64,000 bases of DNA from NCBI GenBank assembly GCA_041662745.1, contig JBAZRV010000001.1, positions 69,837-133,836 of the forward strand, in the 5' to 3' direction. Position numbers and translations under genes: made by a program. The number at the start of each line of letters is the position of its first letter. Positions within the stretch are counted from its first letter, which is position 1. Shown here piece by piece: positions 1 through 64,000 of the stretch. This DNA is from Patescibacteria group bacterium (GTDB lineage Bacteria; Patescibacteriota; Patescibacteriia; 2-01-FULL-39-33). The notes under the pieces were generated by a model, which was given only the letters and a program-made list of their open reading frames with translations, had not been told where the DNA came from and did no database searches.

Positions 1-441
1 CTTGACGTGGGATAGCTCGTGGGCAATCACGCCTTCCAATTCCAATTTGCTTAACTTATTGATCGCGCCGACCGTTAAGGCGATTGAAGCATGGGAAGGA
101 TCTCGACCGGTAGCAAAAGCATTGATGGCTTGCTCCGGCATCAAATAAATTTTAGGCAACGGCACGCCGGCGGTAAGGCAAAGATTTTCAACTAAATGAT
201 AGACATAGGTATTGTCGTTTTCCTTAACTTCTTGGGCTTTGGCCGACCACAAAGCCACCTGATCGCCGCCGTAATAACTGAACAACGACATGATAACGGA
301 AAAAACAGCCGCAGCAACAAGAGCGCCATAACCGTAATTGAAATAATAACCGATAAACCAACCGATAAACAGTATGATAACGGTAAAAACAATAATCAAC
401 AGCCAGGTGCGACGCTTGTTGGAATCTATTTGGTTATACAT
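1..441 (-). CDS. htpX: M48 family zinc metalloprotease HtpX, N-terminal part (5' partial; runs off window start)
   Basis: Reverse-strand translation from the ATG at 441 gives MYNQIDSNKRRTWLLIIVF...GVIAHELSHVK, with N-terminal TM helices and the HEXXH zinc motif (HELSH). There is no stop before the window edge. This ORF is not in the supplied track because it is truncated. Confidence 0.75.
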   Translation of the reverse strand, partial: MYNQIDSNKRRTWLLIIVFTVIILFIGWFIGYYFNYGYGALVAAAVFSVIMSLFSYYGGDQVALWSAKAQEVKENDNTYVYHLVENLCLTAGVPLPKIYLMPEQAINAFATGRDPSHASIALTVGAINKLSKLELEGVIAHELSHVK

Positions 442-511
442 AAGCTATAATTCATAAATTCTATCATCTTTATTTTAACAAAATTAAGCCAAAAAATCAA
501 AATTAAAAAAG

Positions 512-540
512 CCGCGCAACAGTTATTGGCTGTTACGCGG
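512..540 (-). terminator. intrinsic terminator hairpin (CCGCGCAACAG-TTATTGG-CTGTTACGCGG) followed by a T-tract on the minus strand
   Basis: An 11-bp inverted repeat lies immediately downstream of the stop of the 557..1294 gene. A near-identical copy occurs at 1483..1511. Confidence 0.5.
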
Positions 541-556
541 ACTAAAGAGTCAAGGT

Positions 557-1294
557 TCAAGGTTTCAAAGGGATCGGTTCGCGGACAACAGCGAAACGCC
601 AAGAACTGTAAAGACGATACTCAAGACTAATCAATGACAAGAGGCGCCTCCCCACATTTACGTCAAGGTAAGCGAAACTGCGATGGCCGGCTTCGTGCTG
701 CCAAATTGATCCCAAAGCGGCAATGGGGTGTAGCCGTTGCAAACCGGGGTGGGCCGCACCCAGAGCCAGCAATTCCGGCAGGGGGGCGAAGCGGTAGCGA
801 TGCTCCGCTCCTTGCTGAGCCAGCCAATCATTGACCTCTTGCAATTTGGCGATGACTTGATCGCCATTGCTGAAATTTTGATTAAACTGGAGTAACTCTA
901 CTCTAATTTTCCTGGTAAGAGGTGAAAGCCTGAAAGAGAAATGACGGTTGTTGATATCCGGATTAAACGCGTCATACTTGCCGGCGGCAATCATCTGTTC
1001 AAGGTCTTGACTGGGATCAACGGTCACATCGTAAATGCCGACAATGCCGACCGGCTGAGGTAAGACGATTTGTTTGGCGGCTCTTTTCATAATTCCAGCC
1101 TCGGCCGGAGTCAGTCCGGCAATCAATTTGGCGATTGCCCGAAGCGTTGAGTCGCCTTCAGGCTGAGCCAGCAAATAAAGGCACTGACCGACATTGCCGC
1201 CGAATTCCTGGATGTACCTAACCAGATTTACAACAACCGTGAGCAACGCGCCCATGGCCGACACCACCGCTTCAACATTCTTCTTTGTCCTCAT
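557..1294 (-). CDS. hypothetical protein (245 aa)
   Basis: Long ORF with an ATG start and an AGGAG Shine-Dalgarno 9 nt upstream. I recognise no motifs. Confidence 0.55.
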   Translation of the reverse strand: MRTKKNVEAVVSAMGALLTVVVNLVRYIQEFGGNVGQCLYLLAQPEGDSTLRAIAKLIAGLTPAEAGIMKRAAKQIVLPQPVGIVGIYDVTVDPSQDLEQMIAAGKYDAFNPDINNRHFSFRLSPLTRKIRVELLQFNQNFSNGDQVIAKLQEVNDWLAQQGAEHRYRFAPLPELLALGAAHPGLQRLHPIAALGSIWQHEAGHRSFAYLDVNVGRRLLSLISLEYRLYSSWRFAVVREPIPLKP

Positions 1295-1482
1295 GATGCA
1301 TTCTCCTATTTGGCCGGTCTCTCATTCCAGCGTTAACGCCAGAACCACGGACCAACCATTTTTAGGTGCAAATTAGCTCTGCCGACATGACAGTTTGCTA
1401 ATATCTAATTATATCATATTTACAATATTTTGTCAATACCTTTATCCACAATACTTTTTATCTAAATTTAGATAATAAAAAA

Positions 1483-1511
1483 CCGCTCAACAGTTATTGG
1501 CTGTTACGCGG
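1483..1511 (-). terminator. intrinsic terminator hairpin, paralogous copy of the 512..540 element
   Basis: CCGCTCAACAGTTATTGGCTGTTACGCGG with a flanking A/T tract, directly after the stop of the 1527..2603 gene. Confidence 0.5.
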
Positions 1512-1526
1512 GTTAAAGAACGGAGA

Positions 1527-2603
1527 CTAATAAGCCGTAGTGCGAAAAACCGGCTGGAATAATTGTATCCGCTGTTGGCAAATCTTTTCAAAACGACAGC
1601 TATTACATTGGGGCTCTTCCATCTCCGGACAATATTTGCGCGCCAGCCACATTAGCTTGTCAACTTCAGCCATGGGCCTGCCGGAAAGAGTAATTACCCG
1701 GTCAACGGCAGCATAAACCGCCAACCTGATCGCTAATTCAATCTCAGCGTCAACCCAAGAACGGGAACTTACGCAATCAGCAAACCGTTCGGCCAAATCC
1801 ACCAGACCGAGCCGCAAAGCCGAACGCATCAAATGATAATCAACTATCGGACGCCACTGCGGACTATCCGGCTCAATCTTTAAAAAATGTTCCGGACGAT
1901 TGGCTAGGGCCATCGCCAACAACGTGGCCTTTTTATTGAACGGATCGTTGAAACCAACGAGATTCAAAGCTAGAAAACTGATAAATTCTGATAATTTCGG
2001 ATATTGCTTAAGAATATCAAGTGATGTTTGAAAAACCTCAGGGAGCTCTAAAAAAGAACGGCCGTAACCGGTTGTCAGAATATACCTTTGTTCCCAATCC
2101 GGAAAAGGCACTGGGCCATTGTCATCGCTGAGAAACTTCACAAAACCGGCCGGTGACAACGAGGCCAGATTGGTTGGCTTAAAAAAATCCGGATTATTGT
2201 CTAACGCCCTTTTAGCCAACTGCCACAGCAAATCGGAACCCTTGATTCTTTTGCCGTTTAAGGTTCCCCAAAGAGGTTCACTGTAGCCAGCGCAATTACC
2301 ATACCAAAAGCCGAATTGCTGGGAACAGACATAAAAGAAAAAATCCACGGTCGACGGGTGATTAAGCGGCGGGTACATGCCACTGGCGACAATCTCTTCG
2401 CCTTGGGCATTGCGAAAACTGTAAAAATTCAAAAAATCCCTGTCCGGTGGCAAGCCCTTCAAATAAGCGGCCAGCTTCTCTACCGCTTCTTCATTGACAA
2501 CGGCAATTTCCGACAATCGCGATAATTCTTCTAATTCCATTTCCGTCGCTTCTTCTGCCGCCTCAGCAACAAGCAGTCTCATAATATCATCCTGACTGTG
2601 CAT
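1527..2603 (-). CDS. hypothetical protein (358 aa from an internal ATG). Possibly a DUF2419 / queuosine-salvage-like glycosylase-fold protein, very tentative.
   Basis: The track ORF extends to 2672, but the ATG at 2603 has a strong GGAGG SD 8 nt upstream. The protein has a C-terminal CxxC...C region and aromatic-rich motifs (FYVCSQQFGFWYG). Confidence 0.5.
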   Translation of the reverse strand: MHSQDDIMRLLVAEAAEEATEMELEELSRLSEIAVVNEEAVEKLAAYLKGLPPDRDFLNFYSFRNAQGEEIVASGMYPPLNHPSTVDFFFYVCSQQFGFWYGNCAGYSEPLWGTLNGKRIKGSDLLWQLAKRALDNNPDFFKPTNLASLSPAGFVKFLSDDNGPVPFPDWEQRYILTTGYGRSFLELPEVFQTSLDILKQYPKLSEFISFLALNLVGFNDPFNKKATLLAMALANRPEHFLKIEPDSPQWRPIVDYHLMRSALRLGLVDLAERFADCVSSRSWVDAEIELAIRLAVYAAVDRVITLSGRPMAEVDKLMWLARKYCPEMEEPQCNSCRFEKICQQRIQLFQPVFRTTAY

Positions 2604-2681
2604 AACCTTGCCTCCTTCCGGTTGTTTTACTAAGCCTGACTGATTATCAAAGTACCAGATTATTTTTATCATGACACCAAT

Positions 2682-2714
2682 AAAAAAGCAAGGCGTTACG
2701 GCCTTGCTTTTTTA
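2682..2714. terminator. bidirectional intrinsic terminator (AGCAAGGC-GTTACG-GCCTTGCT plus T-tract)
   Basis: 8-bp stem with flanking A and T tracts, between convergent or tandem genes. Confidence 0.45.
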
Positions 2715-2727
2715 ATCAAAATTTAAC

Positions 2728-3288
2728 TTAAAATTTAACCTCAACATTCTGTTTTTCCGCCTCATTGGCTTCAAAAAAATCATACTTCTTGAACTTGAGC
2801 AATTGATTGATCAAGTTATTGGGAAAAACCTCAATCTTGGTGTTGAAATCACGGACATTGCCGTTATAAAATCTTCGAGCGGCCTGAATCTTATTCTCCG
2901 TATCGGAGAGTTCTTCCTGCAACTTCAAGAAATTTTGATTGGCCTTCAAGTCGGGGTAACTTTCCGCTAAAGCGAAAATTGATTTAAGGGTATTGGACAA
3001 TTCACCCTCGGCCTTAGCTTTAGCGGCCAAGCCATCGCCGCTGGCCATCGCCGTGTTTCTGGCTTCAATGACTTTTTGCAAAGTCGCCTGCTCGTGAGCG
3101 GCATAGCCCTTGACCGTCTCAATCAAATTGGGGATCAAGTCATAACGGCGCTTAAGCTGGACATCAATGTCCGACCAGGCCTCCTTGGCGCGATTGTTGG
3201 CGCGGATCAGTCCGTTGTACAGCAGTACGACAGCGATAATCGCCACCGCCAAAACAATCAGAACGATCCAAAGAATGTTTAACAGCAT
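2728..3288 (-). CDS. LemA family membrane protein
   Basis: N-terminal TM helix followed by the conserved LemA core (NGLIRANNRAKEAWSDIDVQLKRRYDLIPNLIETVKGYAAHEQATL...AQ). Confidence 0.85.
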   Translation of the reverse strand: MLLNILWIVLIVLAVAIIAVVLLYNGLIRANNRAKEAWSDIDVQLKRRYDLIPNLIETVKGYAAHEQATLQKVIEARNTAMASGDGLAAKAKAEGELSNTLKSIFALAESYPDLKANQNFLKLQEELSDTENKIQAARRFYNGNVRDFNTKIEVFPNNLINQLLKFKKYDFFEANEAEKQNVEVKF

Positions 3289-3357
3289 ATTTTTATTATT
3301 AGAGTTTATTCCTTGATAACTAAGAAAAACTCATTATTAATTTTAGGTAAGCTGAAG

Positions 3358-4884
3358 TTATCGGGCGTATTCGGTCACGCGTTTTTCACGAATGACATTA
3401 ACCTTGATTTCTCCAGGATATTTAAGCTCGGCTTCTATCTTTTCGGCAATATCCTTGGCCATCTTGATTGCGCCCAAATCGTCAACCTCGTCCGGCGTAA
3501 CAAACACGCGCACTTCGCGGCCGGCCTGGATGGCATAGGCCTTGTCAATGCCGGGGAAGCCGAGGGCGATCTTCTCCAATTCATCCAAACGCTGGAGATA
3601 GTTCTCATAACTGTCTTTGCGAGCGCCCAATCGCGCGCCGGAAATAGCGTCAGCAACCTTGACAATAATGCCTTCAAAGGTGGATGGCTTGTCATTATGG
3701 TGTTCAAAAACCGGAGCGATAATATCCTCGGTAATGCCGAATTTTTTGCAAATATCCCGGCCGATTTCCGGATGCGTGCCCTGGACCTCGTGGTCAACGG
3801 CCTTGCCGATATCATGCAACAGGCCGGCCTTCTTGGCCACAGCCACATTGGCGCCCAATTCTTCGGCTAACAGCGCTGACAAATTAGCGACTTCCGCCGA
3901 ATGGTTTAAAATATTCTGGCCATAGGAGGTGCGGTATTTCAAACGGCCCAAAATTTGCACTAACTTCGGATCCAAACCGGTAATGCCTAATTCATAAACC
4001 GTGGCCTCGCCGGCCTTCTTGATATCAATGGCCAGATCCTGCTTGGCCTCTTTAATTGTTTCCTCAATGCGGGCCGGATGGATACGGCCGTCAAAAATCA
4101 ATTTCTCAATCGCCTTCTTGGCGACTTGGCGGCGAATCGGGGAGAAAGACGACAGAGTAATCGCCTGCGGCGTATCATCAATAATGATTTCCACGCCGGT
4201 CAACTGTTCAATGGTCTTGATGTTTCTGCCTTCGCGCCCGATAATCCGTCCCTTCATTTCGTCATTGGGTATGTCCACAACCGATGAGGTTGTTTCGGCG
4301 GCATGGCTGGAAGCGCAACGTTCAATCACCGTAGCCAACAATCCTTTGGCTTTTTTCTCCAAATCCTCGCTGGCCTCATTCTCCAATTTTTTAATGCGGT
4401 TGACCAAATTGTCGGCAATCATGCGTTCGGCATTTTCCAAAAGCACCTTTTCCGCTTCGGCCTTGGTTAAGCCGGCGATCTTTTCCAGTTTCGCCAATTG
4501 GTCTTCCTTGATTTTTTGAACTTCCTCTTTGGCCTTGTTGATCTTATCCGCCTTGTCAGCCAGACTGGCTTTTTGATTCTCCAAATCCAGAATTTTCTGA
4601 TCAAACATGGTTTCGCGCTTTTCCAATCGGGATTTGGCGCTGTCCATTTCCACTTTAACTTGCCTGGCCTCAACCTTGGCCTCATCAATGATTTTTAAGG
4701 ATTTCTCTTGCGCGACCAAAACAAGCTCTTTCTGCTTGGCTTTAGCCTCAATCAGCATTTTTTCAATTTTTGATTCCAAACTGTCTTTTCTTTTTTGCGC
4801 CCAGTTCTTGCGCATGAGGTAACCGCCGCCAAAACCGACCAATAACATCGCTAAGGCGATAACACCTGAAATAATAATTTCCAT
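3358..4884 (-). CDS. rny: ribonuclease Y
   Basis: N-terminal TM helix, a long coiled-coil, a KH domain (IIGREGRNIKTIEQLTGVEIIID) and an HD domain (LLHDIGKAVDHEVQGTHPEIG). Confidence 0.9.
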   Translation of the reverse strand: MEIIISGVIALAMLLVGFGGGYLMRKNWAQKRKDSLESKIEKMLIEAKAKQKELVLVAQEKSLKIIDEAKVEARQVKVEMDSAKSRLEKRETMFDQKILDLENQKASLADKADKINKAKEEVQKIKEDQLAKLEKIAGLTKAEAEKVLLENAERMIADNLVNRIKKLENEASEDLEKKAKGLLATVIERCASSHAAETTSSVVDIPNDEMKGRIIGREGRNIKTIEQLTGVEIIIDDTPQAITLSSFSPIRRQVAKKAIEKLIFDGRIHPARIEETIKEAKQDLAIDIKKAGEATVYELGITGLDPKLVQILGRLKYRTSYGQNILNHSAEVANLSALLAEELGANVAVAKKAGLLHDIGKAVDHEVQGTHPEIGRDICKKFGITEDIIAPVFEHHNDKPSTFEGIIVKVADAISGARLGARKDSYENYLQRLDELEKIALGFPGIDKAYAIQAGREVRVFVTPDEVDDLGAIKMAKDIAEKIEAELKYPGEIKVNVIREKRVTEYAR

Positions 4885-5199
4885 ATTTCTCCTTCTATGA
4901 TGGCAGGGAGAAATCTGCTGATTTTACTTAAATTAGGCAAAAGACGAATTTAGTCGTAAATAACGGGCAAACAGTAAAAAGACGGATAACCCGCCTAAAA
5001 ATTGTTTTATTTCATTTTTTTCGCCCGCTTAAAATACGAGGTTTTCACAAAAGTATTAACAAAATTAGATAAAATTCGTCTTCTTCCAAGTCAGCATGAT
5101 TCCACCCGAACGCTTAATTCTTATTAATTATCTGATACTATTCTATCACAAAAACAGTTGCGGGTCAATCCGGCTGTTTTTCCTGGGTTTTTGCAATAA

Positions 5200-5778
5200 T
5201 TATTGCTTTATCACCTTATCAATCAGGCCGTATTCCAAAGCCTCTTCGGGTGACATATAATAGTCGCGATCAGTGTCCTTCTCAATCTGCGACAGCGACC
5301 GATTGGTATGTTTAGTTAAAATATTGTCCAATTTGCTTTTAATTTTGAGGATATGTTCGGCACGAATCTTGATGTCGGTTGCCTGCCCCTCGGCTCCGCC
5401 CATTATCTGATGAATCATGATCTCGGCATTGGGCAAGGCCAAACGCTTGCCTGTGGTGCCGCCGGCCAAAATCATCGCGGCCATGGAAGCGGCGGTGCCG
5501 ACGCAAATAGTGGAAACATCGGCTTGGACGTGCTGCATGGTGTCATAGATCGCCAAACCGGCAGAAACCGAACCGCCGGGAGAATTGATGTACAGTTTAA
5601 TGTCAGAATTACTGTCTTCATTATCCAAAAACAATAATTGGGCGATAACCGTATTGGCGAAAGCGTCATCAATGGGCGCGCCCAAAAAAATAATCCTGTC
5701 TTTAAGCAGGCGGGAATAAATATCATAAGCCCGTTCGCCTAAAGACGTTTTTTCTATCACTGTGGGAATAAGATACAT
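5200..5778 (-). CDS. clpP: ATP-dependent Clp protease proteolytic subunit
   Basis: Canonical ClpP sequence with the catalytic Ser context [14 protein letters not shown] and the His/Asp region. Confidence 0.9.
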
Positions 5779-5824
5779 AAAATCAGTTTATAAAATTATC
5801 AGACCCGAAAGCCTTTGGCTATCC

Positions 5825-6775
5825 TCATAGTATCACCAATTCGCCGTTTTTTTCAACCACCTGCCAGGGCGCGGTAAACCCGGCCGCTTTCTTGTGGCCG
5901 CCGCCGCCGAACAAGCGGCAAAAAGCGGCCAAATCAACATCATCGCGCTTGGTGCGCCAACTGGCCTTAACTTGTCCGGTCGACAAACGAAAAACGGCCG
6001 TAGCGGAAACATCGGTAATTACGTTTAAAAAATTAGACAGCCCCTCCACTTCCTCTTCTTGGATCTGGTACAAACGCAAATCATTATCCTTAATATAAGT
6101 AAAAGCCACGCCCAATTCTTGATTGATTTTTAAACGCGACAAGGCCTCGCCCCATAAGCGCAGACCGCCGATAGTCTTATTCTGTATGGCGAAAGAAAAC
6201 AATTGATTGATCTTGACGCCGTATTTAATTAGTTCCGAAGCAATTATCACCGCCTCTGAGTTGGTGGCGGAATTGACAAAGCCGGAAGTATCGCTGATGA
6301 TGCCGGACAATAAGCAAGTGGCGCTGCGGCGATCCAAACGAAAACCGATTGTCTTAAAAAACTTATAAATTATTTCGCAAGCCGAGCTGGCCGAAGCGTC
6401 AATGGCATTGATTGAGGCATAGCCGGAATTGGAGGCGTGGTGATCAAATGCCACCGTTGTCATTCCGGCTAAATCATCGCCGGTCATCCTGGCCATAGCC
6501 AAATCGGCGCAATCCAAAAACACAACCAAATCCCACTGGCGCTTGAGAACCTCCCGATCATTGATTAATCCGTCTATTTTAGGCAAGTAACTAAGGGAGC
6601 TTGGCGCCGGATCCGGCGTATATAAAACATAATCCTTACCCAAGGATTCCAAATATAAACCCAGACTCAATACCGACCCCAAAGTATCCTGGTCGGGACG
6701 CTGATGGCCGACTAAAAGTATCCTGTCAGCCTGCAGAATCAAGCGATCAATTTGTTTAAAGGCTCCGTCTAACAT
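5825..6775 (-). CDS. DHH/DHHA1 family phosphoesterase (NrnA-like nanoRNase / pAp phosphatase)
   Basis: DHH motifs (GHQRPDQDTLGS, DHHASN) and the DHHA1 GGGGH motif near the C-terminus. Confidence 0.8.
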   Translation of the reverse strand: MLDGAFKQIDRLILQADRILLVGHQRPDQDTLGSVLSLGLYLESLGKDYVLYTPDPAPSSLSYLPKIDGLINDREVLKRQWDLVVFLDCADLAMARMTGDDLAGMTTVAFDHHASNSGYASINAIDASASSACEIIYKFFKTIGFRLDRRSATCLLSGIISDTSGFVNSATNSEAVIIASELIKYGVKINQLFSFAIQNKTIGGLRLWGEALSRLKINQELGVAFTYIKDNDLRLYQIQEEEVEGLSNFLNVITDVSATAVFRLSTGQVKASWRTKRDDVDLAAFCRLFGGGGHKKAAGFTAPWQVVEKNGELVIL

Positions 6776-6896
6776 AATAAAGTCAATTGCTTATCTTAAC
6801 GGAATTAGCGGTTCTTGTCAAATGTGGTATAATTAATGGCGTATAGCCGGCGGCGAGCAGGAAGCGGCTGAATATAAAATCAAGCTTATAAACCAT

Positions 6897-7949
6897 ATGA
6901 ATTTAGACAATTTGAAGGCTATCAGATCGCTGGATAAAAGCCAAGTCGCCGAATCCATCGCCAATCTGCCCAAACAACTGGCTCTGACTTGGCAAACGGG
7001 AAAGAAATTCAAACTGCCAGCCGGCCATTTAAAAGCTAAAGCCATCGTGTTCTGCGGCATGGGCGGCTCAAATTTAGCCTCGGAAATGTTGCGGGGAATT
7101 TTTCCTTTTCGGATGCCTTTTATTTTGGTCCGCAACTATAATCTGCCGGCTTTTGTGAACAAAGACACCTTGGTTGTTATAGACAGTTACTCCGGAAACA
7201 CGGAAGAGGCGATCTCTTGCCTGAAAATAGCAATCAAAATAAAAGCCAAGATAGCAGTCATCACTTCCGGCGGCGAACTATTGGCTTTAGCCAAAAAACA
7301 CCGCCTGCCCTGTTTATTATTGGATCCCAAGCTGAATCCCTCGCGCCAACCGCGTTATGACGTCGGTTCGCAGTTGGGCGCCGCCCTGACAATTTTAAAA
7401 AACTTTACCGCCATTAAAGCTGAGGTGGATCCGGCCGCCGCCTTTCTAACCAAATTGGGCCAAACCCTGATGCCGCTGATTCCGGCCAAAAATAATCCGG
7501 CGAAAAATTTAGCTCAGCGATTATTCGGCAAGCAAATCCTAATCTTCGGCGCTGAACACTTAGCGCCTAACGCCCATATTTTAGCCAATCAATTAAATGA
7601 AAGCGCCAAGCAGTTAGCTCATCCCTACGCCATTCCCGAACTTAACCATCATTTCTTAGAGGCACTGGCTTTGCCCAAATCAATCACCAAAAACACCGTT
7701 GTCTTATTATTGTCTTCCGCCGCTTATGCCCCCCGGATCAGCAAAAGAATGGCAGTCACAAAAAAAGTTCTGGACAAACTGAAAATAAAATATCTGACGC
7801 TTGAATCAGCGACTGAAGACAAATGGCTGTCAGCCCTGGAAATACTGGCTCAGGGTAGTTGGCTTAGTTTTTATCTGGCCATGTTAAACAACATCAATCC
7901 GGCGCAAATACCCTGGGTGGATTTCTTTAAAAAAGAACTGAATAAATAA
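6897..7949 (+). CDS. bifunctional phosphoglucose/phosphomannose isomerase-like SIS-domain protein
   Basis: Two SIS-like segments (CGMGGSNLASEML; VIDSYSGNTEE). The size and architecture match the archaeal-type PGI/PMI family. Confidence 0.6.
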   Translation: MNLDNLKAIRSLDKSQVAESIANLPKQLALTWQTGKKFKLPAGHLKAKAIVFCGMGGSNLASEMLRGIFPFRMPFILVRNYNLPAFVNKDTLVVIDSYSGNTEEAISCLKIAIKIKAKIAVITSGGELLALAKKHRLPCLLLDPKLNPSRQPRYDVGSQLGAALTILKNFTAIKAEVDPAAAFLTKLGQTLMPLIPAKNNPAKNLAQRLFGKQILIFGAEHLAPNAHILANQLNESAKQLAHPYAIPELNHHFLEALALPKSITKNTVVLLLSSAAYAPRISKRMAVTKKVLDKLKIKYLTLESATEDKWLSALEILAQGSWLSFYLAMLNNINPAQIPWVDFFKKELNK

Positions 7950-8085
7950 TCCGGCCGGCGGCAACTAACGGCTCGCAAATAAAAATAAAACCGATTCGGC
8001 TGACCGAGTCGGTTTTATAAATTGAGATTTATATCCTGATTGGCAAAGCTTGCTCTAAATGTTTTCTAGCTGCGCTAAAACGAAA

Positions 8086-8466
8086 TTAGTTGATGTTTTC
8101 CAGCTGCGCTAAAACGAAATTAGTTATGGCATAAGCGGCAAAAATAATAACTAAACCGATAACGGCATTATAGATCATCTTCTTGGCTTTTTCCACCTTC
8201 TTTTCGTCACCCTGAGCAGTCATCCACCAGAAGCCGGCATAAATAACGATCAAGACCAGAATCACTCCCAAAACTCCCAAGACAATGCCAATGGCTGTTC
8301 CAATCATTGGCATCAAATCACCACTGCCCAATTGGCTCTCTAATCCGGTTTCATCAAGAAAAGTTCCGAATTCAACGGCGCGAACAAGCAAAGGCGCAGA
8401 TAAAGCCATTACAGACAAAGCCAACGCCAGACCTTGCTTGCCGATTTTTTTAATCATTTTTTTCAT
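8086..8466 (-). CDS. VirB2/TrbC-like pilin-family small membrane protein, paralog 1
   Basis: The track ORF runs to 8664, but the ATG at 8466 (MKKMIKKIGKQG...) has a signal peptide. Two TM helices flank the shared motif IYAGFWWMTAQGDEKKVEKAKKMIYNAVIGLVIIFAAYAI. Confidence 0.5.
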   Translation of the reverse strand: MKKMIKKIGKQGLALALSVMALSAPLLVRAVEFGTFLDETGLESQLGSGDLMPMIGTAIGIVLGVLGVILVLIVIYAGFWWMTAQGDEKKVEKAKKMIYNAVIGLVIIFAAYAITNFVLAQLENIN

Positions 8467-8512
8467 AATTTTTATTTTAGTTATTTTAATGCTAATTTTT
8501 TGGGCTATACTC

Positions 8513-8962
8513 TCAATCAGCAGGGTCATCCGGATTAGTCGGTAAACCTTTGAATTCCTGCGAAGTAACCGCCTGACTGCCGGAGCCGACCCGTTGCAAT
8601 TGATCCAGAACAAAAGCGGTGATCGCCCAAGCGCCGGCCACGATAGCCAAACCGATAACGGCATTATAAATCATTTTCTTGGCTTCATCCACTTTCTTCT
8701 CATTGCCCTGCGCCGTCATCCAAGTAAAGCCGGCATAAATCAGCAGTAAAATCAATAAAATGCCCAAGACACCCAAAACCGCCTTCACTATTCCGCCGAC
8801 AATAACCGGCAAACTGCCCTGGCCTATGCCCTGTAACCCAGTTTGCTGGCCCACTGCGCCCAGATTGGTCAAACCCTCCTTAACCTGCGCCTTTGCCGGG
8901 GCGAGAGCAAAAGCAAAAGCGACAAACAGAATAAAAATTGAAATTATAAGTGTTTTTTTCAT
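8513..8962 (-). CDS. VirB2/TrbC-like pilin-family small membrane protein, paralog 2
   Basis: Signal peptide MKKTLIISIFILFVAFAFA, a Gly-rich TM helix, and the shared motif IYAGFTWMTAQGNEKKVDEAKKMIYNAVIGL. Confidence 0.5.
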   Translation of the reverse strand: MKKTLIISIFILFVAFAFALAPAKAQVKEGLTNLGAVGQQTGLQGIGQGSLPVIVGGIVKAVLGVLGILLILLLIYAGFTWMTAQGNEKKVDEAKKMIYNAVIGLAIVAGAWAITAFVLDQLQRVGSGSQAVTSQEFKGLPTNPDDPAD

Positions 8963-9051
8963 AAGAGGATAAGAGGATAAGAGGAAATTAGCAGATCACA
9001 AAATATTTTATCATCTCCTAATCTCCCCCTAAGGGGAGAAAATAATCTTGA

Positions 9052-9450
9052 CTAAGCTCCGGTACTGCCGACAATCGCTCGCAAATTGCTCATGACGAAC
9101 ATGGCAATGGCATAAGCGGCAAAAATAATGACTAAGCCGATGATACCGGCATAAATCATTTTCTTGGCCTTGTCAACCTTATCTTGTTCACCGCCGGCAG
9201 TCATCCAGATGAAACCGCCGTAAAGGATGATCAAAACCGCGATAACGCCCAAAAAGCCCATGGCTACGTTCAGGATTCCGCCAATAATACTATTGAGGTT
9301 TCCTTGTTCAATCCCGGCCGTGCTGGCTATAAGATCTAAATCAATGTTTTGCACATCATCCTGCGCGCTGACCAAAACCGGCAAAGCGAACATGGACATC
9401 GCCACGACAATCAACATGGAAGCCAATAATTTCTTTAAAGTTTTTTTCAT
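9052..9450 (-). CDS. VirB2/TrbC-like pilin-family small membrane protein, paralog 3
   Basis: Signal peptide followed by LYGGFIWMTAGGEQDKVDKAKKMIYAGIIGLVIIFAAYAI. A terminator hairpin lies at 9014..9031. Confidence 0.5.
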   Translation of the reverse strand: MKKTLKKLLASMLIVVAMSMFALPVLVSAQDDVQNIDLDLIASTAGIEQGNLNSIIGGILNVAMGFLGVIAVLIILYGGFIWMTAGGEQDKVDKAKKMIYAGIIGLVIIFAAYAIAMFVMSNLRAIVGSTGA

Positions 9451-9595
9451 TCTTTGTCACCTCCCTTCCGTGCTTGCAATCGTCAGATTTTTAATTGTGA
9501 TCGCAGCTGCGACATCGCAATACCTTACCCGACAGAAGCAAAATTTAAATTATTATTTTAGAGCACTGTTTTTTATCGGATGATCCCCTTGCTCT

Positions 9596-9937
9596 TTAGC
9601 CGGCGGCGGGAACCAAGATGCTGAACACGAAAGTCACGACAGCATAAGAAGAGAAAATAACCAATAACCCCGCAACAGCCCAAATCATGACGGTCTTGCC
9701 TTTTTTGATATTATCGGCGCTAATGCCGGCAGTCATCCATAGTATGCCGCCATAAATAAAAGACAGGAGAGCGGCGATGCCGACAAGGCCTAAAAGCGCA
9801 TTAATCAGCCGAGCGGCCAGAGCGGGAATCGGTTCGTCTGGCAACTTCAACGGATCAATCAATTGGACCGCTGAAACTGAAAGCGGCAAAATGATAAGAA
9901 GCAACGAGCACAATATTGTCTTAAAAAAATTTTTCAT
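9596..9937 (-). CDS. VirB2/TrbC-like pilin-family small membrane protein, paralog 4 (divergent)
   Basis: Signal peptide followed by IYGGILWMTAGISADNIKKGKTVMIWAVAGLLVIFSSYAV. Confidence 0.45.
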   Translation of the reverse strand: MKNFFKTILCSLLLIILPLSVSAVQLIDPLKLPDEPIPALAARLINALLGLVGIAALLSFIYGGILWMTAGISADNIKKGKTVMIWAVAGLLVIFSSYAVVTFVFSILVPAAG

Positions 9938-9947
9938 AAAATTTTCA

Positions 9948-10370
9948 CTAAACGCAAGTAGTTCCGAAGGAACTGCCGACCAAGGAAGTAAATAAAAAGT
10001 TTACCATGGTAAAAGCGGCTAAAATTATAACTAAAGCGATAACCGTATTAACCATCAAGCTTTTGCCTTTCTTGATTTTATTCTGATCGCCGAAAGATAA
10101 CAGCCAAAACCAAGTACCGCCATAAATAAACAACAGCAAGGCGACAATGCCGGAAAAAGACAGGATCATATTAGTGCCGGTAATGCCAACCTGAAGCAAA
10201 TCGCAAAGACCGCAAACGCCGTTACAAAAACATTGATCGCTGATATCTTTGAGTAAATAGGAAGACGGGCCAGTGGTCGGCTTGGCCGTACAGGCGGCCA
10301 AAACTGCCGGAGTATTCAACGCCAGCAACACCAATAAAACACTCAATATTTTCAGTCCCTTTCTAAACAT
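9948..10370 (-). CDS. VirB2/TrbC-like pilin-family small membrane protein, paralog 5 (with an extra Cys-rich insert)
   Basis: Signal peptide, a Cys-rich segment (CFCNGVCGLCDLL), then IYGGTWFWLLSFGDQNKIKKGKSLMVNTVIALVIILAAF. Confidence 0.45.
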   Translation of the reverse strand: MFRKGLKILSVLLVLLALNTPAVLAACTAKPTTGPSSYLLKDISDQCFCNGVCGLCDLLQVGITGTNMILSFSGIVALLLFIYGGTWFWLLSFGDQNKIKKGKSLMVNTVIALVIILAAFTMVNFLFTSLVGSSFGTTCV

Positions 10371-10406
10371 AAGCGTATTATAGCAAAAATATGATAATTA
10401 CAAAAG

Positions 10407-11825
10407 CTAATATTGCTGGGTTACTGTCTGGTTAATCTTATCCACGGCTACGCCGATAACCTTGGATAATTCCTGCCGGGGATCGGACATCCTGAGATAC
10501 TGCTCAATCATTTCTATCATAGCCTGCTTGGCCGCATCAAAATTCTTGCCCTTGTACCAACTGAAAGCCGAAGGCGCCTGATAGGCCGAGGGATACAAAT
10601 CCTCGTTATCCAATTGGCTGTCGCGCAAATCGCGCAAAGCGGTCGGCTTGACCGTTTTGGCCAAAAACTTTTTTATTTCCGGATAACTCTTATTGGTTCC
10701 GGCGTCATTGATAAACAACAAGAAATCCCACGACTCATTGGGGTGCGTTGATGATTTGGTAACGGTTTCCACCCAATAATCAGCATAATTCTTGCTGGGA
10801 TTGCCGGCAATCTGAGGAATTGGCGCCACGCCGAAATTAACCCGCGACTGCGCCCGCACCTGAGGGATGTTAAAGTTATAACCGAAGAAAAAAGCCACCT
10901 TGCCCTGAGTAAAAGCGTCAAAAGAATTGGGCAGGGAAGCGTCCCAGGAATAAACTCGTTTGCCCACGGTGGCAAAATCGGTATAAAACTGCAAAGCGGT
11001 CTGGCCGGGGTTGACCGTCTTGTAACCGCCGCTGCCGTCTGCTTGTTGGATAGTCTTAAAAAAAGTAACATAACCATTGCCATCAGCCATTGTCGCTCCG
11101 GCCTGCATCATTAAAACGGACAAAATATCAAAGGCGTAATTGACATTGTAACCCATGCCTAAGGCCGCTCCGGCCACCAAAATCTTCTGGGTATCGGAAA
11201 CTTTGGTGATCTTTTCTACGGCATCCTGAAACGCCGACCAATCAGTGGGAATTTGAGCAACACTGTTCTGATTCAATAAATCCTTGTTATAAAACATGAT
11301 CAGCGACTCCAGACTAAGCGGCAGACCGTAAATCTTATTATCCATAATTACATCATTGCTGACGGTATCAAAAAATAAAGCCTTCATTTCCCGGACGGTG
11401 GGCGAAATTTTTGTTCTTAACTCAACAACCTGTTCTTTCTGGATCGTGCCCTTTTCTATAATGTAACCCATTTGGTATTTGGCTGGCAAAGGTGAGATTT
11501 TATTCTTATACTTGGGCAGCCAAGTAACAGGAATGGAGAAGATATCCGGTCCGCGGTCTTCGGCTAAGGCGTTAAGCAAATAGCTCTCATATTCCTCCAT
11601 GCGGAACTTGCGGTAATTGATGGTGATATTGGGATGTTGGACTTGGTAATCTTTGATAACAGCGTCAAAGGCGTCAGAATCATCCCAAACGCGCCAATAA
11701 TTCAAAGTAATCGGCTTAACAGCTTCTTGTTCGGCGGAGCTGAGAAGCTTGCAACCGAAGCCGGCAGTAGCCAACACTAACGCTAATGTAGCTAAAGCAA
11801 GGAGATAAATTTTTTTATTGGTCAT
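10407..11825 (-). CDS. extracellular solute-binding lipoprotein (ABC transporter family 1 substrate-binding protein, sugar-type)
   Basis: Lipoprotein signal with lipobox LVLATAGFGC. The length and composition are typical of SBP_bac_1 family proteins. Confidence 0.65.
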   Translation of the reverse strand: MTNKKIYLLALATLALVLATAGFGCKLLSSAEQEAVKPITLNYWRVWDDSDAFDAVIKDYQVQHPNITINYRKFRMEEYESYLLNALAEDRGPDIFSIPVTWLPKYKNKISPLPAKYQMGYIIEKGTIQKEQVVELRTKISPTVREMKALFFDTVSNDVIMDNKIYGLPLSLESLIMFYNKDLLNQNSVAQIPTDWSAFQDAVEKITKVSDTQKILVAGAALGMGYNVNYAFDILSVLMMQAGATMADGNGYVTFFKTIQQADGSGGYKTVNPGQTALQFYTDFATVGKRVYSWDASLPNSFDAFTQGKVAFFFGYNFNIPQVRAQSRVNFGVAPIPQIAGNPSKNYADYWVETVTKSSTHPNESWDFLLFINDAGTNKSYPEIKKFLAKTVKPTALRDLRDSQLDNEDLYPSAYQAPSAFSWYKGKNFDAAKQAMIEMIEQYLRMSDPRQELSKVIGVAVDKINQTVTQQY

Positions 11826-11951
11826 AATATTATTCTTACTTATGATATTATAACATAAATACCTAAAAATATAAAAACAACTTACTATTTTTTAAAAAAA
11901 ATCACCCCTCGGAATCCATGGCGGACTCCGAGGGGCGGTGAAAGTTCTAAT

Positions 11952-12617
11952 CTAATTATTAGTATCCTTGTGGTACTGCTCCAGCAAGGCCTGGAGATCG
12001 GTCTTCTGGCTCTTGCTCACCGAGTGGTGCAAGGGCCGAGTCGGGCGGGCGATGATTTCCGCCGCCCGAATGCTGACGTTCGCCGTTATTTGGGCGTTAT
12101 CGGCGGCGTCTTGCGCGGTCTTGGCCTTCTTGTCGGCCGTATCAGCCAATGCGCCGACATCATCAATCGACTCCTCCATCAACTTGTCGTACTCCTTGAC
12201 GATGGCGGGTTCAATGTCCCAGATGCCGTTGGTCAGCAACTTTTTGACTTCCTTCTCGGACTTCTGCCCGAGTTCGGAATCATCGCCTCCTCGCGCTTGG
12301 ATTGCCTGCCACTTGGCAAACAACGGATCGTTCTCGGCCTGGACGCGCTTATCCAGACGAGATCTTACCTTGGCGACGCCGGACGCCAGCGCTTCATCGG
12401 CCACGGACTGACTTGCCGTCAAGGCAATCATGTCCGTTTTCAGCAAGGACACGTCCTTTCTCACATTGCCGATGACGGACGCGATAAGGAGTATCAAGAC
12501 CAGGCAAATTAAGAACCCGGCCCAAACGACATGCGGAACGGCTGAAGCAGACTTATCACGACGCCGACCGCCGGACTGTTGGCTTACCTGTTGAGTGTCT
12601 TGGTCATTATCCGACAT
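11952..12617 (-). CDS. hypothetical membrane-anchored coiled-coil protein
   Basis: Polar N-terminus, one TM helix (VVWAGFLICLVLILLIASVIG), then a helical/coiled-coil region. Confidence 0.45.
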   Translation of the reverse strand: MSDNDQDTQQVSQQSGGRRRDKSASAVPHVVWAGFLICLVLILLIASVIGNVRKDVSLLKTDMIALTASQSVADEALASGVAKVRSRLDKRVQAENDPLFAKWQAIQARGGDDSELGQKSEKEVKKLLTNGIWDIEPAIVKEYDKLMEESIDDVGALADTADKKAKTAQDAADNAQITANVSIRAAEIIARPTRPLHHSVSKSQKTDLQALLEQYHKDTNN

Positions 12618-12822
12618 GATTCTTCCTCCTCTTTCCTTGTTTTTTGGTGTTTATCTCATTGTAGGTGCTTTCGGCTCACATTGCCGAATCACTCCATTAT
12701 ATCATACCTACACCATTTTGTCAATCCATTTATCCACAGATAATAGTTATTCATTTAAAATTAGCTAAAATTTGACACAATTAATGCCATTTTACGACTA
12801 ATTTAACGAATCAGCCAAAATA

Positions 12823-12831
12823 TGGTATAAT
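12823..12831 (+). promoter_or_regulatory. extended -10 promoter element TGGTATAAT
   Basis: TGgTATAAT sits 27 nt upstream of the 12858 start codon. Confidence 0.3.
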
Positions 12832-12857
12832 TAACATCAGAAAATTAACCAAAATCT

Positions 12858-13181
12858 ATGGATAATGACTTTATCAAATCATTCTTAGAAAAATTAGTGG
12901 CTGAAGCCGGCTTAGACCAAATGTCCCCCGAATTTAAGGCGCAATATATGGGTAAATTGGAAGAAACGCTTAACCAGCAACTGGGCTTGATTCTGTTGCA
13001 AAACCTTGATGAAGCCAAACAGCAGGAGTTCCAAGCTATGATTGACAGCAAGACTCTGGATAACGCCAAAATCCAAAAGCTGGCCGATCAAATACCGGAT
13101 TTTGATCAAAAAATTAAAGACGGTCTGCTGGCTTTTGCCAACGACTTCATTACTCTGGCTCAAAAGAATAAGCCGGCATAA
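12858..13181 (+). CDS. small helical hypothetical protein (107 aa)
   Basis: ORF with helical composition. It is the first of three tightly spaced co-directional genes. Confidence 0.45.
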   Translation: MDNDFIKSFLEKLVAEAGLDQMSPEFKAQYMGKLEETLNQQLGLILLQNLDEAKQQEFQAMIDSKTLDNAKIQKLADQIPDFDQKIKDGLLAFANDFITLAQKNKPA

Positions 13182-13184
13182 GCT

Positions 13185-13379
13185 ATGGTCCAAAAAACAA
13201 AAAAAATCGCCACTAAAGGCGACTTGGCGCGGGAACTGAAAAAACTGGATAAATTATATCGGGAGACGATGTTGCAATTAAAAAAAATAAAAAATGAGGG
13301 CCGTAAAATGCTAGAAATCCAACAAAAGAAATCAGATGAAGAAAAAATTAAAGCGATCCTAAAAAGTTTAGGCAAATAG
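13185..13379 (+). CDS. small basic coiled-coil hypothetical protein (64 aa)
   Basis: Lies 4 nt after the upstream stop and 4 nt before the downstream start, which suggests translational coupling. Confidence 0.4.
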   Translation: MVQKTKKIATKGDLARELKKLDKLYRETMLQLKKIKNEGRKMLEIQQKKSDEEKIKAILKSLGK

Positions 13380-13382
13380 CTT

Positions 13383-16300
13383 ATGGCGAAAAAACAAAAA
13401 CAACCGCCGGACAATCCGTCAAGGCCAAGAGGCGAAGCCGAACAAACGTTCGGTTCATCTTTGGGTGATAATCCGGAATTGACCAAACTGTTTGCCGAAC
13501 TCAATGCTGCGCCCGAAGAACCGTCCACCAATCTTGATCTAGGAGAAGCGAAAAAGCTTATTACGGAATTAGAGGCCACCATTCAAGCGGAAGTGGGCGC
13601 TGCTGGCGACACTGCGGAATCAACGGAGGCGACAGCGGAGGCGGTTCAAGATTTTTCTCTGGCGGCCATAGCGGCCAGGGCGCTGTTGGACAGCTGGTTA
13701 GCAGATGGGGCAGGAACTGAAGATGGGGAAGAATATGAAGATGAAAATGGAGAGGAGACGGACGAGACTGAAAAACCAATAATTCCGATTGAACCTGTCG
13801 TACCAGCGCCTGATATAACAGAAGCCCCGGAAAAAAAGACGGCAACGCTTTCAACACCTGAAGAAGACAGGCCTATTCCCGTTGAGGAAACAGCCCCGAT
13901 TCCCGTTGCAGAAACAACAACTCAAGAAACGGTCCCGTTACCGCCAACGCCGGAATCAACTTCAGAAAAAACAGAGACTGCAGTACCGTCGACCGAATTT
14001 ATAAATCCTGAATCGCCACTATTGACTTCGGAATTGACTCCGGAAAAACTATTACATATTCTGGACTCTCTTGAAACACCCTCGCCGTTGGTTACCCGCA
14101 AAAGCATCGTAGAAATATTTAATGAGTTGAACTCCCGGAGACTGGTTGCCCAAAGAACGGGTGAGGATAATGTCGCGACATTAAGCGCCGCTGAAAAAAT
14201 GCGGGCCCAAGACGAGGCCGGCTTTGTTTCCGTTGAAACGGTCAAGTCAGGATTAAGCGAGCTACCGGAAACCCGATTAATGGAAATATTGTCAGATCCT
14301 CAAAAGGAAGGCAATGCCGGTTTGCTGACGGAGCTGATTAGGAATTATGCTGAAGCGTCCGGCTTGGATAATAAAGAAACGCAACGAATTTTCCAACAGC
14401 AAGAAAAAAAATTACGCCGGGAAGCGCAACAGAGATTGGCTGAGGGGAAAAGCTTAAAAAAAGAAATGGGCAAGGCCTTGGCTAAAAGCGCCCTCTACAT
14501 CGGCGGCGGCGTTGGCATTTCTCTTGCCACCGGCGGCCTGGCTTCCTTTTTCTCGCCCCTGGCGATCGGCGCCATCAGATCGGCGGATATTTACCTTACT
14601 GCCAAAAAGAACAAAAAAGAGGGGGGGGCAAAACTGCAAGAAATCAGGCAAGAGTTGGCTAATGACGAATCAGCTAAAGGAGCTTATCTGGAAGAATTCT
14701 TTGCCGACCTGGCCGTAGCCAAACAATTGCAATTAGGCCAAAATCAAGAAGGTTCGCTGGCCGATTGCTTGACTGCCAATCCCGATATCCTGGGAAATAT
14801 TTCAGAAGACGAAAAAGCCGGCGACATCCGGGGGTTAGAAATTTTAGAAAAGCATTATAATTTATTAAATAAAGCCAACACCGGCTGGCTGAATAATCAT
14901 CCCTGGGCGAATAAGGCGATCAAAGGATTGGATAAGGTATTCTTGGCCGGCGGAAGCAGCGCCGGAGAAAAAACCGTCACCAGTGCGGCATTGTTTGGCA
15001 TCGGCCAGGCCCTGCGTTACGGCGGAGCCGGCGCTTGGGGCAGACGAACAGTAAGCGGTTTGGCCGGCGCCAAGTTGGGAGCGATCGGAGCCGAGTATCT
15101 GAGCGGAAAAAGTGGCTGGGGAGAAAAAATTGATGTTGAAAAACATATAATTGATCAGGAAGCAGAGGCTGATGCTATTTTTGAAAAATTCAAGGAGTTA
15201 AAGTCAGAAAAAACAAATCTTGACAGTAAAAAATACAAACGAAACGCCGTTAAAACGGCCGGGGTAATCGCCGGCGCTTTGGCCGGCATAGCTTTGGGCG
15301 AAGCGGCCAGCGCCGCAACCCATAAAATCAGTTCTTGGCTGCAAGGCGAAGCAGCGCCGGTTACCGACGCCGGTTCCGCTTCGACGGAAACCGCGCCGCC
15401 GGCCGCCGCCAAAGTTGAACAGGCTGATTTAATGCCGCAGAAAGAGCAATTGGCTTTGGCGACTATCGGCAAAGGCGAGGGCATTGAACACGCCCTGCAC
15501 CGGCAATTGGAAGCCAACGCCAAGGAGCTCGGTTATGCCGGCGATCTGGAAAACAAAAGCGCCCTGCATCATTGGGCGGGCATGCGAGCGCATCAAATAG
15601 CTGTTGCCGAGCATTATGTTGATCCGAAAACCGGAGCGGAAGTCCGTGTCAGCGGTGCCGGCATCGGTCATGCCCAATATATTTTAGATGACAACGGGCA
15701 TATCCACGAATTCATAGACGGCCACCAAACCGGCGAATCTGGAACGATCGCCGCCAAAGCGTTTGAATACGCTTACGAAAAACCGACGACTCCGGCGACG
15801 ATAATTAGCGAGGCAACGCCTGAGGCCGGACATATTTCTGAGGGCAATGTAACCGCCAGTCTAAATAATCTTGATGCTAAATACCCCGGTTCGGCGGAGC
15901 TGATCACGCAAGCGACCATGGAAACAACCGGCCATGCCAATCAACAAGAACTCATTGATGTAACCGATTATTTTTATCATCACCCCAATTTCAAACCGTC
16001 GGCCGGACTGATTGAGCTGGTAACCAGCCATGATCCCCAAGCCAACCGTCTGCTCGGCTTTTTGGAACACCACCAAGTTGCTGATAACCTTAAGATGGTG
16101 GAACTGATAAACTCCAACGACATCTTTGCCGACACTAAAAACATGCCTAACTGGCTGGAAGTATTTTTGGGCTCAACCGAGGGGCGCAATGAAGGCGTGG
16201 CCTCATCGCTGGAGCGGATCTTCCATAATAACGGCTTAAGCGATCATTACAAGAGTGAATTCCATATGCCCGATTTCCAGGTATCGCAAACCCATGCCAG

Positions 16301-16553
16301 CGCCTTCACCGGCGATATTGCCTTTAAAACCCCGGCACCCCTAAACTCAATGCTGACCGGCGGCAAACCGGCAATGATTGATTGGCTTTATGATCCGTCA
16401 AAAGGTTCTTTCAGGGCCACGATTAATTTCCGCGGCCAACTCATCGGTGAAGCATTTGCGCCTCAGCCCGGCGATAATAACCCTAACCGAATTCTGACCC
16501 GAACCTTCGAATCATTGCTAGATAAACTCAAAGACAAGGTGGCCGGCAAATAA
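13383..16553 (+). CDS. large hypothetical protein (1056 aa) with an acidic Pro/Thr/Glu-rich disordered N-terminal region and several Gly-zipper hydrophobic segments
   Basis: Long ORF. It contains low-complexity acidic segments (EDGEEYEDENGEETDETE), putative TM or Gly-zipper segments (GGGVGISLATGGLASFFSPLAIGAI; AGVIAGALAGIALGEAASAA), and a His-rich C-terminal region. Confidence 0.55.
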   Translation: MAKKQKQPPDNPSRPRGEAEQTFGSSLGDNPELTKLFAELNAAPEEPSTNLDLGEAKKLITELEATIQAEVGAAGDTAESTEATAEAVQDFSLAAIAARALLDSWLADGAGTEDGEEYEDENGEETDETEKPIIPIEPVVPAPDITEAPEKKTATLSTPEEDRPIPVEETAPIPVAETTTQETVPLPPTPESTSEKTETAVPSTEFINPESPLLTSELTPEKLLHILDSLETPSPLVTRKSIVEIFNELNSRRLVAQRTGEDNVATLSAAEKMRAQDEAGFVSVETVKSGLSELPETRLMEILSDPQKEGNAGLLTELIRNYAEASGLDNKETQRIFQQQEKKLRREAQQRLAEGKSLKKEMGKALAKSALYIGGGVGISLATGGLASFFSPLAIGAIRSADIYLTAKKNKKEGGAKLQEIRQELANDESAKGAYLEEFFADLAVAKQLQLGQNQEGSLADCLTANPDILGNISEDEKAGDIRGLEILEKHYNLLNKANTGWLNNHPWANKAIKGLDKVFLAGGSSAGEKTVTSAALFGIGQALRYGGAGAWGRRTVSGLAGAKLGAIGAEYLSGKSGWGEKIDVEKHIIDQEAEADAIFEKFKELKSEKTNLDSKKYKRNAVKTAGVIAGALAGIALGEAASAATHKISSWLQGEAAPVTDAGSASTETAPPAAAKVEQADLMPQKEQLALATIGKGEGIEHALHRQLEANAKELGYAGDLENKSALHHWAGMRAHQIAVAEHYVDPKTGAEVRVSGAGIGHAQYILDDNGHIHEFIDGHQTGESGTIAAKAFEYAYEKPTTPATIISEATPEAGHISEGNVTASLNNLDAKYPGSAELITQATMETTGHANQQELIDVTDYFYHHPNFKPSAGLIELVTSHDPQANRLLGFLEHHQVADNLKMVELINSNDIFADTKNMPNWLEVFLGSTEGRNEGVASSLERIFHNNGLSDHYKSEFHMPDFQVSQTHASAFTGDIAFKTPAPLNSMLTGGKPAMIDWLYDPSKGSFRATINFRGQLIGEAFAPQPGDNNPNRILTRTFESLLDKLKDKVAGK

Positions 16554-16567
16554 TAATCAATTATAAA

Positions 16568-16598
16568 AGCCGCCCCGCTTTGCGGGGCGGCTTTTTAT
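16568..16598. terminator. bidirectional intrinsic terminator (GCCGCCCCGC-TTT-GCGGGGCGGC)
   Basis: Perfect 10-bp GC-rich stem with A and T tracts on both sides, between convergent genes. Confidence 0.6.
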
Positions 16599-16602
16599 GT
16601 TG

Positions 16603-16869
16603 TTACTCCAAAGAAATCACCAATAATCCCTTGTCTTCTATTGCTTCTTTCGGCCAAAAAAGCTTATCCAAACTGAATTTACCGACATAAGTTACGGTTT
16701 TTTCTATGGTCCGGCCGGTGTATTTTTCCGTCAAAGGATCCCATTCTTCCAATACCAGAACATCGCCTTCCCGCACTTCAAAGTCATTCAGACGCAGTTC
16801 ATATTTTTTCTTTCCTGAAGCCACGGCGGAAAAATATTGCGGCCAGATTTTCTTATGTATCGTCGCCAT
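16603..16869 (-). CDS. ASCH-like / DUF3850-like small protein
   Basis: 88-aa beta-barrel-like sequence (KKYELRLNDFEVREGDVLVLEEWD) typical of ASCH/DUF3850 domains. Confidence 0.45.
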   Translation of the reverse strand: MATIHKKIWPQYFSAVASGKKKYELRLNDFEVREGDVLVLEEWDPLTEKYTGRTIEKTVTYVGKFSLDKLFWPKEAIEDKGLLVISLE

Positions 16870-16893
16870 ATAATAATCACAAAAAACGATGGC

Positions 16894-17649
16894 TTATCTG
16901 ATAAACAACCTGAACGCCCAACCCAATAAACTAAACCCCTTCTTGGCCGCGCCCAAAGAATTCTCAACTGCCGAACCGGCTTGTTCCAATATCTGTATTT
17001 GCTGAGCCAGCAGCTGCTGATCGCCCTGATTCGCCAATTGATCCTCAAGTTGATTTAATTGTTGAATCCGCTCGCGGTTTTGTTCCAATAATTTTTGCGC
17101 ATTGTTTATTTCGCCGTAATTCGGACCGATGAAAAATTTAGCTAAGCCGCTTCTGCTCTGGACTTTTTCCAGGCTGGCTTCCAGTTTTTCCTGGTTTTGA
17201 TTTTGTTCCTGCGCAATCACTCTTACCTGCTCACCGATTCCACCGTTTCTCTCCGCCACTTGCAACAACTCCTGCACGGCATTAGCGACCTGGCTCCTTC
17301 TTTCTTGCGCAAGAGCAGAGCCGGGAATGTCTTCCTCCTCTGACTGCTCGGCTTGAGTTTGATTTTGATTTTTAACCTGTTCCCCCGCTTCACTGCCATC
17401 CTGCAACTGTTGCTGTGTTTGCTGTTGCGCCGGTTTTTCGGCATTTATCCCCGCCGTGTCCCCGCTTTGAGCCTGCTCATTATTCTGCGTTTCAATCTGG
17501 TCGTTTTCCCCCTGATTGGCGGTTTCGGTTTGTTGTTGATTTGGCTGGCTACCGGCGCCGGCATTATCATCCTTGCCGGCCGCATAAGCATGGCTGGCGA
17601 CAAGCAGAGCCATGCCTACGGCAACGGCGATTAGGCTTTTGTTTTTCAT
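16894..17649 (-). CDS. secreted Gln-rich hypothetical protein
   Basis: Trimmed from the TTG start in the track to the ATG at 17649. It has a signal peptide MKNKSLIAVAVGMALLVASHAYA, then a Q/E/N-rich low-complexity region and a coiled-coil. Confidence 0.5.
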   Translation of the reverse strand: MKNKSLIAVAVGMALLVASHAYAAGKDDNAGAGSQPNQQQTETANQGENDQIETQNNEQAQSGDTAGINAEKPAQQQTQQQLQDGSEAGEQVKNQNQTQAEQSEEEDIPGSALAQERRSQVANAVQELLQVAERNGGIGEQVRVIAQEQNQNQEKLEASLEKVQSRSGLAKFFIGPNYGEINNAQKLLEQNRERIQQLNQLEDQLANQGDQQLLAQQIQILEQAGSAVENSLGAAKKGFSLLGWAFRLFIR

Positions 17650-17912
17650 AGTTTTTTCTTTCTCTTCACCCAATGCTTAGCTTAAACCGAACATTGGGTT
17701 AAATTGATTAATAATCAATATTTGAATCCATTAAATAATCAATTCGTTATGTTAGAGTTTCTGAGTCCCGCTAAATATAGTTATAACAAAAAAGAAGGGT
17801 TTGCGCAAATAAAAATATCATTTGACGGCTGTCCCGTCCCGTGCTAAAATATTTCAGTTAATCAGGCAAGGTTCAGCAATACGAGAGGCCAAAAACAGAG
17901 GAGGACAAGCAA

Positions 17913-18233
17913 ATGGCAGAGCCGTCCGTTGATCGTTTGATAAAGGATGCCCAGCGCGTCTTAAAGAACCCCTTTTGGATTCCTGAGCTGACGGTGGAAC
18001 AAGTATTTGAAAGGATTCATGATGATCACGACGGAAAATTCACCGGCCGTTTAATGGTGCAATTTACGCGAGATGGAGACGCCTGGATTACAACGGATGG
18101 GCATCGCGGTCCGCCATTGCGCTTTAGAGCTCCTCTTGGCGGAGGAAGCAGTCCGAGAGTAAGGAATGCGCTGATGCTTTTGGCGTTAGCTATCAAGTTG
18201 GACAACCAAGAACGGCCGCAAGAGCCCGTTTAA
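17913..18233 (+). CDS. hypothetical protein (106 aa)
   Basis: ORF with a strong SD (AGAGGAGGA) 8 nt upstream. Confidence 0.45.
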   Translation: MAEPSVDRLIKDAQRVLKNPFWIPELTVEQVFERIHDDHDGKFTGRLMVQFTRDGDAWITTDGHRGPPLRFRAPLGGGSSPRVRNALMLLALAIKLDNQERPQEPV

Positions 18234-18591
18234 CGAACAGAACAAAAAAATTGAAGCACAACAACGCCGGGAACAAGAAGTTCTCGGCGTATTTTTATTT
18301 ATTTAATTCGCAGTTTCGTTCAAAGCGCAACAGTCATTGTTCTCTCTGCCTAAAATCTTATTTGCCTTGTTTATCGGGGATAAAATAAATAAACCAAACA
18401 ATCCAGACCAACCAAGCCATATCAAGCCAATCCTGAGTTAATATGCCGGGAATGCCAAGTAAAAATAAAAATCCTAAAAATCCCAATGGCCATTTTTTTC
18501 TCATAGATTATCTTTATTATTTATTGATGTAAAACTTGGCGGAGCAGTCGGGTTAAGCACTAACAGAATGGGATTTGGCGTCTTTTACCCT

Positions 18592-19134
18592 CTATGCCGA
18601 GACGCTCGGATCAGCCTTCTCTATCAATAAATCACTATATGACACCGAAATAAGATCTGACTCCGGTATATCAAAAAGTTTAAGATATTCTTTGCATTGT
18701 TCAAGTAGCTTATTTTTTCCAATACTTCCATCTTCATCAATTGCTTCTATTTCCACGAACGTACCAAGTTTTTCAACGGTATCAATGTGGAATTTTACAT
18801 TCCCCATAAAATAAATCTCTCGTTTTTTGTCTACAATAGTTAATATGCCATTGGCATTAACTAATATTAATTTAAGTGAGCTTTCTGGATCTGATTTGAA
18901 CAAAATAACATCTGATTGTTTTGGACCTTCTTTATTTTCCCGTTCATAATAAACCAGATAATTTTCAATGTTTCCCTCTCGTAATTTTAACCTTCCGTGG
19001 TTAACTTTGAAATAAGTATCAATCTGATGATCAACCCCCCTAAAATCAGCATTGTTGGATTTCAGGAGTTCACGAACCTTTTCGTGATTATTTGATTTAG
19101 CTTTTATTTCAATGTTTATATGATTCATATGCAT
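18592..19134 (-). CDS. CYTH-domain protein (class IV adenylyl cyclase / triphosphatase fold)
   Basis: N-terminal EIEIK-type motif (INIEIKAK) and the alternating acidic/basic beta-strand pattern of CYTH domains. Lies in the AT-rich islet. Confidence 0.55.
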   Translation of the reverse strand: MHMNHINIEIKAKSNNHEKVRELLKSNNADFRGVDHQIDTYFKVNHGRLKLREGNIENYLVYYERENKEGPKQSDVILFKSDPESSLKLILVNANGILTIVDKKREIYFMGNVKFHIDTVEKLGTFVEIEAIDEDGSIGKNKLLEQCKEYLKLFDIPESDLISVSYSDLLIEKADPSVSA

Positions 19135-19347
19135 GAGTCACTCCGATGCTAATTTTTGGCGGTGACGATGTCCCGAAGTTGGAACCGAAAACGGCTTATA
19201 GACGGCTCACTTTCTGGGCCCTTGATCCAATTATAAAGAATCTGAGACATATGCACAAAGAACATCTCGAATGGTTTGAAGTGCCGAAGCCGAAGTCAGA
19301 TAAGGGTAAAAATATGGTCGATTATTCAATCGATAATAAAAACAATG

Positions 19348-19974
19348 TTATTCTTTCTGTAGTCCAACCAAATCTTCTTGGTTAATGTTTTTATCAAAAT
19401 TCAATAATTTTGCGTCTGAAAAGAGTTTAATAATTCCAATACTATGCCACATCGTTAAATGTATATTTGGAATCAAAAATTCAAACTGTTGGTCGTCTGT
19501 TCTGTTAAGGTGCAACTTAAAGCTTTCATGATTTGGATGAACAAATCTACAAATCAGCTTATATTTTTCTTCGTGGGTTTCTTTAAAATTTGGAGGTAAG
19601 AAACTATCCTTTATTTCGTCTTTAATTTCTTTAAGACTCCATTTCTTATTATTAAAAAATTCATCGAGCCTACATAAAACCTGTTCTTCTGACGATCCTG
19701 AGAATATGTAAAAAACTTTTATATATAATTCATAGATATATCTATAAAGATAAATTGATAAAAAAATATCATTAGTAACAAGGCTATTCTCCATTGATAC
19801 ATTTAGAGAATACATTTTATTTAAAATACTTGAAGCAAAATACTCTTTTGGGTTATCTTTTCTAGTTACTGTTCCAAAATTAAAACCCGGTTTGATAATT
19901 TGATTGAACAAAACAATTTTATTTTGCAAGGAACTCTTCAAGATAACATTCTCTTTTTTTAAAAGATTATGCAT
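19348..19974 (-). CDS. hypothetical protein (208 aa), AT-rich
   Basis: ORF in a low-GC islet. I recognise no motifs. Confidence 0.4.
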   Translation of the reverse strand: MHNLLKKENVILKSSLQNKIVLFNQIIKPGFNFGTVTRKDNPKEYFASSILNKMYSLNVSMENSLVTNDIFLSIYLYRYIYELYIKVFYIFSGSSEEQVLCRLDEFFNNKKWSLKEIKDEIKDSFLPPNFKETHEEKYKLICRFVHPNHESFKLHLNRTDDQQFEFLIPNIHLTMWHSIGIIKLFSDAKLLNFDKNINQEDLVGLQKE

Positions 19975-19980
19975 AATTTA

Positions 19981-20526
19981 CTATAGTTCATATTTCCACC
20001 CCGGTTTCCACGCTTTTGTTTTTCTCCAATCTTCTGCAAGCGCTTGTTTCCAAGTTTTGCCTTTCAAGAGTACATCAAGGGCAAGTTGCGGTGCTTTGTG
20101 AGCGACGATAGCTACATGCTTACCTTCGTAGTTCTTTTTTAGAAATTCAAAGAAGTCTGCAACACGAACTTTCACATCCTCGTAACTTTCACCTTCAGGA
20201 AAGGGATTTTCGATGCATTCTTCCTCCTGCATCGGTTCGACAATATTCGATGACGCACCGTTCAGCTTGCCGTAATTACATTCGCGAAGTCTCGCATCAG
20301 GAATGATTTGATATATACCTTCCCACGCAAGCTTTGCAGAATCATGAGCTCGCTTTAGGTCAGAACAGAAAACCACATCAAATTTCTGGTCCTTGGTCTG
20401 ATCTTTGAGCGCAACTGATTGCTGTGCTCCAAGCTCAGAAAGATCAACGTCCTTCCAGCCAGAGGAAATATGCTGTTCGTTGTCAGTTGTGGTTCCGTGT
20501 ACGAAATAAGTAATTTTGATTGCCAT
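19981..20526 (-). CDS. histidine phosphatase superfamily (phosphoglycerate-mutase-like) protein
   Basis: PGM-like layout (FVHGTT...LSELG; FCSDLKRAHDSA; IVAHKAPQLAL). The canonical RHG is VHG here. Confidence 0.5.
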   Translation of the reverse strand: MAIKITYFVHGTTTDNEQHISSGWKDVDLSELGAQQSVALKDQTKDQKFDVVFCSDLKRAHDSAKLAWEGIYQIIPDARLRECNYGKLNGASSNIVEPMQEEECIENPFPEGESYEDVKVRVADFFEFLKKNYEGKHVAIVAHKAPQLALDVLLKGKTWKQALAEDWRKTKAWKPGWKYEL

Positions 20527-20529
20527 AAA

Positions 20530-20853
20530 TTATTCAACAGTTAGACGACAGACATTGAATCCATCTTTGCTTTTACAACCAACCCCACACTCATAGTCAC
20601 CGCGATCTAAATTAGGATCGCCCTTTGCGGTTGCAGAATCTTCCACCCAATCACGACAAGCCTGAACTGAACCGACATCTATTTCGCTTTCCCATTCGGT
20701 GAGATTATTGACGTCAGGATAATAGAAGGCATCCACTTTCTCCCATGGGGCATTACTATCTGCCCAAAAAATACCCGCCAAGAACCCCGGAGCAGCAGAA
20801 AGCACCCAAACTACGAGCACTACTCCTAAGATCCATTTAATAGCTGTTTTCAT
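20530..20853 (-). CDS. small secreted hypothetical protein
   Basis: Signal peptide (MKTAIKWILGVVLVVWVLSAAPG) and a Cys-containing C-terminus. Confidence 0.45.
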   Translation of the reverse strand: MKTAIKWILGVVLVVWVLSAAPGFLAGIFWADSNAPWEKVDAFYYPDVNNLTEWESEIDVGSVQACRDWVEDSATAKGDPNLDRGDYECGVGCKSKDGFNVCRLTVE

Positions 20854-20895
20854 ATGGTTATATGACTGGCTTTAAAAAGTTCAAAGTTGCCAATC

Positions 20896-20986
20896 TGGCG
20901 GAGAGGGGGAGATTCGAACTCCCGAGGGGCTATAAACCCCTGCCGCTTTTCGAGAGCGGTACCTTCAACCACTCAGACACCTCTCC
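20896..20986 (-). tRNA. tRNA-Ser(CGA), CCA encoded
   Basis: Reverse complement GGAGAGGTGTCTGAGTGGTTGAAGGTACCGCTCTCGAAAAGCGGCAGGGGTTTATAGCCCCTCGGGAGTTCGAATCTCCCCCTCTCCGCCA. It has a long variable arm and anticodon loop CTCGAAA. Confidence 0.85.
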
Positions 20987-20994
20987 AAAATAAA

Positions 20995-22290
20995 TCACTT
21001 CTTATACCTGATGTTTAAGGTTGATACGGCCAGAAGTATCCAAACCAATAAAGACAAGTCATTCTTAAAATAAGGCACGTCCACCAATCCATGGATCACG
21101 ATTTCCAAAGCTACGGCCATAAAAACCACGCTGGCAATCTTATCAAACGGCCATTCCTGGCTGTAGCGCCAAACAATGGAAAAAATATTCTTCAGATTGT
21201 CATAAACAAACTTGCCCGCCAGCCACAAAAAAGCGCCGATACCCAAAACTCCGACTTCGCTCCAAAAATTAAACAGAATATTGTGCGGGTAAGGAAACAC
21301 CTCAAACCAATGGGTATGATAAGGCAAAATAGAGGCCGGATAGCCGGCCAAACCGCCGCCGAAAAACCAATGATCCTTAAGCATCTGCCGGGTTTCGCCC
21401 CAGATTAACCGGCGGATAAAACCGGAGTAATCCTGCAAGGATACCTTTTGCCAAATCAAATCGCGCCAACCGCTGTTAAGCAGAACAATTGTAGCGGAAA
21501 AGACCAAAAATATCAAGGCATAGCCGCGGGAACGGCGGTTAAACAAAAGCAGTAAGAAACTGACTGCTAAAACAGCCAGGATAGCGCCCTCTGATTGCGC
21601 CAAGACAATAACGCTGAAGCCGACGATAATAACCAGCCATTTCAGCCACTGTCGCTGGCGGTTGGACAGATAAAGCAACAGCGAATCTTGGTTGCGATAA
21701 AACAAAAAACCGACGAAGGCGATAATAATCGGCCCGAAAAACAAGCCCAGGGCGTTGGGGTAACCATAAGTGCCGACCACCCGGTCAACGCTGCCGGTAG
21801 CGGTTAAAAACGCTTGGGGCACACCCCAACCGGTGAGTTTTTGCGCGTAACAAATCAGTCCCATGTATAACACCGACAAGCCCAAACTCCAAAAAACCCC
21901 CTCTATCTGCCGGCGGACATCAACTAATGAAATCAAAATGAAATAAAACATGATCGGCTCCGCAAAATACGCTTTCCAGGCGCCTAAGGCCTTTAACGGC
22001 AGAGGCGAGACAAAAACCGCAATCGTAACAGCAATCAAAACCGCCAAGGCCGGATAAAACAAAGGATCGGATTTGATGACCGACCAATGGAAGTTCCTTT
22101 TCAATAAAACGACAATAAATAAAATCAGCACCATTGCCTCCAGCCAAGTAAAAGGAATGGTAAAAATCTGAAAACGCACGACATAGGTCGGCAATAAGGC
22201 AGTAATCAGGTAAGCGGCCCATAACGGACGAAAATAGGCCAGAAAGAAAAACAGGATAGCGGCCAAACCGATAAGGAACATTGACGCCAT
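20995..22290 (-). CDS. O-antigen ligase-like (Wzy_C family) polytopic membrane protein
   Basis: About 12 TM helices with a large periplasmic loop, the architecture of O-antigen ligase/polymerase-like proteins. Confidence 0.45.
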   Translation of the reverse strand: MASMFLIGLAAILFFFLAYFRPLWAAYLITALLPTYVVRFQIFTIPFTWLEAMVLILFIVVLLKRNFHWSVIKSDPLFYPALAVLIAVTIAVFVSPLPLKALGAWKAYFAEPIMFYFILISLVDVRRQIEGVFWSLGLSVLYMGLICYAQKLTGWGVPQAFLTATGSVDRVVGTYGYPNALGLFFGPIIIAFVGFLFYRNQDSLLLYLSNRQRQWLKWLVIIVGFSVIVLAQSEGAILAVLAVSFLLLLFNRRSRGYALIFLVFSATIVLLNSGWRDLIWQKVSLQDYSGFIRRLIWGETRQMLKDHWFFGGGLAGYPASILPYHTHWFEVFPYPHNILFNFWSEVGVLGIGAFLWLAGKFVYDNLKNIFSIVWRYSQEWPFDKIASVVFMAVALEIVIHGLVDVPYFKNDLSLLVWILLAVSTLNIRYKK

Positions 22291-22296
22291 ATGATT

Positions 22297-23718
22297 TTAT
22301 ATTTTTTTTAATTTAATCATGTCCAGCACTTCGCTCTTATTATAACCCCTAAACAAATAGAGGGCCAAAAAATAAATAATCGCGCCGGCCAGCACTAAAG
22401 TCAAAATATTCTGATTCAATAACGGATATAAACATAAACCCATAACCGCCGAAGCCAGGACGGCTTTCCAAAAAGCCCTTAAACTAATCCTGGTTTTGGT
22501 TTCGCGACGCAAAATATAAAAAGCCGATAAAGTGATGATCGCTTCCGTTGCTACGGTCAGGATTGCCCCAGCCCAATAAGAGAATATGGGAATAAAAATC
22601 AAATAAGCGGCCAAAGAGAACACGGCGTCAAAAAGATAAAAGCTGATCATTTTCTTCTGCAGACCGCAGGCCACAATGGCATAGCCGGCCAAAGCGCCGA
22701 AATAAATCATGGCCGCTCCGACGATCAAAATCCTTAACGGTCCGGCGGCGATAATAAAATCCGCTCCGGCCACAAACCCCATAATTTTTTCCGCTAACAG
22801 CCAAGTGGCTATGACCATGGGTACGGCCAAAATAGCCATAAAATCAAAAGACTTTTGCAGGGTCTTTTCAAACAGCCCTTTGCTGGTCAAATAAAACTCG
22901 GTTAACAGAGGCAAAATCAAACCGAGAAACAAGTAAGGAAACTGAATCAGCGTTTCCAACACCTTATAGGCCGCGCCATAAATGCCGACATCTTCAGCCG
23001 GCCGAACCAAAGATAAAATAATCGTATCGGCGCGAAAATACACCAGGGTCAAAGAAATGGTAATGGCTAACGGCCAGGACACTTCCCATATCTGCCGCCA
23101 AACTTTAAAATCCGCTTCCAATCTCAAACTCAAATGTTTGCGCGCTTTGATTGCCAAATATAAAAAGTTCACCAGACTGCCCAAAGACACGGCGGCAATG
23201 ACAGCCAACAACCCCAAATCGGCGGCAACAGCCAGCCAGACGCCAAGAAGTAAAATAAACCTGCCCCAAACTTCGGCAATGGCCACTTCCGCCATAGCCA
23301 TCTGCTTCTGATATAGGCCGATCAAAACCGATTGCAAAGAAATGAAGAAAAAGGAGAGGGAGGCCACGCCGACACCCAGCTTAACGGCCAACGGATAAGG
23401 TAAAAACCAAATCAGGGCCGAGGCCGTACCCAAAAAAACTACGGCGGAAAGCAGGCGGACAGTCAGGATATTGGCAAAAATCTTATGTTGATTCGCACCG
23501 GGACGAGAAAGCATCTGGGCGGTAGTCATCTGCAGGCCGAAATCAATCAAGACGCCAAAAAACTGCAAAAAAGAAATAACGGTGGTGTAATAACCGAAAC
23601 CTTCACGCCCCAAATAACGCGTCATCAAAGCGATAGTGACCAAACCCAAAACCGTACCGGCGATTTTGCCGCTGATTTGCCAAAAAGTATTCTGCGCGAT
23701 TTTTGCCGCTAAACCCAT
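22297..23718 (-). CDS. polysaccharide biosynthesis protein / oligosaccharide flippase (MOP/Wzx family)
   Basis: 473 aa with about 14 TM helices and an N-terminus typical of Wzx-like flippases. Confidence 0.6.
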   Translation of the reverse strand: MGLAAKIAQNTFWQISGKIAGTVLGLVTIALMTRYLGREGFGYYTTVISFLQFFGVLIDFGLQMTTAQMLSRPGANQHKIFANILTVRLLSAVVFLGTASALIWFLPYPLAVKLGVGVASLSFFFISLQSVLIGLYQKQMAMAEVAIAEVWGRFILLLGVWLAVAADLGLLAVIAAVSLGSLVNFLYLAIKARKHLSLRLEADFKVWRQIWEVSWPLAITISLTLVYFRADTIILSLVRPAEDVGIYGAAYKVLETLIQFPYLFLGLILPLLTEFYLTSKGLFEKTLQKSFDFMAILAVPMVIATWLLAEKIMGFVAGADFIIAAGPLRILIVGAAMIYFGALAGYAIVACGLQKKMISFYLFDAVFSLAAYLIFIPIFSYWAGAILTVATEAIITLSAFYILRRETKTRISLRAFWKAVLASAVMGLCLYPLLNQNILTLVLAGAIIYFLALYLFRGYNKSEVLDMIKLKKI

Positions 23719-23727
23719 AAATTAATT

Positions 23728-24747
23728 TTATTGCGCCCAAAGTTTTTTCGTCTCATCCCAATAGCCGTGATAATCCTTTTCCGTTTTCATGTAATACCAC
23801 CATTCCGCGCCCCACAAATAAGCCTCATCAAAACCGGCGCGGCGGGTAAAGGAAATGTTTTCTTTGAGTTGCTGCAAGCTCATGGACAAATTATGGTCGG
23901 CCAAGGACATCTGAGCCAAATTGACATTGGGCTTATGCCAGCTTTCCGCTTGCAATTCGGCCACAATGACTTTTTGGATCGGCGTAAACCATTTTATCAA
24001 CTGCACCCGCGCCCAATAAAAGGCCGGGGGCGTAAACCAACGGAAATAGCCGATTTGCGGATTATACACCACGCGATACAAAGTTGATCCCAAAACTTCT
24101 CCGCCGACATGGGAAATCGGCCACCAAGTGGACAACTCGCCGCTGTCGGTGACTAAAATCGGCTTAGCTGTCAATTTTTTTACTTGAGCAATCTCCTCTT
24201 TTAACAACGGTTTGTTGGGTGGCGGACAGATGCCGAAAGTGGACAGAAACGGTTCATTCTCCACTTGGAAATATTTGATCTGCTGGTTATCCTTATATCT
24301 GCCGACCACCGCCTGGACGAACTTTAACTGGACTTCTTCGGCGTCAATCGCTTTCAAATCCTTAAGCCAAATCGGATCGTGGCATTCCGGCCAACGCGGC
24401 AAACGGCGCCCGACCGCCAAAACTATTTTTATCTGACGTTTGGACGCCTCGTTAATCTGCCAATCCAAATCCTTAAAATCATAACGGCCCCTGACCGTCT
24501 CAACCTGATTCCAATAAGCGGACAAGCGAATATTATCAACTTTCAAATCATCTAGAATGGCCAGATATGTTTTTTGCCAATCCAATCCTAATTCGGTCTG
24601 CGCATAGACCGAAGAAAAAGTTACGCCCCACTCCAGATGCCTCCGAGAAAAATCAAGGGAATAACTGGCTATTATCCCGCCGATTAAAGCCAATAAAATT
24701 ATGCAAACTGTCGCTAAAAACCAATGGCGACGCAAAAAAAATATCAT
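23728..24747 (-). CDS. membrane-anchored glycoside hydrolase-like protein (clan GH-A TIM barrel, tentative)
   Basis: N-terminal TM anchor and a candidate catalytic acid/base motif (FQVENEPF, the NEP of clan GH-A). Confidence 0.4.
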   Translation of the reverse strand: MIFFLRRHWFLATVCIILLALIGGIIASYSLDFSRRHLEWGVTFSSVYAQTELGLDWQKTYLAILDDLKVDNIRLSAYWNQVETVRGRYDFKDLDWQINEASKRQIKIVLAVGRRLPRWPECHDPIWLKDLKAIDAEEVQLKFVQAVVGRYKDNQQIKYFQVENEPFLSTFGICPPPNKPLLKEEIAQVKKLTAKPILVTDSGELSTWWPISHVGGEVLGSTLYRVVYNPQIGYFRWFTPPAFYWARVQLIKWFTPIQKVIVAELQAESWHKPNVNLAQMSLADHNLSMSLQQLKENISFTRRAGFDEAYLWGAEWWYYMKTEKDYHGYWDETKKLWAQ

Positions 24748-24772
24748 AGTATTTAATGGATTACTGATTGTT

Positions 24773-25666
24773 TCATAAGGCTAAAATAGCCAGGCCCGCG
24801 ACAATGAAAGCCGTAGCAATAATTTTCTGCCACAAAATTTTCCTAGTCATTTTTTCTTTCATGGCGCCGGGTTGGATCCTTTGCACTGCTATGACAATAA
24901 GCAATAAAAAGACATACTGCAATCCTTGCAGGGCATTAATGATAGCCGTCGCGCCGACAGAAATGGCGATGGCAAAATTAACCAAGATTGACGATAGGGC
25001 GCCCGAAGTCTGACCGAAAAGCAAAAGTCCGCTGGTCTGTTTCTGGGGACGGCGCACGACGGCAAAAAAAGAGCGTCGATGGCGCGGCCAGGCAAACAGG
25101 CATAAGGCGAATAATAAGGCGCCGAGACGCGTCATGACAAAGGGCGTGATAAAACTACCTTGAGAATTGTAAGCGTATTTGGCGATAATCAACGAGACGG
25201 CAAACAGTATGGCGGAAAAAATAGCGGCGCCATAAGCGACTTTGTCGGCCTTACCCTTGCCATAAGAAATCAGCACCGTGCCCATGATGATAACAAAAAA
25301 AGCCAACAAAAATTTTTCAGATACGGCCTCACCGACGAACAGCCAAGCCAAAGGCAAAACGATTAAAGGTTGCAAACCGCCTAAAAAAGGAATGATGCGC
25401 GAAGCCTCGCCTCTGTTTAGGGCGACAAACATCAGATAAATTCCGGCGCCGAATAAAAAACCGGAAATCAACTCCCAAGCCAATTGCGAGCCGGTCGGCT
25501 GGGACCAATCAAACGGCAAAAGCACCAGCGCCAGAATTCCCAAAAAAGAAATGATGATGGTATAAACGGCGGGATTGGGAATTTTTTTATTGAGCAGGAA
25601 TTTATCAGTCGCCAGAGCGGCGGCGTTTAGGGCGTACGAAATAATAGTAATAGGCAACCAAAACAT
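24773..25666 (-). CDS. EamA/DMT family transporter
   Basis: Ten TM helices with a duplicated EamA-like topology. Confidence 0.6.
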   Translation of the reverse strand: MFWLPITIISYALNAAALATDKFLLNKKIPNPAVYTIIISFLGILALVLLPFDWSQPTGSQLAWELISGFLFGAGIYLMFVALNRGEASRIIPFLGGLQPLIVLPLAWLFVGEAVSEKFLLAFFVIIMGTVLISYGKGKADKVAYGAAIFSAILFAVSLIIAKYAYNSQGSFITPFVMTRLGALLFALCLFAWPRHRRSFFAVVRRPQKQTSGLLLFGQTSGALSSILVNFAIAISVGATAIINALQGLQYVFLLLIVIAVQRIQPGAMKEKMTRKILWQKIIATAFIVAGLAILAL

Positions 25667-25824
25667 AAATAATTTTTAGGAATTACAAACTTTTTATTTT
25701 TTTATAAATAACCTCTAATTTTTCCTTTTAACCTATATATCATACCATAATCCGTCATTTTGCGCCAAACAAAAAACGACTCCCGCCGGCACGACAAATA
25801 GCGGGAGCCGAAAACAAGTTGCTA

Positions 25825-26874
25825 TTATGGCTGAAGGATCTGATCTTGCTGGCAATTGCCGTCAATGCAGATCTTGACTGACTGGACTTGGGCAAATTGC
25901 ATCAGGGTATTGGTGATTTGCGACCTGATGGCGGTAACGGCGCAAGAACCGGCGGCCTTGTCCAATTGGGAATCAAAATTCACTTCCAATGTCCCGTCAT
26001 CATCAAGCTTAACATATTTTAAGCGGGTTCCCAAGGGAATGGCGGAATAATAGCCGGCGGCTTTGTCTGCGGAGGACAATGGTTGCAACAAACCGATTAC
26101 CGTATTAACGATATTGGAATCAAACTTATCATCAATCTCCCTCTCCAAGGGTTCCACTTTGGAGCAATCGCTGGAATTGGCATTTTTAACCGTATTGCTA
26201 TAATAAGCGATGACTTTTGTTGTCGGCCAGACCGGCACATCGTCACTGGTTACATTGACTTTTATTTCTTCGGGAACTTCTTCAATAATGCTGACTTTGC
26301 CATCCTCCAGCGTTGTGGAGACTCTGACCGAACCATCGCCTTCGGCGACCTGGCCTTGGCTCATATTGCTGACAATCAGCCAAATAACCGCAATAACTAT
26401 AAGCAAAGCAATCACTGCAGCCGCGATAGTCTTTGGCTGCGGCCGATCGGATTTGATAATTCCTTCTTTTTCAATTCGTTCCGGCTGTTTTTCCATTTCA
26501 ACCTCCGGCTTCTCCTTGACTTCATCCGGTTCTTTTACCGGTTCGTTACTTTTCGCGACCGGCGTTGTCTCGGCTTCCGGCTTAATTTCAGCCTTGCTCG
26601 TTGACGCCTCATTCTCCATGGCCGACGCTATTTCAGTTGTCACCGCCTCATCTATCGTTTCAATCGGTTTGTTTGATTCCTCCGCCACGGATTTTTCCGC
26701 AATAGCCCCTCCGGTTTCCTCTGCTTTTATTTCCTCTGTCTCCGCCATGGTTTCTAACGGAGCCGATTCTGCCACCGAAACAACGGTATCGTCAACCGGC
26801 GCAATCGCCTGTTCTTGATTATCCGGTTGGCCGTCAAGAGGCAAGGCGGATTGGGTTTTTTCTTCTTCAGTCAT
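25825..26874 (-). CDS. membrane-anchored protein with a C-terminal GerMN-like domain
   Basis: Acidic N-terminus, a TM helix (IAAAVIALLIVIAVIWLIV), and a C-terminal region resembling GerMN (LEVNFDSQLDKAAGSCAVTAIRSQITNTL). Confidence 0.4.
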   Translation of the reverse strand: MTEEEKTQSALPLDGQPDNQEQAIAPVDDTVVSVAESAPLETMAETEEIKAEETGGAIAEKSVAEESNKPIETIDEAVTTEIASAMENEASTSKAEIKPEAETTPVAKSNEPVKEPDEVKEKPEVEMEKQPERIEKEGIIKSDRPQPKTIAAAVIALLIVIAVIWLIVSNMSQGQVAEGDGSVRVSTTLEDGKVSIIEEVPEEIKVNVTSDDVPVWPTTKVIAYYSNTVKNANSSDCSKVEPLEREIDDKFDSNIVNTVIGLLQPLSSADKAAGYYSAIPLGTRLKYVKLDDDGTLEVNFDSQLDKAAGSCAVTAIRSQITNTLMQFAQVQSVKICIDGNCQQDQILQP

Positions 26875-26886
26875 ATATTTTTATAG

Positions 26887-27150
26887 CTAATTGACTAATA
26901 ACAGCTTGGCCAAATTATATACCATTACCGCCAAACCCGCAAGAAAAGAAAAAAACATCAATTTTCTCATATAAACGGCGGGTTCGCCATCTATATTATG
27001 GGTTAAATAATAAATCAAGGCGCAAGCGCCGAGAAACAAGACGGAAAACATGACCAGACCGAACACTTTATTGCCCCAAATAAAAATCAAAGCCGCTAAA
27101 ATCAATAGGGCGTAAAAAACATAAATTGCCGAAGAGATGACTATTTCCAT
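26887..27150 (-). CDS. small integral membrane protein (87 aa)
   Basis: Three hydrophobic helices. No homology recognised. Confidence 0.35.
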   Translation of the reverse strand: MEIVISSAIYVFYALLILAALIFIWGNKVFGLVMFSVLFLGACALIYYLTHNIDGEPAVYMRKLMFFSFLAGLAVMVYNLAKLLLVN

Positions 27151-27240
27151 ATAATCTTAATTTAGGTTAAAAATACGGATCAGTCAAGGGTAATAAACAA
27201 AAAAATAATAAAAACCGCCATAGAGACAGCTCAGGGACGG

Positions 27241-27267
27241 TTTTTTAATTAAGCGGGTAAGGAGAGT
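27241..27267. repeat. 27-bp direct-repeat copy of the tRNA-Gly 3' end plus its flank (att-like scar)
   Basis: TTTTTTAATTAAGCGGGTAAGGAGAGT is identical to 27452..27478, which overlaps the 3' end of the tRNA-Gly gene. Confidence 0.6.
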
Positions 27268-27435
27268 TATTCGCTCTCACCAGCCGCCAAAAAGCGGCAG
27301 GTTCGTTTGTCCTGGGTAGCCGCCGGACGCTCCCAATGGTCGCGTCTGTCGTCGCTCGATTACTCGGTTTCGCTTCCGCTGCACCTCACATCTCGCTCGC
27401 TACCTAGTTCGACTCTCGCCATCTGTAATTAAAAA

Positions 27436-27460
27436 ACCGCCCAATGGGCGGTTTTTTAAT
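27436..27460. terminator. intrinsic terminator hairpin (CCGCCCAATGGGCGG) flanked by A and T tracts
   Basis: Perfect 6-bp GC stem directly downstream of the tRNA-Gly 3' end. Confidence 0.55.
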
Positions 27461-27462
27461 TA

Positions 27463-27534
27463 AGCGGGTAAGGAGAGTCGAACTCCTGTCACGAGTTTGG
27501 AAAACTCGGATAATAACCGTTATATGATACCCGC
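27463..27534 (-). tRNA. tRNA-Gly(TCC), no encoded CCA
   Basis: Reverse complement GCGGGTATCATATAACGGTTATTATCCGAGTTTTCCAAACTCGTGACAGGAGTTCGACTCTCCTTACCCGCT. Anticodon loop TTTCCAA, T-loop TTCGACT. Confidence 0.85.
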
Positions 27535-27576
27535 AATCTGGGGTTATATTAACATAAATCATCAGAATAATCAAGC

Positions 27577-27605
27577 TTGACAAATAATCGGTTTTAATAT
27601 TAAAT
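27577..27605 (+). promoter_or_regulatory. sigma70-like promoter (TTGACA, 17-nt spacer, TTAAAT)
   Basis: Consensus -35 with an AT-rich -10, about 45 nt upstream of the 27651 start codon. Confidence 0.4.
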
Positions 27606-27650
27606 ACAAGAATAAGATGAACTTTGACAAAAATTGAAGGGGGGGTAAAA

Positions 27651-27941
27651 ATGGCTTCAAAGAAAAAAATTTTAGTTGAATGGCTACGGGAAGAATCTGT
27701 CTGTCCTGATGATCGCTCGCCACACTTCGGAAAATTCTGTCTCTGCGCGATATGCCGGCCCGAGAATTATTGTATCCCGGACGGAGGCGGTTGCGTAGAA
27801 TGCGACGGACCGGTTACCGAATGTGGCGGACCCACCGCCAAAGAAGAGGAAGAGGAGGAGAAAAACAGGTATGCTTACGAAAATCAACAACTAAGACAAG
27901 GCGAGGAGACAAACCATGACCACCGTCCTACCCAAAAATAA
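27651..27941 (+). CDS. small Cys-rich hypothetical protein (96 aa) with a poly-Glu tract
   Basis: Trimmed from the TTG start in the track to the ATG at 27651, which has a GAAGGGGGGG SD. It has 10 Cys in CPDD...CLCAICRPENYCIPDGGGCVECDGPVTECGGP. Confidence 0.5.
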   Translation: MASKKKILVEWLREESVCPDDRSPHFGKFCLCAICRPENYCIPDGGGCVECDGPVTECGGPTAKEEEEEEKNRYAYENQQLRQGEETNHDHRPTQK

Positions 27942-28329
27942 AAAATCAGCCAAAAATGCAACCGCGTCTTTCGGTCAGATCTGCGCCATTTGCAAGCATC
28001 AAGATCAAGGCGGTCTTCACCCTGATCCTAACGGCAGCATAAGGATAAAAATAAAAAGGGCCGGCCAAGAATTTCATTTGTGCGAACATTGCGTCCGAGA
28101 AACCATCAACGCCGAACGACGACGCATCTATAGGCAAAATCATTGGGCGCTTAACGAGTTGAAAAGGATAAAAAAACATAAAAATCGTCCAAGTAGCATC
28201 AAAATAACAACCCAACAATCAACTCCACGGCAACCCACGGATGATGAACTGATTGACCAAATCATGGAACGCAGTCCTCACCGATCGCGGCCCATCCATC
28301 CCGGCGCCGAAAGATTCCGACGGGATTAA
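27916..28329 (+). CDS. zinc-ribbon-like small basic protein (137 aa)
   Basis: CAICKHQ...HLCEHC motif. GGAGA SD. Overlaps the upstream gene by 26 nt. Confidence 0.45.
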   Translation: MTTVLPKNKKSAKNATASFGQICAICKHQDQGGLHPDPNGSIRIKIKRAGQEFHLCEHCVRETINAERRRIYRQNHWALNELKRIKKHKNRPSSIKITTQQSTPRQPTDDELIDQIMERSPHRSRPIHPGAERFRRD

Positions 28330-28354
28330 GCCAAAAAAGAGAGGGGAAACAGCA

Positions 28355-28573
28355 ATGCCAAAACTAAACATTACGGCTGAGGTTGTAATTGAATTACAAG
28401 ATGAAAGTCCAAATAGAAATGCCCGGATAGAAATTAAAACGACTGATACCTTGCTTGGCCTTTATGAAGCGGTAACGGTTTCGCAAAAAGACGCTGATGG
28501 CAAAACTTATCCGATTATTATCTTTAGGGAAATACCCATCGTAGAAGGATCGCCCTTAGAATCAACTTATTAG
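28355..28573 (+). CDS. small hypothetical protein (72 aa)
   Basis: Trimmed to the ATG at 28355, which has an AGAGGGGAAAC SD. Confidence 0.4.
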   Translation: MPKLNITAEVVIELQDESPNRNARIEIKTTDTLLGLYEAVTVSQKDADGKTYPIIIFREIPIVEGSPLESTY

Positions 28574-28626
28574 TTATAAGTGCTTTATCAATCAATTGAT
28601 TTAGTGGCCGAAAGGATACTAAAACC

Positions 28627-28848
28627 ATGCAAAAACACCCTGTACAAGAAAATCATCATGAAAAAGAAGTTTGGGTTAACCAAAATACGGAATCACTTCG
28701 ACGAGAAGAATGCCTTTGTTTAAATTGTAGCGACCTAAAATCCGAAAAACCTGATGGCTGCCCGGTAGCTAAAAGATTATATGAGATTTGTCTGGGGGCT
28801 AACATTGCCCTAGCGGTAACACGTTGCCCCTATTGGGTTAATAACTGA
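28627..28848 (+). CDS. small Cys-containing hypothetical protein (73 aa)
   Basis: CLCLNC...DGCP...RCPYW motif. Followed by a terminator hairpin at about 28866..28897. Confidence 0.4.
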   Translation: MQKHPVQENHHEKEVWVNQNTESLRREECLCLNCSDLKSEKPDGCPVAKRLYEICLGANIALAVTRCPYWVNN

Positions 28849-29028
28849 AATTAAAAGGTACTTTATTAGAGCGACTTGTTCGCTCTTTTTTTATTAACAT
28901 AAACGACTACAACTGTCGAAAATTTTCGACAGGAATCAGCTAATTTTTAAAAAACACTGATAAATAATCATTTATAAACAAAAAACTGTCGAAAAACTTC
29001 GACAGCTTCATTGATTTAGCTACACAAT

Positions 29029-29135
29029 ACCCGCGGCTGCCTACTTTCCCCACAAGGAGTATCATCGGCGCTGGAGGTCTTAACTGCTGAGTTCGGGATG
29101 GGATCAGGTGTATCACCCCCGCTAGAGCCACGGAA
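29029..29135 (-). rRNA. 5S ribosomal RNA (boundaries approximate)
   Basis: Reverse complement contains the 5S core ...CCTGATCCCATCCCGAACTCAGCAGTTAAGACCTCCAGCGCCGATGATACTCCTTGTGGGGAAAGTAGGCAGCCGCGG. Helix I pairs CCGUGGCU with AGCCGCGG. Confidence 0.8.
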
Positions 29136-29530
29136 ATTCTATAGCTAAATCAGTAAAGAAATGTTATGAGCCGCGGCAATCAAGCCGCAAAACTCATGGG
29201 TGTGACAGCGAATTACATATCCCGACAAGCCGGCGAACCGGCAGCGGGGTGTTATCCATTCTTGCGATTAAACTAAACCATTAGTATCGCTCGGCTGAAC
29301 GCATTACTGCGCTTACACCTGCGACCTATCAACCTCCTCGTCTCGAAGGGGTTTAATGAAATCTAATCTTGAAGACAGCTTCACGCTTAGATGCTTTCAG
29401 CGTTTATCTTAACCGAACGTAGCTACCCAGCGATGCCCTTGGCAGAACAGCTGGTACACTAGAGGTTCGTCACTTCCGGTCCTCTCGTACTAGGAAGTGG
29501 CCTTCTCAAATTTCTGCGCCCATGGTAGAT

Positions 29531-30284
29531 AGGAGACCGACAAATATGTTACTCTTTCGAAATCATTATCGAAAGGCTCCAAATATTTCTATTGGAGTCT
29601 GCATATCGCTATGCAGTTCGGACTATATCTTATCGCTTACGGCGATTCTGACGTATAGTCTCTGAGGATTTCAAATAATCTAATAATTTATCCTGGCTTA
29701 CCTTGCGGTAAGCGCCTTGCTTATTCATAGAATAAGCCAGTTTAATAATATATTGCGCACCAGTTTTGGTGCTATGCTTTCCAGTGCTTAACATTTTAAC
29801 TACCTTCTTAAAGGTTAAAAATGTTTTTTGCTTATTAGAGAGCAAGGGATACTGATCAAAAAAAGGAATAATCTTGTTTTCCAAATCAAGCCTGTTTCTA
29901 ACGACAAATACCTGAGTATCATCTTTGGTATTTTGGCGATGGTTACATTTGATATAACCGCAACCGAAATACTTTTGGATTTCTTCTAGGGTTTCGTGTC
30001 TTAAAAAGCTTTGATTAATGTGGAATTCAGGAATGAATTTCAAATTGCATTTCATTTTATCATCACGATAAATGGCAATATGGAATGTCCCCTCTCCTTC
30101 AGTAAACCCGGTAATATACCACGGACTTAGATGACTTGATCTTTCCTGCTGATTGTCTGCACTCAACACATTTTTACTCATAATACATTAATTATATCAC
30201 GAGTAGTGTGAGATACCCAAGTCCCCCTATAGGGACTTTTCCAGAGTTTCCAGCATTTAGTCAGATTTATAGACAGCAAAGTCT
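29531..30284 (-). mobile_element. group I intron in 23S at the I-CreI/I-CeuI-type site (E. coli position about 2593), encoding a LAGLIDADG endonuclease
   Basis: Exon ...AGAUAGGAGACCGA ends at 29530 and ACUGUCUCACGACGUUC resumes at 30285. This is the conserved ...GUGAGACAGU|UCGGUC junction. The intervening 754 bp have no rRNA similarity. Confidence 0.75.
29630..30181 (-). CDS. LAGLIDADG homing endonuclease (single-motif type, 183 aa), intron-encoded
   Basis: LAGLIDADG-like motif WYITGFTEGEGTFHIAI near the N-terminus. The size is typical of I-CreI-like homodimeric enzymes. Confidence 0.8.
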   Translation of the reverse strand: MSKNVLSADNQQERSSHLSPWYITGFTEGEGTFHIAIYRDDKMKCNLKFIPEFHINQSFLRHETLEEIQKYFGCGYIKCNHRQNTKDDTQVFVVRNRLDLENKIIPFFDQYPLLSNKQKTFLTFKKVVKMLSTGKHSTKTGAQYIIKLAYSMNKQGAYRKVSQDKLLDYLKSSETIRQNRRKR

Positions 30285-30328
<44 letters not shown>

Positions 30329-30362
30329 TGGCGAACAGCCAAACCCTTGGGAGCTTCTCCAC

Positions 30363-30395
<33 letters not shown>

Positions 30396-30934
30396 GAACC
30401 TGGTCGTCGATATGGACTCTTGGACCAGACTAGCCTGTTATCCCCGGAGTAGCTTTTATCCGATGAGCTTCCACCATCCTACATTGAATGGTCGGATCAC
30501 TAAATTCTACTTTCGTAACTGCTCGACTTGCAGGTCTCGCAGTAAAGCTGGCTTGTGCTTTTGCGCTATCACTCCGATTTCCATCCGGAGCTAGCCAACC
30601 TTTGTAAACGCCTCCGTTACATTTTGGGAGGCAACCGCCCCAGTTAAACTACCCACCATACACTGTCCCTCTCCCGGATTACGGGAGGAAGTTAGAATTA
30701 TAATATAACAAGGGTGGTATTTCACTGGCGCCCGAAGGCTCCCACCTATTCTAAACATATTAGATCACAATTCAGTGCAAAGTTGTAGTAAAGCTTCACG
30801 GGGTCTTTTCGTCTAACCACGGGTAGGAGGCATCTTCACCTCCCTTGCAATTTCGCTGAGTACTTCGCTGAGACAGTTGTCAAGTCGTTATGCCATTCGT
30901 GCGGGACGGAACTTACCCGTCAAGGAATTTCGCT

Positions 30935-31625
30935 TCAAGTTTCCTTTCTTGGGACTCTATCTTCATCCCGATGGGATGCTTAGCGTTTGGTCTCTGAGGA
31001 TTCTAAAAATCGAGCTGGTAATCGACGGTTCATTTGTTCAATGATCCCGGCGATTTGTATTTTTCCCTTCTCCTTAAGATGTTTTCCTTGCTTTATCAAC
31101 TTTATTATCTTGATAAATTTTTTGAAATCATCCGCCTTGGCTGTTTGCAGCCGGCGAGCAGAGAAAAATGGGATTATGACTTCGGATAAATCACTGATTG
31201 ATCTTACGCAATACCGATAAAGATTCTCTTGATGGTTATCTTTACGGCGGTTGATATAAATCTTGCCGCAGCGAAAAAATTTTTGTATTTTTTCTAGTGC
31301 TTTAAGACTTTTTTCTCCCTGCGTAATCACAAATTCAGGAAAAATCTGCCAGCCTGATTTGGTAGTGTGATTTTTGATGATACTGACTGAAAAACAGCCC
31401 TCACCATCAGTAAATCCGACTATCCAATGCTCGAATTTCAGCCTTTCCTGCTGATTGATCGACATAAATTAAGTTATTTTCTATGGTATAATTTTACCAT
31501 AGTTTTGTCGATTTTCCCAGCATATGGCTAAGTATTTTGGACCATTCTTATATTGCTATAAGAAGAGGCAGCGTTAATAGATAACGGTCCCAGTCCTTTT
31601 GCATCCGAATTATTTCCGATGCAAA
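30935..31625 (-). mobile_element. group I intron in 23S at E. coli position about 1917 (domain IV, helix 69 region), encoding a LAGLIDADG endonuclease
   Basis: Exon ...CAAGGAAUUUCGCU ends at 30934 and (A)CCUUAGGACCGUUAUAG resumes at about 31626. This matches the conserved GGUCCUAAGGUAG|CGAAAUUCC junction. Confidence 0.7.
30980..31465 (-). CDS. LAGLIDADG homing endonuclease (single-motif type, 161 aa), intron-encoded
   Basis: Motif HWIVGFTDGEGCFSVSI. Paralogous to the 29630..30181 protein. Confidence 0.8.
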   Translation of the reverse strand: MSINQQERLKFEHWIVGFTDGEGCFSVSIIKNHTTKSGWQIFPEFVITQGEKSLKALEKIQKFFRCGKIYINRRKDNHQENLYRYCVRSISDLSEVIIPFFSARRLQTAKADDFKKFIKIIKLIKQGKHLKEKGKIQIAGIIEQMNRRLPARFLESSETKR

Positions 31626-32457
31626 ACCTTAGGACCGTTATAGTTACGGCCGGCGTTCATCTGCGCTTCGATTCAAAGCTGCCCCGGTAAACCGGTTGAC
31701 CTCTCCTCTTAACGTTCAGACACTGGCCAGGCATCAGCCCCTATACATCAGCTTGCGCTTTAGCAGGGACCTAAGTTTTTGGTAAACAGTCGCTTGACAT
31801 CTTTAGCTGCGCCCCAAATAAATTTGGGGAGGCCTTATCCCTAAGTTACGGCCGATTTTTTGCCGAGTTCCTTAGCGAAGTTTCTCTCATACACCTGAGG
31901 CTACTCGCCTCATCCACCTGTGTCGGTTTAAGTACGGTTGCCTTGATCTTAACCCTAGAAGTTTTTCATGGCACTCGGTTTAATATAATTGAGTCCGCCT
32001 TGCGGCTTCCTCTGCTGCCGTATTCGTTGCTTAATGACCGGCGGATTTGCCTGCCGATCACAACTACTAACGTCATCGTCATAGCCATAGGACGATATAT
32101 CTCCCCTGATGCGTCACTCCTTCGGAAAATCAAGCCAGCGCAGGAATATTAACCTGCTCATCCATCGGCTACGCCTTTCGGCCTCGTCTTAGGACCGGCT
32201 AACCCTGGGTCGATTCTCGTTGCCCAGGAAACCTCGGATTTACGGTGTCTAGAATTTTCATCTAGATTCTTGCTACTTATGCCAACATTCTTACTTCCTA
32301 GCAGTCCACCGCGCCTCACAGCTACGGCTTCGTTCCGCTAAGAACACTCCTCTACCACTCTATATAAATATAGAATTCGCAATTTCGGTACTATGTTTAG
32401 CCCCGATACATTTTCGGCGCAAGAAAACTTGACCAGTGAGCTATTACGCTATCTTTA

Positions 32458-32488
<31 letters not shown>

Positions 32489-33987
32489 TTGTCGCGGTCT
32501 TGATACCACCTTTTACACTTAACATAGATTTAGGGACCTTAATTGGCGATCTGGGCTGTTTCCCTTTTGACTGATGGACCTTAGCGCCCATAGTCTGACT
32601 TCCGAAATAAAGATTACCGGTATTCGGAGTTTGATTGAAGACAGTAACCTTGCGGACCTGTCCTCATTCAGTGCTCTACCCCCGGGTCTATTTTCGAAGC
32701 TAGCCCTGAAGCTATTTCGAGGAGAACCAGCTATCACGAAGTTCGATTGGAATTTCTCCGCTATCCACAGCTCATCCCCAAGTGTTGTACAGCTTGTGGG
32801 TTCGGGCCTTCCCAGACTGTTACATCTGGTTCACCCTGGCCATGGATAGATCACCTCGTTTCGGGTCTTATCCGCGCTACAATTGTTCGGACTATTAATC
32901 CTCGCTTTCACTGTGCCTTCTCCCCGAAGGGATTAAGCAAGCAACGCAGAATAAACTCGTTGGCTCATTCTTCAATAGGAACGCCGTCATCCAGAATTCG
33001 TATTGCTACGACCTTGGACTCCGACTCGTTTGTAAGCAAATGGTTTCAGATACTATTTCATCGCCCTAACCGGGCTGCTTTTCACCTTTCCCTCACGGTA
33101 CTTGTTCGCTATCGATCATCAAAAGTATTTAGCCTTGCCATATAGTCATGGCGGATTCCTACAAGATTTCACGAGTCCTGTAGTACTTTAGATTATAACG
33201 ACGGAAGTACGATTCTTTTCGCGTACGGGGCTTTCACCCGCTCTGGCCGGCTGTTCCAAAACCGTTCCGCTAAAAATTTTATTCCGCTCGGATACAAGTG
33301 CAATCCGCTGGTTATAATCATCACCCCAAAGCAGCAACGGGCACTCCTTTATGCCGACGCTACGCTTTCCCCTTGCGGGAAAAGTTTCACACCGGCAACA
33401 CTGCTAAGGTTTAGGCTGCTCCGCTTTCGCTCGCCACTACTCGCGGAATGCAATCCATAGATCCGTGTCCTGCTTACGCAGAAAACGGAACTAAGGATTC
33501 AATTTTTTCTTTTCCTCCAGCTACTGAGATGTTTCACTTCGCTGGGTTTGCGTTTGTAACCTATGAATTCAGTTACAAATGACGCGGGTTTGCCGCGCCG
33601 GGTTTCCCCATTCGGATATCTCCGGATCAAAGGTTGCTTGCCACCTCCCCGAAGCTTTTCGCAGGCTGCTACGTCCTTCATCGCCTTTTGATGTCTAGGC
33701 ATCCACCATTCGCCCTTAATGTTTAATCGCAAGAATCTGGATAACTTATAAAAAAGAAAATTGCCTTATTCTGTCATTCCCGAAAATTTGCAGTGAGTTT
33801 TCGACTAATGTCGAAACGAACCAAAATTTATCGGGAATCCAGCATTAAGAATTTCCTCTTGTAAGAGTTTTTCCTTATTCTGTATTTTATTACTAAAATA
33901 CTAAAAGTATGTACTCATTAATAATTGCAATTCGCTGCCACGCCCATAAATTTGGCGCGGCATTAAATTACCCATTTCTTTACTATG

Positions 33988-34004
33988 CACTATTCAGTTG
34001 TCAA
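33988..34004 (-). promoter_or_regulatory. conserved 17-mer TTGACAACTGAATAGTG (minus-strand sense) about 255 bp upstream of 23S. An identical copy lies upstream of 16S. Candidate rRNA promoter -35 or regulator site.
   Basis: CACTATTCAGTTGTCAA is identical at 33988..34004 and 56608..56624, each about 250 bp upstream of an rRNA 5' end. Confidence 0.4.
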
Positions 34005-34540
34005 TGTTCCCAGGTTCAGGATATTTGACATTAACTTCCGCAATTTGAGCGATAAATTTCTTTATCAGTCGGATCCGAAAGCTAACAAAAAAACCGCTTT
34101 CTCCAAGCGGTTCGGGCGGACACTAAAAAGTTAGTCCGTCAGACTTGGAGAAGAATTATTAGTGATGTTTAACCTCATATGGTTGTTCCTTTCCAATATG
34201 CCCTCCGGCATTTATGGGTTAAAGAGACAAACTTAGCTGAATTTTGGCTCTGCAAAGCCAAGCTTTGATTTATTCAACAGTATTAGTCAGATGTCTACAA
34301 TTATATGTTATTTTTTATACAATGTCAAGAGATAAATTAAAAAACAAAATAATACAAGAAGGGCCAACCGCACCGCGGTATAAAATTAACGAAGATTTTA
34401 TCTAAATTTAAACAAATTTTATCTATTTTTCAACTGTGACCTGGGGAATAATAATCAAAATCAACCGCTAACCTCTAAACCCCATTATTTCTCAATTTAT
34501 TAAATAATTATTGACTTTTCCCCAGCTTCTCCACTAACTA

Positions 34541-34569
34541 TTGACTTTTTATTTAAGAAATGCTAATAT
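34541..34569 (+). promoter_or_regulatory. sigma70-like promoter (TTGACT, 17-nt spacer, TAATAT)
   Basis: Good -35/-10 pair in the AT-rich region upstream of the 34721 gene. Confidence 0.35.
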
Positions 34570-34720
34570 TATATGATTTAGTACGTTGAAAATTTAAGAT
34601 TCCATGGAATATGGGCAAGTCAAAACAGCCATAAAAAGGCAAGTCCAAAGGCAAATGTCAAAAAATCGCAAATAACGGCAATAAAAACAAAAAAACAACC
34701 CCAACAGGAAAGGACGAACA

Positions 34721-35578
34721 ATGAATACTCTGCTCAGCCTTTGTCTCTGGCACTCTTTGTACATCGGCATATTGGCCGCCGCACTATCGCTTTTTACTAT
34801 CTCAATCATTCCGACTATAATCTTGGTCAATGGCATCAAACAACGCCGTAATAGCCGCTACAATTTCAAAATTACCTGGTTTCCGCCTCAGTGGTTAATG
34901 AGCTGTTTTTATATGTTGGATTATGTGATGGATGTTATCTATCATAAAATCAAAAAACTGCCTGTACCGCCCTGGCAAGAATACAGGAATTCAAAATATA
35001 CCATTGACTTTTTTATTGAAAAAACGGTTGGGGAGGATGGGATTATTGGCGGATTGATTTCTACACTTTTCGGCAGTTTAGTGCTTGCAATAATTAATGG
35101 CGCGGTTGTCTGCCTGATTTTGGGATTGGCCAGCCTGTTGCTTTTCCTGTGGTGGCTAACATTGCCGATCATCATTATCTGTCTCGCCTTCCTATTCCTT
35201 TATCGCAAGTATCGCGAGTACCAGTCGGCCCTGGAGAGGCAACGGAAAGACAATGGGGATTTGCGAGCAATCATTGAGGAATTCAGAAAGGGTTATGACG
35301 ACATAAAAGTGTGGTTGCAACAAAGCAACCCGGCCGATCAAGAAATTCATGAGCAACCTGAGGCGGTGAAAAGCGACCCGGCTGACCGGACTGCTGCCGG
35401 CGCCGAAGATGCTACCGCTCTTGCCGGTGACACCGCGAAACAGCCTGCCACGGAACAGGCCGTTGACAAATCGGAAAAAAAACCGACGGACGGCCCGAAG
35501 ACGGACGGTCCGAAGAAGACGCGAAAGCCACGACGGAAAACTTCCCAAAAGCCGGATGACGCCGGCTCCGATACCTAA
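34721..35578 (+). CDS. hypothetical polytopic membrane protein with a disordered charged C-terminal tail
   Basis: GGAAAGGA SD. About 5 TM helices. The C-terminus is rich in K, R, D, E, P and T. Followed by a terminator at 35596..35620. Confidence 0.55.
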   Translation: MNTLLSLCLWHSLYIGILAAALSLFTISIIPTIILVNGIKQRRNSRYNFKITWFPPQWLMSCFYMLDYVMDVIYHKIKKLPVPPWQEYRNSKYTIDFFIEKTVGEDGIIGGLISTLFGSLVLAIINGAVVCLILGLASLLLFLWWLTLPIIIICLAFLFLYRKYREYQSALERQRKDNGDLRAIIEEFRKGYDDIKVWLQQSNPADQEIHEQPEAVKSDPADRTAAGAEDATALAGDTAKQPATEQAVDKSEKKPTDGPKTDGPKKTRKPRRKTSQKPDDAGSDT

Positions 35579-35740
35579 ACAATCAGCACCTTACGCCGAC
35601 CAGCTTGACTGGTCGGTTTTATTATGCCCAAAATCGCTAAAAGGATAGAAAATAATCACAAAAATTACCTAAATTTAGATAAAAAATTTATAAATAATTA
35701 CTTTAATCCGAGGCTACTTCTATTATTTATGACAAATTAG

Positions 35741-35769
35741 TTGACAAATATTATTTTTTTTGCTAAGAT
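35741..35769 (+). promoter_or_regulatory. sigma70-like promoter (TTGACA, 17-nt spacer, TAAGAT) for the 7-gene operon
   Basis: Consensus -35, about 190 nt upstream of the 35957 start codon, downstream of the 35596 terminator. Confidence 0.4.
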
Positions 35770-35956
35770 AAGCAATCGCTTTAGGCCGATAATTCGGCGT
35801 AAAGGTGCGGACTTTGACAACTTAATAGCTTTAAAAATAAGGAGGAAAAGTGAATTAGGTAACACCAAGATACGCGATGTATTATTGGCGATTAAACCCT
35901 TAAAAACATCAAAGTTGCGCCGCTTAGCGGGTCAGCGACAACAAGGAGCTGTGATC

Positions 35957-37267
35957 ATGGCGACGGAACAAACGGACAGTGGCAACTTTTTGAACAGCAT
36001 GTTGCAGAATCTTGATACTGCCAGCCAAAAATTGGAACAAAGACCGGCAGCGACCAATTTGGGCTTTGACATCAACGCCTTACTTGGCGATATGCGGCAA
36101 GGCCTGGAAACAGCCGTCAAAGACAAGAGACCGATTTTCTCCCTGGACATCAAAAGCCGTTTACAGACGGCCGACTGGGAGCAAGTCCGTGTCAACTTAG
36201 TCAAAGAAAAGATGGATTTGGCCGGCATGATGGCCAATCTCAATATCGTACTGGAAGGGCTGGGGGCCGAGGTGATTCAACTCAAAGAGATGACACCCAA
36301 AGAAAAGGTCTCCCTGGAACAGGCCGGCGAAAGAATCAAAGAAGCCGAGCTTGCTTTGGCCAAGGCGGAAACAAAACGCTTGTTCCGCAAGAGCGCCACT
36401 CTCAAGGCTCAGGCCGGCTTAGCGTCCGCCAAACAACTGGAAGTGGCGACTAAGGAACGCATTAACAGAGCGATGCGTGATCGGATTAATAATGCAACGA
36501 TTGAAGATAGCCTGACAGCCTACAAACTGGCTTGCGACCGGCTCTTAAAAGCCATGCAGGCGCGCGCTCAATCTCAGAAAAAGCAATTGGAGCAAGACAA
36601 GTCGCAGAAACGGCTGGCGTTTGAAACGCACGCGCAAGCGACCGAGGCCTGCGAAAAGATTGAACAACAAATCAATGCGCTCAAGGGCGAGTTGGCCGAA
36701 GCCGAGCAAACCCTAATAACGATGGACAAGTCCGATAAGGGCTTTGCCAAACAGGACCAAAAAACTTCCGATTTGAAACAAACATTGAATGCCTTGCAGG
36801 GCAAGTACAACATTTGCATGGCAATCGCTCAGGAAGCGCAGAACTTTGCGCATCAATTGGATCTTCATGTCCAGACGATTAATGACCTTTTGACCATCAA
36901 CCTCACCTGGCAAGCCATGATCACTAAGCAGGTGGAATACCGCCAAACAACGGTGCGTTCCTGGCTGGAAGCCACCAAGTCCCATCAGGATTTGGCGTCG
37001 GCCGAAGAATTGAACCGAGCCGGTCGCGGAGTTGATGCCAGGAGCATGGCCAGTATGGCGGAAATCAGAGCCGCAGCGCAGAAAGCGCTAGTCAAAGCGC
37101 TTCAAGAGATTCCGGAGTGGCTCAGGCTCTACCATGAAATCATGGCGGCTTCCAACCAACAAGACCGGCAATTTCGCGGTGACGTAGAGGAGCAAATCAA
37201 GCTGTTTCAAAAAAATTACGGTTTTGATCTGAAAAAAGAGTCATTCTTCGGAGATAATGAGAAATAA
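35957..37267 (+). CDS. long coiled-coil hypothetical protein (436 aa), first gene of the unannotated operon
   Basis: Trimmed to the ATG at 35957, which has a CAAGGAG SD. Almost entirely helical, with heptad-like repeats rich in A, E, K, Q and L. Confidence 0.6.
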   Translation: MATEQTDSGNFLNSMLQNLDTASQKLEQRPAATNLGFDINALLGDMRQGLETAVKDKRPIFSLDIKSRLQTADWEQVRVNLVKEKMDLAGMMANLNIVLEGLGAEVIQLKEMTPKEKVSLEQAGERIKEAELALAKAETKRLFRKSATLKAQAGLASAKQLEVATKERINRAMRDRINNATIEDSLTAYKLACDRLLKAMQARAQSQKKQLEQDKSQKRLAFETHAQATEACEKIEQQINALKGELAEAEQTLITMDKSDKGFAKQDQKTSDLKQTLNALQGKYNICMAIAQEAQNFAHQLDLHVQTINDLLTINLTWQAMITKQVEYRQTTVRSWLEATKSHQDLASAEELNRAGRGVDARSMASMAEIRAAAQKALVKALQEIPEWLRLYHEIMAASNQQDRQFRGDVEEQIKLFQKNYGFDLKKESFFGDNEK

Positions 37268-37352
37268 ATAACACACGCAACGGAGGAGATCCTTAATCTT
37301 GGATCTCCTCCTTTTTCTTTCACTACGGCTAATCGCCATGAAAGGAGTTGTT

Positions 37353-38585
37353 ATGGGAGGACTATCATTTTTTGGCCAGGGATTAAGCACGGTTGACATT
37401 ACCCCCTCTGACTTAAGACGATCTGCTGACGAGCTTAACAGATTAGTCGGTGAGGATTTTACCAACGGCGGCAGCATGGATTTTGCTTTGCTGGAGGATA
37501 CCGACGAATACGTCAAATATTTCGCTCAGCAACTCCGGGTAATAAAAATCCTGCTGTCCTGGTGCCATAAAATCGGCAACGATGCCGGCAACCAAACCGG
37601 CATCATTATTGATTTTCTAAAACGTTTTTCTTACACCCTGGAATGCCTGCGGATGAAATACGTCCACAATAACCAGCATCGCCTGCGGGTGGACTTGACC
37701 GAATCCGGCTTCCCCAATTTTATTGAGCCGGATAATTTGAGAATTGATCTTCTGCAACGCGACGAACGATTGGCCAGTTTGCCCGGATCGGATCGCCTGA
37801 AAAAGTCAGCGCTGGAATATATGTTCAGCCATCTGGCCGAAGCCGAGGATATTTTGGCGATTTTGGGCGAACGATCTTATTTTTCCATGCTGACGGAAGA
37901 CAAGTTGTTCCTGCCGTTTACGGCCGGAGAACTGGCAATCTTGAAGTCAGACAACCCTAAAGCGCGTTATTACAGTTTCGCTTGGGCTTGTTTTGACTTT
38001 GCCACTAACCGTCCCTATTTATATCTGATGCATTTTGCATACGATAATGATTGCGAACCGCTGGAAGAACGCGGCCAGAACTGGAAAGAATTCCGGCACA
38101 TCATCACCAATGTCGGCTCGCGGGCTCCCCAGCTCGGCATCCTGGCTTTGGACATTGATGATCGCTTGGCTAACGTTCATCCTAAGGCCGTCAGGCGCAT
38201 CAGTTTGGGCCCGCTATATTCCAAGTTCCTTTGCAATAACCCGTCAGCAACCGCTGACAAGTGGCAGGAGGCTTGGTGTCGGATTATGACGGAATTCAGT
38301 CGGAAGGAAGACGATTTTGTCTTGTTGCTGACCGAAGAAGAAGTCATTTCCGAACGGCAAGAAGTTTATGGCCGACCCCTGCGTCGCAAAGTCCGGGAGA
38401 TCTTTAAAATCAATGAACTCTCTATGGAATGTCTGAACCGGCAAGTTTCCGCAGTCAAGCATTATTGCGTTTTGCCTCATTGTTTGTTGCAACAGGCCGT
38501 CAATGATCCCCAGCTTTGCGAGTTGGGCTTTGCCGGTTTTAAATGCGTAACCTTCAACGGGGAGGATTCAATTAATGGGAGATAA
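37353..38585 (+). CDS. hypothetical protein (410 aa). Its N-terminal FGQGLSTVDITPSDL motif is shared with the 40612 gene.
   Basis: Trimmed to the ATG at 37353 (AAAGGAG SD). The N-terminus aligns with the N-terminus of the 40612..41916 protein. Confidence 0.55.
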   Translation: MGGLSFFGQGLSTVDITPSDLRRSADELNRLVGEDFTNGGSMDFALLEDTDEYVKYFAQQLRVIKILLSWCHKIGNDAGNQTGIIIDFLKRFSYTLECLRMKYVHNNQHRLRVDLTESGFPNFIEPDNLRIDLLQRDERLASLPGSDRLKKSALEYMFSHLAEAEDILAILGERSYFSMLTEDKLFLPFTAGELAILKSDNPKARYYSFAWACFDFATNRPYLYLMHFAYDNDCEPLEERGQNWKEFRHIITNVGSRAPQLGILALDIDDRLANVHPKAVRRISLGPLYSKFLCNNPSATADKWQEAWCRIMTEFSRKEDDFVLLLTEEEVISERQEVYGRPLRRKVREIFKINELSMECLNRQVSAVKHYCVLPHCLLQQAVNDPQLCELGFAGFKCVTFNGEDSINGR

Positions 38586-40527
38586 AAACGGCTCATGCGT
38601 GCCGATTACGGCAGAGCAACTCAAGCCTTTTGATGTTTTTGCCGGCAAATTGATACAAAGCGCCGGTTGGCAACCCAAAAAGCCGCTAACGGCGCCTTCA
38701 GCCGACGGCGGATTAAAATTTAGCGAATCAATGCCGATGGAAGAAAGAATCAATTGGCTGGAACTCATTAAACAGTACAACCCCAACGGAATCATTAATT
38801 CCGCCAACGTCAACCAACTGCTCAATTCCTTGTACACGGGAATCGGCATCGGCTGTTACGTAGTGGAAATGTATGCTAAAAGTTCGGGATTGGCCAAATT
38901 GCTTGATGACAATTCGCGTCAACGGCTGAATGAAGGACAAAAAGCGGAATTTTCCAAAAAGCTGGCAACGGCTGCGGCCGTCGCCCAGTTCAGCTTCGCT
39001 TCCTTCGTCTCTTGGTCATTGTCGCGTTACCAAGGCGAAAAACTTGATTCCCTGTCTATGGATTTTCCCGGTTATCCGGAAATCTGCTTGACTGACTACT
39101 TGCGCGGTTTCAACTGCCTGTTAGTCTACATGGGAAAGTTCGTCAAAGAATCGGGAAAAATCAGAACTGATCTGGATCTTCTGAAGGCCGTCCAAGTGGC
39201 GGCTCAGGGAGCGCTGGACGAAATCAAACTGCGTCGCGACTCGTTGGAATACACCCAATTCTTCACCGATGTGGCGTACAAGCTGGAAGGCGAAGATTTT
39301 ACTATTTCCGGTTTTGAAAACAGATTAAACAACGGCACGATTGGCGTGGAGTTTAAGCGGGTTGACATCAAAACCATTGTCGGCAATCGCGATGCCAAGC
39401 GTTTTTTCCAACGATTGGCTGTACGCGCGGCTTGCTATAAAGTGGCGGAGAGACGCAACGTCATGTACGATTTAGGGGGTATGCCGGCCGCCAGCATCGG
39501 CTTTGGCATTCCCGGTACGGGTAAAACCATGATGATTGGCGCTTTTTCCACGATGCTTTACGATCTCTGTAAGTGGCTGGAATTGCCCTATGTATTTGAT
39601 CCTCATCCTCCCAATATCGTTTCTACCTACCAAGGCGGATCCAGAGAACGGGCCGAGGAGTGGTGGCAACGCATCTTGAATCCCAATAGGATTTCCTTCG
39701 GTCCGGCCGATGATGCTGAAGTTAATTATGAAGACAGGACCCGCCCAGGCGTGTCTGCCGGCGTCCGTGAAGTTATCGGCGCGGCTCTAACCAACCTGGA
39801 AGGGGCCTCAGCTATTTGGCGAGGCAACGCCGTAGTATTTTTTCTAACCAATATCCCCGATCAACTGGATCCGGCTTTGCTGTCGCGCATTGTAACCCGT
39901 TTCAAAATTGATGGGGCTACCACCTGGCAGGATTTCCTGGACCAGGACCACTTATGGTGGAAACGCATTGCCGAAATCGATCCTGCTTTCATTGCCATGG
40001 CCGATCCTGACGATTACGAATACTTGTTTGCTCAACGCCTGATCGGCAGCATGGCCGAGACTTACATAGGCTATCAGCAACCAAGGGAACGGGTCATTCT
40101 GGATATTTTCAACCGCGTGAATAAAGAACGCGACATAAAGGAACAAAAGTTTTTTGCTCAACTCTATCAAGAAATCCAAAAACAATTTCCCAAATTCAGT
40201 TCGCGCGATGTCCGTAATATCCAACGGGCCGTTGACGATCGGTTGTTAGACTTTGATTTTCCTGAGGCCTGGATGTCCGATCCGGAAATATTTTTCCGTC
40301 AGCCTTACGACCGGCAAAAAATCATGGTGTTGGAATTAATGCGAGAGAATATGCAAGGAAAATCGTTCGCGGAAATCAGATTCCAAGAGGCGATGCGCTA
40401 TCTGGACAATATGGTGGCGATTGTTGACCTGGGCCATCGTCGCGAAGTGGAACGAGCAAGCGAACAAATGATGATCCAAGCGGAAGCCAGCCGGGCAATC
40501 CAAAGCCGATTGGAACCGCGCAAATAA
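38575..40527 (+). CDS. classical-clade AAA+ ATPase (650 aa) with an unknown N-terminal domain of about 310 aa and a non-canonical Walker B
   Basis: Walker A GFGIPGTGKT. Second region of homology / sensor-1 FFLTNIPDQLDPALLSRIVTRF, compare FtsH [20 protein letters not shown]. The Walker B position reads ISFGPADDAE rather than hhhhDE. Overlaps the upstream gene by 11 nt, with a GGGGAGGA SD. Confidence 0.75.
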   Translation: MGDKNGSCVPITAEQLKPFDVFAGKLIQSAGWQPKKPLTAPSADGGLKFSESMPMEERINWLELIKQYNPNGIINSANVNQLLNSLYTGIGIGCYVVEMYAKSSGLAKLLDDNSRQRLNEGQKAEFSKKLATAAAVAQFSFASFVSWSLSRYQGEKLDSLSMDFPGYPEICLTDYLRGFNCLLVYMGKFVKESGKIRTDLDLLKAVQVAAQGALDEIKLRRDSLEYTQFFTDVAYKLEGEDFTISGFENRLNNGTIGVEFKRVDIKTIVGNRDAKRFFQRLAVRAACYKVAERRNVMYDLGGMPAASIGFGIPGTGKTMMIGAFSTMLYDLCKWLELPYVFDPHPPNIVSTYQGGSRERAEEWWQRILNPNRISFGPADDAEVNYEDRTRPGVSAGVREVIGAALTNLEGASAIWRGNAVVFFLTNIPDQLDPALLSRIVTRFKIDGATTWQDFLDQDHLWWKRIAEIDPAFIAMADPDDYEYLFAQRLIGSMAETYIGYQQPRERVILDIFNRVNKERDIKEQKFFAQLYQEIQKQFPKFSSRDVRNIQRAVDDRLLDFDFPEAWMSDPEIFFRQPYDRQKIMVLELMRENMQGKSFAEIRFQEAMRYLDNMVAIVDLGHRREVERASEQMMIQAEASRAIQSRLEPRK

Positions 40528-40611
40528 GGCCTCTCCCAATGGAGGGGGTTACGGTAAAAAACCTAACCCCCTCCAAAATGCTGGTGGGGCTAAACTGAGG
40601 AAAGGACGAAG

Positions 40612-41916
40612 ATGGATAAACTACTTGCCGATGCCGGATTATTCGGTCAGGGCTTGACCCTGATAGATACGCCGCAACTTGTAGAAAGATACAACGATTG
40701 CCTTAAACGATTGGGCCTTCCCCCGACTCAACTAACGTCATTTTCCATTGACGGCATCGGTTGGTCGCCGGAAATAGCCCAGGAAACTGGCAATCCGCTG
40801 TATCTGTCGCATGGCGTGGCTAATCAACTGGCGATAATCATTTCGCCCGATCAAGAACATAAGCCGATTTACTTTCCCTTCAGTTCGTTTGATCGTTCGC
40901 TCCTGGCGGAGTTCTTCAAAAAATTCCGTCAAGCTATTACGGATATCACTACGACTTCCGGCATAGCCCTGGATATTGATCAAGAACTGACGTCTTATGA
41001 AACGATCTTGGATTTGCTCTTAGTGGAGAACATCACGGTTATAAGTTATTGCGATAATTTGATCCAGGCGGCTCAACGTCAAAGAGAGCTGACGGAAAGA
41101 TTCCTTGCCCCGGGCGACAACTGGGCCGACAGGGAATTGGCCCGGCAAATTATCGCCAGCGCTCAACAGTATGGCAATTTGCGGTACCGTACGGTAGAAA
41201 TACCGGAATGGCGCTACGATAATCTGGGCTGTTTTTATAGCCGGGCGCTGGACGGCGTGTTTATATTCCGCAATCTGCCCGGCGGCGACTTTATGGTCGT
41301 TGAGAACGGCAAATTGGCCAGAAAGAACCGAGCGACGCAAATTGACATTTTTCAATTGACTGACAAGCGTTTAATAGATCGTTTGGAAGAGGCCGGACTA
41401 ATCGCTGTTGATCTCTCCTGGTATCGGGATCATCCCGAAATTTTGGAAGAAAAACGCGATTGTCTGCTGATTGACATTCTTTCTGCCGCTGATCCCGAAA
41501 TTGATTATCTGCATTTGACTGAACCGCAAAAAAAATCGCGCTTAAGAAATCTCGGTGTCAAGCTTCCCAAAATTTACAAGGATCTGGAACGGCTGATCAA
41601 ACGATTGGGGCAGGATGAGGTTGAAAGTTTTAATGAACTATCAGATGAACTTAAACTTTTGCTCCTGCAACCGCACCCGGATCTGGAAGAAGAAATGTGG
41701 GAATTGGTCGGCATGCTGATTGCGCGCTTGCAACCCTGGCGGTTGCTTATCACGTTTATCTGCGATAAGAATCTGTTCTATAAACGCTATGATGACTGGC
41801 CGAAAGGAAAACGGCTTTGGGCCATCGCTACGTTGAAAGAACATTACCGGCCCAAAATGAATATTCTAAGAGAACGAGCCGCTGAAGCAGAATCAACTGA
41901 AGACCTGCAAAAATAA
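40612..41916 (+). CDS. hypothetical protein (434 aa), N-terminal paralog of the 37353 gene (shared FGQGLTLIDTPQL motif)
   Basis: GAAAGGA SD. The N-terminal motif is shared with the 37353 protein. Confidence 0.55.
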   Translation: MDKLLADAGLFGQGLTLIDTPQLVERYNDCLKRLGLPPTQLTSFSIDGIGWSPEIAQETGNPLYLSHGVANQLAIIISPDQEHKPIYFPFSSFDRSLLAEFFKKFRQAITDITTTSGIALDIDQELTSYETILDLLLVENITVISYCDNLIQAAQRQRELTERFLAPGDNWADRELARQIIASAQQYGNLRYRTVEIPEWRYDNLGCFYSRALDGVFIFRNLPGGDFMVVENGKLARKNRATQIDIFQLTDKRLIDRLEEAGLIAVDLSWYRDHPEILEEKRDCLLIDILSAADPEIDYLHLTEPQKKSRLRNLGVKLPKIYKDLERLIKRLGQDEVESFNELSDELKLLLLQPHPDLEEEMWELVGMLIARLQPWRLLITFICDKNLFYKRYDDWPKGKRLWAIATLKEHYRPKMNILRERAAEAESTEDLQK

Positions 41917-41962
41917 ATTTTAATCGCTATCACCCTGAAACCGCAAAACAAGGAGGACAATC

Positions 41963-42754
41963 ATGCTGATTTTCTTATCTTACGCTCTGTTGTTTACCGC
42001 TCTCGGAATTTTTTGGTTCGGCATTGACAAATACTTCGGAGTAGTCGTCTTCTCTTTCGTTTACAACCTAACCCACAGCAAGCGTTTGCCGGCCGATCGG
42101 GTTTCCGGTTTCATCTTGGGCCGCAAAGCGCGAGGACGATTCTACTCGGCTTTGCTTCTGGGTTTCGTCAATTGGCGGTCATGCCTCTACTTTATGACGC
42201 ATGGCCCCGTAGTCAACTCTTTCCTCTTGCTACTGGCTGTCGTTTTTACGATGGTCGGCTTCTATTGCGGTCCTATGGTCATGCGACTGTTGGGCAGACG
42301 CGACCAACTGCTTAAACATCTGGACGTAATTGACCAGATTGAAGCCGGAGAAATCCAAGTCGGCGATGAAGCCAAAAAGAAGGCCAAAAGCTGGTGGAAA
42401 AATTTAAAGGGCGGTTTAGCTGATTGGAAAAGCGCTCTCAGGGATGCGATCAACGCAACCAAAAATCCGGAACAAGCCGCGGTTATTGACACGGCTCCCG
42501 CGGAAACGGAAGAGATGCCGGCAACGGCAGCGACCGAGCTATCCGCCCTGCAACAAGAACTTGCCGGTGTACAGGCCAGCATTAATCTTATGGGCGAGCA
42601 GGCCAAAACCGCTCCATCAAACAGTAATGGCGATGAGGCGATTCAACCACCAAATGAAAACCATTTGAAAAAAGCGAAAGCCTGTCTGGAAAAATTTTCC
42701 CGAGGCGAGGATCCCGGCCTGGGGGCGTCCGATTCCGACCTCAAAAATGAATAG
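41963..42754 (+). CDS. hypothetical membrane protein (263 aa; about 3 TM helices plus a coiled-coil / disordered C-terminus)
   Basis: AAGGAGG SD. Hydrophobic N-terminal half and a helical, polar C-terminal half. Confidence 0.5.
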   Translation: MLIFLSYALLFTALGIFWFGIDKYFGVVVFSFVYNLTHSKRLPADRVSGFILGRKARGRFYSALLLGFVNWRSCLYFMTHGPVVNSFLLLLAVVFTMVGFYCGPMVMRLLGRRDQLLKHLDVIDQIEAGEIQVGDEAKKKAKSWWKNLKGGLADWKSALRDAINATKNPEQAAVIDTAPAETEEMPATAATELSALQQELAGVQASINLMGEQAKTAPSNSNGDEAIQPPNENHLKKAKACLEKFSRGEDPGLGASDSDLKNE

Positions 42755-42762
42755 GAGAAGGC

Positions 42763-44388
42763 ATGATGAGTGAAAAACAAGATAAGGGCGGTCGGCTATA
42801 CTGGCTGTTCAAACACAGCGCCGGCTGGGCGCTGAATTTTGCCAAACGCCACTGGCTGATTTTTACCATCCTCCTGTTGGCAACTTGTCTGGAACTGTTT
42901 ATCGCCCGAGGTTATGTGTACGGGTATATTATCACTGTCAGGAAATTCTTCGGTTCTTTTTTGGCAATAATTTCAGCCCTAGGCGTTTTCCGTTGGCTAT
43001 ACCGCAAATACCGTTGGCGCGGAAAACTATTGCTGGTAATCTTCTATTTGCTTGTTAGTTATGGCATTTATGAAGTCGGCAAACCGATTCATCATTACTT
43101 TGCGCAGTTTTACTGCTACAAAATAACTGATTTCGTAGAGCTGGATCAATTGCCGGAAACGGCCCATGAGCGGATCTTGCCGCTCAACTCCGTTTTCTCG
43201 CAAGCGCGGGAATTGGTGCAGGACAATGTCCAACCGGCCGAACCCCACTTCGTACGAATTGACGACCAATACCGTTTCACTATGGGCATTGAACCCACTC
43301 CGCTTCTGCCCCGTATTTTTTCCGGAATCCGTCAAGTTTATAATATTGACGGCGCCTCCCCGTCGCCTGATTGGGGTTTGCAAAATCTGGTTGATGTCAG
43401 ATTTGAAACCGGAGAAGGACTTAAGTGGAGCAGGAACACTTACATTGCCACCAGTCGCGCCTTCGGATTGTGGCGCTATTTCAACTATGAGCCGGACGGC
43501 GTTATCTACCTTAAAGACGACTCCGGAAAAATGGTGCAAGCGGTGCCACTGATCCGTTGGAAAGGGTTATTGTTTCCCCGGCCAACTTTTGGCGGCGTGC
43601 AAGTAATTGAACAATCGCCGGACGGCATCTGGCAAAGCCTCAGGCGAGTCCTGTTCGGCTGCGGTTATTATGTCTCGCCGGCCAAAATGAAAAACTATCC
43701 GTTCTTAAACGGACAGAACGTTCTATCTTACAAGGTGTCTCGTTATGTCGCTGAAAGCTTCAAATTCCATAAAGGGCTTTCTGCTCCTCTGCCTTGGATC
43801 CATCGAGGCGATGTCAGAATCGCCAATATGCCCGAGGATATGAACGACCAACCATTCACTATCTTTTTCCGTCTGGGACAACTTGGCGGTAAAGATGCTC
43901 TTTATCACTACTTCTCACTTCAACCCTACTCGGAAAAATCGCAAGGGTTATCCGTTTCCCTGTTCGTGCCGGCTGATGGCCTGGGAAAAATATTTATCTT
44001 CTCTCATCACCAGAAAGAACCGATGCTGGGAGTGACCGCCGTAACCAATAAAGTCATCGGCGATCATAAGTTTTTTGACTGGACAATCAATCGGCCGGTT
44101 GAACAACGGCCCTACATCACCAAAGTAAACGGCAAGATCCGCTTTTACTGGCTGACGACCGTCGTTACCCTGGACAATAAGGACGCCAAACATTATATTG
44201 CCGGCAGTCGTCCCGACGTAATCTTGACCGACGCGGCCAATCAATGCGTTTATTGGATGGAGTCAGCTGACTCCAGTGCTTGGAAAAAGCAACTGGAAGC
44301 GAATGTCAGTTTCAAGCCAGTTATGGGAGGACCGCCTCAAGCAGAAAAAGTGGAACCGGCGACGATCCAGCCGATTTCCGCAGAATAA
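42763..44388 (+). CDS. hypothetical membrane protein (541 aa; N-terminal TM bundle plus a large soluble domain)
   Basis: AGGAGAAGG SD. 3-4 N-terminal TM helices, then an aromatic-rich globular domain. Confidence 0.55.
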   Translation: MMSEKQDKGGRLYWLFKHSAGWALNFAKRHWLIFTILLLATCLELFIARGYVYGYIITVRKFFGSFLAIISALGVFRWLYRKYRWRGKLLLVIFYLLVSYGIYEVGKPIHHYFAQFYCYKITDFVELDQLPETAHERILPLNSVFSQARELVQDNVQPAEPHFVRIDDQYRFTMGIEPTPLLPRIFSGIRQVYNIDGASPSPDWGLQNLVDVRFETGEGLKWSRNTYIATSRAFGLWRYFNYEPDGVIYLKDDSGKMVQAVPLIRWKGLLFPRPTFGGVQVIEQSPDGIWQSLRRVLFGCGYYVSPAKMKNYPFLNGQNVLSYKVSRYVAESFKFHKGLSAPLPWIHRGDVRIANMPEDMNDQPFTIFFRLGQLGGKDALYHYFSLQPYSEKSQGLSVSLFVPADGLGKIFIFSHHQKEPMLGVTAVTNKVIGDHKFFDWTINRPVEQRPYITKVNGKIRFYWLTTVVTLDNKDAKHYIAGSRPDVILTDAANQCVYWMESADSSAWKKQLEANVSFKPVMGGPPQAEKVEPATIQPISAE

Positions 44389-44464
44389 CAGTTAATCAAA
44401 AACATTTTTAACAAAAAAACAGACGAAACCGCCAAGAGCGACTCGTCATCAAAGGAGAACCATC

Positions 44465-44662
44465 ATGTTGGTTGCTGTCACTATTTTGATTATCGGTCTG
44501 TTCGTTGGGTACAAATTCAAGGTAGCGGAAAAATATCTGATGCCGTTCTGGCGCAATGTGATCAAGCCCTTCATTGTAACCAAGGTCAAGCCCTTCATCA
44601 CGACGAAGGTCCTGCCGGCATTGGCAAGGCTCGTCAATGCCCCCGTGAACCGGCAACAATAA
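44465..44662 (+). CDS. small single-pass membrane protein (65 aa), last gene of the operon
   Basis: AAAGGAGAA SD. One TM helix, then a basic repeated KPFI(V/T)TKV motif. Followed by a strong terminator at 44679..44710. Confidence 0.45.
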   Translation: MLVAVTILIIGLFVGYKFKVAEKYLMPFWRNVIKPFIVTKVKPFITTKVLPALARLVNAPVNRQQ

Positions 44663-44678
44663 TAAGTACTTTCTCATT

Positions 44679-44710
44679 CCGTTCCGACGTTTTCGTCGGA
44701 ACGGTTTTAT
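44679..44710 (+). terminator. intrinsic terminator (CCGTTCCGACG-TTTT-CGTCGGAACGG plus T-tract)
   Basis: Perfect 11-bp stem with a T-tract, ending the seven-gene operon. Confidence 0.6.
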
Positions 44711-44761
44711 ATTTGATCAAAAAATCCCGGCCTTAAACCGAGACTGAACCGCAACGCATTA

Positions 44762-45337
44762 TCAATCATTAACCTTAAGCATTTGTTCCATTAAATTAAT
44801 AAATACTTTGGCATTAACTTCCACATCGGGCATGGCGCGATGGGCATTACGATTCTCATGTCCGAAGTGACGGGCCACGGCTGTCAGATTATACTGCGGC
44901 AAAGACAGCAGTTTGCGAGACAATTCCAAAGTGTCAATCATCTTATTCTGCGGCGCGCTTAAAGCATGGCGCTGGACATGAGATAGGACAAACAGCCAAT
45001 CAAAGTCTTTAATATTGTGGCCAACCATAATAGAATCACCGGCGAAAGACAAAAATTCAGCCAGCACCTGGCTGCCGGGACGGCCATTAACCAATAAATA
45101 TATCTCATTTAGGCCGTTAATTTTCTCCACTTCCGGCGCAATCGGACGCGTGGGGCGGATCAAGGCCTCAAAACGAGCCAGCTCCTCACCGCCACGCAAA
45201 CGAATGCCGGCGATTTCCAGAATTTCATCGCGCGCCGGATCCAGGCCGGAAGTTTCCAAATCAAAAACCGTAAATTCCGTCTTGAGAAAGCTCCGGTATT
45301 TCTCTTTCAGTTGTTCCGCTGTCATGTTGTTTGCCAT
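44762..45337 (-). CDS. DEDDh 3'-5' exonuclease (DnaQ / Pol III epsilon-like)
   Basis: Exo I motif VFDLETSGLD, Exo II GHNIKDFDWLF, and a C-terminal H-x4-D region (AHRAMPD). Confidence 0.8.
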   Translation of the reverse strand: MANNMTAEQLKEKYRSFLKTEFTVFDLETSGLDPARDEILEIAGIRLRGGEELARFEALIRPTRPIAPEVEKINGLNEIYLLVNGRPGSQVLAEFLSFAGDSIMVGHNIKDFDWLFVLSHVQRHALSAPQNKMIDTLELSRKLLSLPQYNLTAVARHFGHENRNAHRAMPDVEVNAKVFINLMEQMLKVND

Positions 45338-45444
45338 AATATGGATATATTAACTGAATAAAAAAAATAATTCAACTTAATTGTTCGCCGATTAACAATA
45401 AAAAAATAATTTTAAAAAATATTATCGGCAGTTGTGGATAACTA

Positions 45445-45473
45445 TTGTTGTCAGAAAAAAAATATGCTATAAT
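45445..45473 (+). promoter_or_regulatory. promoter (TTGTTG, 17-nt spacer, TATAAT)
   Basis: Consensus -10 with a weak -35, upstream of the small basic peptide gene. Confidence 0.35.
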
Positions 45474-45548
45474 ATATTCAGTTGAAATAGTTTTTGCAGA
45501 GAAAATCGTTTCAGCTTACACTTATAAAAGAAGGGAGGTGAGCTATTT

Positions 45549-45656
45549 ATGGCTAAAAAGAAAAAAGCAAAGAAGAAGGTCGCGAAAAAGACCGTAAAGA
45601 AGGCTGCAAAGAAACCGGCAAAGAAAAAGAAAGCTGCCAAAAGAAAGAAGAAATAA
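45549..45656 (+). CDS. 35-aa Lys/Ala-rich highly basic peptide (MAKKKKAKKKVAKKTVKKAAKKPAKKKKAAKRKKK)
   Basis: Strong SD GAAGGGAGGTGAG 8 nt upstream of the ATG. A rho-independent terminator (ATCCCCT...AGGGGAT plus T-tract) follows directly at 45671..45705. Too short for the 60-aa track. Confidence 0.55.
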   Translation: MAKKKKAKKKVAKKTVKKAAKKPAKKKKAAKRKKK

Positions 45657-45728
45657 AAATTTTCTCAAGGGAAAAATCCCCTCTCTGCAGAAGGGGATTT
45701 TTTCTTTGGCAAAATTTTATTTTAAATT

Positions 45729-46973
45729 TTAAAATAATTCTTTTTGCTCGGCCGGAGACCGGGTATTTTTTATCTTTATCCTGCCGAAGATGCCGTCATA
45801 ACCGGCGGCGATTTCCACTTGGCCCTGACGCATGGCGATTATGGCCTCGGTGATTTCCGGCAGGGTGATCTTATTCAATTCTGCCGAAGATGCGTCCAAT
45901 AATATGGCGAATTCATTGGCATGACTGATCAAATTAAAATATTCTTTCCGGACTTTTTTGGAATTTTTCCCCACCCCCGAGACGGCAGCGATTATTTCTT
46001 GCAAAGGAACTAAATTTTTGTAAGGGATAAAATCATCGATTGCGATTTCTTGCCGATCGGCCAAGGAGTTGACCCGATTAAGAACGCCCAGAGTAAGCGG
46101 TTTGCCGCACTTCGGGCATCTATTGTCCAGTTGCCGGCTTTTCTCCGGCTCGCAAGAAAAACCGCACACGGCGTGACCGTCAATATGATACTTTCCTTCC
46201 TCGGGAAAAAATTCTACTGTCATTAAAAACCTTTTGCGATCTTTTTCTTTTATTATTCTTCTCAGCTCCTGATAAGAAAATTTATTTTCACTAAAATCAA
46301 AAACATTAGCTTCGCGTCCGAGATTGGCCGGTGAATGCGCGTCGGAATTGGAAAGCAGAGTTAACCGATCCAATTTTGACAAACGCCAATTCATCGCCGG
46401 ATCGGAAGATAGGCCCGTTTCCAACGCAAAAATTTTCGGCGTCAATTCTTCAAAACATTCTTCCAGCGAATCAAAGCCGGATTTTGATCCGAACACGGCA
46501 AACCATGGCGTCCAAATATGCGCGGGAAAGACAATAATATTTTCATCAACCGCAAAAGCCAGGCGTGCCAATTCTTTGGCTGGTAGGCCGATAATCGGCC
46601 GGCCGTCTGATTTTAGGTTGCAACCGCGATTAATTAACTCTTGAATCAGCTTTTCCGCCGCCTCAATTGACGGCAAAAGCAAGCAGGTATGGATGCGCCG
46701 GCATTTTCCGCCTTGAGTATAGATACAGCTGATTTCTCCGCCCAAAACAAACCTAACCGCGGAAGAACCGTCCTTAAGCTGAAAAAATCCCGGTTCCGCC
46801 GAAATCAATTCTTCTTTAATTGATTTAAACCAGGCCGGATGAGTAAAATCACCGGTAGCAACTAAGTCGATGCCCTTATGCTCGCACCATTTGGCAATAT
46901 TGGGCAAGGTCAATTCCCGGCTGCAGCCGCGGGAATATTTTGAGTGGATGTGTAAATCAGCAATGACTTTCAT
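45729..46973 (-). CDS. PHP-domain nuclease of the endonuclease Q-like family (TIGR00375-like) with a C-terminal zinc finger
   Basis: N-terminal PHP motif IADLHIHSKYSRG, a later HxH region, and a C-terminal CPKCGKP zinc ribbon. The size (414 aa) matches EndoQ. Confidence 0.5.
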   Translation of the reverse strand: MKVIADLHIHSKYSRGCSRELTLPNIAKWCEHKGIDLVATGDFTHPAWFKSIKEELISAEPGFFQLKDGSSAVRFVLGGEISCIYTQGGKCRRIHTCLLLPSIEAAEKLIQELINRGCNLKSDGRPIIGLPAKELARLAFAVDENIIVFPAHIWTPWFAVFGSKSGFDSLEECFEELTPKIFALETGLSSDPAMNWRLSKLDRLTLLSNSDAHSPANLGREANVFDFSENKFSYQELRRIIKEKDRKRFLMTVEFFPEEGKYHIDGHAVCGFSCEPEKSRQLDNRCPKCGKPLTLGVLNRVNSLADRQEIAIDDFIPYKNLVPLQEIIAAVSGVGKNSKKVRKEYFNLISHANEFAILLDASSAELNKITLPEITEAIIAMRQGQVEIAAGYDGIFGRIKIKNTRSPAEQKELF

Positions 46974-47056
46974 AATATTAATATACTAACAAGTCGGCGG
47001 TTTTAAAGCAATATTAAAACCGGAGAAACAAGCTCTCCGGCTAAAAGGTACAGTTT

Positions 47057-47239
47057 CTATGTCATAATCACATGCAATGTCAAAGAGGCGAGAAAAAAAG
47101 CGGCAGCCAGAGCGATTGTAATGATTAACTTCTTAAAATTTTCTTCTGTCATCTCGTCTGGGTCAAACTGTCCCGCCGAAAAAAACAAAAATGCAATTCC
47201 TACAAAAAACAACAATGTTGTTAAGACGAATATAAGCAT
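47057..47239 (-). CDS. small membrane protein (60 aa)
   Basis: Two hydrophobic helices. Weak call. Confidence 0.3.
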   Translation of the reverse strand: MLIFVLTTLLFFVGIAFLFFSAGQFDPDEMTEENFKKLIITIALAAAFFLASLTLHVIMT

Positions 47240-47250
47240 GTCATTCCTCC

Positions 47251-48240
47251 TTATTGGTTGCGCCCATTGCTGTGTTTGCCGTTATTCATAGGACGAGCGG
47301 GCTTGGATCGATTAACCGACGTACTGCGTTGGGACGACCGGGCGGGTGACACATTGGGCGTCGGCCGAGACGAACGAGTAGGTACTGCCGCTCTTGCCGG
47401 CGCATTGCGTTGCGGCGATCGGATCGGCGACGTACTGCGTGTTGTCGGTCTGGCCGGAGTTACCGCTCTTGCCGGTGACGACTGCCGCGACGGCGATACG
47501 TGAGAGGGTTGCCGCGACGGCGTCTGACGCAAGGAGGGCGAATGGGTGTTGGGATTGCTATATTGTTGCCTGGGTGTAACCGGTCGGACAGTTTGGGGCG
47601 TGCTACGCATTGGCCTGGCCGGAGTTACCGCTCTTGCCGGTGACGATTGCCGGGACGGCGATACGTGAGACGGTTGTCGCGACGGCGATACGTGAGACGG
47701 TTGTCGCGACGGCGTCACGGAATGATTAATACCGGAACCGCCATGGGGCGTCTGTTGCCGTGGCGGTTCGCGCCTCGGTGGCGACACATGGAATGGTTGT
47801 CCGTGCCGTGGCGGTTCGCGCCTCGGTGGCGAAGAATATGATCTCGGTTGATGATGATTTATCAAAACACCATGAATGCCGACATTTACATCAACGTGGC
47901 CGTAATGATGGCCGGGCGATCGATGGAAGTGGCTGCGGTAATAAGGCGTCGGACGCCAATAATAATTCAATACCACATGATCAATCGGCACCGGGCGGAC
48001 CCATACGGTATCCACGCCAAAATAAACACGGTGCGTAACGCCTCCGGCAACATAATAATAGTGATCGGGGTCAGGATAAACCACTTCTTCCGTAACAAAC
48101 GTTTCCTTGGTAACGGTCGTTACGCCATTTTCCGATGTGGTGGTTATAACCGTTTCCACTCTTCGGTTGGTGGCGCAACCCAAAGACAGTGTCAAAGCGG
48201 ATACCAGAATAATACACAAAACTGCGGCTGACTTTTTCAT
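47251..48240 (-). CDS. lipoprotein with Pro/Ser/Arg-rich tandem repeats
   Basis: Lipobox LTLSLGCATN. The C-terminal half has repeated RQPSHVSPSRQ(S/P)S... units. The DNA shows about 70-bp tandem repeats at 47455..47525 and 47604..47680. Confidence 0.55.
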   Translation of the reverse strand: MKKSAAVLCIILVSALTLSLGCATNRRVETVITTTSENGVTTVTKETFVTEEVVYPDPDHYYYVAGGVTHRVYFGVDTVWVRPVPIDHVVLNYYWRPTPYYRSHFHRSPGHHYGHVDVNVGIHGVLINHHQPRSYSSPPRREPPRHGQPFHVSPPRREPPRQQTPHGGSGINHSVTPSRQPSHVSPSRQPSHVSPSRQSSPARAVTPARPMRSTPQTVRPVTPRQQYSNPNTHSPSLRQTPSRQPSHVSPSRQSSPARAVTPARPTTRSTSPIRSPQRNAPARAAVPTRSSRPTPNVSPARSSQRSTSVNRSKPARPMNNGKHSNGRNQ

Positions 48241-48256
48241 TTGCGGCTCCTTTCGG

Positions 48257-48463
48257 TTAGGCCTTCACATCAAAAATATTTCTTATCGGCCGAACAACTG
48301 CGGGTTGCCCGTCACTTCTCTGCTTCTTTTTCGCAAAAGGGCTTAAGTCATGGTAACAAGCAAAACAAGTCTGATTCTTACGATCATAAATCCTGGCTAA
48401 ACGGCCGCACCGGCCGCATCTTTCCGGCTCAATAAACGGCAATTTATCCATAAGCATCTCCAT
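48257..48463 (-). CDS. small zinc-ribbon protein (68 aa)
   Basis: CGRCGR...CFAC four-Cys motif. Confidence 0.4.
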   Translation of the reverse strand: MEMLMDKLPFIEPERCGRCGRLARIYDRKNQTCFACYHDLSPFAKKKQRSDGQPAVVRPIRNIFDVKA

Positions 48464-48612
48464 TGTTAAGGTTCAATTAATACTGAATTGTATCATAACG
48501 CTAAAAAATTGTCAACAGTAATTGCCAATAATTAATTTATAGACAATGGGAGCGATTTCCTATTTGGCAATTTAATTGCTAAAATGCAGTTATTAAATAA
48601 ATCAAAAAAAAT

Positions 48613-49458
48613 ATGAAAATCCTGATTATTGGCAATGGCTATATTGGCAGCCGCTGCGCCCAAGAATGGGGGAACGAGGCCATCCTATCGGATAAAATTA
48701 TTAATTCAACTGAAGACGCTACTGATATTTTAGAAAAGTTTTGCCCGGATGCGGTTTTAAACGCGGCGGGAATTGTCGGTAAGCCGAATGTTGACTGGTG
48801 CGAGGCTAATCAATTGGAAACAATCAAAGGCAATACCCTATTACCTCTTATAATTGCCTCGGCCTGCGCGCAAAAAAACATTTATTTGCTGCACATTGGC
48901 AGTGGCTGTATTTTTTATGGCCAATCTCCCGAACCAAAAGGCTGGAAAGAAACTGATTTCGCTAATCCGGAAGTAGTTTATACAAAATCAAAATATGCGG
49001 CCGACCTGGCCTTAATGAATCTGTCTAACGTCGGCATTGCTAGAATCAGGATGCCCATCGATAGCCTGCCTTATCGTGGCAACTTGATTGATAAGTTAGC
49101 TGCTTATAAACAAGTCATTGACGTGGAAAACAGCGTAACTGTAATTGAAGACATGATAAAAATTTTTTATCAATTACTATCAAAAAGGGCTAGGGGCATT
49201 TTTCATGTCACTAACCCCGGAAGCATCAAACACAAGGAGATCCTTAATTTATATCGAGAGTTGGTTGATCCGCAACATGAAAATAGCTGGATTAATGAAG
49301 CTGACTTGGTCAACCTGGGACTAGCGGTAAAGAAACGTTCTAGTAATATTCTGCAGTCAAAAAACTTGGCTGATTTAGGCATCGCCATGAGGCCAATTAA
49401 AGAAGCTTTAAGGCAAACCCTGATTGACTATGCTAAAAACAGGCGCTCGGATTCTTGA
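48613..49458 (+). CDS. NAD(P)-dependent sugar-nucleotide reductase / epimerase (RmlD-like SDR)
   Basis: Rossmann motif GNGYIGS and the catalytic YxxxK (YTKSKYAAD). The size fits dTDP-4-dehydrorhamnose reductase-like proteins. Confidence 0.6.
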   Translation: MKILIIGNGYIGSRCAQEWGNEAILSDKIINSTEDATDILEKFCPDAVLNAAGIVGKPNVDWCEANQLETIKGNTLLPLIIASACAQKNIYLLHIGSGCIFYGQSPEPKGWKETDFANPEVVYTKSKYAADLALMNLSNVGIARIRMPIDSLPYRGNLIDKLAAYKQVIDVENSVTVIEDMIKIFYQLLSKRARGIFHVTNPGSIKHKEILNLYRELVDPQHENSWINEADLVNLGLAVKKRSSNILQSKNLADLGIAMRPIKEALRQTLIDYAKNRRSDS

Positions 49459-49571
49459 CTTTTTATTAAAAATTCAGTAAACTGCAATAGTAAATTAGGA
49501 TATTAGGTGAGGACGTAGTACCTGCCTACCGGCAGGCAGGCGCGCCCATGGTATCATAGCGGAAGTAAAAT

Positions 49572-49630
49572 CGGGGTGGAGTATGTCGGTAGTACCTGCC
49601 TACCGGCAGGCAGGCGCGCCCATGGGGTGG
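49572..49630 (+). pseudogene. truncated tRNA-Pro 5' half (acceptor, D arm, anticodon arm) carrying a 19-nt palindromic insertion; repeat unit 1
   Basis: CGGGGTGGAGTATGTCGGTAGTAC-[CTGCCTACCGGCAGGCAGG]-CGCGCCCATGGGGTGG, then a breakpoint. A more degenerate copy lies at 49507..49571. Confidence 0.6.
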
Positions 49631-49796
49631 TTTAAAATCCATCAAAGATTTTAAAAGGTTAGAAGTGAAATAAGCGCGAGAGCGCGAAATTGAACGATCA
49701 AAAATATGCCAGTGACATATTTTTGCTAACCCTGGACGAGCTGAGCGAGAGCGAAACGAGGTTTAACTAAATACCGAAAACAAAATCGGGGTGGAG

Positions 49797-49855
49797 TATG
49801 TCGGTAGTACCTGCCTACCGGCAGGCAGGCGCGCCCATGGGGTGGTTTAAAATCC
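49797..49855 (+). pseudogene. truncated tRNA-Pro 5' half with the same palindromic insertion; repeat unit 2 (225-bp period)
   Basis: Identical to 49572..49630. The 165-bp spacer sequence that follows each truncated copy is also repeated. Confidence 0.6.
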
Positions 49856-50001
49856 ATCAAAGATTTTAAAAGGTTAGAAGTGAAATAAGCGCGAGAGCGC
49901 GAAATTGAACGATCAAAAATATGCCAGTGACATATTTTTGCTAACCCTGGACGAGCTGAGCGAGAGCGAAGCGAGGTTTAACTAAATACCGAAAACAAAA
50001 T

Positions 50002-50072
50002 CGGGGTGGAGTATGTCGGTAGTACGCGCCCATGGGGTGGGTGTAGACGGGGTTCAATTCCCCGCACCCCGA
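50002..50072 (+). tRNA. tRNA-Pro(GGG), intact, no encoded CCA
   Basis: CGGGGTGGAGTATGTCGGTAGTACGCGCCCATGGGGTGGGTGTAGACGGGGTTCAATTCCCCGCACCCCGA. Anticodon loop ATGGGGT (U33, G37). All stems pair. Confidence 0.8.
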
Positions 50073-50080
50073 CATTATTA

Positions 50081-50122
50081 AGAATCAAAAAAATCCCTAA
50101 ACTGGGATTTTTTTGATTCTAA
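50081..50122. terminator. bidirectional intrinsic terminator (AGAATCAAAAAAATCCC-TAAACT-GGGATTTTTTTGATTCT)
   Basis: Long perfect inverted repeat after tRNA-Pro and the convergent 50178..53534 gene. Confidence 0.55.
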
Positions 50123-50177
50123 AACTTTAGTGATACCGATAACCAAAAATATAATAAGTTAAGATAAACAGAACAGT

Positions 50178-53100
50178 TTAATCTTTTAAGTTAGGATTGT
50201 ATCTAAATAAAGCTTCTCGGCCGTCTTTATAACCATCGCCGTCACTGTCGGCATTAGCCGGTTGAGTATTATAGATGTTAGTCTCATCGCTATCGGCCAG
50301 ACCATCTTTATCGCTATCAATAAAACCGGCATCGTTCCTGATATAATCATTCTCAAAGCTTGATTGGATAATGATTAATCGGTTCTTCCATTTTTCCCCA
50401 AAAATATCAGCTGCTTCCTGCTCGCTAATATATTTCAAATTATTATTGCCAAAAACCATGTAAACTCTGGGACTATTATCAAAACTAATCAAGTTTGATC
50501 CGGGATTAGCCCTAACATGATCCCCTTCGGTTAACGCATCAAAGGTTGCTTGGTTGATTACTTCTACTTTTTGTTGCGCCCAAGCGCCGGTATGCCAAGT
50601 CCAATAAGTCGCCTCGTTAACATATAAATGCCTTTTATTATCGTCAGTCACATGATAAACAGCTGGATTGTTTGCTACTTTTATCATTCTGCCGGCAGTA
50701 TAAATTCCCTTCCCAACCGTTGAAGCCGTCGAACTGCTTTCAATAATTGAACTGCCACACGGCTGGCTCTCGGCCGGCCTCGTGCTGTTTTGTTTACAGC
50801 CGTGACTATCGGTGCAGGTTCTAATCTGCGTACCATTAGAACAAGCCATCCAAGCCGTGCAACCCCACTTAGGCGTACAGGCTGAAGCGCAGGTTTGAGA
50901 AAGCGCCGGCCTATTGGCAACCGTACCGCAACTGCTTGAATCGGCGCATGTTCTGGTTTGATTATTGCCGGAACAAGCAGACCAAGAGCCACAAGTCCAA
51001 TTTTCCGTACAATCCGATCCGCTTGAAGCGCAGGTTTGAGAAAGTGCCGGTCTGTTGGCAACCGTACCGCAACCATTACTGTCAGTGCAGGTCCTGATCT
51101 GGCTATTATTAGAACAAGCAGACCAAGAACCACAAGTCCAATTTTCCGTGCAACCGGAAGCTGTCGTTGGTTTGATTTTAATTGCAATATCCTTTGAGAA
51201 ACTGGGTATTGATCCGGTTAATACTCCGCCGACGGTCTGAACCTGCCCCTCGCTAATCAAACCGCCCGTTCCCCAAGTATTATAATATTGTATTTTGTAA
51301 GTACCGGCGCTAAGGCCGGGTAAAGTGAAAGTAGTATTGCTTATAACTCCATTGTTTTCTAATCCATACTGACTCCCGATATCATAAACCCATAAGTAAG
51401 CGGAATTATTTCCAACTAAACTGATATTTTGCAAAATATGAGAATTAAAAGCAACTGAAGTGGGACAGCTGAAAGAATAATCTTTGATATAAAACCAATC
51501 GCGGCCGGTATTTTTAACCTGGATTGTGTGTGTTCCGGCCGGGATAGAAGCCTCCAATTCCAGATTTGAGGCTCCGGCGGCCGGCGCCAATGAGGCAGCC
51601 ACCACCCCATCAACCAAAATCTCCATGCTGCTCGGCAAATAAGCGTAATTGGAAACAGAGGGAATAATAAGCTTGATAGTTGCCGGCGCATCAAAATTTG
51701 TATGAAAAATTGGATCGGAACGAAGGCTTTCTTGGATTGTTCCATGGAGATTAACGGTCATTTTTTCAAAATCTTCTATTTGCCCGTACTGATCAACATT
51801 AAATATTCGCTGTTGAGGCACATCATAAAAATTAATAAGGCCGGGAAGATTAGAACGAACAACAGTCTCTCTGGCCATCGTTTGAGTGGTTACCTGCACC
51901 TCAGTATTTATAAGGCCCTCATCGCCCCAAGTCTCGCCGTCCATAAAAAGGAATGGCGGTTTGAAAAGTTGATATAACCTTAAACTGCCACCGACATAAG
52001 AGGCGTACCAAATATGGGCTGATGATTTTAAAAACAACGATTCCCATATAATATTATGAAGATGCAATCCTTCCGCTAATTGCGAACGATACGGTTCGGA
52101 GAAGGAAGAATAAGTGAGTTCCGGCGCGTCATCGTCAGCTCCTAAACCAAATTCACCCGTAAAAATCGGCTTGCCATACTGACGAAGTTTTTCTGTTGAT
52201 GATTTAAGATAAGCGAAAATATCAGTGGTATAGGAATGAAGCTGTATTATATCCATATTGGACAACGACCAAAACGGTGTTTCGTTGGCTTCAGTGTATC
52301 CGGCCTCAACGCTGGTAGTAATGGGGTGGTCAAAAGGATCAAGCTCCTTGATAAACCGCGCCATCTCCTCATGCCAAGCAACGATAGCGTTTCGGTTGCT
52401 GGCGGCTCCGCTGGAATACATCACCTCATTAAATAATTCCCAACTTTGGACGGACGTGGAATAACCCCAGCGGGCAATAATATAACGATATTTATTTTTG
52501 GTTAGACGAATTGCTTCTGCGTCGGTAAAAAATTGTTGCGGGTTGGTCAGCCAACCGCCATAATCTGAATTAGCGCTGTTATAAGGATTATTGCGCCACT
52601 CGTCATAATTAAGAAATTGCTGAAAATATTGCAAAACAAGCTGAATGGCAACACCATTTTGTTCGGCAAGCTCAATAACCCTGTCTAATCGCCAAGAAAT
52701 TTCAAGGCCGTATTGACCAACGCCATGATAATAGGGCGGCGGGCTGGTAATATTTTTGGGAGTCCATTCAATATTTTCTCCGGTATTATAACTGCTCATC
52801 CAAACTCTTTCCCAAGTAACGCCATTATCATGCATTTTTTGAAAATGAGCTGTCCACCAGGCTAGGCCGGTATTGTTACCGGCGCAAATTTGATTATAGC
52901 CAATAGGGGCAAATTGTTCTCCTGTTGTCCGTCGCAACAAAGAATGATCGCGTGAATCTATGCGGATAAAACCCTTTTTTGCCGAGGAGACGCATTGAAA
53001 ACTATTGGCGCCTGGAATAGTCTGGGTGCCAATGCTGTCAGTCACACTAATGGTATAACTATGCGTGCCGAATTGGGTGGGAGCAAAACGAGCTTTCCAA

Positions 53101-53534
53101 GAAGGATTACGGCCATTGCCATAACGTTCGGGATTGCCGGCTGTAATATCATATTCCATATAATAAAAAGCAGGGACAACCTTACTTGTTCCATCCGGTT
53201 GGATAAAAGTCACATCCACCTTTATCTGGTCGGCATCAAAAGGATTTTTATAAGTCGCGGTCTCAGAAGGATTTGAATAATTTCCTTCCAAAGTAAAGGT
53301 TAATTCAAATTTTTCATATTGGCCGATACTGTTTGAGTTTTGGGATTGGGAAATAACCGGATTATCACCCGTCAATGCTTGAGCCACATTAATCTGTCTT
53401 GCTAGGCCAAACCCAAAAAACATTAAAATTAAAGTAATAAATAAAAAAACAGCTGGCCATAAAAACTTGGCTATAGCTGTTTCAATTTTGTTACGACCGT
53501 TTAATTTCTTTATTTTCCGTGAAAATAAAGCCAT
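50178..53534 (-). CDS. large secreted/anchored multidomain protein: GH5-like (clan GH-A) catalytic domain, three Cys-rich 40-aa repeats, and C-terminal TSP type-3-like calcium-binding Asp repeats
   Basis: N-terminal signal anchor. ELFNEV (acid/base NE) and IFTGEFG (nucleophile GEF) motifs of GH5. Three repeats of CTENWTCGSWSACS..QIRTCTDS.GCGTVANRPALSQTCAS. C-terminal DSDKDGLADSDE...DSDGDGYKDG. Confidence 0.6.
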   Translation of the reverse strand: MALFSRKIKKLNGRNKIETAIAKFLWPAVFLFITLILMFFGFGLARQINVAQALTGDNPVISQSQNSNSIGQYEKFELTFTLEGNYSNPSETATYKNPFDADQIKVDVTFIQPDGTSKVVPAFYYMEYDITAGNPERYGNGRNPSWKARFAPTQFGTHSYTISVTDSIGTQTIPGANSFQCVSSAKKGFIRIDSRDHSLLRRTTGEQFAPIGYNQICAGNNTGLAWWTAHFQKMHDNGVTWERVWMSSYNTGENIEWTPKNITSPPPYYHGVGQYGLEISWRLDRVIELAEQNGVAIQLVLQYFQQFLNYDEWRNNPYNSANSDYGGWLTNPQQFFTDAEAIRLTKNKYRYIIARWGYSTSVQSWELFNEVMYSSGAASNRNAIVAWHEEMARFIKELDPFDHPITTSVEAGYTEANETPFWSLSNMDIIQLHSYTTDIFAYLKSSTEKLRQYGKPIFTGEFGLGADDDAPELTYSSFSEPYRSQLAEGLHLHNIIWESLFLKSSAHIWYASYVGGSLRLYQLFKPPFLFMDGETWGDEGLINTEVQVTTQTMARETVVRSNLPGLINFYDVPQQRIFNVDQYGQIEDFEKMTVNLHGTIQESLRSDPIFHTNFDAPATIKLIIPSVSNYAYLPSSMEILVDGVVAASLAPAAGASNLELEASIPAGTHTIQVKNTGRDWFYIKDYSFSCPTSVAFNSHILQNISLVGNNSAYLWVYDIGSQYGLENNGVISNTTFTLPGLSAGTYKIQYYNTWGTGGLISEGQVQTVGGVLTGSIPSFSKDIAIKIKPTTASGCTENWTCGSWSACSNNSQIRTCTDSNGCGTVANRPALSQTCASSGSDCTENWTCGSWSACSGNNQTRTCADSSSCGTVANRPALSQTCASACTPKWGCTAWMACSNGTQIRTCTDSHGCKQNSTRPAESQPCGSSIIESSSTASTVGKGIYTAGRMIKVANNPAVYHVTDDNKRHLYVNEATYWTWHTGAWAQQKVEVINQATFDALTEGDHVRANPGSNLISFDNSPRVYMVFGNNNLKYISEQEAADIFGEKWKNRLIIIQSSFENDYIRNDAGFIDSDKDGLADSDETNIYNTQPANADSDGDGYKDGREALFRYNPNLKD

Positions 53535-53648
53535 ATTTATTAGATCTTTTAAATTATTATGAAATAATTACCATTCTTTACTTATTCATTTTAACATATA
53601 AAACAGTTTTTATCCAACATTTTATCTATCTTTTAAGCCATAAAAACA

Positions 53649-53683
53649 AAATTGTTACGTAGCCTGCTACGTAACAATTTATC
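53649..53683. terminator. intrinsic terminator (AAATTGTTACGTAG-CCTG-CTACGTAACAATTT)
   Basis: Perfect 14-bp inverted repeat downstream of tRNA-Pro(TGG). Confidence 0.5.
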
Positions 53684-53697
53684 AAAGTTTCGTCTTA

Positions 53698-53771
53698 TCG
53701 GGGTGACACGACTCGAACGTGCGACTTCTTGCTCCCAAAGCAAGCGCTCTAGCCAACTGAGCTACACCCCG
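53698..53771 (-). tRNA. tRNA-Pro(TGG)
   Basis: Reverse complement CGGGGTGTAGCTCAGTTGGCTAGAGCGCTTGCTTTGGGAGCAAGAAGTCGCACGTTCGAGTCGTGTCACCCCGA. Anticodon loop TTTGGGA. Confidence 0.85.
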
Positions 53772-53866
53772 TAAATAAAATTACGAACTGCGAATTAAAA
53801 ACTACGATTTAATCATTTTTTTCGTAATTCATAATTCGCAGTTCGTAATTATTTTACAATTCAGGA

Positions 53867-54181
53867 TGCCGAGGGCGAGAATTGAACTCGCGACACAAAG
53901 ATTTTCCATATGCTTGCTTGAGTTTCCTCAAGGATTGGACTATTTCATCTTCGTATTCTTACGAACTTAGAAGTCGGGCGCTAATGTGAGATTATTGTTG
54001 GGACTCACTCACTAGTCTCTACACCTTTTCCGGAAATTTTACCCGCCGGAACTTGGCTCGAGATTGCCTATTCGTTAAAAACGAATTTAGGTTTCCTCGA
54101 ATTCACCCGATTTTCATTTTAAGGTTTCCCTTAAACGGACCAAAAATCAGTCTTCTGCTCTACCACTGAGCTACCTCGGCA
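53867..54181 (-). tRNA. tRNA-Phe(GAA) interrupted by a 243-nt group I intron in the anticodon loop (exon 1 54150..54181, intron 53907..54149, exon 2 53867..53906)
   Basis: The exons join to GCCGAGGUAGCUCAGUGGUAGAGCAGAAGACU|GAAAAUCUUUGUGUCGCGAGUUCAAUUCUCGCCCUCGGCA, which resembles E. coli tRNA-Phe including the GUGUC variable loop. The intron starts with G, ends with G, and follows a U. Its core contains CGAGCCAAG...AAGGUGUAGAGACUAG, as in Azoarcus-type IC3 introns. Confidence 0.75.
53907..54149 (-). ncRNA. group I self-splicing intron (IC3-like) inside tRNA-Phe
   Basis: P1: exon GACU pairs with intron GGUC (G-U at the splice site). P2: UUUAAGG-GAAA-CCUUAAA with a GNRA loop. The P7 region reads GUAGAGACUAG. 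The last nucleotide is G. Confidence 0.65.
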
Positions 54182-54268
54182 AATTAGCTTATAGCTAATG
54201 GCCAATAGCTTATAGTAATTTATTAAAAACTATATGCCATACGCCATGAGCCATATGCTTTTTCGCTG

Positions 54269-54342
54269 TGCGCATACCAAGATTCGAACTTGGGACCTCG
54301 TCATTATCAGTGACGCGCTCTAACCAACTGAGCTATATGCGC
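54269..54342 (-). tRNA. tRNA-Ile(GAT)
   Basis: Reverse complement GCGCATATAGCTCAGTTGGTTAGAGCGCGTCACTGATAATGACGAGGTCCCAAGTTCGAATCTTGGTATGCGCA. Anticodon loop CTGATAA, variable loop AGGTC. Confidence 0.85.
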
Positions 54343-54382
54343 ATAATAAAGGGAGAAATCTCTCCCAAAGAACGGCAAAAAA

Positions 54383-54646
54383 TTAATTCAAATAAATGCA
54401 ATTCTTGGCGAAAGTGACTTTAAATAAATTATCGGAAAAAAATTTGATCAATTTTTTCCGTTCTTCCGCTGACAGAACTGGCAGATGAATCGTATCACTA
54501 TAAGGAATATAATTCTCACCTCGGCCGTCGCACAAAATATACATCCTGCCGAAGATGAACTCTACCCATTGATTTAAGGCGTGTAATTCGCGAATAGCAT
54601 TAAGCGCAATAGTGTTACATTTGAAATCATCCGGTTTTGGAAACAT
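54383..54646 (-). CDS. small hypothetical protein (87 aa) between 16S and tRNA-Ile
   Basis: ATG with a strong AAGGAGGG SD 5 nt upstream. Lies downstream of the terminator that follows 16S. Confidence 0.4.
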   Translation of the reverse strand: MFPKPDDFKCNTIALNAIRELHALNQWVEFIFGRMYILCDGRGENYIPYSDTIHLPVLSAEERKKLIKFFSDNLFKVTFAKNCIYLN

Positions 54647-54737
54647 TGCTCTCCCTCCTTTTTAGTTTACAATTCTAAAAGAACAAAATCACTTAATTAA
54701 TATATCAAAATAATGCCGGTTGTTCAATATCCATTAA

Positions 54738-54780
54738 AAAATCCCGACTCCCGCTCTTCCGCGGGGCGGGATTTTTTTTG
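54738..54780. terminator. intrinsic terminator hairpin (ATCCCGACTCCCGC...GCGGGGCGGGAT) with a T8 tract
   Basis: GC-rich inverted repeat with A/T tracts on both sides, 100 bp downstream of the 16S 3' end. Confidence 0.45.
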
Positions 54781-54882
54781 ACAACTAGATAGCGGTAAAA
54801 AGCTTTCCAAACCCATTCTTATGCCTTTCGGCACAAGAGCGACCATGAGACAAATTCGTGAGAACTGTCTCAATTTCTCCTT

Positions 54883-56358
<1,476 letters not shown>

Positions 56359-56607
56359 AGATGAATAAAAGGGTTCCTTATCAACACCGAAGTGAGATAA
56401 AGAAATTTCATTCAACTGGCTTTGCAACTAGATTACGATCAGTTGCCAACCGTTTTTTGCTTTATGACTTGCGCTAAGGGCGCGCCGGCGAACCGGTTGT
56501 CATAAAGTTGGATTGAAAGTATTGTAGTGAATTCGGTTTACTCCGCGGGGGCGGAAACGAATTCATAATAAACTCAAATTTAAATTCTTTGGTTTGGTGC
56601 TTTTTAC

Positions 56608-56624
56608 CACTATTCAGTTGTCAA
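56608..56624 (-). promoter_or_regulatory. second copy of the conserved 17-mer TTGACAACTGAATAGTG, about 250 bp upstream of 16S
   Basis: Identical to 33988..34004, which lies upstream of 23S. Confidence 0.4.
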
Positions 56625-57374
56625 ATTTCATTTCTCAACACTCATCCGCCTTGTTCTTCCTGTTCTCCTTTGTCATTCCCGCGCAGGCGGGAATCCAGGT
56701 TTTATGGATTCCTGATATTTTTGTTTCGGCCATTAGGCCTTAACACAAAAATTCAGGAATGACAGGGTGAGGAAACGGCTGATTTTTGAGTTAAGAAAAA
56801 ACAGAGGGATCCGACTTGACGAACTTTGCCTGAAGCAAAATTCATTTCAGATACCACTGTTTTCCCTTTTTTATCTCACCGCAATATCAATGCCGGCGGA
56901 TAAAACAACTTAATTTTGATTTCTTTTTGGGAAAGAGTTTGGTGTTAAGTTTTTACCCTCTAATTTTATCTTATTTTAGAAAGAATGTCAAGGATAATTA
57001 ATAAAGAATAAATAATAAGCCAAAATCATTACATTATTAGCTAAATTTAGACAAAATTAAGCCAAATAAAAACCGCCGGCCTTAACCGACGATTTTTGAG
57101 TAAACTCATTTATGCACAGCATTTGCACAAACCCGCTTTCATTATTCAGCGGCTTCTTCAGCCGGAGCTTCGGTAACTTCGGGCATAGCTTCTTCAGTGG
57201 CAACCTCGGCTGTCGGCTCTGCGGTTTCTTCGGTGGCAGCGACTTCTTCAGTCGGGGCAACAACAGTATTGTCGTCGTCGCCTAAAAATTGAAATGACAT
57301 GTGTTTGTGGTTATTAGTTAATTATTTTTTAATCATACGCTACAAATGGCGATTCGTCAATAATTGGAAATGAC

Positions 57375-58091
57375 TTATTGTTTTTTGCTTTTTTTCTGTC
57401 GCCATTTTTCCACGGCGCCATGATGGCCGGACAAAAGCACTTTGGGCACTCTTAATTTTTTGCCGTTAACCGTAAAAACTTCCGGTCGAGTATAGTGCGG
57501 ATGCTCTAAGTAGCCGACGGTCGCATGCGATTCTTTCTCCACTGATTCCTGCTTGCCGACAAAGCCCGGCAATTGACGGCAGACGGCCTCAATAATCACT
57601 GCCGCCGGCAATTCGCCGCCGGCCAGAACATAATCGCCGATAGAAATTTTTTCATCAACTAATTTTTCCACTCGCGCGTCCACGCCTTCATATCGGGGAC
57701 AGACAAAAACCAATTGCTCGTATTTGGCCAAACGCGCCGCATCTTTCTGAGTGAACCTCTTGCCGTTGGCCGCAGTTAAGATTATTCTGGTCTTTAGCTT
57801 GTAGCTTGTAGCTTGTAGCTTTTTATTACTATTATTCTTTTTGATTATTGTATCTTGTTTCTTGGTTATTGCTTTGAGTGCCTTATATATCGGTTCAATC
57901 TTAAACAGCAAACCCGCTCCCCCGCCATAAGGCTTAGCATCCACCGTCTGATGGCGATCGGTCGTCCAACGACGCAGGTTATGGGTCTTAACGGCGAATA
58001 ATTTATTTTTCTGCGCGCGCTTAAACAAAGACTCATTAAAATATGATTCTAAAATTTCCGGAAAAATTGTAACAATATCAAATCGTTTCAT
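57375..58091 (-). CDS. trmD: tRNA (guanine37-N1)-methyltransferase TrmD with a lineage-specific insertion
   Basis: TrmD core motifs (VTIFPEI, YGGGAG, GDYVLAGGELPAAV). The insertion KKQDTIIKKNNSNKKLQATSYKLKT is encoded partly by a GCTTGTA tandem repeat. Confidence 0.85.
   Translation of the reverse strand: MKRFDIVTIFPEILESYFNESLFKRAQKNKLFAVKTHNLRRWTTDRHQTVDAKPYGGGAGLLFKIEPIYKALKAITKKQDTIIKKNNSNKKLQATSYKLKTRIILTAANGKRFTQKDAARLAKYEQLVFVCPRYEGVDARVEKLVDEKISIGDYVLAGGELPAAVIIEAVCRQLPGFVGKQESVEKESHATVGYLEHPHYTRPEVFTVNGKKLRVPKVLLSGHHGAVEKWRQKKSKKQ
57797..57822. repeat. tandem heptamer repeat (TAGCTTG)x3-4 inside the trmD insertion
   Basis: tagcttgtagcttgtagcttgtagc encodes LQATSYKLK. Confidence 0.6.
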
Positions 58092-58266
58092 ATAATCATT
58101 TCAAACAATTTAATTATAACAGATAATTTAAAACCGGCCAAAATGACCGGTAAAGAACTTTTTATGTTATGAACATACTGTAAAAATAAAATTTTGTCAA
58201 GACTGCTTTATCTAAACAAAACACCGCCCCAAGCGAGGCGGTGTTTTTATGTTTCTGATGGCTTTA

Positions 58267-58593
58267 TTAAATGCTCAAGTCATCAACTACATCGGTGTCA
58301 ACTCTTTCGGCATCAACCGGTCGAGAAGCGCGAGGGCCTCTGGAACCTTCCGGTTCATCAATTTTTAAGTTGACTCTGGCGTTGTTCTTAGCGCCGATGA
58401 TTTTGGCCAAAGTTCTAATTGCTTTGGCGGTCTGGCCCTGGCGGCCGATAACGTAACCGATATCGGTGGGGGCGACATGGAGGGTCAATAAAACGCCTCT
58501 TTCGTCGACGGTTCTGTCGACTCTGACATCATCGGGGTTGGCAACAATCGCCTTGACGATGGTTTCTACAAACATTTGGTCTTTCTCAGCCAT
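58267..58593 (-). CDS. KH-domain RNA-binding protein (KhpA/YlqC-like) with a C-terminal acidic/basic extension
   Basis: KH GXXG motif IGRQGQTAKAIR. Conserved neighbourhood with trmD. Confidence 0.7.
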   Translation of the reverse strand: MAEKDQMFVETIVKAIVANPDDVRVDRTVDERGVLLTLHVAPTDIGYVIGRQGQTAKAIRTLAKIIGAKNNARVNLKIDEPEGSRGPRASRPVDAERVDTDVVDDLSI

Positions 58594-58728
58594 ATTCTTT
58601 GTTTAATAATAAACCGATAACACTTTCACAAATTCCAGCAAAAGCGGAATAACTGCGAAGTAAGTTATCAAGGTTCATGGGTTTTTCTACCCTTCACCTG
58701 TGTATAATTATAGCAAATCAAAACAAAC

Positions 58729-58758
58729 TTGTCAAGAGGATGAAAAATCAAGTATAAT
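58729..58758 (+). promoter_or_regulatory. sigma70-like promoter (TTGTCA, 18-nt spacer, TATAAT)
   Basis: Near-consensus elements 47 nt upstream of the ATG at 58805. The track ORF start at 58700 lies inside this promoter. Confidence 0.45.
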
Positions 58759-58804
58759 AACAATAAGAAAGACAAAAAACTATCTCTTACACTACACATC
58801 ATAT

Positions 58805-61800
58805 ATGACTGATACTTTAGGACCATCACTGGAAGACCTTATGACGGGAGAGGCAACCGAAGAAGAATCGGCCGGAGAAAAACTCCAACAGAAATTGACG
58901 CAAATAAAAATCAAGGAAAAAGAGGACGAGGTGGCGAAAAACGCCGACGCCTTGGGTTTGCCTTATATTAATTTAGTCGGTTTCCCTATTTCTCCCGACG
59001 CGCTAAGCTCTATTGCTGAAGCAGCGGCCAAAGCCGCTCAAGCGATTTGTTTTTTCAATAACGGTTCGGAGTTGCGCGTCGGTTGCGTAAATTATAATGA
59101 TGAAGTCAAAAAAATAGTGGCTGACTTGCAAGAAAAATTCCACGCCAATGTCCTGCCTTATCTTATTTCCCAACACAGTTTTGAACGCTCGGCTAAATTA
59201 TATGACTCTCTGCCTAAAATCACCCGACTGGTGGGCGGAGTGGAAATAAAAAAAGAAGATATTGAGCGTTTTGAAAAAGAAATAACCACTTTCAAAGATT
59301 TAAATGAAAAAATAAATAAAGTTAGCATCACTGACGTAGTGGCGATTATTTTGGCAGCCGGCCTTAAGGCCGAAGCTTCGGATGTCCATATTGAAGCCGA
59401 GGAGAAAGGCATCATAGTGCGCTTGCGCGTGGATGGCGTTTTGCATGATTCGGCCATGATTGAAAAAGATAAATGGAAAAAAATAATTGCTCGCCTTAAA
59501 GTTTTGGCGCGAGTCAAAATCAATATTGATGACAAGCCCCAAGACGGCCGTTTCACTATTTTTTTAGAAGATGACGCCGTGGATGTCAGAACATCCTTCC
59601 TGCCGACTAATTTTGGCGAGAGCGTGGTTATGCGTTTACTGCATTCCCAGTCAGTCGCCCTGTCTTTTGAACAGCTGGGTTTATTGCCGGCGGCCTTTAA
59701 AACATTGGAGGCGGAAATTAAAAAACCCAACGGCTTAATCTTGACTGCCGGCCCTACCGGCTCGGGTAAAACCACTACCCTGTATGCAATTCTCAATAAA
59801 CTCAATCATCCGGACGTAAAAATCATCACTTTGGAAGATCCGATTGAATATCGCCTTAAGGGCATTAACCAATCACAGGTAGACCCCAAGAAAGATTATA
59901 CTTTTGCCAAGGGCTTGCGTTCTATTTTGCGCCAAGATCCGGATATTGTAATGGTTGGCGAAATTCGCGACAATGAGACGGCTGATATCGCCACTCAAGC
60001 GGCCCTGACCGGCCACCTGGTGCTTTCTACCGTCCATACCAACGATGCGGCCGGCGTGATCCCGCGCTTAATGGATATGGGCATTAAACCCTTCTTTATT
60101 GTTCCGTCCATTAACGCCGTTATCGGCCAACGCTTGGTGCGTAAACTTTGCGAGAAATGCAAACAACCGCATCAAATTACAGAAGAGGAAAAAACCACCA
60201 TAGAGAAGATTTTGGCGACCATCTCGCCCAAATCGGGCATTGATGTTCCGGCCAACCTGCCCCAAATGTACGAACCCGGTCCGGGTTGCGAGACTTGTGG
60301 CGGCATCGGCTATAAGGGCCGCATCGGCATCTATGAAATTTTCACCATGACCGACAATATCAAAACCTTGACTATGGCCGGAGCGGCGGCTTTTGAAATT
60401 CTCAAACAAGCGATTGAAAACGGCATGATTACCATGTTGCAAGACGGCATCATTAAATCTTTAAACGGCGTTACTGATGTGCAAGAAGTTTTCCGCGTTA
60501 TCGGCAAATTGGATTATGTGGAAGAACTTTATGATATTGTCATTACTCAAACAATCGGCCGTGGCATCAGTTTGACTGCCAAAGAATTAATAAAAGGCGA
60601 GGAACTATCCAAAAACTTAAAACAAATCCAAGAAAGCTTAGAAAATCTGCCCGCCAAAGAATTAACGGCTCTATTAATGGCTGCAGCGCTTAAAGCGGAT
60701 GCCGGCGATATTCATATTGAACCGACCGATACCGGCGTTAAGGTGCGCTTCAGAATTGATGGCATCTTATATGATATGGCTACGCTGGATAAAAGCCAAT
60801 ACCTGCCGGTTTTATCCAATATGAAAATTTTAGCCGGCATGCCCACCAATATTAAAAAGGCGGCTTGGGACGGACGGTTCGGCATCTTTACGCCACAAGC
60901 TAAATTGGATTGTCGCATTTCCATTATCTCCGGCGGTTACGGTGAAACAATCGTTATCCGTATTTTATCGGCGCAAGCCGCCAGCCTGAGAGTTGAGGAT
61001 TTGGGTATGCGCGAGTATTCTTTAAGGTTGCTGCAAGGGTCAATGGAAAAGACTAAGGGTATTATTGTCACTACCGGGCCGACGGGCTCGGGCAAAACCA
61101 CTACCCTGTATGCCCTGCTTAATCAACTTAACAAACCGGACACCAAGATTATTACCATAGAAGATCCGATTGAGTATCATTTGGCCGGCGTAATGCAGAC
61201 GCAAATTGATGAGGCTCAAGGCTACACTTTTGCCGCGGCCATGCGTTCCTTGTTGCGTCAAAATCCCAACATCATGATGATCGGAGAAATCCGCGATAGC
61301 GAGACGGCTAAAACAGCGATTGAAGCGGCTTTGACCGGCCACTTAGTCTTATCCACCATCCACACCAATTCCGCGGCCGGCGCCTTCCCGCGTTTCTTGG
61401 GGTTAGGCATTGAACCTCATATTTTAGCCAACTCCTTAGAGTGCACTATTGGCCAACGTTTAGTCAGAAAAATCTGTCCTTATTGCAAACAGCCGGTTGA
61501 GCTTAATCCGGAGATTGCTGGGGAGGTGGAAAAAATAATCAAAAGCATCAATACCAAATCGGGAGCCAAAATACCTGATAAACCGACTTATTTCAAAGCG
61601 GTTGGTTGCGAAAAATGCGGCGGTTTGGGTTACAAAGGACGTTTAGGCATCTATGAAGTCATACCGAATACCGCTGAAATGCAAAAAGTGGTGCAAGGAC
61701 CGGCGGTTACCAATTTGGAAATTGAAGCCTTAGCCGTTAAAGAAGGGGTAGTTCTAATGCTGCAGGACGGTATCCTAAAGGCTATGGCCGGAGAAACAAC

Positions 61801-61831
61801 AGTGGAAGAAGTATTCCGAGTAGCCAAATAG
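58805..61831 (+). CDS. fused tandem GspE/PilB-type secretion/pilus ATPase (two complete N-domain plus ATPase-core modules in one 1008-aa protein)
   Basis: Two Walker A boxes TAGPTGSGKTTTLYA / TTGPTGSGKTTTLYA. Two Asp-box/Walker B regions (IVMVGEIRD / IMMIGEIRD). Two His boxes (LVLSTVHTN / LVLSTIHTN). Two tetracysteine motifs (CEKCKQP...CETCGG / CPYCKQP...CEKCGG). Confidence 0.8.
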   Translation: MTDTLGPSLEDLMTGEATEEESAGEKLQQKLTQIKIKEKEDEVAKNADALGLPYINLVGFPISPDALSSIAEAAAKAAQAICFFNNGSELRVGCVNYNDEVKKIVADLQEKFHANVLPYLISQHSFERSAKLYDSLPKITRLVGGVEIKKEDIERFEKEITTFKDLNEKINKVSITDVVAIILAAGLKAEASDVHIEAEEKGIIVRLRVDGVLHDSAMIEKDKWKKIIARLKVLARVKINIDDKPQDGRFTIFLEDDAVDVRTSFLPTNFGESVVMRLLHSQSVALSFEQLGLLPAAFKTLEAEIKKPNGLILTAGPTGSGKTTTLYAILNKLNHPDVKIITLEDPIEYRLKGINQSQVDPKKDYTFAKGLRSILRQDPDIVMVGEIRDNETADIATQAALTGHLVLSTVHTNDAAGVIPRLMDMGIKPFFIVPSINAVIGQRLVRKLCEKCKQPHQITEEEKTTIEKILATISPKSGIDVPANLPQMYEPGPGCETCGGIGYKGRIGIYEIFTMTDNIKTLTMAGAAAFEILKQAIENGMITMLQDGIIKSLNGVTDVQEVFRVIGKLDYVEELYDIVITQTIGRGISLTAKELIKGEELSKNLKQIQESLENLPAKELTALLMAAALKADAGDIHIEPTDTGVKVRFRIDGILYDMATLDKSQYLPVLSNMKILAGMPTNIKKAAWDGRFGIFTPQAKLDCRISIISGGYGETIVIRILSAQAASLRVEDLGMREYSLRLLQGSMEKTKGIIVTTGPTGSGKTTTLYALLNQLNKPDTKIITIEDPIEYHLAGVMQTQIDEAQGYTFAAAMRSLLRQNPNIMMIGEIRDSETAKTAIEAALTGHLVLSTIHTNSAAGAFPRFLGLGIEPHILANSLECTIGQRLVRKICPYCKQPVELNPEIAGEVEKIIKSINTKSGAKIPDKPTYFKAVGCEKCGGLGYKGRLGIYEVIPNTAEMQKVVQGPAVTNLEIEALAVKEGVVLMLQDGILKAMAGETTVEEVFRVAK

Positions 61832-61914
61832 ATTTATAACAGCTGAAAGTAAAAACTCCGAGACTGTTCGGAGTTTTTATATTAAAAATATTATTTTTAT
61901 TTAATTCCTAAAGA

Positions 61915-62439
61915 CTAATCCATATGAATCATCCTTTGGGGATTATAAGCTGGCTTTTTGCCGTAAACAGCTATGCCATGATTAATTATCTTCTGGTCTT
62001 TCTCTTGAGCGTGCCATCTTTCCTTAAGCTCTTCGTACGACAAATAGACGTAAGCGAAGGAATAAGGATCTTCAAAAAATATTTTATCTTTATCGTAGCC
62101 GATGGCGATAGCCCAATGGCCGTCACGGTAACTGTCGGTATAATCAATTTTCTCAAAACTCCAAGCTTGTAACAGTAACATAACGGGAATCTTCTTATCA
62201 AGATACTTCTTTAATTCTTTAACGGTTAGGCTTCGCGAATCAGTCTTTAAACCGTATTTTTTGAAAACCGCTACCAGAGGGTTTATCAATGTTCCTTCTT
62301 TTTTATTGGTTTTAGCACATTTAATAAGCGCCTCTTCACGCACTTCTAGGCCGTAATAGAGCAAGACCGCCTGCAGGGCCTTGGCGCCGCAATCATATTC
62401 GTAAGTCTGTATGACCCTGGGAAAATTCAATTGCTTCAT
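61915..62439 (-). CDS. papain-like cysteine peptidase, C39-like domain protein (tentative)
   Basis: N-terminal YDCGAKALQAVLLYYG (Cys in a Q...C context) and a downstream GHWAIAIGYD His. Confidence 0.4.
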   Translation of the reverse strand: MKQLNFPRVIQTYEYDCGAKALQAVLLYYGLEVREEALIKCAKTNKKEGTLINPLVAVFKKYGLKTDSRSLTVKELKKYLDKKIPVMLLLQAWSFEKIDYTDSYRDGHWAIAIGYDKDKIFFEDPYSFAYVYLSYEELKERWHAQEKDQKIINHGIAVYGKKPAYNPQRMIHMD

Positions 62440-62463
62440 ATGATTATTTATGGAATAATAAAA

Positions 62464-62901
62464 TTATTTTATTTTGATTTCCCTTTCATCACCTTTTAAA
62501 ATTTTAAACTCAATTCTAATTATCTTCTTCGGCCAGATATCGCGAACGCGATCGGCCCATTCAATAACCGTCACGCAATCAGGGTCGGACAAATAATCCA
62601 ACGCGCCAATGGCCGCCAGCTGTTCTCCGTCAATCAAGCGATAAGCGTCAATGTGAACCAATTGCCTGATTTCTGACTTTGCCGGCTGGCGGCTTTCAAT
62701 TTTATAATTTTTCATTAATACGAAAGTCGGACTGGTAATAATGCCTTTGATTCCCAATCCGCCGGCCAAACCTTTGGTAAAAGCTGTCTTGCCGGCGCCT
62801 AAATCGCCAATCAAACAAAAAACTTCTCCGCCTTGCAACTGTTTAGATAATTTTTTGGCAAAATTATATGTTTCCTTTTCTGATTTGGAAATAAACTTCA
62901 T
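62464..62901 (-). CDS. tsaE: tRNA threonylcarbamoyladenosine biosynthesis protein TsaE
   Basis: P-loop GDLGAGKTAFTKG and the size and pattern of YjeE. Adjacent to tsaD. Confidence 0.85.
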   Translation of the reverse strand: MKFISKSEKETYNFAKKLSKQLQGGEVFCLIGDLGAGKTAFTKGLAGGLGIKGIITSPTFVLMKNYKIESRQPAKSEIRQLVHIDAYRLIDGEQLAAIGALDYLSDPDCVTVIEWADRVRDIWPKKIIRIEFKILKGDEREIKIK

Positions 62902-62919
62902 AAAAATTTTAACTTTAAC

Positions 62920-63951
62920 TTATACCAGTTCCCAATTCGGATTAGCCGTGGCTCTTTTATAATTTTCTATCGGCACCTTTTTCTTGGCTGAAAGATAATA
63001 AGCAGCTAATCCCACCATAGCAGCATTATCAGTACAAAGCTTGAATTCCGGTATGGTAAATTTTAGGCCGGATTTTTCTGCTTGCAGCTTCAGTTCCTCC
63101 CTTAGCCGCTTATTGGCGGCAACTCCTCCGGCCATCATTACTGTTTTTACTTTATATTTTTTAGCCGCTTTGATTGTTTTGCTCACCAAAACCTCTACCG
63201 CCGCTTCTTGAAATTCATAAGCCATGGCCGAACGAAAAACGTCGTCAAGATGGCGAATTTTCTGAGTAGCATACAAAACCGCCGTTTTGAGTCCGGAAAA
63301 ACTAAAATTAAAATCATTGGACTTCAGCATGGGTCGGGGCAAATCAATTTTCTTATACATTTTCTTGCTATTGCCATATTCCTCGGCTAAACGAGAGATC
63401 GCCGGACCGCCCGGATATCCCAAATTCAATAATTTAGCCACTTTATCAAACGCCTCGCCCGCAGCATCATCAACCGTTTGTCCGATTTTAATATACTTAT
63501 AATAACTGTTCAACACTACTATTTCCGTATGGCCGCCGGACACCACCAAACAAACAGCGGGAAAGGACAAATTAGCATCTAAAAAATTAGCAGCAATGTG
63601 CGCGTACATATGATTAACCGCCAAAAGCGGTTTATGCCACGCTAAAGACAAACCCTTGGCTGTTTCTAATCCCACTACCAAAGAACTCACTAATCCCGGT
63701 CCGGAAACGGCGGCTAATAAATCAACGTCTTGTGATTTAATATTGGCCTTAGTTAAGGCTTCCATTACTACCGGCAAAACATTTTTAATATGATGGCGCG
63801 CGGCTATTTCCGGCACTACTCCGCCGTATTCTTTATGGATATTTATTTGTGAAGAAACAATATTAGACATTATTTCCAATTGGCCGCGATCAGCCTTAAT
63901 AACGGCCGCGGAAGTTTCATCACAAGATGTTTCTAAAGCTAAAATTTTCAT
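62920..63951 (-). CDS. tsaD: tRNA N6-adenosine threonylcarbamoyltransferase TsaD
   Basis: N-terminal ILALETSCDETSAAV, metal-binding HH motifs (VNHMYAHIAANF) and the Kae1/TsaD fold pattern. Confidence 0.9.
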   Translation of the reverse strand: MKILALETSCDETSAAVIKADRGQLEIMSNIVSSQINIHKEYGGVVPEIAARHHIKNVLPVVMEALTKANIKSQDVDLLAAVSGPGLVSSLVVGLETAKGLSLAWHKPLLAVNHMYAHIAANFLDANLSFPAVCLVVSGGHTEIVVLNSYYKYIKIGQTVDDAAGEAFDKVAKLLNLGYPGGPAISRLAEEYGNSKKMYKKIDLPRPMLKSNDFNFSFSGLKTAVLYATQKIRHLDDVFRSAMAYEFQEAAVEVLVSKTIKAAKKYKVKTVMMAGGVAANKRLREELKLQAEKSGLKFTIPEFKLCTDNAAMVGLAAYYLSAKKKVPIENYKRATANPNWELV

Positions 63952-64000
63952 AAGCTTACTTTAAATTTACCCGAAAATTAGTCTTTTGGCAATATTTGGA

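Follow-up and report, generated by a model that had tools for sequence, protein, structure and literature searches.

The tRNA-Pro(GGG) gene examined here is preceded by a tandem array of copies of its own 5' part, and this array looks like an undescribed selfish cassette riding on tRNA genes. Each full unit of the array joins a truncated copy of the tRNA, interrupted by a 20-bp palindrome, to a non-coding segment that we call S. In the window, which is the whole 64-kb stretch of DNA that was analysed, the palindrome and an invariant 17-mer of S occur solely in this array. We judge it about an even bet (a probability of roughly 0.5) that the locus is an ORF-less, tandemly amplified relative of a tRNA-riding cassette whose other members place a small GIY-YIG gene against a tRNA gene.

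Organization of the array

Tandem Repeats Finder detected a single tandem array in the window, at 49567-50025, with a period of 215, 2.1 copies and a 99% match. A repeat search found 215-nt copies with 98% identity, together with a 37-nt block (GTAGTA, the palindrome and CGCGCCCATGG) at 49515, 49589 and 49804. The array lies between the only recognisable promoter of the tRNA gene and the intact gene itself (Table 1). The original prediction, made from the sequence, described two identical units of 225 bp at 49572-49796 and 49797-50001. Two full units are indeed present, but each is 215 bp long with the boundaries given in Table 1, and a single base (A49756 vs G49971) distinguishes them. The tRNA-derived block of a full unit comprises nt 1-39 of the gene and ends two bases past the anticodon loop, at its 3' edge. 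S forms the last part of each full unit; this spacer, at first taken for an identical segment of 165 bp, measures 156 nt and is identical in the two units bar one base. Likewise, the insertion in the tRNA copies turned out to be 20 nt long rather than 19, and its reported position after tRNA nt 24 holds within a 1-nt placement ambiguity (after nt 23 or 24). A third, degenerate unit had been placed at 49507-49571, and a decayed unit from which most of S is deleted was found there. That the array ends in a complete tRNA-Pro(GGG) agrees with an ARAGORN call at 50002-50073. The array is not CRISPR-like, as had been stated, because CRISPR spacers are unique and the spacers here are near-identical, differing by one base and recurring with a period of 215.

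Table 1. Features of the array and of its immediate surroundings (positions in the window)
Feature	Position	Strand	Description or basis
Sigma-70-like promoter TTGACT-17-TAAACT	49455..49483	+	Sole consensus match; 5' of whole array
Decayed unit 0	49507..49571	+	Sequence reading and repeat families
Unit 0, GTAGTA	49515-49520		5'-truncated tRNA copy
Unit 0, palindrome	49521-49540		
Unit 0, tRNA nt 24-34	49541-49551		
Unit 0, tail remnant	49552-49571		Resembles end of S
Unit 1, 215 bp	49572..49786	+	tRNA nt 1-23 49572-49594; palindrome 49595-49614; tRNA nt 24-39 49615-49630; S 49631-49786
Unit 2, 215 bp	49787..50001	+	tRNA nt 1-23 49787-49809; palindrome 49810-49829; tRNA nt 24-39 49830-49845; S 49846-50001
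20-bp near-palindrome CCTGCCTACCGGCAGGCAGG	49595..49614, also 49521-49540 and 49810-49829		Member of cross-phylum hairpin family
S helix P0, TTTAAAATCC-loop-GATTTTAAA	49631..49655		10-bp stem invariant and loop variable in four lineages
S multi-helix core P1-P3	49657..49731		Four-lineage alignment
P1	GGTTAG 49657-49662 with CTAACC 49726-49731		Encloses P2 and P3
P2, GCGC-GAGA-GCGC	49674-49685		Extension with tandem G.A
P3	49699-49725		11-12 bp; one pair changed on both sides
Invariant 17-mer GCTAACCCTGGACGAGC	49725..49741		Identical in four lineages; within window unique to array
Intact tRNA-Pro(GGG)	50002..50072	+	71 nt to discriminator; no encoded CCA
Inverted repeat, 20-bp arms, T-runs on both sides	50078..50123		Repeat search

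The repeats had also been called consistent with a serial duplication of a promoter together with the 5' part of the tRNA. The tandem 5'-tRNA unit stands, but the promoter does not appear to belong to it: a scan of the unit gave no consensus match, and the same scan found no internal terminator in the array. The sequence of the single upstream promoter is also present in a syntenic relative (L023). Beyond the tRNA gene, the inverted repeat listed in Table 1 is likely a bidirectional terminator between the tRNA and a convergent gene, which encodes an 1118-aa DUF5060 protein. An RmlD-like epimerase gene borders the array on the other side. Pfam assigned the neighbours to the RmlD-like epimerase, the DUF5060 protein and two unknowns, with no integrase near the array, and a search of the 64-kb window found no GIY-YIG gene, integrase or transposase near it.

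Could the array be an artefact of assembly, as the original prediction had itself considered? The product of the upstream gene was found on three other contigs (L001, L002 and L003), and the flanks are identical. One of them, L001 (ENA, assembled with megahit), carries, besides the tRNA, the decayed unit and a single full unit, so that the locus is exactly 215 bp shorter there than in the window. The contigs L002 and L003 stop within the repeat. An assembler that expanded the repeat falsely or built a chimera would account for the unit that L001 lacks and for the short-read contigs that end there. However, such an error is very hard to credit, because the same palindrome-bearing half and the same junctions occur in both the ENA assembly L001 and the Logan assembly L002, the two units of the window differ by one base, and relatives from other samples hold one or two units of the same module. 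The recurrence of the palindrome-bearing halves and junctions across assemblies means that the elements are real. In other words, the uncertainty is confined to the number of full units (one or two) and does not extend to the structure; the copy number is either polymorphic or collapsed in short-read assemblies.

The intact tRNA gene and its host

The gene at the end of the array has the marks of a functional bacterial tRNA, namely a cloverleaf detected by a tRNA finder and conservation across genomes with compensatory change. Its sequence is identical in L005, L006, L007, L009 and L023, and in L004 and L008 the acceptor pair G5-C is replaced by C5-G. The minimum free energy fold contains the acceptor, D and T arms; the score against the Rfam tRNA model is under the gathering score. 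A gapped tRNA pattern matched six contigs of GTDB species representatives. Four of these six are MAGs of Ca. Buchananbacteria, and the other two are labelled Patescibacteria group bacterium (L007) and uncultured Gammaproteobacteria (L008). In the window the 16S and 23S genes are unlinked, the 23S gene is 3478 nt long, and a group I intron (Intron_gpI, 86 bits) lies at 53916-54178, ~4 kb from the array. We take this set of traits to be typical of candidate-phyla-radiation (CPR) bacteria. The host is a tiny bacterium from groundwater.

An older module in related genomes

Three other Ca. Buchananbacteria genomes have tRNA nt 1-39, S and intact tRNA in this arrangement but lack the palindrome; the unit, of 184-195 bp, is present in one or two copies. 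L006 has a 184-bp unit in about 1.4 copies with a partial S in front. L009 has one 195-bp unit whose tRNA half lies directly behind a native-looking promoter, and in L023, within a syntenic context, two 195-bp units of identical sequence occur. A 195-bp module plus the 20-bp palindrome thus gives the 215-bp unit of the window. Comparison with relatives had been suggested as a way to see the locus before duplication; what it uncovered is a unit that is older than this genome, because the module stands at the same tRNA in the relatives. Four other genomes have a plain tRNA-Pro(GGG) with the promoter directly upstream and no S.

Module copies are identical or one base apart within a genome and divergent between genomes, which points to concerted evolution, driven by unequal recombination or by gene conversion. 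In every full copy the 39 tRNA-derived nucleotides equal the gene sequence, although unconstrained positions of S have diverged. Between genomes S is 80-90% identical, and the neighbouring DUF5060 protein is 67-69% identical. The module is syntenic in three lineages, as would be expected equally of a functional leader inherited vertically and of a selfish element. The arrays of L009 and L023 begin with the tRNA half and not with S, which favours the insertion of a module composed of S and tRNA nt 1-39, or its recombination inside the 39-nt block, over a simple tandem duplication of an S-tRNA already in place. Recombination at the tRNA, which the original prediction had proposed, appears to be the most economical source of the copies.

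Further lineages with the module, and possible donors of it, were sought as well. Neither the tRNA nor S was found near the next-closest DUF5060 homologues (P0004, P0005 and P0007), and no integrase lies next to the array in L009 or L006. Viral and metagenome scans gave no donor or circular form of the module, and scans of viral contigs with the S motif and the tRNA part, aimed at a phage or plasmid donor, were empty. Among metagenome contigs the S motif occurred only in the contig of L009 and in L023. At the edge of the L006 contig, the C-terminal end of a putative transposase-like ORF was seen in a translation made by eye.

Structure of the S segment

S has four conserved helices and is, from its pattern of sequence change, a constrained, structured, non-coding element. 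The named structure, assessed by a covariation analysis that spans four lineages only, reaches 96.6% paired cells, and both sides have changed in five pairs. No more than 2 of 500 shuffles reach the observed values, and slid controls are at most 45% paired. P2 of L006 reads GGTC-AACA-GACC, with two pairs changed on both sides, and two more pairs are changed on both sides in the P2 extension. Three segments of S are invariant, AAAAGGTTAG.AGTGA, GAACGATC and GCTAACCCTGGACGAGC. No Rfam 15 model matched S at E <= 10 on either strand of the window, L023 or L009, and S contains no ORF. A conserved peptide was likewise not found in the unit, since a 19-aa frame of L023 stops after 6 aa in the window. 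There is no Intron_gpI match in S, and S is followed by tRNA nt 1 instead of nt 40, that is, by no 3' exon.

Which strand would carry the product? The minus strand of the unit surpasses its shuffles in folding by a wider margin (z -5.25) than does the plus strand (z -2.07). Moreover, the window's P0 and P3, the P2 extension of L009 and the palindrome itself show four one-sided changes that give C x A on the plus strand and U.G on the minus strand. One model based on these results is a minus-strand product in which a scaffold is followed by 39 nt antisense to the 5' part of tRNA-Pro(GGG). Such a product would act as an anti-tRNA or guide-like RNA, or would be a single-stranded DNA form. We consider this model improbable. 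The GAGA tetraloop and tandem G.A of S are read on the plus strand and favour it, a scan found no promoter or terminator on the minus strand, and no effector gene lies nearby. As for the one-sided changes, two of the four fall in the decaying window lineage, and all four are G-to-A when read on the plus strand; a mutation bias would account for them just as well.

A palindrome shared across phyla

All three upstream tRNA copies carry the palindrome, after nt 23 in the full units, and the intact gene lacks it. Allowing up to three mismatches, the 20-mer occurs in the 64 kb only at these three sites (shuffled expectation 0.00). Folding bears out the earlier suggestion that it forms a hairpin, in which an A x C mismatch of CCTGCCTACCGGCAGGCAGG on the plus strand becomes a G.U wobble on the minus strand. 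An origin as a sequencing adaptor or linker was considered and rejected because the palindrome interrupts contiguous tRNA sequence cleanly, at the same position in three copies and in two independent assemblies, although the 20-mer is missing from collections of cultured phages and plasmids. Set beside the palindrome-free modules of the relatives, the palindrome appears to be a separate and later arrival than the module.

The palindrome is not confined to this locus. In unrelated viral contigs there are 56 exact or one-pair-variant copies, where by our own estimate less than one is expected. The exact 20-mer accounts for 14 copies in 12 stretches of IMG/VR viral contigs, with GC contents of 0.33-0.70 and unrelated flanks. 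Opening the loop-closing pair added 42 more copies, those of the perfect palindrome CCTGCCTGCCGGCAGGCAGG, and a control palindrome of the same design had 0 copies in the viral contigs. Also frequent is a 21-nt form whose loop has 5 nt. For the A/C (G/T) variant at least 10 independent contexts were counted, and for variants at another stem position one independent locus only, which indicates a copied subfamily and not random decay. The 20-mer is absent from cultured phages (2.3 Gb) and plasmids (7.3 Gb), and no match to its sequence was found in the literature.

Most copies in viral contigs have no tRNA or GIY-YIG gene nearby. In tRNA contexts, the palindrome is preceded by GTA or GTAG. The possibility of GTAG as a fixed target was dropped, as the spacing ranges from 0 to 3 nt and sites outside tRNA lack the motif. 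The original prediction had allowed that the 19-mer, as it was then measured, might prove to be a common dispersed repeat unrelated to the tRNA. It is dispersed, across phyla, but it is not unrelated to tRNA, because it is recurrently tied to truncated tRNA copies beside small GIY-YIG genes.

GIY-YIG cassettes at other tRNA genes

A class of GIY-YIG/tRNA cassettes was defined here from L056 and L114-L124. In the viral contig L056, the order is promoter, tRNA-Asn nt 1-21, palindrome, tRNA nt 22-33, an ORF of 88 aa encoding a GIY-YIG protein, and the same tRNA, whose downstream copy carries a group I intron. The homologues of this ORF all belong to PF01541, and the layout is the same in every tRNA-linked locus fetched. 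L114 and L115, which are Omnitrophica MAGs, have the cassette at tRNA-Asn, and L122, L123 and L124 have it at a second tRNA-Asn type, in L124 as two tandem units with a palindrome in each. At tRNA-His (L116-L121), a 40-nt double hairpin starting with CCTGCCTGCCGGCAGG follows nt 12; past this hairpin, the tRNA copy continues as far as the anticodon loop, and the ORF begins there. The proteins of these loci form cluster P0137, for which the NCBI name comes from a Daviesbacteria genome. Throughout L056 and L114-L124, the hairpin is found in the D-arm of the truncated copy upstream and is absent from every working tRNA; its insertions are clean and have no target duplication. The GIY-YIG proteins of the cassettes are 80-90 aa long and consist of the catalytic domain only.

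Other arrangements were seen as well. In L040 a GIY-YIG ORF is followed by a 3' fragment of a tRNA, with two tandem 20-mers between T-stem and T-loop and a third in the D-loop region, and in L049 the palindrome sits in the variable loop of tRNA-Met. More distant GIY-YIG homologues lie just 3' of tmRNA genes and have a different conserved hairpin before them.

How closely does the array of the window resemble these cassettes? It has a truncated 5' tRNA copy (nt 1-39) that breaks off at the anticodon loop and is followed by the intact tRNA, it has a hairpin of the CCTGCCTGCCGGCAGGCAGG type, confined to the D-arm of its upstream copies, and it shares with the cassettes a tendency to tandem amplification. 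It has no small GIY-YIG (PF01541) ORF between the truncated copy and the tRNA, and phmmer with two GIY-YIG queries gave no match among all ORFs of the window. S as a decayed GIY-YIG gene or as the untranslated regions of a cassette was also tried and rejected, since tblastn and blastn of the cassettes against S matched the palindrome alone. With no similarity of S to the cassettes beyond the palindrome, the kinship rests on layout and not on homology.

Formation of the array and competing explanations

In the reading that we prefer, a tRNA-riding cassette without an ORF, the module would have entered by recombination or homing at the anticodon-loop border. The gene would have stayed intact because the module brought its own 5' part of the tRNA. 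Repeats derived from the tRNA would recombine unequally, which would resize the array and homogenise its copies. The whole array would be transcribed from the tRNA promoter as a long leader, from which RNase P would release the tRNA; S could be either a cargo RNA or a cis element. The palindrome would have arrived later, in trans. By splitting the 39-bp direct repeat into 23 + 16 bp and breaking the tRNA-like fold of the decoy, it may make the cassette harder to delete and the real tRNA less prone to mispair with the decoy. A bolder version, which we hold to be rather doubtful, makes the 20-bp palindrome an autonomous-looking mobile hairpin that is copied in trans, perhaps by the accompanying domain-only GIY-YIG nucleases. 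Across phyla, its insertions into tRNA-like DNA and intergenic sites would be clean and leave no target duplication, and S would be a new structured RNA cargo of a class of cassettes that hijack tRNA promoters and use conserved tRNA sequence as homology arms. The palindrome would then be the smallest mobile DNA described.

The main competing explanation, to which we give perhaps one chance in a few, treats S as a functional 5' leader or small RNA native to the tRNA-Pro(GGG) operon and duplicated in tandem. S would then be a lineage-specific RNA co-transcribed with the tRNA and freed by RNase P, the tRNA halves would be by-products of unequal crossing-over, like the 178-bp repeats at tyrT of E. 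coli, and the palindrome would be a neutral passenger, an unrelated insertion that survives only in non-essential copies. Much of the evidence is consistent with this: the conserved helices of S with their compensatory changes and invariant junction sequences, the GNRA-like GAGA loop and tandem G.A read on the plus strand, the single upstream promoter with no internal terminator, the syntenic location, and the higher identity of S compared to the flanking DUF5060 protein. However, a plain duplication of S and tRNA does not yield arrays that start with a tRNA half directly behind the promoter, as those of L009 and L023 do. Furthermore, unrelated GIY-YIG cassettes show the same break at the anticodon-loop edge and likewise have the palindrome in their upstream copy, and four other relatives are entirely without S.

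A remnant of an integrated element, with accretion of att sites as in a CIME, is more doubtful still. A tyrosine recombinase would have used the anticodon loop as attB, with S as the leftover arms between attL and attR; the element would have carried the 5' part of the gene, and internal deletions followed by repeated integration would have produced the array. Williams is said to have described the anticodon loop in 2002 as a classical crossover sublocation. An identity block that runs between the anticodon loop and the end of the gene, as in att duplications, is indeed present: it begins at tRNA nt 1 (exactly so in L009 and L023) and reaches the anticodon loop, and the copy number is variable. 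However, the recombinase gene expected beside it is missing, since no integrase is nearby in any of the four lineages, and no phage or plasmid contig carried this tRNA part in our scan. To our knowledge, tRNA integrases replace the 3' part of the gene and not the 5' part. Decaying arms, moreover, would not retain hairpins through compensatory changes.

If the locus is indeed a relative of the tRNA-riding cassettes, the tRNA genes of ultra-small bacteria and of phages would host compact selfish cassettes that keep the gene intact with their own 5' part and borrow its promoter. Because tRNA sequence is conserved, the cassettes would be able to move between phyla. Truncated tRNA fragments that annotation pipelines ignore or miscall would be explained. 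The constant 20-bp hairpin would serve as a cheap sequence tag for finding cassettes and as a candidate substrate for many uncharacterised GIY-YIG proteins of 80-90 aa. S would be a conserved structured RNA outside Rfam, in a phylum whose non-coding RNAs are barely known.

Comparison with known systems

Tandem repeats of tRNA fragments, selfish genes linked to tRNA genes and att duplications at tRNA genes are known kinds. In the literature searched, no paper on GIY-YIG/tRNA/palindrome cassettes was found, nor any account of a 5'-part decoy, of a constant cross-phylum 20-bp hairpin, of its pairing with domain-only GIY-YIG genes, or of an ORF-less variant with structured cargo.

Free-standing GIY-YIG homing-endonuclease genes adjoin tRNA genes, as segB does in the tRNA cluster of phage T4 (PMC2330249). 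The related cassettes are similar in that they, too, have a small GIY-YIG gene tight beside a tRNA gene and in that the tRNA sequence itself is the sole homology shared between hosts. They differ in their proteins, which, with a nuclease role that is predicted from the domain, have 80-90 aa and no part beyond the catalytic domain itself. The window differs further, with no GIY-YIG ORF and with a 156-nt structured non-coding segment as cargo. For seg genes, we know of no description of a duplicated 5' part of the tRNA or of a constant 20-bp palindrome.

Group I introns in the tRNA genes of Patescibacteria are selfish insertions at or near the anticodon loop (PMC13011429). The array shares this location and the phylum, but S has no Intron_gpI match and leads into a complete tRNA instead of a 3' exon.

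Another precedent is the tyrT locus of E. coli, in which Egan and Landy reportedly described in 1978 a 178-bp unit repeated 3.14 times, each with a fragment of tRNA-Tyr. Both loci have tandem repeats that contain a fragment of the adjacent tRNA gene and that are made and resized by unequal recombination. However, the repeats at tyrT are found downstream of the gene, with the 3' end of the tRNA in them, whereas those of the window lie upstream, carry nt 1-39, and hold a conserved multi-helix segment and an extra palindrome. Elements that integrate at tRNA genes, and CIMEs, are likewise reported to leave duplicated att sites (Williams 2002; Pavlovic et al. 2004). The likeness is in the direct repeat, a tRNA segment between the end of the gene and the anticodon loop, and in the tandem accretion. 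Unlike these duplications, the array duplicates the 5' and not the 3' part, has no integrase, and has a cargo of just 156 nt that is under structural constraint.

The palindrome resembles REP/REPIN and MITE-like hairpins in being a short, GC-rich, imperfect palindrome copied to many sites. REPs are accompanied by RAYT genes, and no RAYT gene was seen with the three copies in the 64 kb, all of which lie in the array. REPs are high-copy and species-specific, whereas the 20-mer is low-copy in the window and identical across phyla and GC contents. Of all the parts of this locus, the palindrome is the one most likely to be really new.

tRNA-Pro(GGG) and its surroundings

The intact tRNA-Pro(GGG) downstream of the tandem array is atypical. 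It carries G at positions 8 and 14, has a D-loop of 7 nt and a variable loop of 4 nt, and scores below the Rfam gathering threshold for tRNA. At least six genomes share exactly this sequence, and in two more genomes the tRNA-Pro(GGG) has a compensatory change in the acceptor stem. In L006, a contig of another Ca. Buchananbacteria with the same tRNA-Pro module, the C-terminal end of an ORF, read by eye as a putative rve-type transposase, lies at the contig start, about 170 bp upstream of the array. Its position there may be a coincidence or may be one cause of the contig break.

Other genes of the window

A group I intron interrupts the anticodon loop of a tRNA-Phe(GAA) gene. A run of ARAGORN on the window made no call for this intron-split tRNA. 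In L009, a second Ca. Buchananbacteria contig with the module, tRNA-Phe is uninterrupted and is flanked by tRNA-Ile and tRNA-Pro(TGG). The 23S rRNA gene contains insertions totaling about 550 nt, as its span exceeds the model by that length. It is separated from the 16S rRNA gene by about 21 kb that includes protein genes. GC content falls to 0.345 at 18001-20000, compared to about 0.45 elsewhere.

The DUF5060 protein has just a handful of closer homologues. Three of these bear a Patescibacteria or Buchananbacteria name, one of them being the protein encoded in the window itself. Identity is 48-58% for the homologues P0004-P0008. In addition, there are hundreds of homologues at about 40% identity, and the named ones belong to Planctomycetota (Sedimentisphaerales, Phycisphaerae). 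This distribution of homologues suggests that the gene was acquired horizontally.

Coordinates of features in the window and in two other contigs
Feature	Contig	Position	Strand	Remark
Interval listed with the 23S and 16S rRNA genes	window	29028-29135
23S rRNA gene	window	30252-33729		span 3478 nt; model 2925 nt
tRNA-Pro(GGG)	window	50002-50072
DUF5060 protein gene	window	50178-53534	-	1118 aa
Split tRNA-Phe(GAA) gene	window	53867-54180	-
tRNA-Phe(GAA) 3' exon	window	about 53903-53867	-
Intron_gpI	window	53916-54178	-	Rfam match, 86 bits
tRNA-Phe(GAA) 5' exon	window	54180-54147	-
16S rRNA gene	window	54885-56359
Putative transposase end	L006	1-117
Working tRNA-Asn with putative group I-like intron and HNH ORF	L056	822-1450

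Hairpins and nuclease genes at tRNA and tmRNA genes

A 21-nt version of the hairpin, CCTGCCTG-CCGGN-CAGGCAGG, occurs commonly among viral contigs of high GC (L067-L113). Several of the copies are located within long frames whose GC3 is 0.85 or higher (L086, L088, L094, L098, and L109), and these could be in-frame insertions of seven codons that are retained between related phages.

In the viral contig L056, the working tRNA-Asn contains a group I-like intron with a candidate HNH endonuclease ORF (both called by eye). With GIY-YIG upstream and the putative HNH in the putative intron, this single tRNA-Asn gene is host to two different predicted selfish nuclease genes. More distant small GIY-YIG genes were found directly 3' of tmRNA genes in L125-L128, where a different conserved hairpin, GTGTCCTCC...GGAGGACA, precedes them. 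This suggests that each subfamily of small GIY-YIG genes has its own hairpin.

Follow-up and report, generated by a model that had tools for sequence, protein, structure and literature searches.

A Patescibacteria tRNA-Phe(GAA) gene with a group I intron in its anticodon loop, and the presence and absence of the intron among related genomes

We found that the window (the whole 64-kb stretch of DNA analysed here) carries on its minus strand what is very probably a functional tRNA-Phe(GAA) gene, split at U33/G34 by a 242-nt, presumably catalytic, group I ribozyme without an endonuclease. The Phe(GAA) 33/34 intron is a class that was known already and is common in Patescibacteria. New here are the wide distribution of the family and the polymorphism of the empty site; the added value is modest.

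An interrupted tRNA-Phe(GAA) gene

When the window was searched with the Rfam model RF00028 (Intron_gpI), a single match above threshold was obtained, at the tRNA-Phe locus (53916-54178, minus strand). The match covered the full model (1-253) with a score of 86.4 bits (E 1.3e-20), where the gathering score is 50, and lies far above chance. Neither the Rfam tRNA model nor ARAGORN at default settings gave a tRNA at this locus, and ARAGORN with introns allowed reported tRNA-Phe(gaa), i(35,242), with an intron of 242 nt. The central proposal of a preliminary description of this DNA, that a group I intron interrupts tRNA-Phe(GAA) in its anticodon loop, was confirmed by these two results. The features of the locus are listed in Table 1.

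The splice site was placed at U33|G34: P1 then contains a U•G pair, the intron ends in G, and P10 measures 6-7 bp. Because a GA repeat lies at both junctions, three placements with an identical product can be drawn, and only in U33|G34 does a U precede the 5′ splice site while a G closes the intron. The insertion between nucleotides 33 and 34 that had been proposed agreed with ARAGORN, with P1 and with intron-less alleles of relatives. Joining the exons on the minus strand gave the 72-nt mature tRNA, the anticodon loop CUGAAAA and the variable loop GUGUC of the preliminary description, and the first G of the intron, its last G and the exonic U before it were likewise found as described. The boundaries themselves needed a small correction: exon 1 had been drawn one base off, at 54181-54150 in place of 54180-54149, and the 243 nt and 315 bp given for intron and gene span are in fact 242 nt and 314 bp. 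When the earlier ranges were joined literally, the product had an extra 5′ T and lost U33, and ARAGORN was unable to type it. No difference was found between exon 1 and the corresponding 5′ halves of three intron-less alleles, L128, L145 and L136. The CCA end is not encoded after A73, where TCC stands instead. No homing endonuclease gene is present, the 242-nt intron being too short for one.

Table 1. Features of the interrupted tRNA-Phe(GAA) locus (positions in the window)
Feature	Position	Strand	Remarks
tRNA-Phe(GAA) exon 1, nt 1-33	54149..54180	-	32 nt, without nt 17; GCCGAGGTAGCTCAGTGGTAGAGCAGAAGACT; end ...GAAGACU33
P1 5′ strand, G30-A31-C32-U33	54149..54152	-	U33 pairs as a U•G wobble at the splice site; exon and guide pairs co-change over 78 homologues
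Group I intron	53907..54148	-	242 nt; RNA GAUUUUUGGUCC...GCAUAUG, DNA GATTTTTGGTCC...GCATATG
P10 intron strand AUUUUU, intron nt 2-7	54142..54147	-	partner is 3′ exon GAAAAU
P1 3′ strand, internal guide GGUC, intron nt 8-11	54138..54141	-	explicit search; U33 pairs with G8
P2, UUUAAGG-GAAA-CCUUAAA	54118..54135	-	GNRA loop; double changes at 7/7 pairs
P3 5′ strand, UCGGGUG	54104..54110	-	100% paired, invariant
P4-P5-P5a-P6-P6a domain	54023..54100	-	P4 UCGAGG/UCUCGA, P5 CCU/AGG, P5a AUUCG/CGAAU, P6 GCC/GGU, P6a UUCCGG/CCGGAA
P7 5′ strand, GACUA	54013..54017	-	inside GUAGAGACUAG, conserved 'R'-type core
P7.1-type hairpin, GUGAG-UGAGUCCCAACAAUAAU-CUCAC	53986..54012	-	about 27 nt, between P7 and P3′; double changes at 4/5 pairs
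P3 3′ strand, CGCCCGA	53974..53980	-	invariance partly forced by the search pattern
P8, CUUC/GAAG, and distal GUUC-GUAA-GAAU	53949..53973	-	double changes at 2/4 P8 pairs
J8/7 AUGAAA and P7 3′ strand UAGUC	53938..53948	-	alignment, hand-written helices
P9, CUUGAG-GAAA-CUCAAG	53917..53932	-	double changes at 5/6 pairs; missing from shorter relatives
Terminal (omega) G	53907..53907	-	U(-1)/omegaG placement possible in 78/78 homologues
tRNA-Phe exon 2, nt 34-73	53867..53906	-	GAAAATCTTTGTGTCGCGAGTTCAATTCTCGCCCTCGGCA; G34 A35 A36 ... discriminator A73
P10 exon strand GAAAAU, tRNA nt 34-39	53901..53906	-	explicit search

Based on these elements and on the known chemistry of group I introns, splicing would be expected to take the standard two-step, guanosine-initiated course. 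The precursor probably forms part of one transcript with the upstream 16S rRNA and tRNA-Ile and the downstream tRNA-Pro. Exon nucleotides G30-U33 would pair with the intron guide GGUC to form P1, whose U33•G pair marks the splice site, and a free guanosine in P7 would attack 3′ of U33. The AUUUUU of the intron would next hold the 3′ exon GAAAAU (P10), and the terminal G would displace the free G at the P7 site, with ligation of the exons. The outcome would be a restored CUGAAAA loop in a 72-nt tRNA, which would then require CCA addition.

Distribution, published relatives and covariation

To define the family, the pattern GTAGAGACTAG-N20-50-AGCGCCCGAC was scanned through species representatives, one genome per GTDB species. 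The scan gave 102 loci; intron-aware ARAGORN typed 76 of these as tRNA-Phe(GAA), interrupted where the window gene is. An assembly artefact was ruled out because these 76 independent assemblies share the same arrangement. With the window intron and a published Doudnabacteria intron added, the set came to 78 sequences; all 78 spliced products were typed as tRNA-Phe(gaa), and 33/34 was the sole possible placement in 12 of them. Intron lengths in the family ranged from 198 to 296 nt, and an endonuclease gene fits in none. The metagenome-assembled genomes (MAGs) are mostly named Falkow-, Moran-, Magasanik-, Yanofsky-, Berkel-, Doudna-, Gracili- and Saccharibacteria, Paceibacterota or 'Patescibacteria group'. 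A few are labelled 'uncultured Gammaproteobacteria', 'Bdellovibrionales' or 'Omnitrophota', labels that we doubt because the contigs share the Ile-Met-Phe-Pro tRNA cluster with named Patescibacteria. This cluster recurred in 22 loci and Leu-Val-Phe-Gly in several, and Ile-Phe-Pro was found as in the window.

The preliminary description had regarded a tRNA-Phe(GAA) host with insertion at 33/34 as an unusual location, a view that the literature does not support. Nakagawa et al. (2026, mSystems, PMC13011429), covering 95 complete Patescibacteria genomes, had already listed one tRNA-Phe(GAA) 33/34 group I intron (Table 1/S3), in Doudnabacteria GCA_016699995.1. In that genome all tools give one tRNA-Phe, and ARAGORN and tFind each give an interrupted Phe(GAA) 33/34; intron-plus and intron-less copies seldom coexist, according to the authors (PMC13011429). 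That paper and Williams (2020, bioRxiv 10.1101/2020.01.27.920355) describe 33/34 as the classical tRNA-fMet site, 'fMet.2Ug', and place tRNA introns at nearly every anticodon-loop position, in 21 settings. The four host tRNAs given as the known ones in the preliminary description represent a list older than both publications. On Williams' scheme the class Phe(GAA) 33/34 would be named 'Phe.2Ug', a label that we formed on that scheme and do not quote from the preprint. [quoted passage not shown]

When compared with the Doudnabacteria intron, the window intron was found to have the same host tRNA, anticodon, U33|G34 site and P7.1 hairpin, with an ORF in neither, and the two were 70.5% identical over 217 nt. 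Their common core strings were AAUCGGGUGAA, CGAGCCAAG, GGUGUAGAGACUAG, CCCAACAAUAAU, AGCGCCCGAC and GAUGAnAUAGUCC. The window intron exceeds the Doudnabacteria copy by 31 nt and has a P9 hairpin and longer P5 and P8, which that copy lacks. The two also differ in P1 (GACU/GGUC in the window, GCCU/GGGC in Doudnabacteria) and P10 (GAAAAU/AUUUUU and GAAGA/UCUUC), each retuned to different exon sequences. Membership of the Phe(GAA) 33/34 class was supported by the host tRNA, the site, the canonical spliced product and this homology to the published member. Assignment to group I (RF00028) was supported by the covariance-model score, the U•G pair in P1, omegaG with P10, and comparative support for the P3-P8 and P4-P6 domains of a fold with the P3/P7 pseudoknot.

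The comparative support was obtained from a MAFFT alignment of 55 non-redundant members, in which the window intron was aligned with 53 further family members besides the published one, the group I helices being hand-written from the window sequence. Across the 52 pairs tested, 96.7% of cells were paired compared to 83.4% in shuffles, and 29 pairs had double changes, a number reached by 0/500 shuffles. The covariation score was 0.423 versus 0.163 for shuffled alignments (again reached by 0/500), and it fell to 0.113 or below when partners were slid by 1-3 columns. Beyond the helices with double changes in Table 1, covarying pairs were found in P4 (2/6) and P6a (6/6). P3 and P7 did not vary across the alignment and were uninformative on pairing, their invariance being in part a product of the scan pattern. 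A GGG/CCC pairing inside the P7.1 loop was considered and rejected: the 5′ strand varies (GUGAG, GCGGG, GUAGG) while the CCC is constant, and it is the distal strand that compensates. The loop itself, of 17 nt, is highly conserved (UGAGUCCCAACAAUAAU).

P1 and P10 were analysed by explicit search instead of by columns, since MAFFT misaligned the variable-length 5′ exon and P1 loop. Over the 78 homologues the P1 guide was found to track the exon (GGACU/GGUCC, GCCU/GGGC, GCCCU/GGGGC, GGAUU/GAUCC), and P10 tracked the 3′ exon (GAAAAU/AUUUUC versus GAAGA/UCUUC or UCUUU in relatives). The P1 pairing GACU/GGUC and the P2 with a GAAA loop that the preliminary description had proposed were both present. 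In the window P1 is only 4 bp long and is followed by A29 opposite C, at a position that is G-C in most relatives, and P10 (GAAAAU/AUUUUU) contains a U•G in place of the C-G of relatives. The weak P1 and the P10 wobble place the window intron among the family's weakest exon-binding versions, although it is still intact. The A·C mismatch at the end of P1 was also found in L087 and L097.

Subgroup affinity

We then considered to which subgroup the intron is closest. The preliminary description had called it Azoarcus/cyanobacterial-type IC3 on the strength of two core strings, CGAGCCAAG and AAGGTGTAGAGACTAG. Both strings are indeed present, but the assignment drawn from them did not stand, the P3-P6/J6-7 half in which they lie being common to IA1-labelled introns. 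There are nevertheless similarities to the classical IC3 tRNA introns (cyanobacterial tRNA-Leu 34/35, tRNA-fMet 33/34 and Azoarcus tRNA-Ile 36/37): they have the anticodon-loop location, small size, and U•G and omegaG rules in common with the window intron, and their J3/4-P4-P6-J6/7 sequences are very similar. P2 and P9 end in GNRA loops, a trait of compact IC3 introns that also counts for this reading. Furthermore, IC3-labelled fMet, Ile2 and Leu introns contain CGAGCCAAG and AAGGUGUAGAGACU. By BLAST, however, the match to IC3-labelled introns extended over nt ~37-136 only (P3-P6, 67-75% identity), and the 3′ half of the intron aligned to IA1-labelled introns only.

In the IC3 arrangement P7 stands directly before P3′, and in the window a conserved, covarying 27-nt hairpin that is not in the IC3-labelled sequences lies between them; the classical IC3 introns also have other P3′ and P8 sequences. 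The P7-to-P7′ spacing, measured by regular expression, was 70 nt in the window, 76-77 nt in two IA1-labelled introns, 41-51 nt in the IC3-labelled introns (3/5 anchors usable) and 30 nt in the IA3-labelled one. In addition, no Patescibacteria tRNA intron was classed as IC by Nakagawa et al. (PMC13011429). We therefore consider it quite unlikely that the window intron is of the Azoarcus/cyanobacterial IC3 type.

The best BLAST match outside the Phe family was an IA1 tRNA-Asn intron, over nt 35-226 of the window intron, a pairwise result and not a covariance-model classification; no significant BLAST match to IA3- and IB3-labelled introns was obtained. The IA1-labelled tRNA-Asn(GUU) 35/36 introns of Patescibacteria and Nitrospirota had near full-length similarity to the window intron (63% over 211 nt). 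They share with it the P7.1 hairpin with a UGAG...CCCAA...CAAUAA loop, the P3′ string AGCGCCCGAC and the J8/7-P7′ string GAUGAnAUAGUCC. They differ in host tRNA and site (35/36), hence in P1 and P10, and some carry HNH endonuclease genes, of which the window intron has none.

An extra helical element after P7 is also found in phage-type subgroup IA introns such as the Pf-WMP3 DNA polymerase intron (PMC3428280), where P7.1/P7.2 after P7 were the cited ground for assignment to subgroup IA2. These differ from the window intron in having non-tRNA, probably protein-coding, hosts and frequent endonuclease ORFs, and typically both P7.1 and P7.2, where the window intron has a single hairpin with its 17-nt conserved loop. 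The exact P7-P7.1-P3′ motif was found in 14 viral contigs of IMG/VR, inside or next to RF00028 matches and in 0/14 cases in a tRNA, which fits an IA, phage-like affinity. From the P7.1-type element after P7 (one helix, not two) and the greatest overall similarity, which is to IA1-labelled members, we infer that the window intron is IA1-like. It is part of a widespread Patescibacteria tRNA-Phe intron lineage in which an IA-type P7.1 hairpin is combined with a P3-P6 half resembling that of IC3 introns.

Intron-less relatives and the origin of the insertion

Metagenome contigs were scanned for the predicted ligated junction (an exact 39-nt match), and 28 intron-less tRNA-Phe genes were obtained. 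The closest, L128, lies on a contig of 958 kb; its tRNA-Phe agrees with the predicted ligated product at 72/72 positions, the order is again Ile-Phe-Pro, and the 16S identity to the window is 99.0% over 1120 nt. L145 has a 72/72 tRNA-Phe at the syntenic Ile-Phe-Pro site with 97.6% 16S identity over 212 nt, and its JGI sample also contains a contig encoding the TrmD of the window. This TrmD was located in ENA as well as JGI assemblies; the DNA obtained was a 60-kb ENA contig, which stops about 2 kb beyond trmD, and a 1.6-kb JGI contig. Alignment with the intron-less alleles left one clean 242-nt gap (...GACT / GAAAATC...), independently confirming the exon/intron boundaries. The related genomes are not of one strain, because a neighbouring large ORF is only ~71% identical between them. 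Further intron-less relatives had 16S identities of 93.4% (L136), 92.7% (L130) and 86-87% (four others), and the nearest intron-bearing loci were L097, with an 86% identical intron, and L028, with 84% 16S identity. These data show presence/absence variation of the intron among related genomes, and recent gain or loss.

The existence of intron-less alleles could also be taken to mean that the window locus is a decaying pseudogene or non-splicing relic in a cell that uses another tRNA-Phe gene, a reading with which the short P1 (4 bp and a mismatch) and a view limited to 64 kb of the genome are compatible. In the Azoarcus ribozyme, though, a 3-bp P1 suffices, and the exons of the window are 72/72 identical to working-looking intron-less alleles. 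The columns that are invariant in the core of the 55-sequence family are all intact in the window intron, all helices are paired, and none of U(-1), omegaG and P10 is missing. A separate intact tRNA-Phe, which the preliminary description had named, together with proof of a pseudogene at this locus, as one result that would speak against it, was found by neither ARAGORN nor the Rfam models within the 64-kb window. A relic is on this evidence highly improbable, and a functional split gene is by far the more probable reading; judging from the 64 kb viewed, it is presumably the only tRNA-Phe gene of the genome.

As for how the variation arose, recent horizontal acquisition into an uninterrupted tRNA-Phe gene, rather than vertical descent with precise loss in relatives, is a real possibility that we entertain with reserve. 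The recovered relatives with at least 86% 16S identity were all intron-less, and the nearest intron-bearing locus with 16S data stood at 84%; the intron-less set, however, was chosen by an exact 39-nt match to the window tRNA and is biased towards close relatives, while the intron-plus set comprised species representatives only. The guide GGUCC suits the majority exon GGACU better than the host AGACU, as expected for an intron that evolved elsewhere, but the resulting A·C mismatch is not unique to the window, being shared with L087 and L097. Intron-plus and intron-minus relatives occur together in the same JGI sample. Mostly vertical descent is favoured by a moderate correlation between intron-core and exon distances (Spearman 0.42) and by the placement of the gene in conserved tRNA clusters, and the lack of a homing endonuclease in the intron likewise speaks against acquisition. 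The more specific proposal, that an endonuclease-less intron recently entered the tRNA-Phe of this lineage or was precisely excised from several sister lineages (16S 93-99%, same habitat), is speculative and, as framed, rather doubtful. If it were true, it would imply an active endonuclease-independent route in reduced genomes, for example reverse splicing or homologous recombination after DNA uptake, with the near-identical tRNA cluster serving as homology arms, contrary to the published inference of limited horizontal movement. The intron-less alleles at 97.6-99% 16S identity provide a natural 'empty site', by which gain versus loss of an endonuclease-free intron becomes directly testable in metagenomes that already exist.

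The Phe 33/34 intron is no one-off: it occurs in at least 76 species-level genomes, in many Patescibacteria lineages and in conserved tRNA clusters, compared to the one case in 95 complete genomes. Because standard tRNA finders miss the gene, the genome would seem to lack tRNA-Phe, and recognition of the intron restores a complete decoding set. If this is the sole tRNA-Phe gene, as seems probable, all phenylalanine codons in the cell would rely on a ribozyme reaction.

Intron candidates around the 23S rRNA gene

The rRNA genes of the window were found to be unlinked (29028-56359, minus strand). Downstream of the 16S gene come tRNA-Ile(GAU), the split tRNA-Phe and tRNA-Pro(UGG), in that order. 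The same strand carries the 23S and 5S genes some 20 kb further on, with protein genes intervening. The 23S match measured 3478 nt, compared with 2925 nt for the model. Two LAGLIDADG endonuclease ORFs were each overlapped by a match to the Rfam group I intron model RF00028 that fell below the gathering score of 50 bits, and together these features occupy 29599-31465 (minus strand), around the 3' portion of the 23S gene. Each is likely to be a divergent group I intron that carries a homing endonuclease, located in or adjoining the 23S gene. The second candidate intron, that of the 183-aa ORF, lies past the modelled 3' end of the 23S gene, between 23S and 5S, which is an odd placement.

Features of the rRNA and split tRNA-Phe regions in the window
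Feature	Position	Strand	Support
16S gene	54885-56359	-	
Upstream spacer near-palindrome	~54185-54265	-	
Downstream spacer near-palindrome	~53775-53865	-	
23S rRNA gene	30252-33729	-	model match
LAGLIDADG endonuclease ORF, 161 aa	30980-31465	-	Pfam E 1e-24
RF00028 match over 161-aa ORF	30933-31199	-	23 bits, sub-threshold
LAGLIDADG endonuclease ORF, 183 aa	29630-30181	-	Pfam E 2.8e-23
RF00028 match over 183-aa ORF	29599-29821	-	31.8 bits, E 2.4e-5, sub-threshold

Spacers and relatives of the split tRNA-Phe

Both spacers of the split tRNA-Phe contained AT-rich near-palindromes (for example, CTATAAGCTATTGGCCATTAGCTATAAGCT; GAACTGCGAATTATGAATTACGAA ... AATTCGCAGTTCGTAATT), which may be processing stems or terminators. 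Alignment with the window locus revealed that the upstream one was absent from L128, a metagenome contig with an intron-less tRNA-Phe; the aligned segment of a second such contig, L145, takes in just the last 12 nt of it.

The same split tRNA-Phe was also present on contigs titled 'uncultured Gammaproteobacteria', 'Bdellovibrionales' and 'Omnitrophota' (L005, L009, L033, L038, L062, L073, L097 and L100, among others). In those checked (e.g. L005, L009, L038 and L062), two tRNAs lay upstream of the split gene, an order also seen where named Patescibacteria have the Ile-Met-Phe-Pro cluster. The taxon labels or binning of these contigs look unreliable. Two homologous loci, L035 and L014, were typed as Phe with anticodon AAA. 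The 3' exon of L035 begins AAAAAU rather than GAAAAU, for which there are three readings: G34 has changed to A, the gene is damaged, or the boundary was miscalled.

Introns in other tRNAs and in viral contigs

Related introns of 244-298 nt were found in Acetobacteraceae/Rhodopila MAGs (L003, L004, L020, L023, L031, L053, L061, L072, L088, L089, L091 and L092). ARAGORN called their host Asn(GUU) or His(GUG), varying with boundary placement; the flanking exon sequence, CUGUU|...G|AACC, points to an Asn host with the intron after U36. ARAGORN also reported split tRNAs with long inserts in L027 and L066 (directly 3' of the split tRNA-Phe) and in L016 and L042, with insert sizes of ~620 nt for Leu(CAA), 596 nt for Asn(GUU) and 551 nt for Asp(GUC). 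Such inserts may be introns that carry an endonuclease, or the calls may be wrong. A placement with U before the intron and G at its end existed for the Asn(GUU) call in L016 and for none of the Leu and Asp calls (L027, L066 and L042).

Furthermore, the P7-hairpin-P3' motif of the window intron was found in 14 IMG/VR viral contigs (L105-L118), inside or adjoining group I introns whose host genes are not tRNA. Three RF00028 matches within ~800 nt of L113 (572-1359), and two each in L116 and L111, are tandem introns, the host genes of which are presumably phage protein genes.

Follow-up and report, generated by a model that had tools for sequence, protein, structure and literature searches.

A conserved tandem PilB/GspE-class ATPase of Patescibacteria and the ring it may form

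The question raised by this locus is whether a single polypeptide carrying two copies of a ring-forming motor is genuine and, if so, what machine it would build. The forward strand of a 64-kb stretch of Patescibacteria DNA (hereafter the window) holds, at positions 58805-61831, one uninterrupted open reading frame (ORF) of 1008 amino acids plus stop that encodes two ATPase modules of the PilB/GspE class. The motors PilB, GspE and PilT are normally homohexamers, and debate continues over the order of ATP turnover around their ring (C2 versus C3) and over the coupling of the six-subunit motor to the platform protein. A natural protein with chemically different, covalently joined motor units side by side would permit a direct test of both points, as every second catalytic site could be mutated, the number of sites needed counted and the register between motor and platform fixed; in homohexamers the same manipulation requires artificial concatemers. 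Additionally, the family occurs widely among Patescibacteria, in whose episymbiotic life pili and DNA-uptake machines are thought to play a central part. Its members are currently annotated only as 'GspE/PulE family protein', and a literature search, with most subscription journals outside its coverage, found no description of a tandem PilB/GspE protein.

Domain layout, conservation and age of the fusion

The reading frame opens at either GTG 58700 or ATG 58805 and ends at 61831. ATG 58805 is the true start, because homologues begin at the equivalent methionine (M1 is conserved in at least 90% of them) and because a promoter-like site lies downstream of the GTG. The product of 58805..61831 is identical to database protein P0001, and the following features were assigned:

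58729..58758, + strand: promoter-like site TTGTCA-18-TATAAT, 11/12 (consensus match only), 47 nt upstream of the ATG
58805..61831, + strand: coding sequence of the tandem two-module PilB/GspE-class ATPase (ORF, Pfam and NCBIfam matches, motifs)
58922..59209, + strand: N1 domain, GspE-N/MshEN-type alpha/beta, aa ~40-135, single copy (profile matches, AF2 secondary structure)
59210..59326, + strand: N1-N2 linker, aa 136-174, homologous to the inter-module linker (BLASTP), low pLDDT at aa 138-147
59327..59674, + strand: N2a, aa 175-290, with conserved QDGRF and VR arginines
59675..60502, + strand: CTDa, RecA-like core, aa 291-566 (motifs, fold match)
60503..60652, + strand: inter-module linker, aa 567-616, predicted helical, with invariant G567, Y571, Y576, G585 and G587
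60653..61000, + strand: N2b, aa 617-732 (alignment of the halves, AF2)
61001..61828, + strand: CTDb, RecA-like core, aa 733-1008 (motifs, fold match)
Module a motifs: Walker A GPTGSGKT 316-323, Asp box 340-349, Walker B GEIRD 381-389, His box 400-413 with TGH at 402
Module b motifs: Walker A GPTGSGKT 758-765, Asp box 782-791, Walker B GEIRD 823-831, His box 842-855 with TGH at 844
CxxC...CxxC cysteines: 449/452/495/498 in module a and 891/894/935/938 in module b

The domain order is N1-N2a-CTDa-linker-N2b-CTDb, with linker, N2 and CTD as the repeat unit. The two halves align over 437 residues (45% identity, E 3e-134), and BLASTP of the halves pairs aa 131-180 with aa 574-622. The initial annotation had proposed two complete N-domain-plus-core units; this stands for N2 and the cores, both of which occur twice, and had to be amended for N1, a mark of the GspE/PilB subfamily that is present in module a and absent from module b. 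The NCBIfam PilB model begins to align at aa 19 of the tandem protein, and PF05157 (N1) matches are faint or weak in relatives (5.5e-6 in one single-module orthologue); N1 of the tandem ATPase is a putative docking domain. A regular-expression search of N1 for the pattern of MshE-type c-di-GMP-binding ATPases, RLGxx(L/V/I)(L/V/I)xxG(L/V/I)(L/V/I)xxxxLxxxLxxQ, gave no match, and this identity was rejected. In the AF2 monomer the domains are confidently modelled (pLDDT 84), with a pTM of only 0.50, i.e. the relative placement of the modules is undefined.

The same uninterrupted fusion is present in more than 120 protein clusters of Patescibacteria (60-92% identity, all ~1003-1015 aa), the best 80 GTDB species representatives matched are all full-length fusions (clusters and representatives together span 58-92% identity), and ~14 clusters at 50% identity extend the family to members only 40% identical. 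Furthermore, 91 fetched loci from independent assemblies carry a continuous ORF of ~1000 aa, the sources of the fusion comprising NCBI, JGI, ENA and Logan assemblies, the closed 977-kb chromosome CP066698.1 and contigs of 0.3-0.9 Mb. The best-conserved DNA between the halves shows only 71-74% identity over stretches of 137-199 nt, and no long exact DNA repeat linking the halves, a possible source of misjoining, is present. That a frameshift or a collapsed repeat had fused two adjacent genes during assembly or annotation is scarcely credible, because the ORF recurs without a break between the halves in these independent assemblies (including the closed chromosome), such a repeat is lacking and the linker is conserved with invariant residues. 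The tandem fusion of a normally homohexameric ATPase recognised in the initial annotation is thus genuine, and every catalytic motif is kept in both halves. Among 120 sequences, the Walker A Lys, the Asp-box Glu, the Walker B Glu and the His-box histidines are invariant in both modules, as are the N2 arginines and all eight cysteines; other motif positions are nearly so, and the catalytic motifs are largely kept in the divergent clusters too. Both modules are predicted to bind and hydrolyse ATP because these catalytic residues are invariant. Mean pairwise identity is 0.75 in CTDa versus 0.69 in CTDb and 0.70 in N2a versus 0.65 in N2b, and modules a and b appear to be under similar constraint. 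The modules of the window protein have pI values of 6.1 versus 8.1; charge complementarity between modules was considered and dropped because this difference is not conserved: just 21 of 86 sequences have the higher pI in module b.

In phylogenetic analysis, the H1 and H2 modules of the window-type family each form a clade with bootstrap values of 100/100 (100% in a second tree), and the fusion is, as judged from the sequences, old, vertically inherited and shared with over 100 related species. The tandem proteins P0128, P0126 and P0136 have their own two halves as sisters (100/94/100), and by this measure tandem fusion arose independently at least three more times. Such repeated fusion shows how readily a tandem form is attained, which is what the reuse of existing ring interfaces would predict. 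The single-module ATPases that adjoin the membrane partner described below are sister to the H1 module with 63% support, and the deep nodes that bear on the origin of module b (internal duplication versus fusion of a paralogue) reach only 25-53%. Three stand-alone H2-type candidates (P0143, P0144 and P0166) are singletons on contigs of 1.9-3.9 kb and are probably fragments. We propose that a second linker, N2 and ATPase core would have been appended long ago to a single-module ancestor.

ATPase class of the two modules

The tandem protein is matched twice by Pfam T2SSE (E 2e-228), and the NCBIfam GspE and PilB models each have two matching stretches. Both modules show the hallmarks of the PilT/VirB11-like superfamily (T2SSE PF00437), namely the four motifs and a RecA-like CTD after N2. 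Additionally, both carry the tetracysteine motif, a zinc-binding sub-domain of the CTD in the GspE/PilB assembly subfamily; assembly ATPases typically have it and PilT lacks it. Each module resembles PilB, PilF and GspE structures in a Foldseek search of the PDB (target TM-score 0.90-0.94), and sequence matches in the PDB reach 42-44% identity (E 1e-83 to 1e-101). No solved tandem secretion ATPase was retrieved by the Foldseek search, each match spanning one module.

Scored separately, both halves rank GspE > PilB > TfpB > ComGA >> PilT. The whole protein obtains 899 and 848 bits against cutoffs of 630 (GspE, TIGR02533) and 676 (PilB, TIGR02538), respectively, only because the scores of two modules sum; the single modules remain below these equivalog cutoffs, at 494 and 474 bits for module a and 416 and 385 bits for module b. 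A PilT/PilU identity (TIGR01420) was rejected at 176 and 159 bits against a cutoff of 319, and the PilT AIRNLIRE motif was sought in both modules and not found. Similarly, PilT chains in the PDB score ~200 bits below GspE, PilB and PilF for the first half, while for the second half, whose best matches are GspE, PilB and PilF, no PilT chain reaches E 1e-30. VirB11 and TrbB were rejected as identities (the whole protein scores 99.5 and 109.8 bits against TIGR02788 and TIGR02782 cutoffs of 250 and 305), as was ComGA (NF041000; 246 and 239 bits per module against a cutoff of 300).

On these comparisons both modules are of the assembly type (PilB/GspE) and neither is PilT-like. It had been suggested initially that diverged halves could mimic a PilB-PilT pair, with extension and retraction combined in one chain. 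Halves that are 45% identical could in general specialise; the PilT scores, the tetracysteine motif in both modules and the lack of AIRNLIRE nevertheless make this very improbable, and the alignment of the halves to PilB, PilT and GspE called for in the initial annotation placed GspE first for both.

Gene surroundings and a conserved membrane partner

The gene occupies an orphan position. No Pfam match to pilin, PilC or PilM-Q was obtained among the 30 ORFs of the window, no prepilin motif was found anywhere in its 64 kb, and no pilin, PilC or PilM-Q genes occur in the 10 kb beyond it. Likewise, T4P/T2S partner genes were absent within +-10 kb from the loci of seven annotated relatives and two distant ones, and in 91 + 46 related loci neither pilC, pilM, pilins nor a second T2SSE ATPase adjoins the tandem gene. 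The gene context characteristic of GspE/PilB (T2SSF, PilM/GspL, pilins, prepilin peptidase) was therefore not encountered within the loci examined, and the lack of nearby pilus genes remarked on in the initial annotation extends from the window to its flank and to the relatives' loci. The VirB2-like paralogues that it had placed at 8-10 kb were confirmed as five PF18895 T4SS_pilin genes. This array belongs to the Patescibacteria T4SS, for which one paper brings up VirB11 a single time, in a genome whose system is of the Gram-negative type, and leaves it out of the components it lists as widespread (PMC12102498). Genomes of the ABY1 class encode PilB, PilC, PilM, PilT and ComEC (PMC11809585). 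Since the tandem gene never lies beside pilus genes, it is family membership alone that links it to a pilus machine. The nearest single-module relative that is not next to the membrane partner (P0138) is also an orphan and adjoins DNA polymerase I; the gene upstream of it is cut by the contig end and is unlike the membrane partner.

In most relatives, the tandem ATPase is preceded by a polytopic membrane protein with a choline-transporter/CysZ-like fold. It is the next gene upstream in 83 of 91 genome loci, on the same strand and at a median gap of ~12 nt, and, searching from the partner side, the ATPase was found directly downstream in 37 of 51 informative metagenome loci (26 single-module and 11 tandem). 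The pairing is kept where other neighbours differ (locus L008 versus L002), and the partner family (~196 clusters) does not extend beyond the lineages that hold the ATPase. Downstream of the ATPase follow translin (76/91 loci) and Metallophos_2 (69/91), often with overlapping stop and start codons. Together with the constant separation from T4P genes, these pairings suggest that the protein is possibly not a pilus motor at all: a PilB-class ring, tandem or single-module, would act on the choline-transporter/CysZ-fold protein instead of a PilC platform, and the two families would constitute an ATP-driven membrane system not recognised before in Patescibacteria. Because the string also holds translin-like and phosphoesterase genes, this system would possibly be tied to nucleic-acid handling. 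If so, its role could be to take up nucleic acids or metabolites from the host, and the repeated independent fusions would reflect selection for a threefold-symmetric motor.

However, the wider neighbourhood is a housekeeping string conserved as a whole (S1, FtsH, TsaE, tRNA synthetases), and adjacency of the partner may thus be only synteny. Furthermore, the pair is split in the window's own subclade, where in ADurb.Bin326 the partner remains behind FtsH on another contig, and the partner was absent from the window by tblastn and six-frame HMM search. The ATPase has also kept N1, the domain through which known motors of this kind dock on PilM or GspL, and we know of no PilB-like ATPase that acts on a transporter-fold protein. 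On balance, a motor of this non-pilus kind seems quite unlikely.

Ring form and comparison with known motors

We lean towards a PilB/GspE-class motor in which three chains would close into one six-module ring, a pseudo-hexamer with alternating a and b modules, driving a machine encoded elsewhere in the genome. Such a ring would reuse the native subunit interfaces of the homohexamer, and would have threefold rather than sixfold chemical symmetry and three N1 docking domains rather than six. Its stoichiometry would match that of a trimeric platform protein, each of whose two cytoplasmic domains would touch one ATPase protomer. [quoted passage not shown] PilT-family hexamers can take a C3 OCOCOC 'alternating' state (PMC6858323). 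The machine powered at the membrane would probably be the pilus and DNA-uptake apparatus (PilC, PilM, PilT and ComEC) that this bacterial class is reported to encode. Against the trimeric ring, an abab arrangement places unlike modules at opposite positions, whereas the solved PilB hexamers are C2 (CCOCCO) (PMC6858323); against its being a pilus motor, the conserved neighbour is a transporter-like membrane protein and not PilC.

The main rival is a two-tier ring of six chains (12 modules, ~680 kDa) in which a hexamer of a modules is stacked on a hexamer of b modules, one tier engaging the membrane platform and the other acting as a booster or regulator. This is a serious alternative, if a somewhat unlikely one. 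The majority of natural tandem ASCE ATPases assemble as stacked rings, and the conserved, predicted helical inter-module linker of ~50 residues sits where N1 attaches in module a and so could hold a second ring at a fixed distance. Additionally, Acinetobacter needs two extension ATPases, PilB and TfpB, which may form a complex (PMC11656802). The second tier would, however, lack N1 and have no obvious access to the membrane platform. Moreover, in many stacked tandem ATPases one tier degenerates, while the two modules here are constrained to nearly the same degree and neither has lost a catalytic residue.

Whether it assembles as the favoured trimeric ring or in two tiers, the tandem protein resembles PilB, PilF and GspE in having N2 and a RecA-like CTD with Walker A, Asp box, Walker B, His box and tetracysteine motif in each module, and also N1 in module a. 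It differs from PilB/GspE in its two modules per chain, in its single N1 per two motors and in the position of its gene outside a pil or gsp operon. The partner-adjacent single-module PilB-like ATPases (for example P0134, 584 aa, of Candidatus Parcubacteria bacterium, MCX6742937.1; loci L097-L174) share the N1-N2-CTD layout and the gene string FtsH - membrane partner - ATPase - translin/TsaE; unlike the tandem ATPase they end after the first module, and no second ATPase gene lies nearby. The pairs PilT-PilU, which are physically stacked, and PilB-TfpB likewise place two related PilT/VirB11-family motors on one machine, but as separate polypeptides from separate genes, whereas the motors of the tandem protein are covalently linked; PilT and PilU are furthermore of the retraction type, and both motors of the tandem protein of the assembly type. 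Internal duplication of a ring-forming ATPase domain within one chain is known from KaiC, p97/NSF and ClpB, which form two stacked rings; these belong to other ATPase families, and their stacked geometry is established, whereas for the tandem protein stacking is only one candidate geometry. Finally, the engineered GspE-Hcp1 fusion (PDB 4ksr/4kss), whose entries are among the PDB matches, shares with the tandem ATPase the covalent fusion of a ring-forming motor, used there to control the oligomeric state of a GspE ring; it is artificial and its fusion partner is a non-ATPase scaffold, in contrast to the second motor of the natural protein.

Organisation and class of the tandem ATPase

The tandem ATPase is encoded at 58805-61831 (+) by one uninterrupted ORF of 1008 codons. 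Starting from an alternative in-frame GTG (58700) would lengthen the protein by 35 residues; in an alignment of homologues, M1 (58805) is conserved in at least 90% and the homologue starts coincide with this Met. The T2SSE domain of Pfam was matched twice in the protein (E 2e-228), and the GspE and PilB models of NCBIfam each align twice. The promoter-like site, and the motifs present in each half, are as follows:

58729-58758, 3' of GTG 58700: promoter-like site TTGTCA-18-TATAAT
aa 316 and 758: Walker A (GPTGSGKT)
aa 340 and 782: Asp box
aa 381 and 823: Walker B (GEIRD)
aa 402 and 844: His box
aa 449/452/495/498 and 891/894/935/938: two CxxC pairs per half

The halves are 45% identical across 437 residues (E 3e-134), and since in the first half this alignment begins only at aa 131, the repeated unit consists of linker, N2 and CTD (the RecA-like ATPase core). 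Judged by sequence, the layout is N1-N2a-CTDa-linker-N2b-CTDb. The initial annotation had described two full copies of N-domain plus ATPase; the two motif-complete modules in one ORF were borne out, whereas N1 (aa ~40-135) occurs in single copy.

Across 120 homologues, neither the catalytic residues nor any of the eight cysteines vary in either module, the remaining motif positions are nearly invariant, and motif changes in divergent fused clusters are conservative (e.g. GPTSAGKT, GEIRS/N). Mean pairwise identity is 0.75 for CTDa vs 0.69 for CTDb, and 0.70 for N2a vs 0.65 for N2b. The inter-module linker, in which AF2 predicts helices, is about as conserved as N1 (0.51 vs 0.49) and contains the invariant residues G567, Y571, Y576, G585 and G587. 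On this conservation, both motors look active.

When scored singly, each half ranked GspE > PilB > TfpB > ComGA >> PilT, and the closest solved structures for both are GspE, PilB and PilF; the AF2 model (pLDDT 84.4) reached target TM-scores of 0.90-0.94 against single PilB and PilF chains, and a fold search with this model returned no solved chain spanning both modules. Neither the AIRNLIRE motif of PilT nor the MshEN c-di-GMP motif is present in the protein, and each module by itself scores under the curated equivalog cutoffs of GspE and PilB. The modules are thus classed as divergent members of the GspE/PilB subfamily, of the assembly type. Given this ranking of both halves, their solved relatives and the lack of AIRNLIRE, the earlier suggestion that the halves could mimic a PilB-PilT pair is unsupported.

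Spread and history of the fusion

An identical protein is already public (P0001, 'GspE/PulE family protein', Patescibacteria group, 249-kb contig), and the family stands in databases under a generic name only. More than 120 similar protein clusters were found (992-1029 aa, 60-92% identity, query coverage 95-100%), and 239 relatives came from a search in which each GTDB species was represented by a single genome. The best 80 of these 239 are full-length fusions throughout (58-92% identity), labelled Buchananbacteria, Falkowbacteria, Parcubacteria or Patescibacteria and including the closed chromosome CP066698.1. Independent ORF calling gave a single continuous ORF of ~1005 aa at 91/91 loci. The DNA of the two halves reaches merely 71-74% identity in its best-conserved 137-199 nt, and they share no long exact repeat. 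The fusion is therefore kept in relatives, and the suspicion of an assembly or frame-fusion artefact may be set aside, as the same ORF recurs at every locus, closed chromosome included, and a long repeat is lacking.

Among 1.84 billion representatives (50% clustering), ~14 clusters matched end to end (978-1018 aa, 40-61% identity), and the next matches are single-module proteins (~550-590 aa). Where members of the distant fused clusters bear a name, it is Parcubacteria or Paceibacterota. No earlier description of this breadth within Patescibacteria was found.

In neighbour-joining trees of the N2 + CTD modules, the first modules of the window-type family group together and so do its second modules, each clade with 100% bootstrap, which indicates that the fusion is older than the family's radiation. 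The first-module clade is sister (63% support) to single-module ATPases adjacent to the membrane partner described below, which fits the addition of a second module to the C-terminus of a single-module ancestor. In three further lineages the protein's own halves are mutually closest: P0128 (74% identical, bootstrap 100), P0126 (locus L092; 56%, 94) and P0136 (44%, 100). This implies that tandem fusion of this motor happened independently and repeatedly; P0128 warrants caution, being a singleton on a 7-kb contig. P0136 represents a separate 1047-aa lineage with a degenerate module 1, in which neither the Walker A lysine nor the Asp box is retained.

Genomic surroundings and membrane partner

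The tandem ATPase is flanked by divergent khpA/trmD on one side and by a convergent C39-like peptidase, tsaE and tsaD on the other, and housekeeping genes run on for 10 kb, as far as dnaN and dnaA. The peptidase (61915-62439 (-), PF03412/PF13529) is a stand-alone 174-aa cysteine peptidase adjoined by no ABC transporter and common only to the closest relative, L011. None of the 30 window ORFs matched T2SSF/PilC, PilM/N/O, PilD or pilins, and no frame of the window holds a prepilin motif, in agreement with the initial annotation that no pilin, PilC or PilM-Q lies nearby. The window does carry the following array:

8086-10370 (-): five paralogous T4SS_pilin (VirB2-like) genes (PF18895)

Such arrays have been described for a Patescibacteria type IV secretion system in a study where VirB11 comes up just once, in connection with one genome carrying a Gram-negative-type system (PMC12102498); the tandem ATPase scores far under the VirB11 cutoff. 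Beyond the array lie ORFs of 472 and 221 aa without Pfam match, and then a divergent 1056-aa ORF (13383-16553) of unassigned function.

Clustering of all ORFs from the 91 loci identified these neighbours:

83/91 loci, directly upstream, same strand, median gap ~12 nt: partner, a polytopic membrane protein of ~326-341 aa
L008:8856-9881, L002:9017-9997, L093:7396-8709, L094:10001-11047 (outside the window): examples of the partner
76/91 loci, directly downstream: translin-like gene (Pfam-confirmed)
69/91 loci, next after the translin-like gene, whose stop it often overlaps: Metallophos_2 gene (Pfam-confirmed)
L002:13020-14098 and equivalents, 69-76/91 loci, same strand as the ATPase, tiny or overlapping gaps: translin-like and Metallophos_2 genes

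The eight partner-less loci are those of the window, in which an HMM search for the partner gave no match, and its closest relatives. ADurb.Bin326 (ATPase identity to that of the window 75%) carries the partner on another contig, again behind FtsH, and the pair was therefore separated by rearrangement in this subclade rather than the partner being lost. Overall, in the majority of Patescibacteria loci the partner (~326-437 aa, without Pfam family) is found behind FtsH and directly 5' of the ATPase, whether single-module or tandem, and by its AF2 model it is similar to choline-transporter-like proteins and CysZ. In a partner-side metagenome search, 51 loci had enough downstream sequence: a single-module PilB-like ATPase (~570 aa) followed directly in 26, a two-module ATPase (~1010 aa) in 11 and no ATPase in 14. 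The broader conserved string reads S1 - FtsH - partner - ATPase - translin - phosphoesterase/TsaE, and the flanks of 91 + 46 loci contain no second T2SSE-type ATPase. The translin-like and Metallophos_2 genes likewise lie 3' of single-module orthologues (L173).

Further features of the window were recorded:

53864-54181 (-): tRNA gene with anticodon read as GAA and a 242-nt intron in the anticodon loop (ARAGORN, introns allowed), located between tRNA-Ile and tRNA-Pro and just 3' of the 16S rRNA gene
53916-54178: group I intron within this tRNA gene (Rfam RF00028, 86 bits)
29028-33729 and 54885-56359 (-): unlinked rRNA genes, 16S to 23S 21 kb; the 23S match spans 3478 nt vs a 2925-nt model, hence ~550 nt of insertions
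29630-30181: LAGLIDADG homing-endonuclease ORF between the 23S 3' end and 5S
35741-44388 (+): seven same-strand, mostly unannotated genes, including an AAA ATPase (38575-40527) and a DUF6638 protein (40612-41916), possibly an accessory or defence island
18000-20000: G+C 0.345 vs ~0.45 elsewhere, with a CYTH-domain protein and a weak DUF5677 match
50178-53534 (-): 1118-aa ORF adjoining the tRNA and 16S region, sole match an N-terminal DUF5060

Working form and the machine driven

In ring motors of this kind, six N2-CTD units form the ring, each N2 packs against the CTD of the neighbouring unit, and a platform protein in the pore is driven by ATP turnover (PMC6858323). Just after a tandem fusion all native ring interfaces would remain usable, and three chains could complete a ring of six modules in which a and b alternate; it would bear three N1 docking domains and have threefold chemical symmetry. 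This trimer is our preferred working form, considered somewhat more likely than not. The main alternative, six chains in two stacked rings, is considered unlikely; many tandem ATPases form stacked rings, and PilT and PilU are reported to stack in situ. The AF2 pTM of the full tandem chain is 0.50. Charge complementarity between the modules was also tried as a pointer to ring geometry and failed.

The machine driven by the tandem ATPase is probably a pilus and DNA-uptake apparatus; PilC, PilM, PilT and ComEC have been reported for ABY1-class genomes (PMC11809585). A non-pilus role together with the transporter-fold partner, the sole constant neighbour of the ATPase, is possible though unlikely. 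ATPase and partner hint at what may be an unrecognised membrane system.

While the motor is familiar, its covalent two-motor architecture, recurrence and orphan, partner-linked context are apparently undescribed: the literature searched, with incomplete coverage that makes a prior report possible, contained no account of a tandem PilB/GspE. The protein represents a natural tool to dissect ring-motor symmetry. PilC/PulF has recently been proposed to be a trimer, in which two cytoplasmic domains per monomer meet six ATPase protomers (PMC11656802; PMC10790770); the preferred trimer of the tandem ATPase, with its threefold symmetry and three N1 per ring, would match this arrangement.
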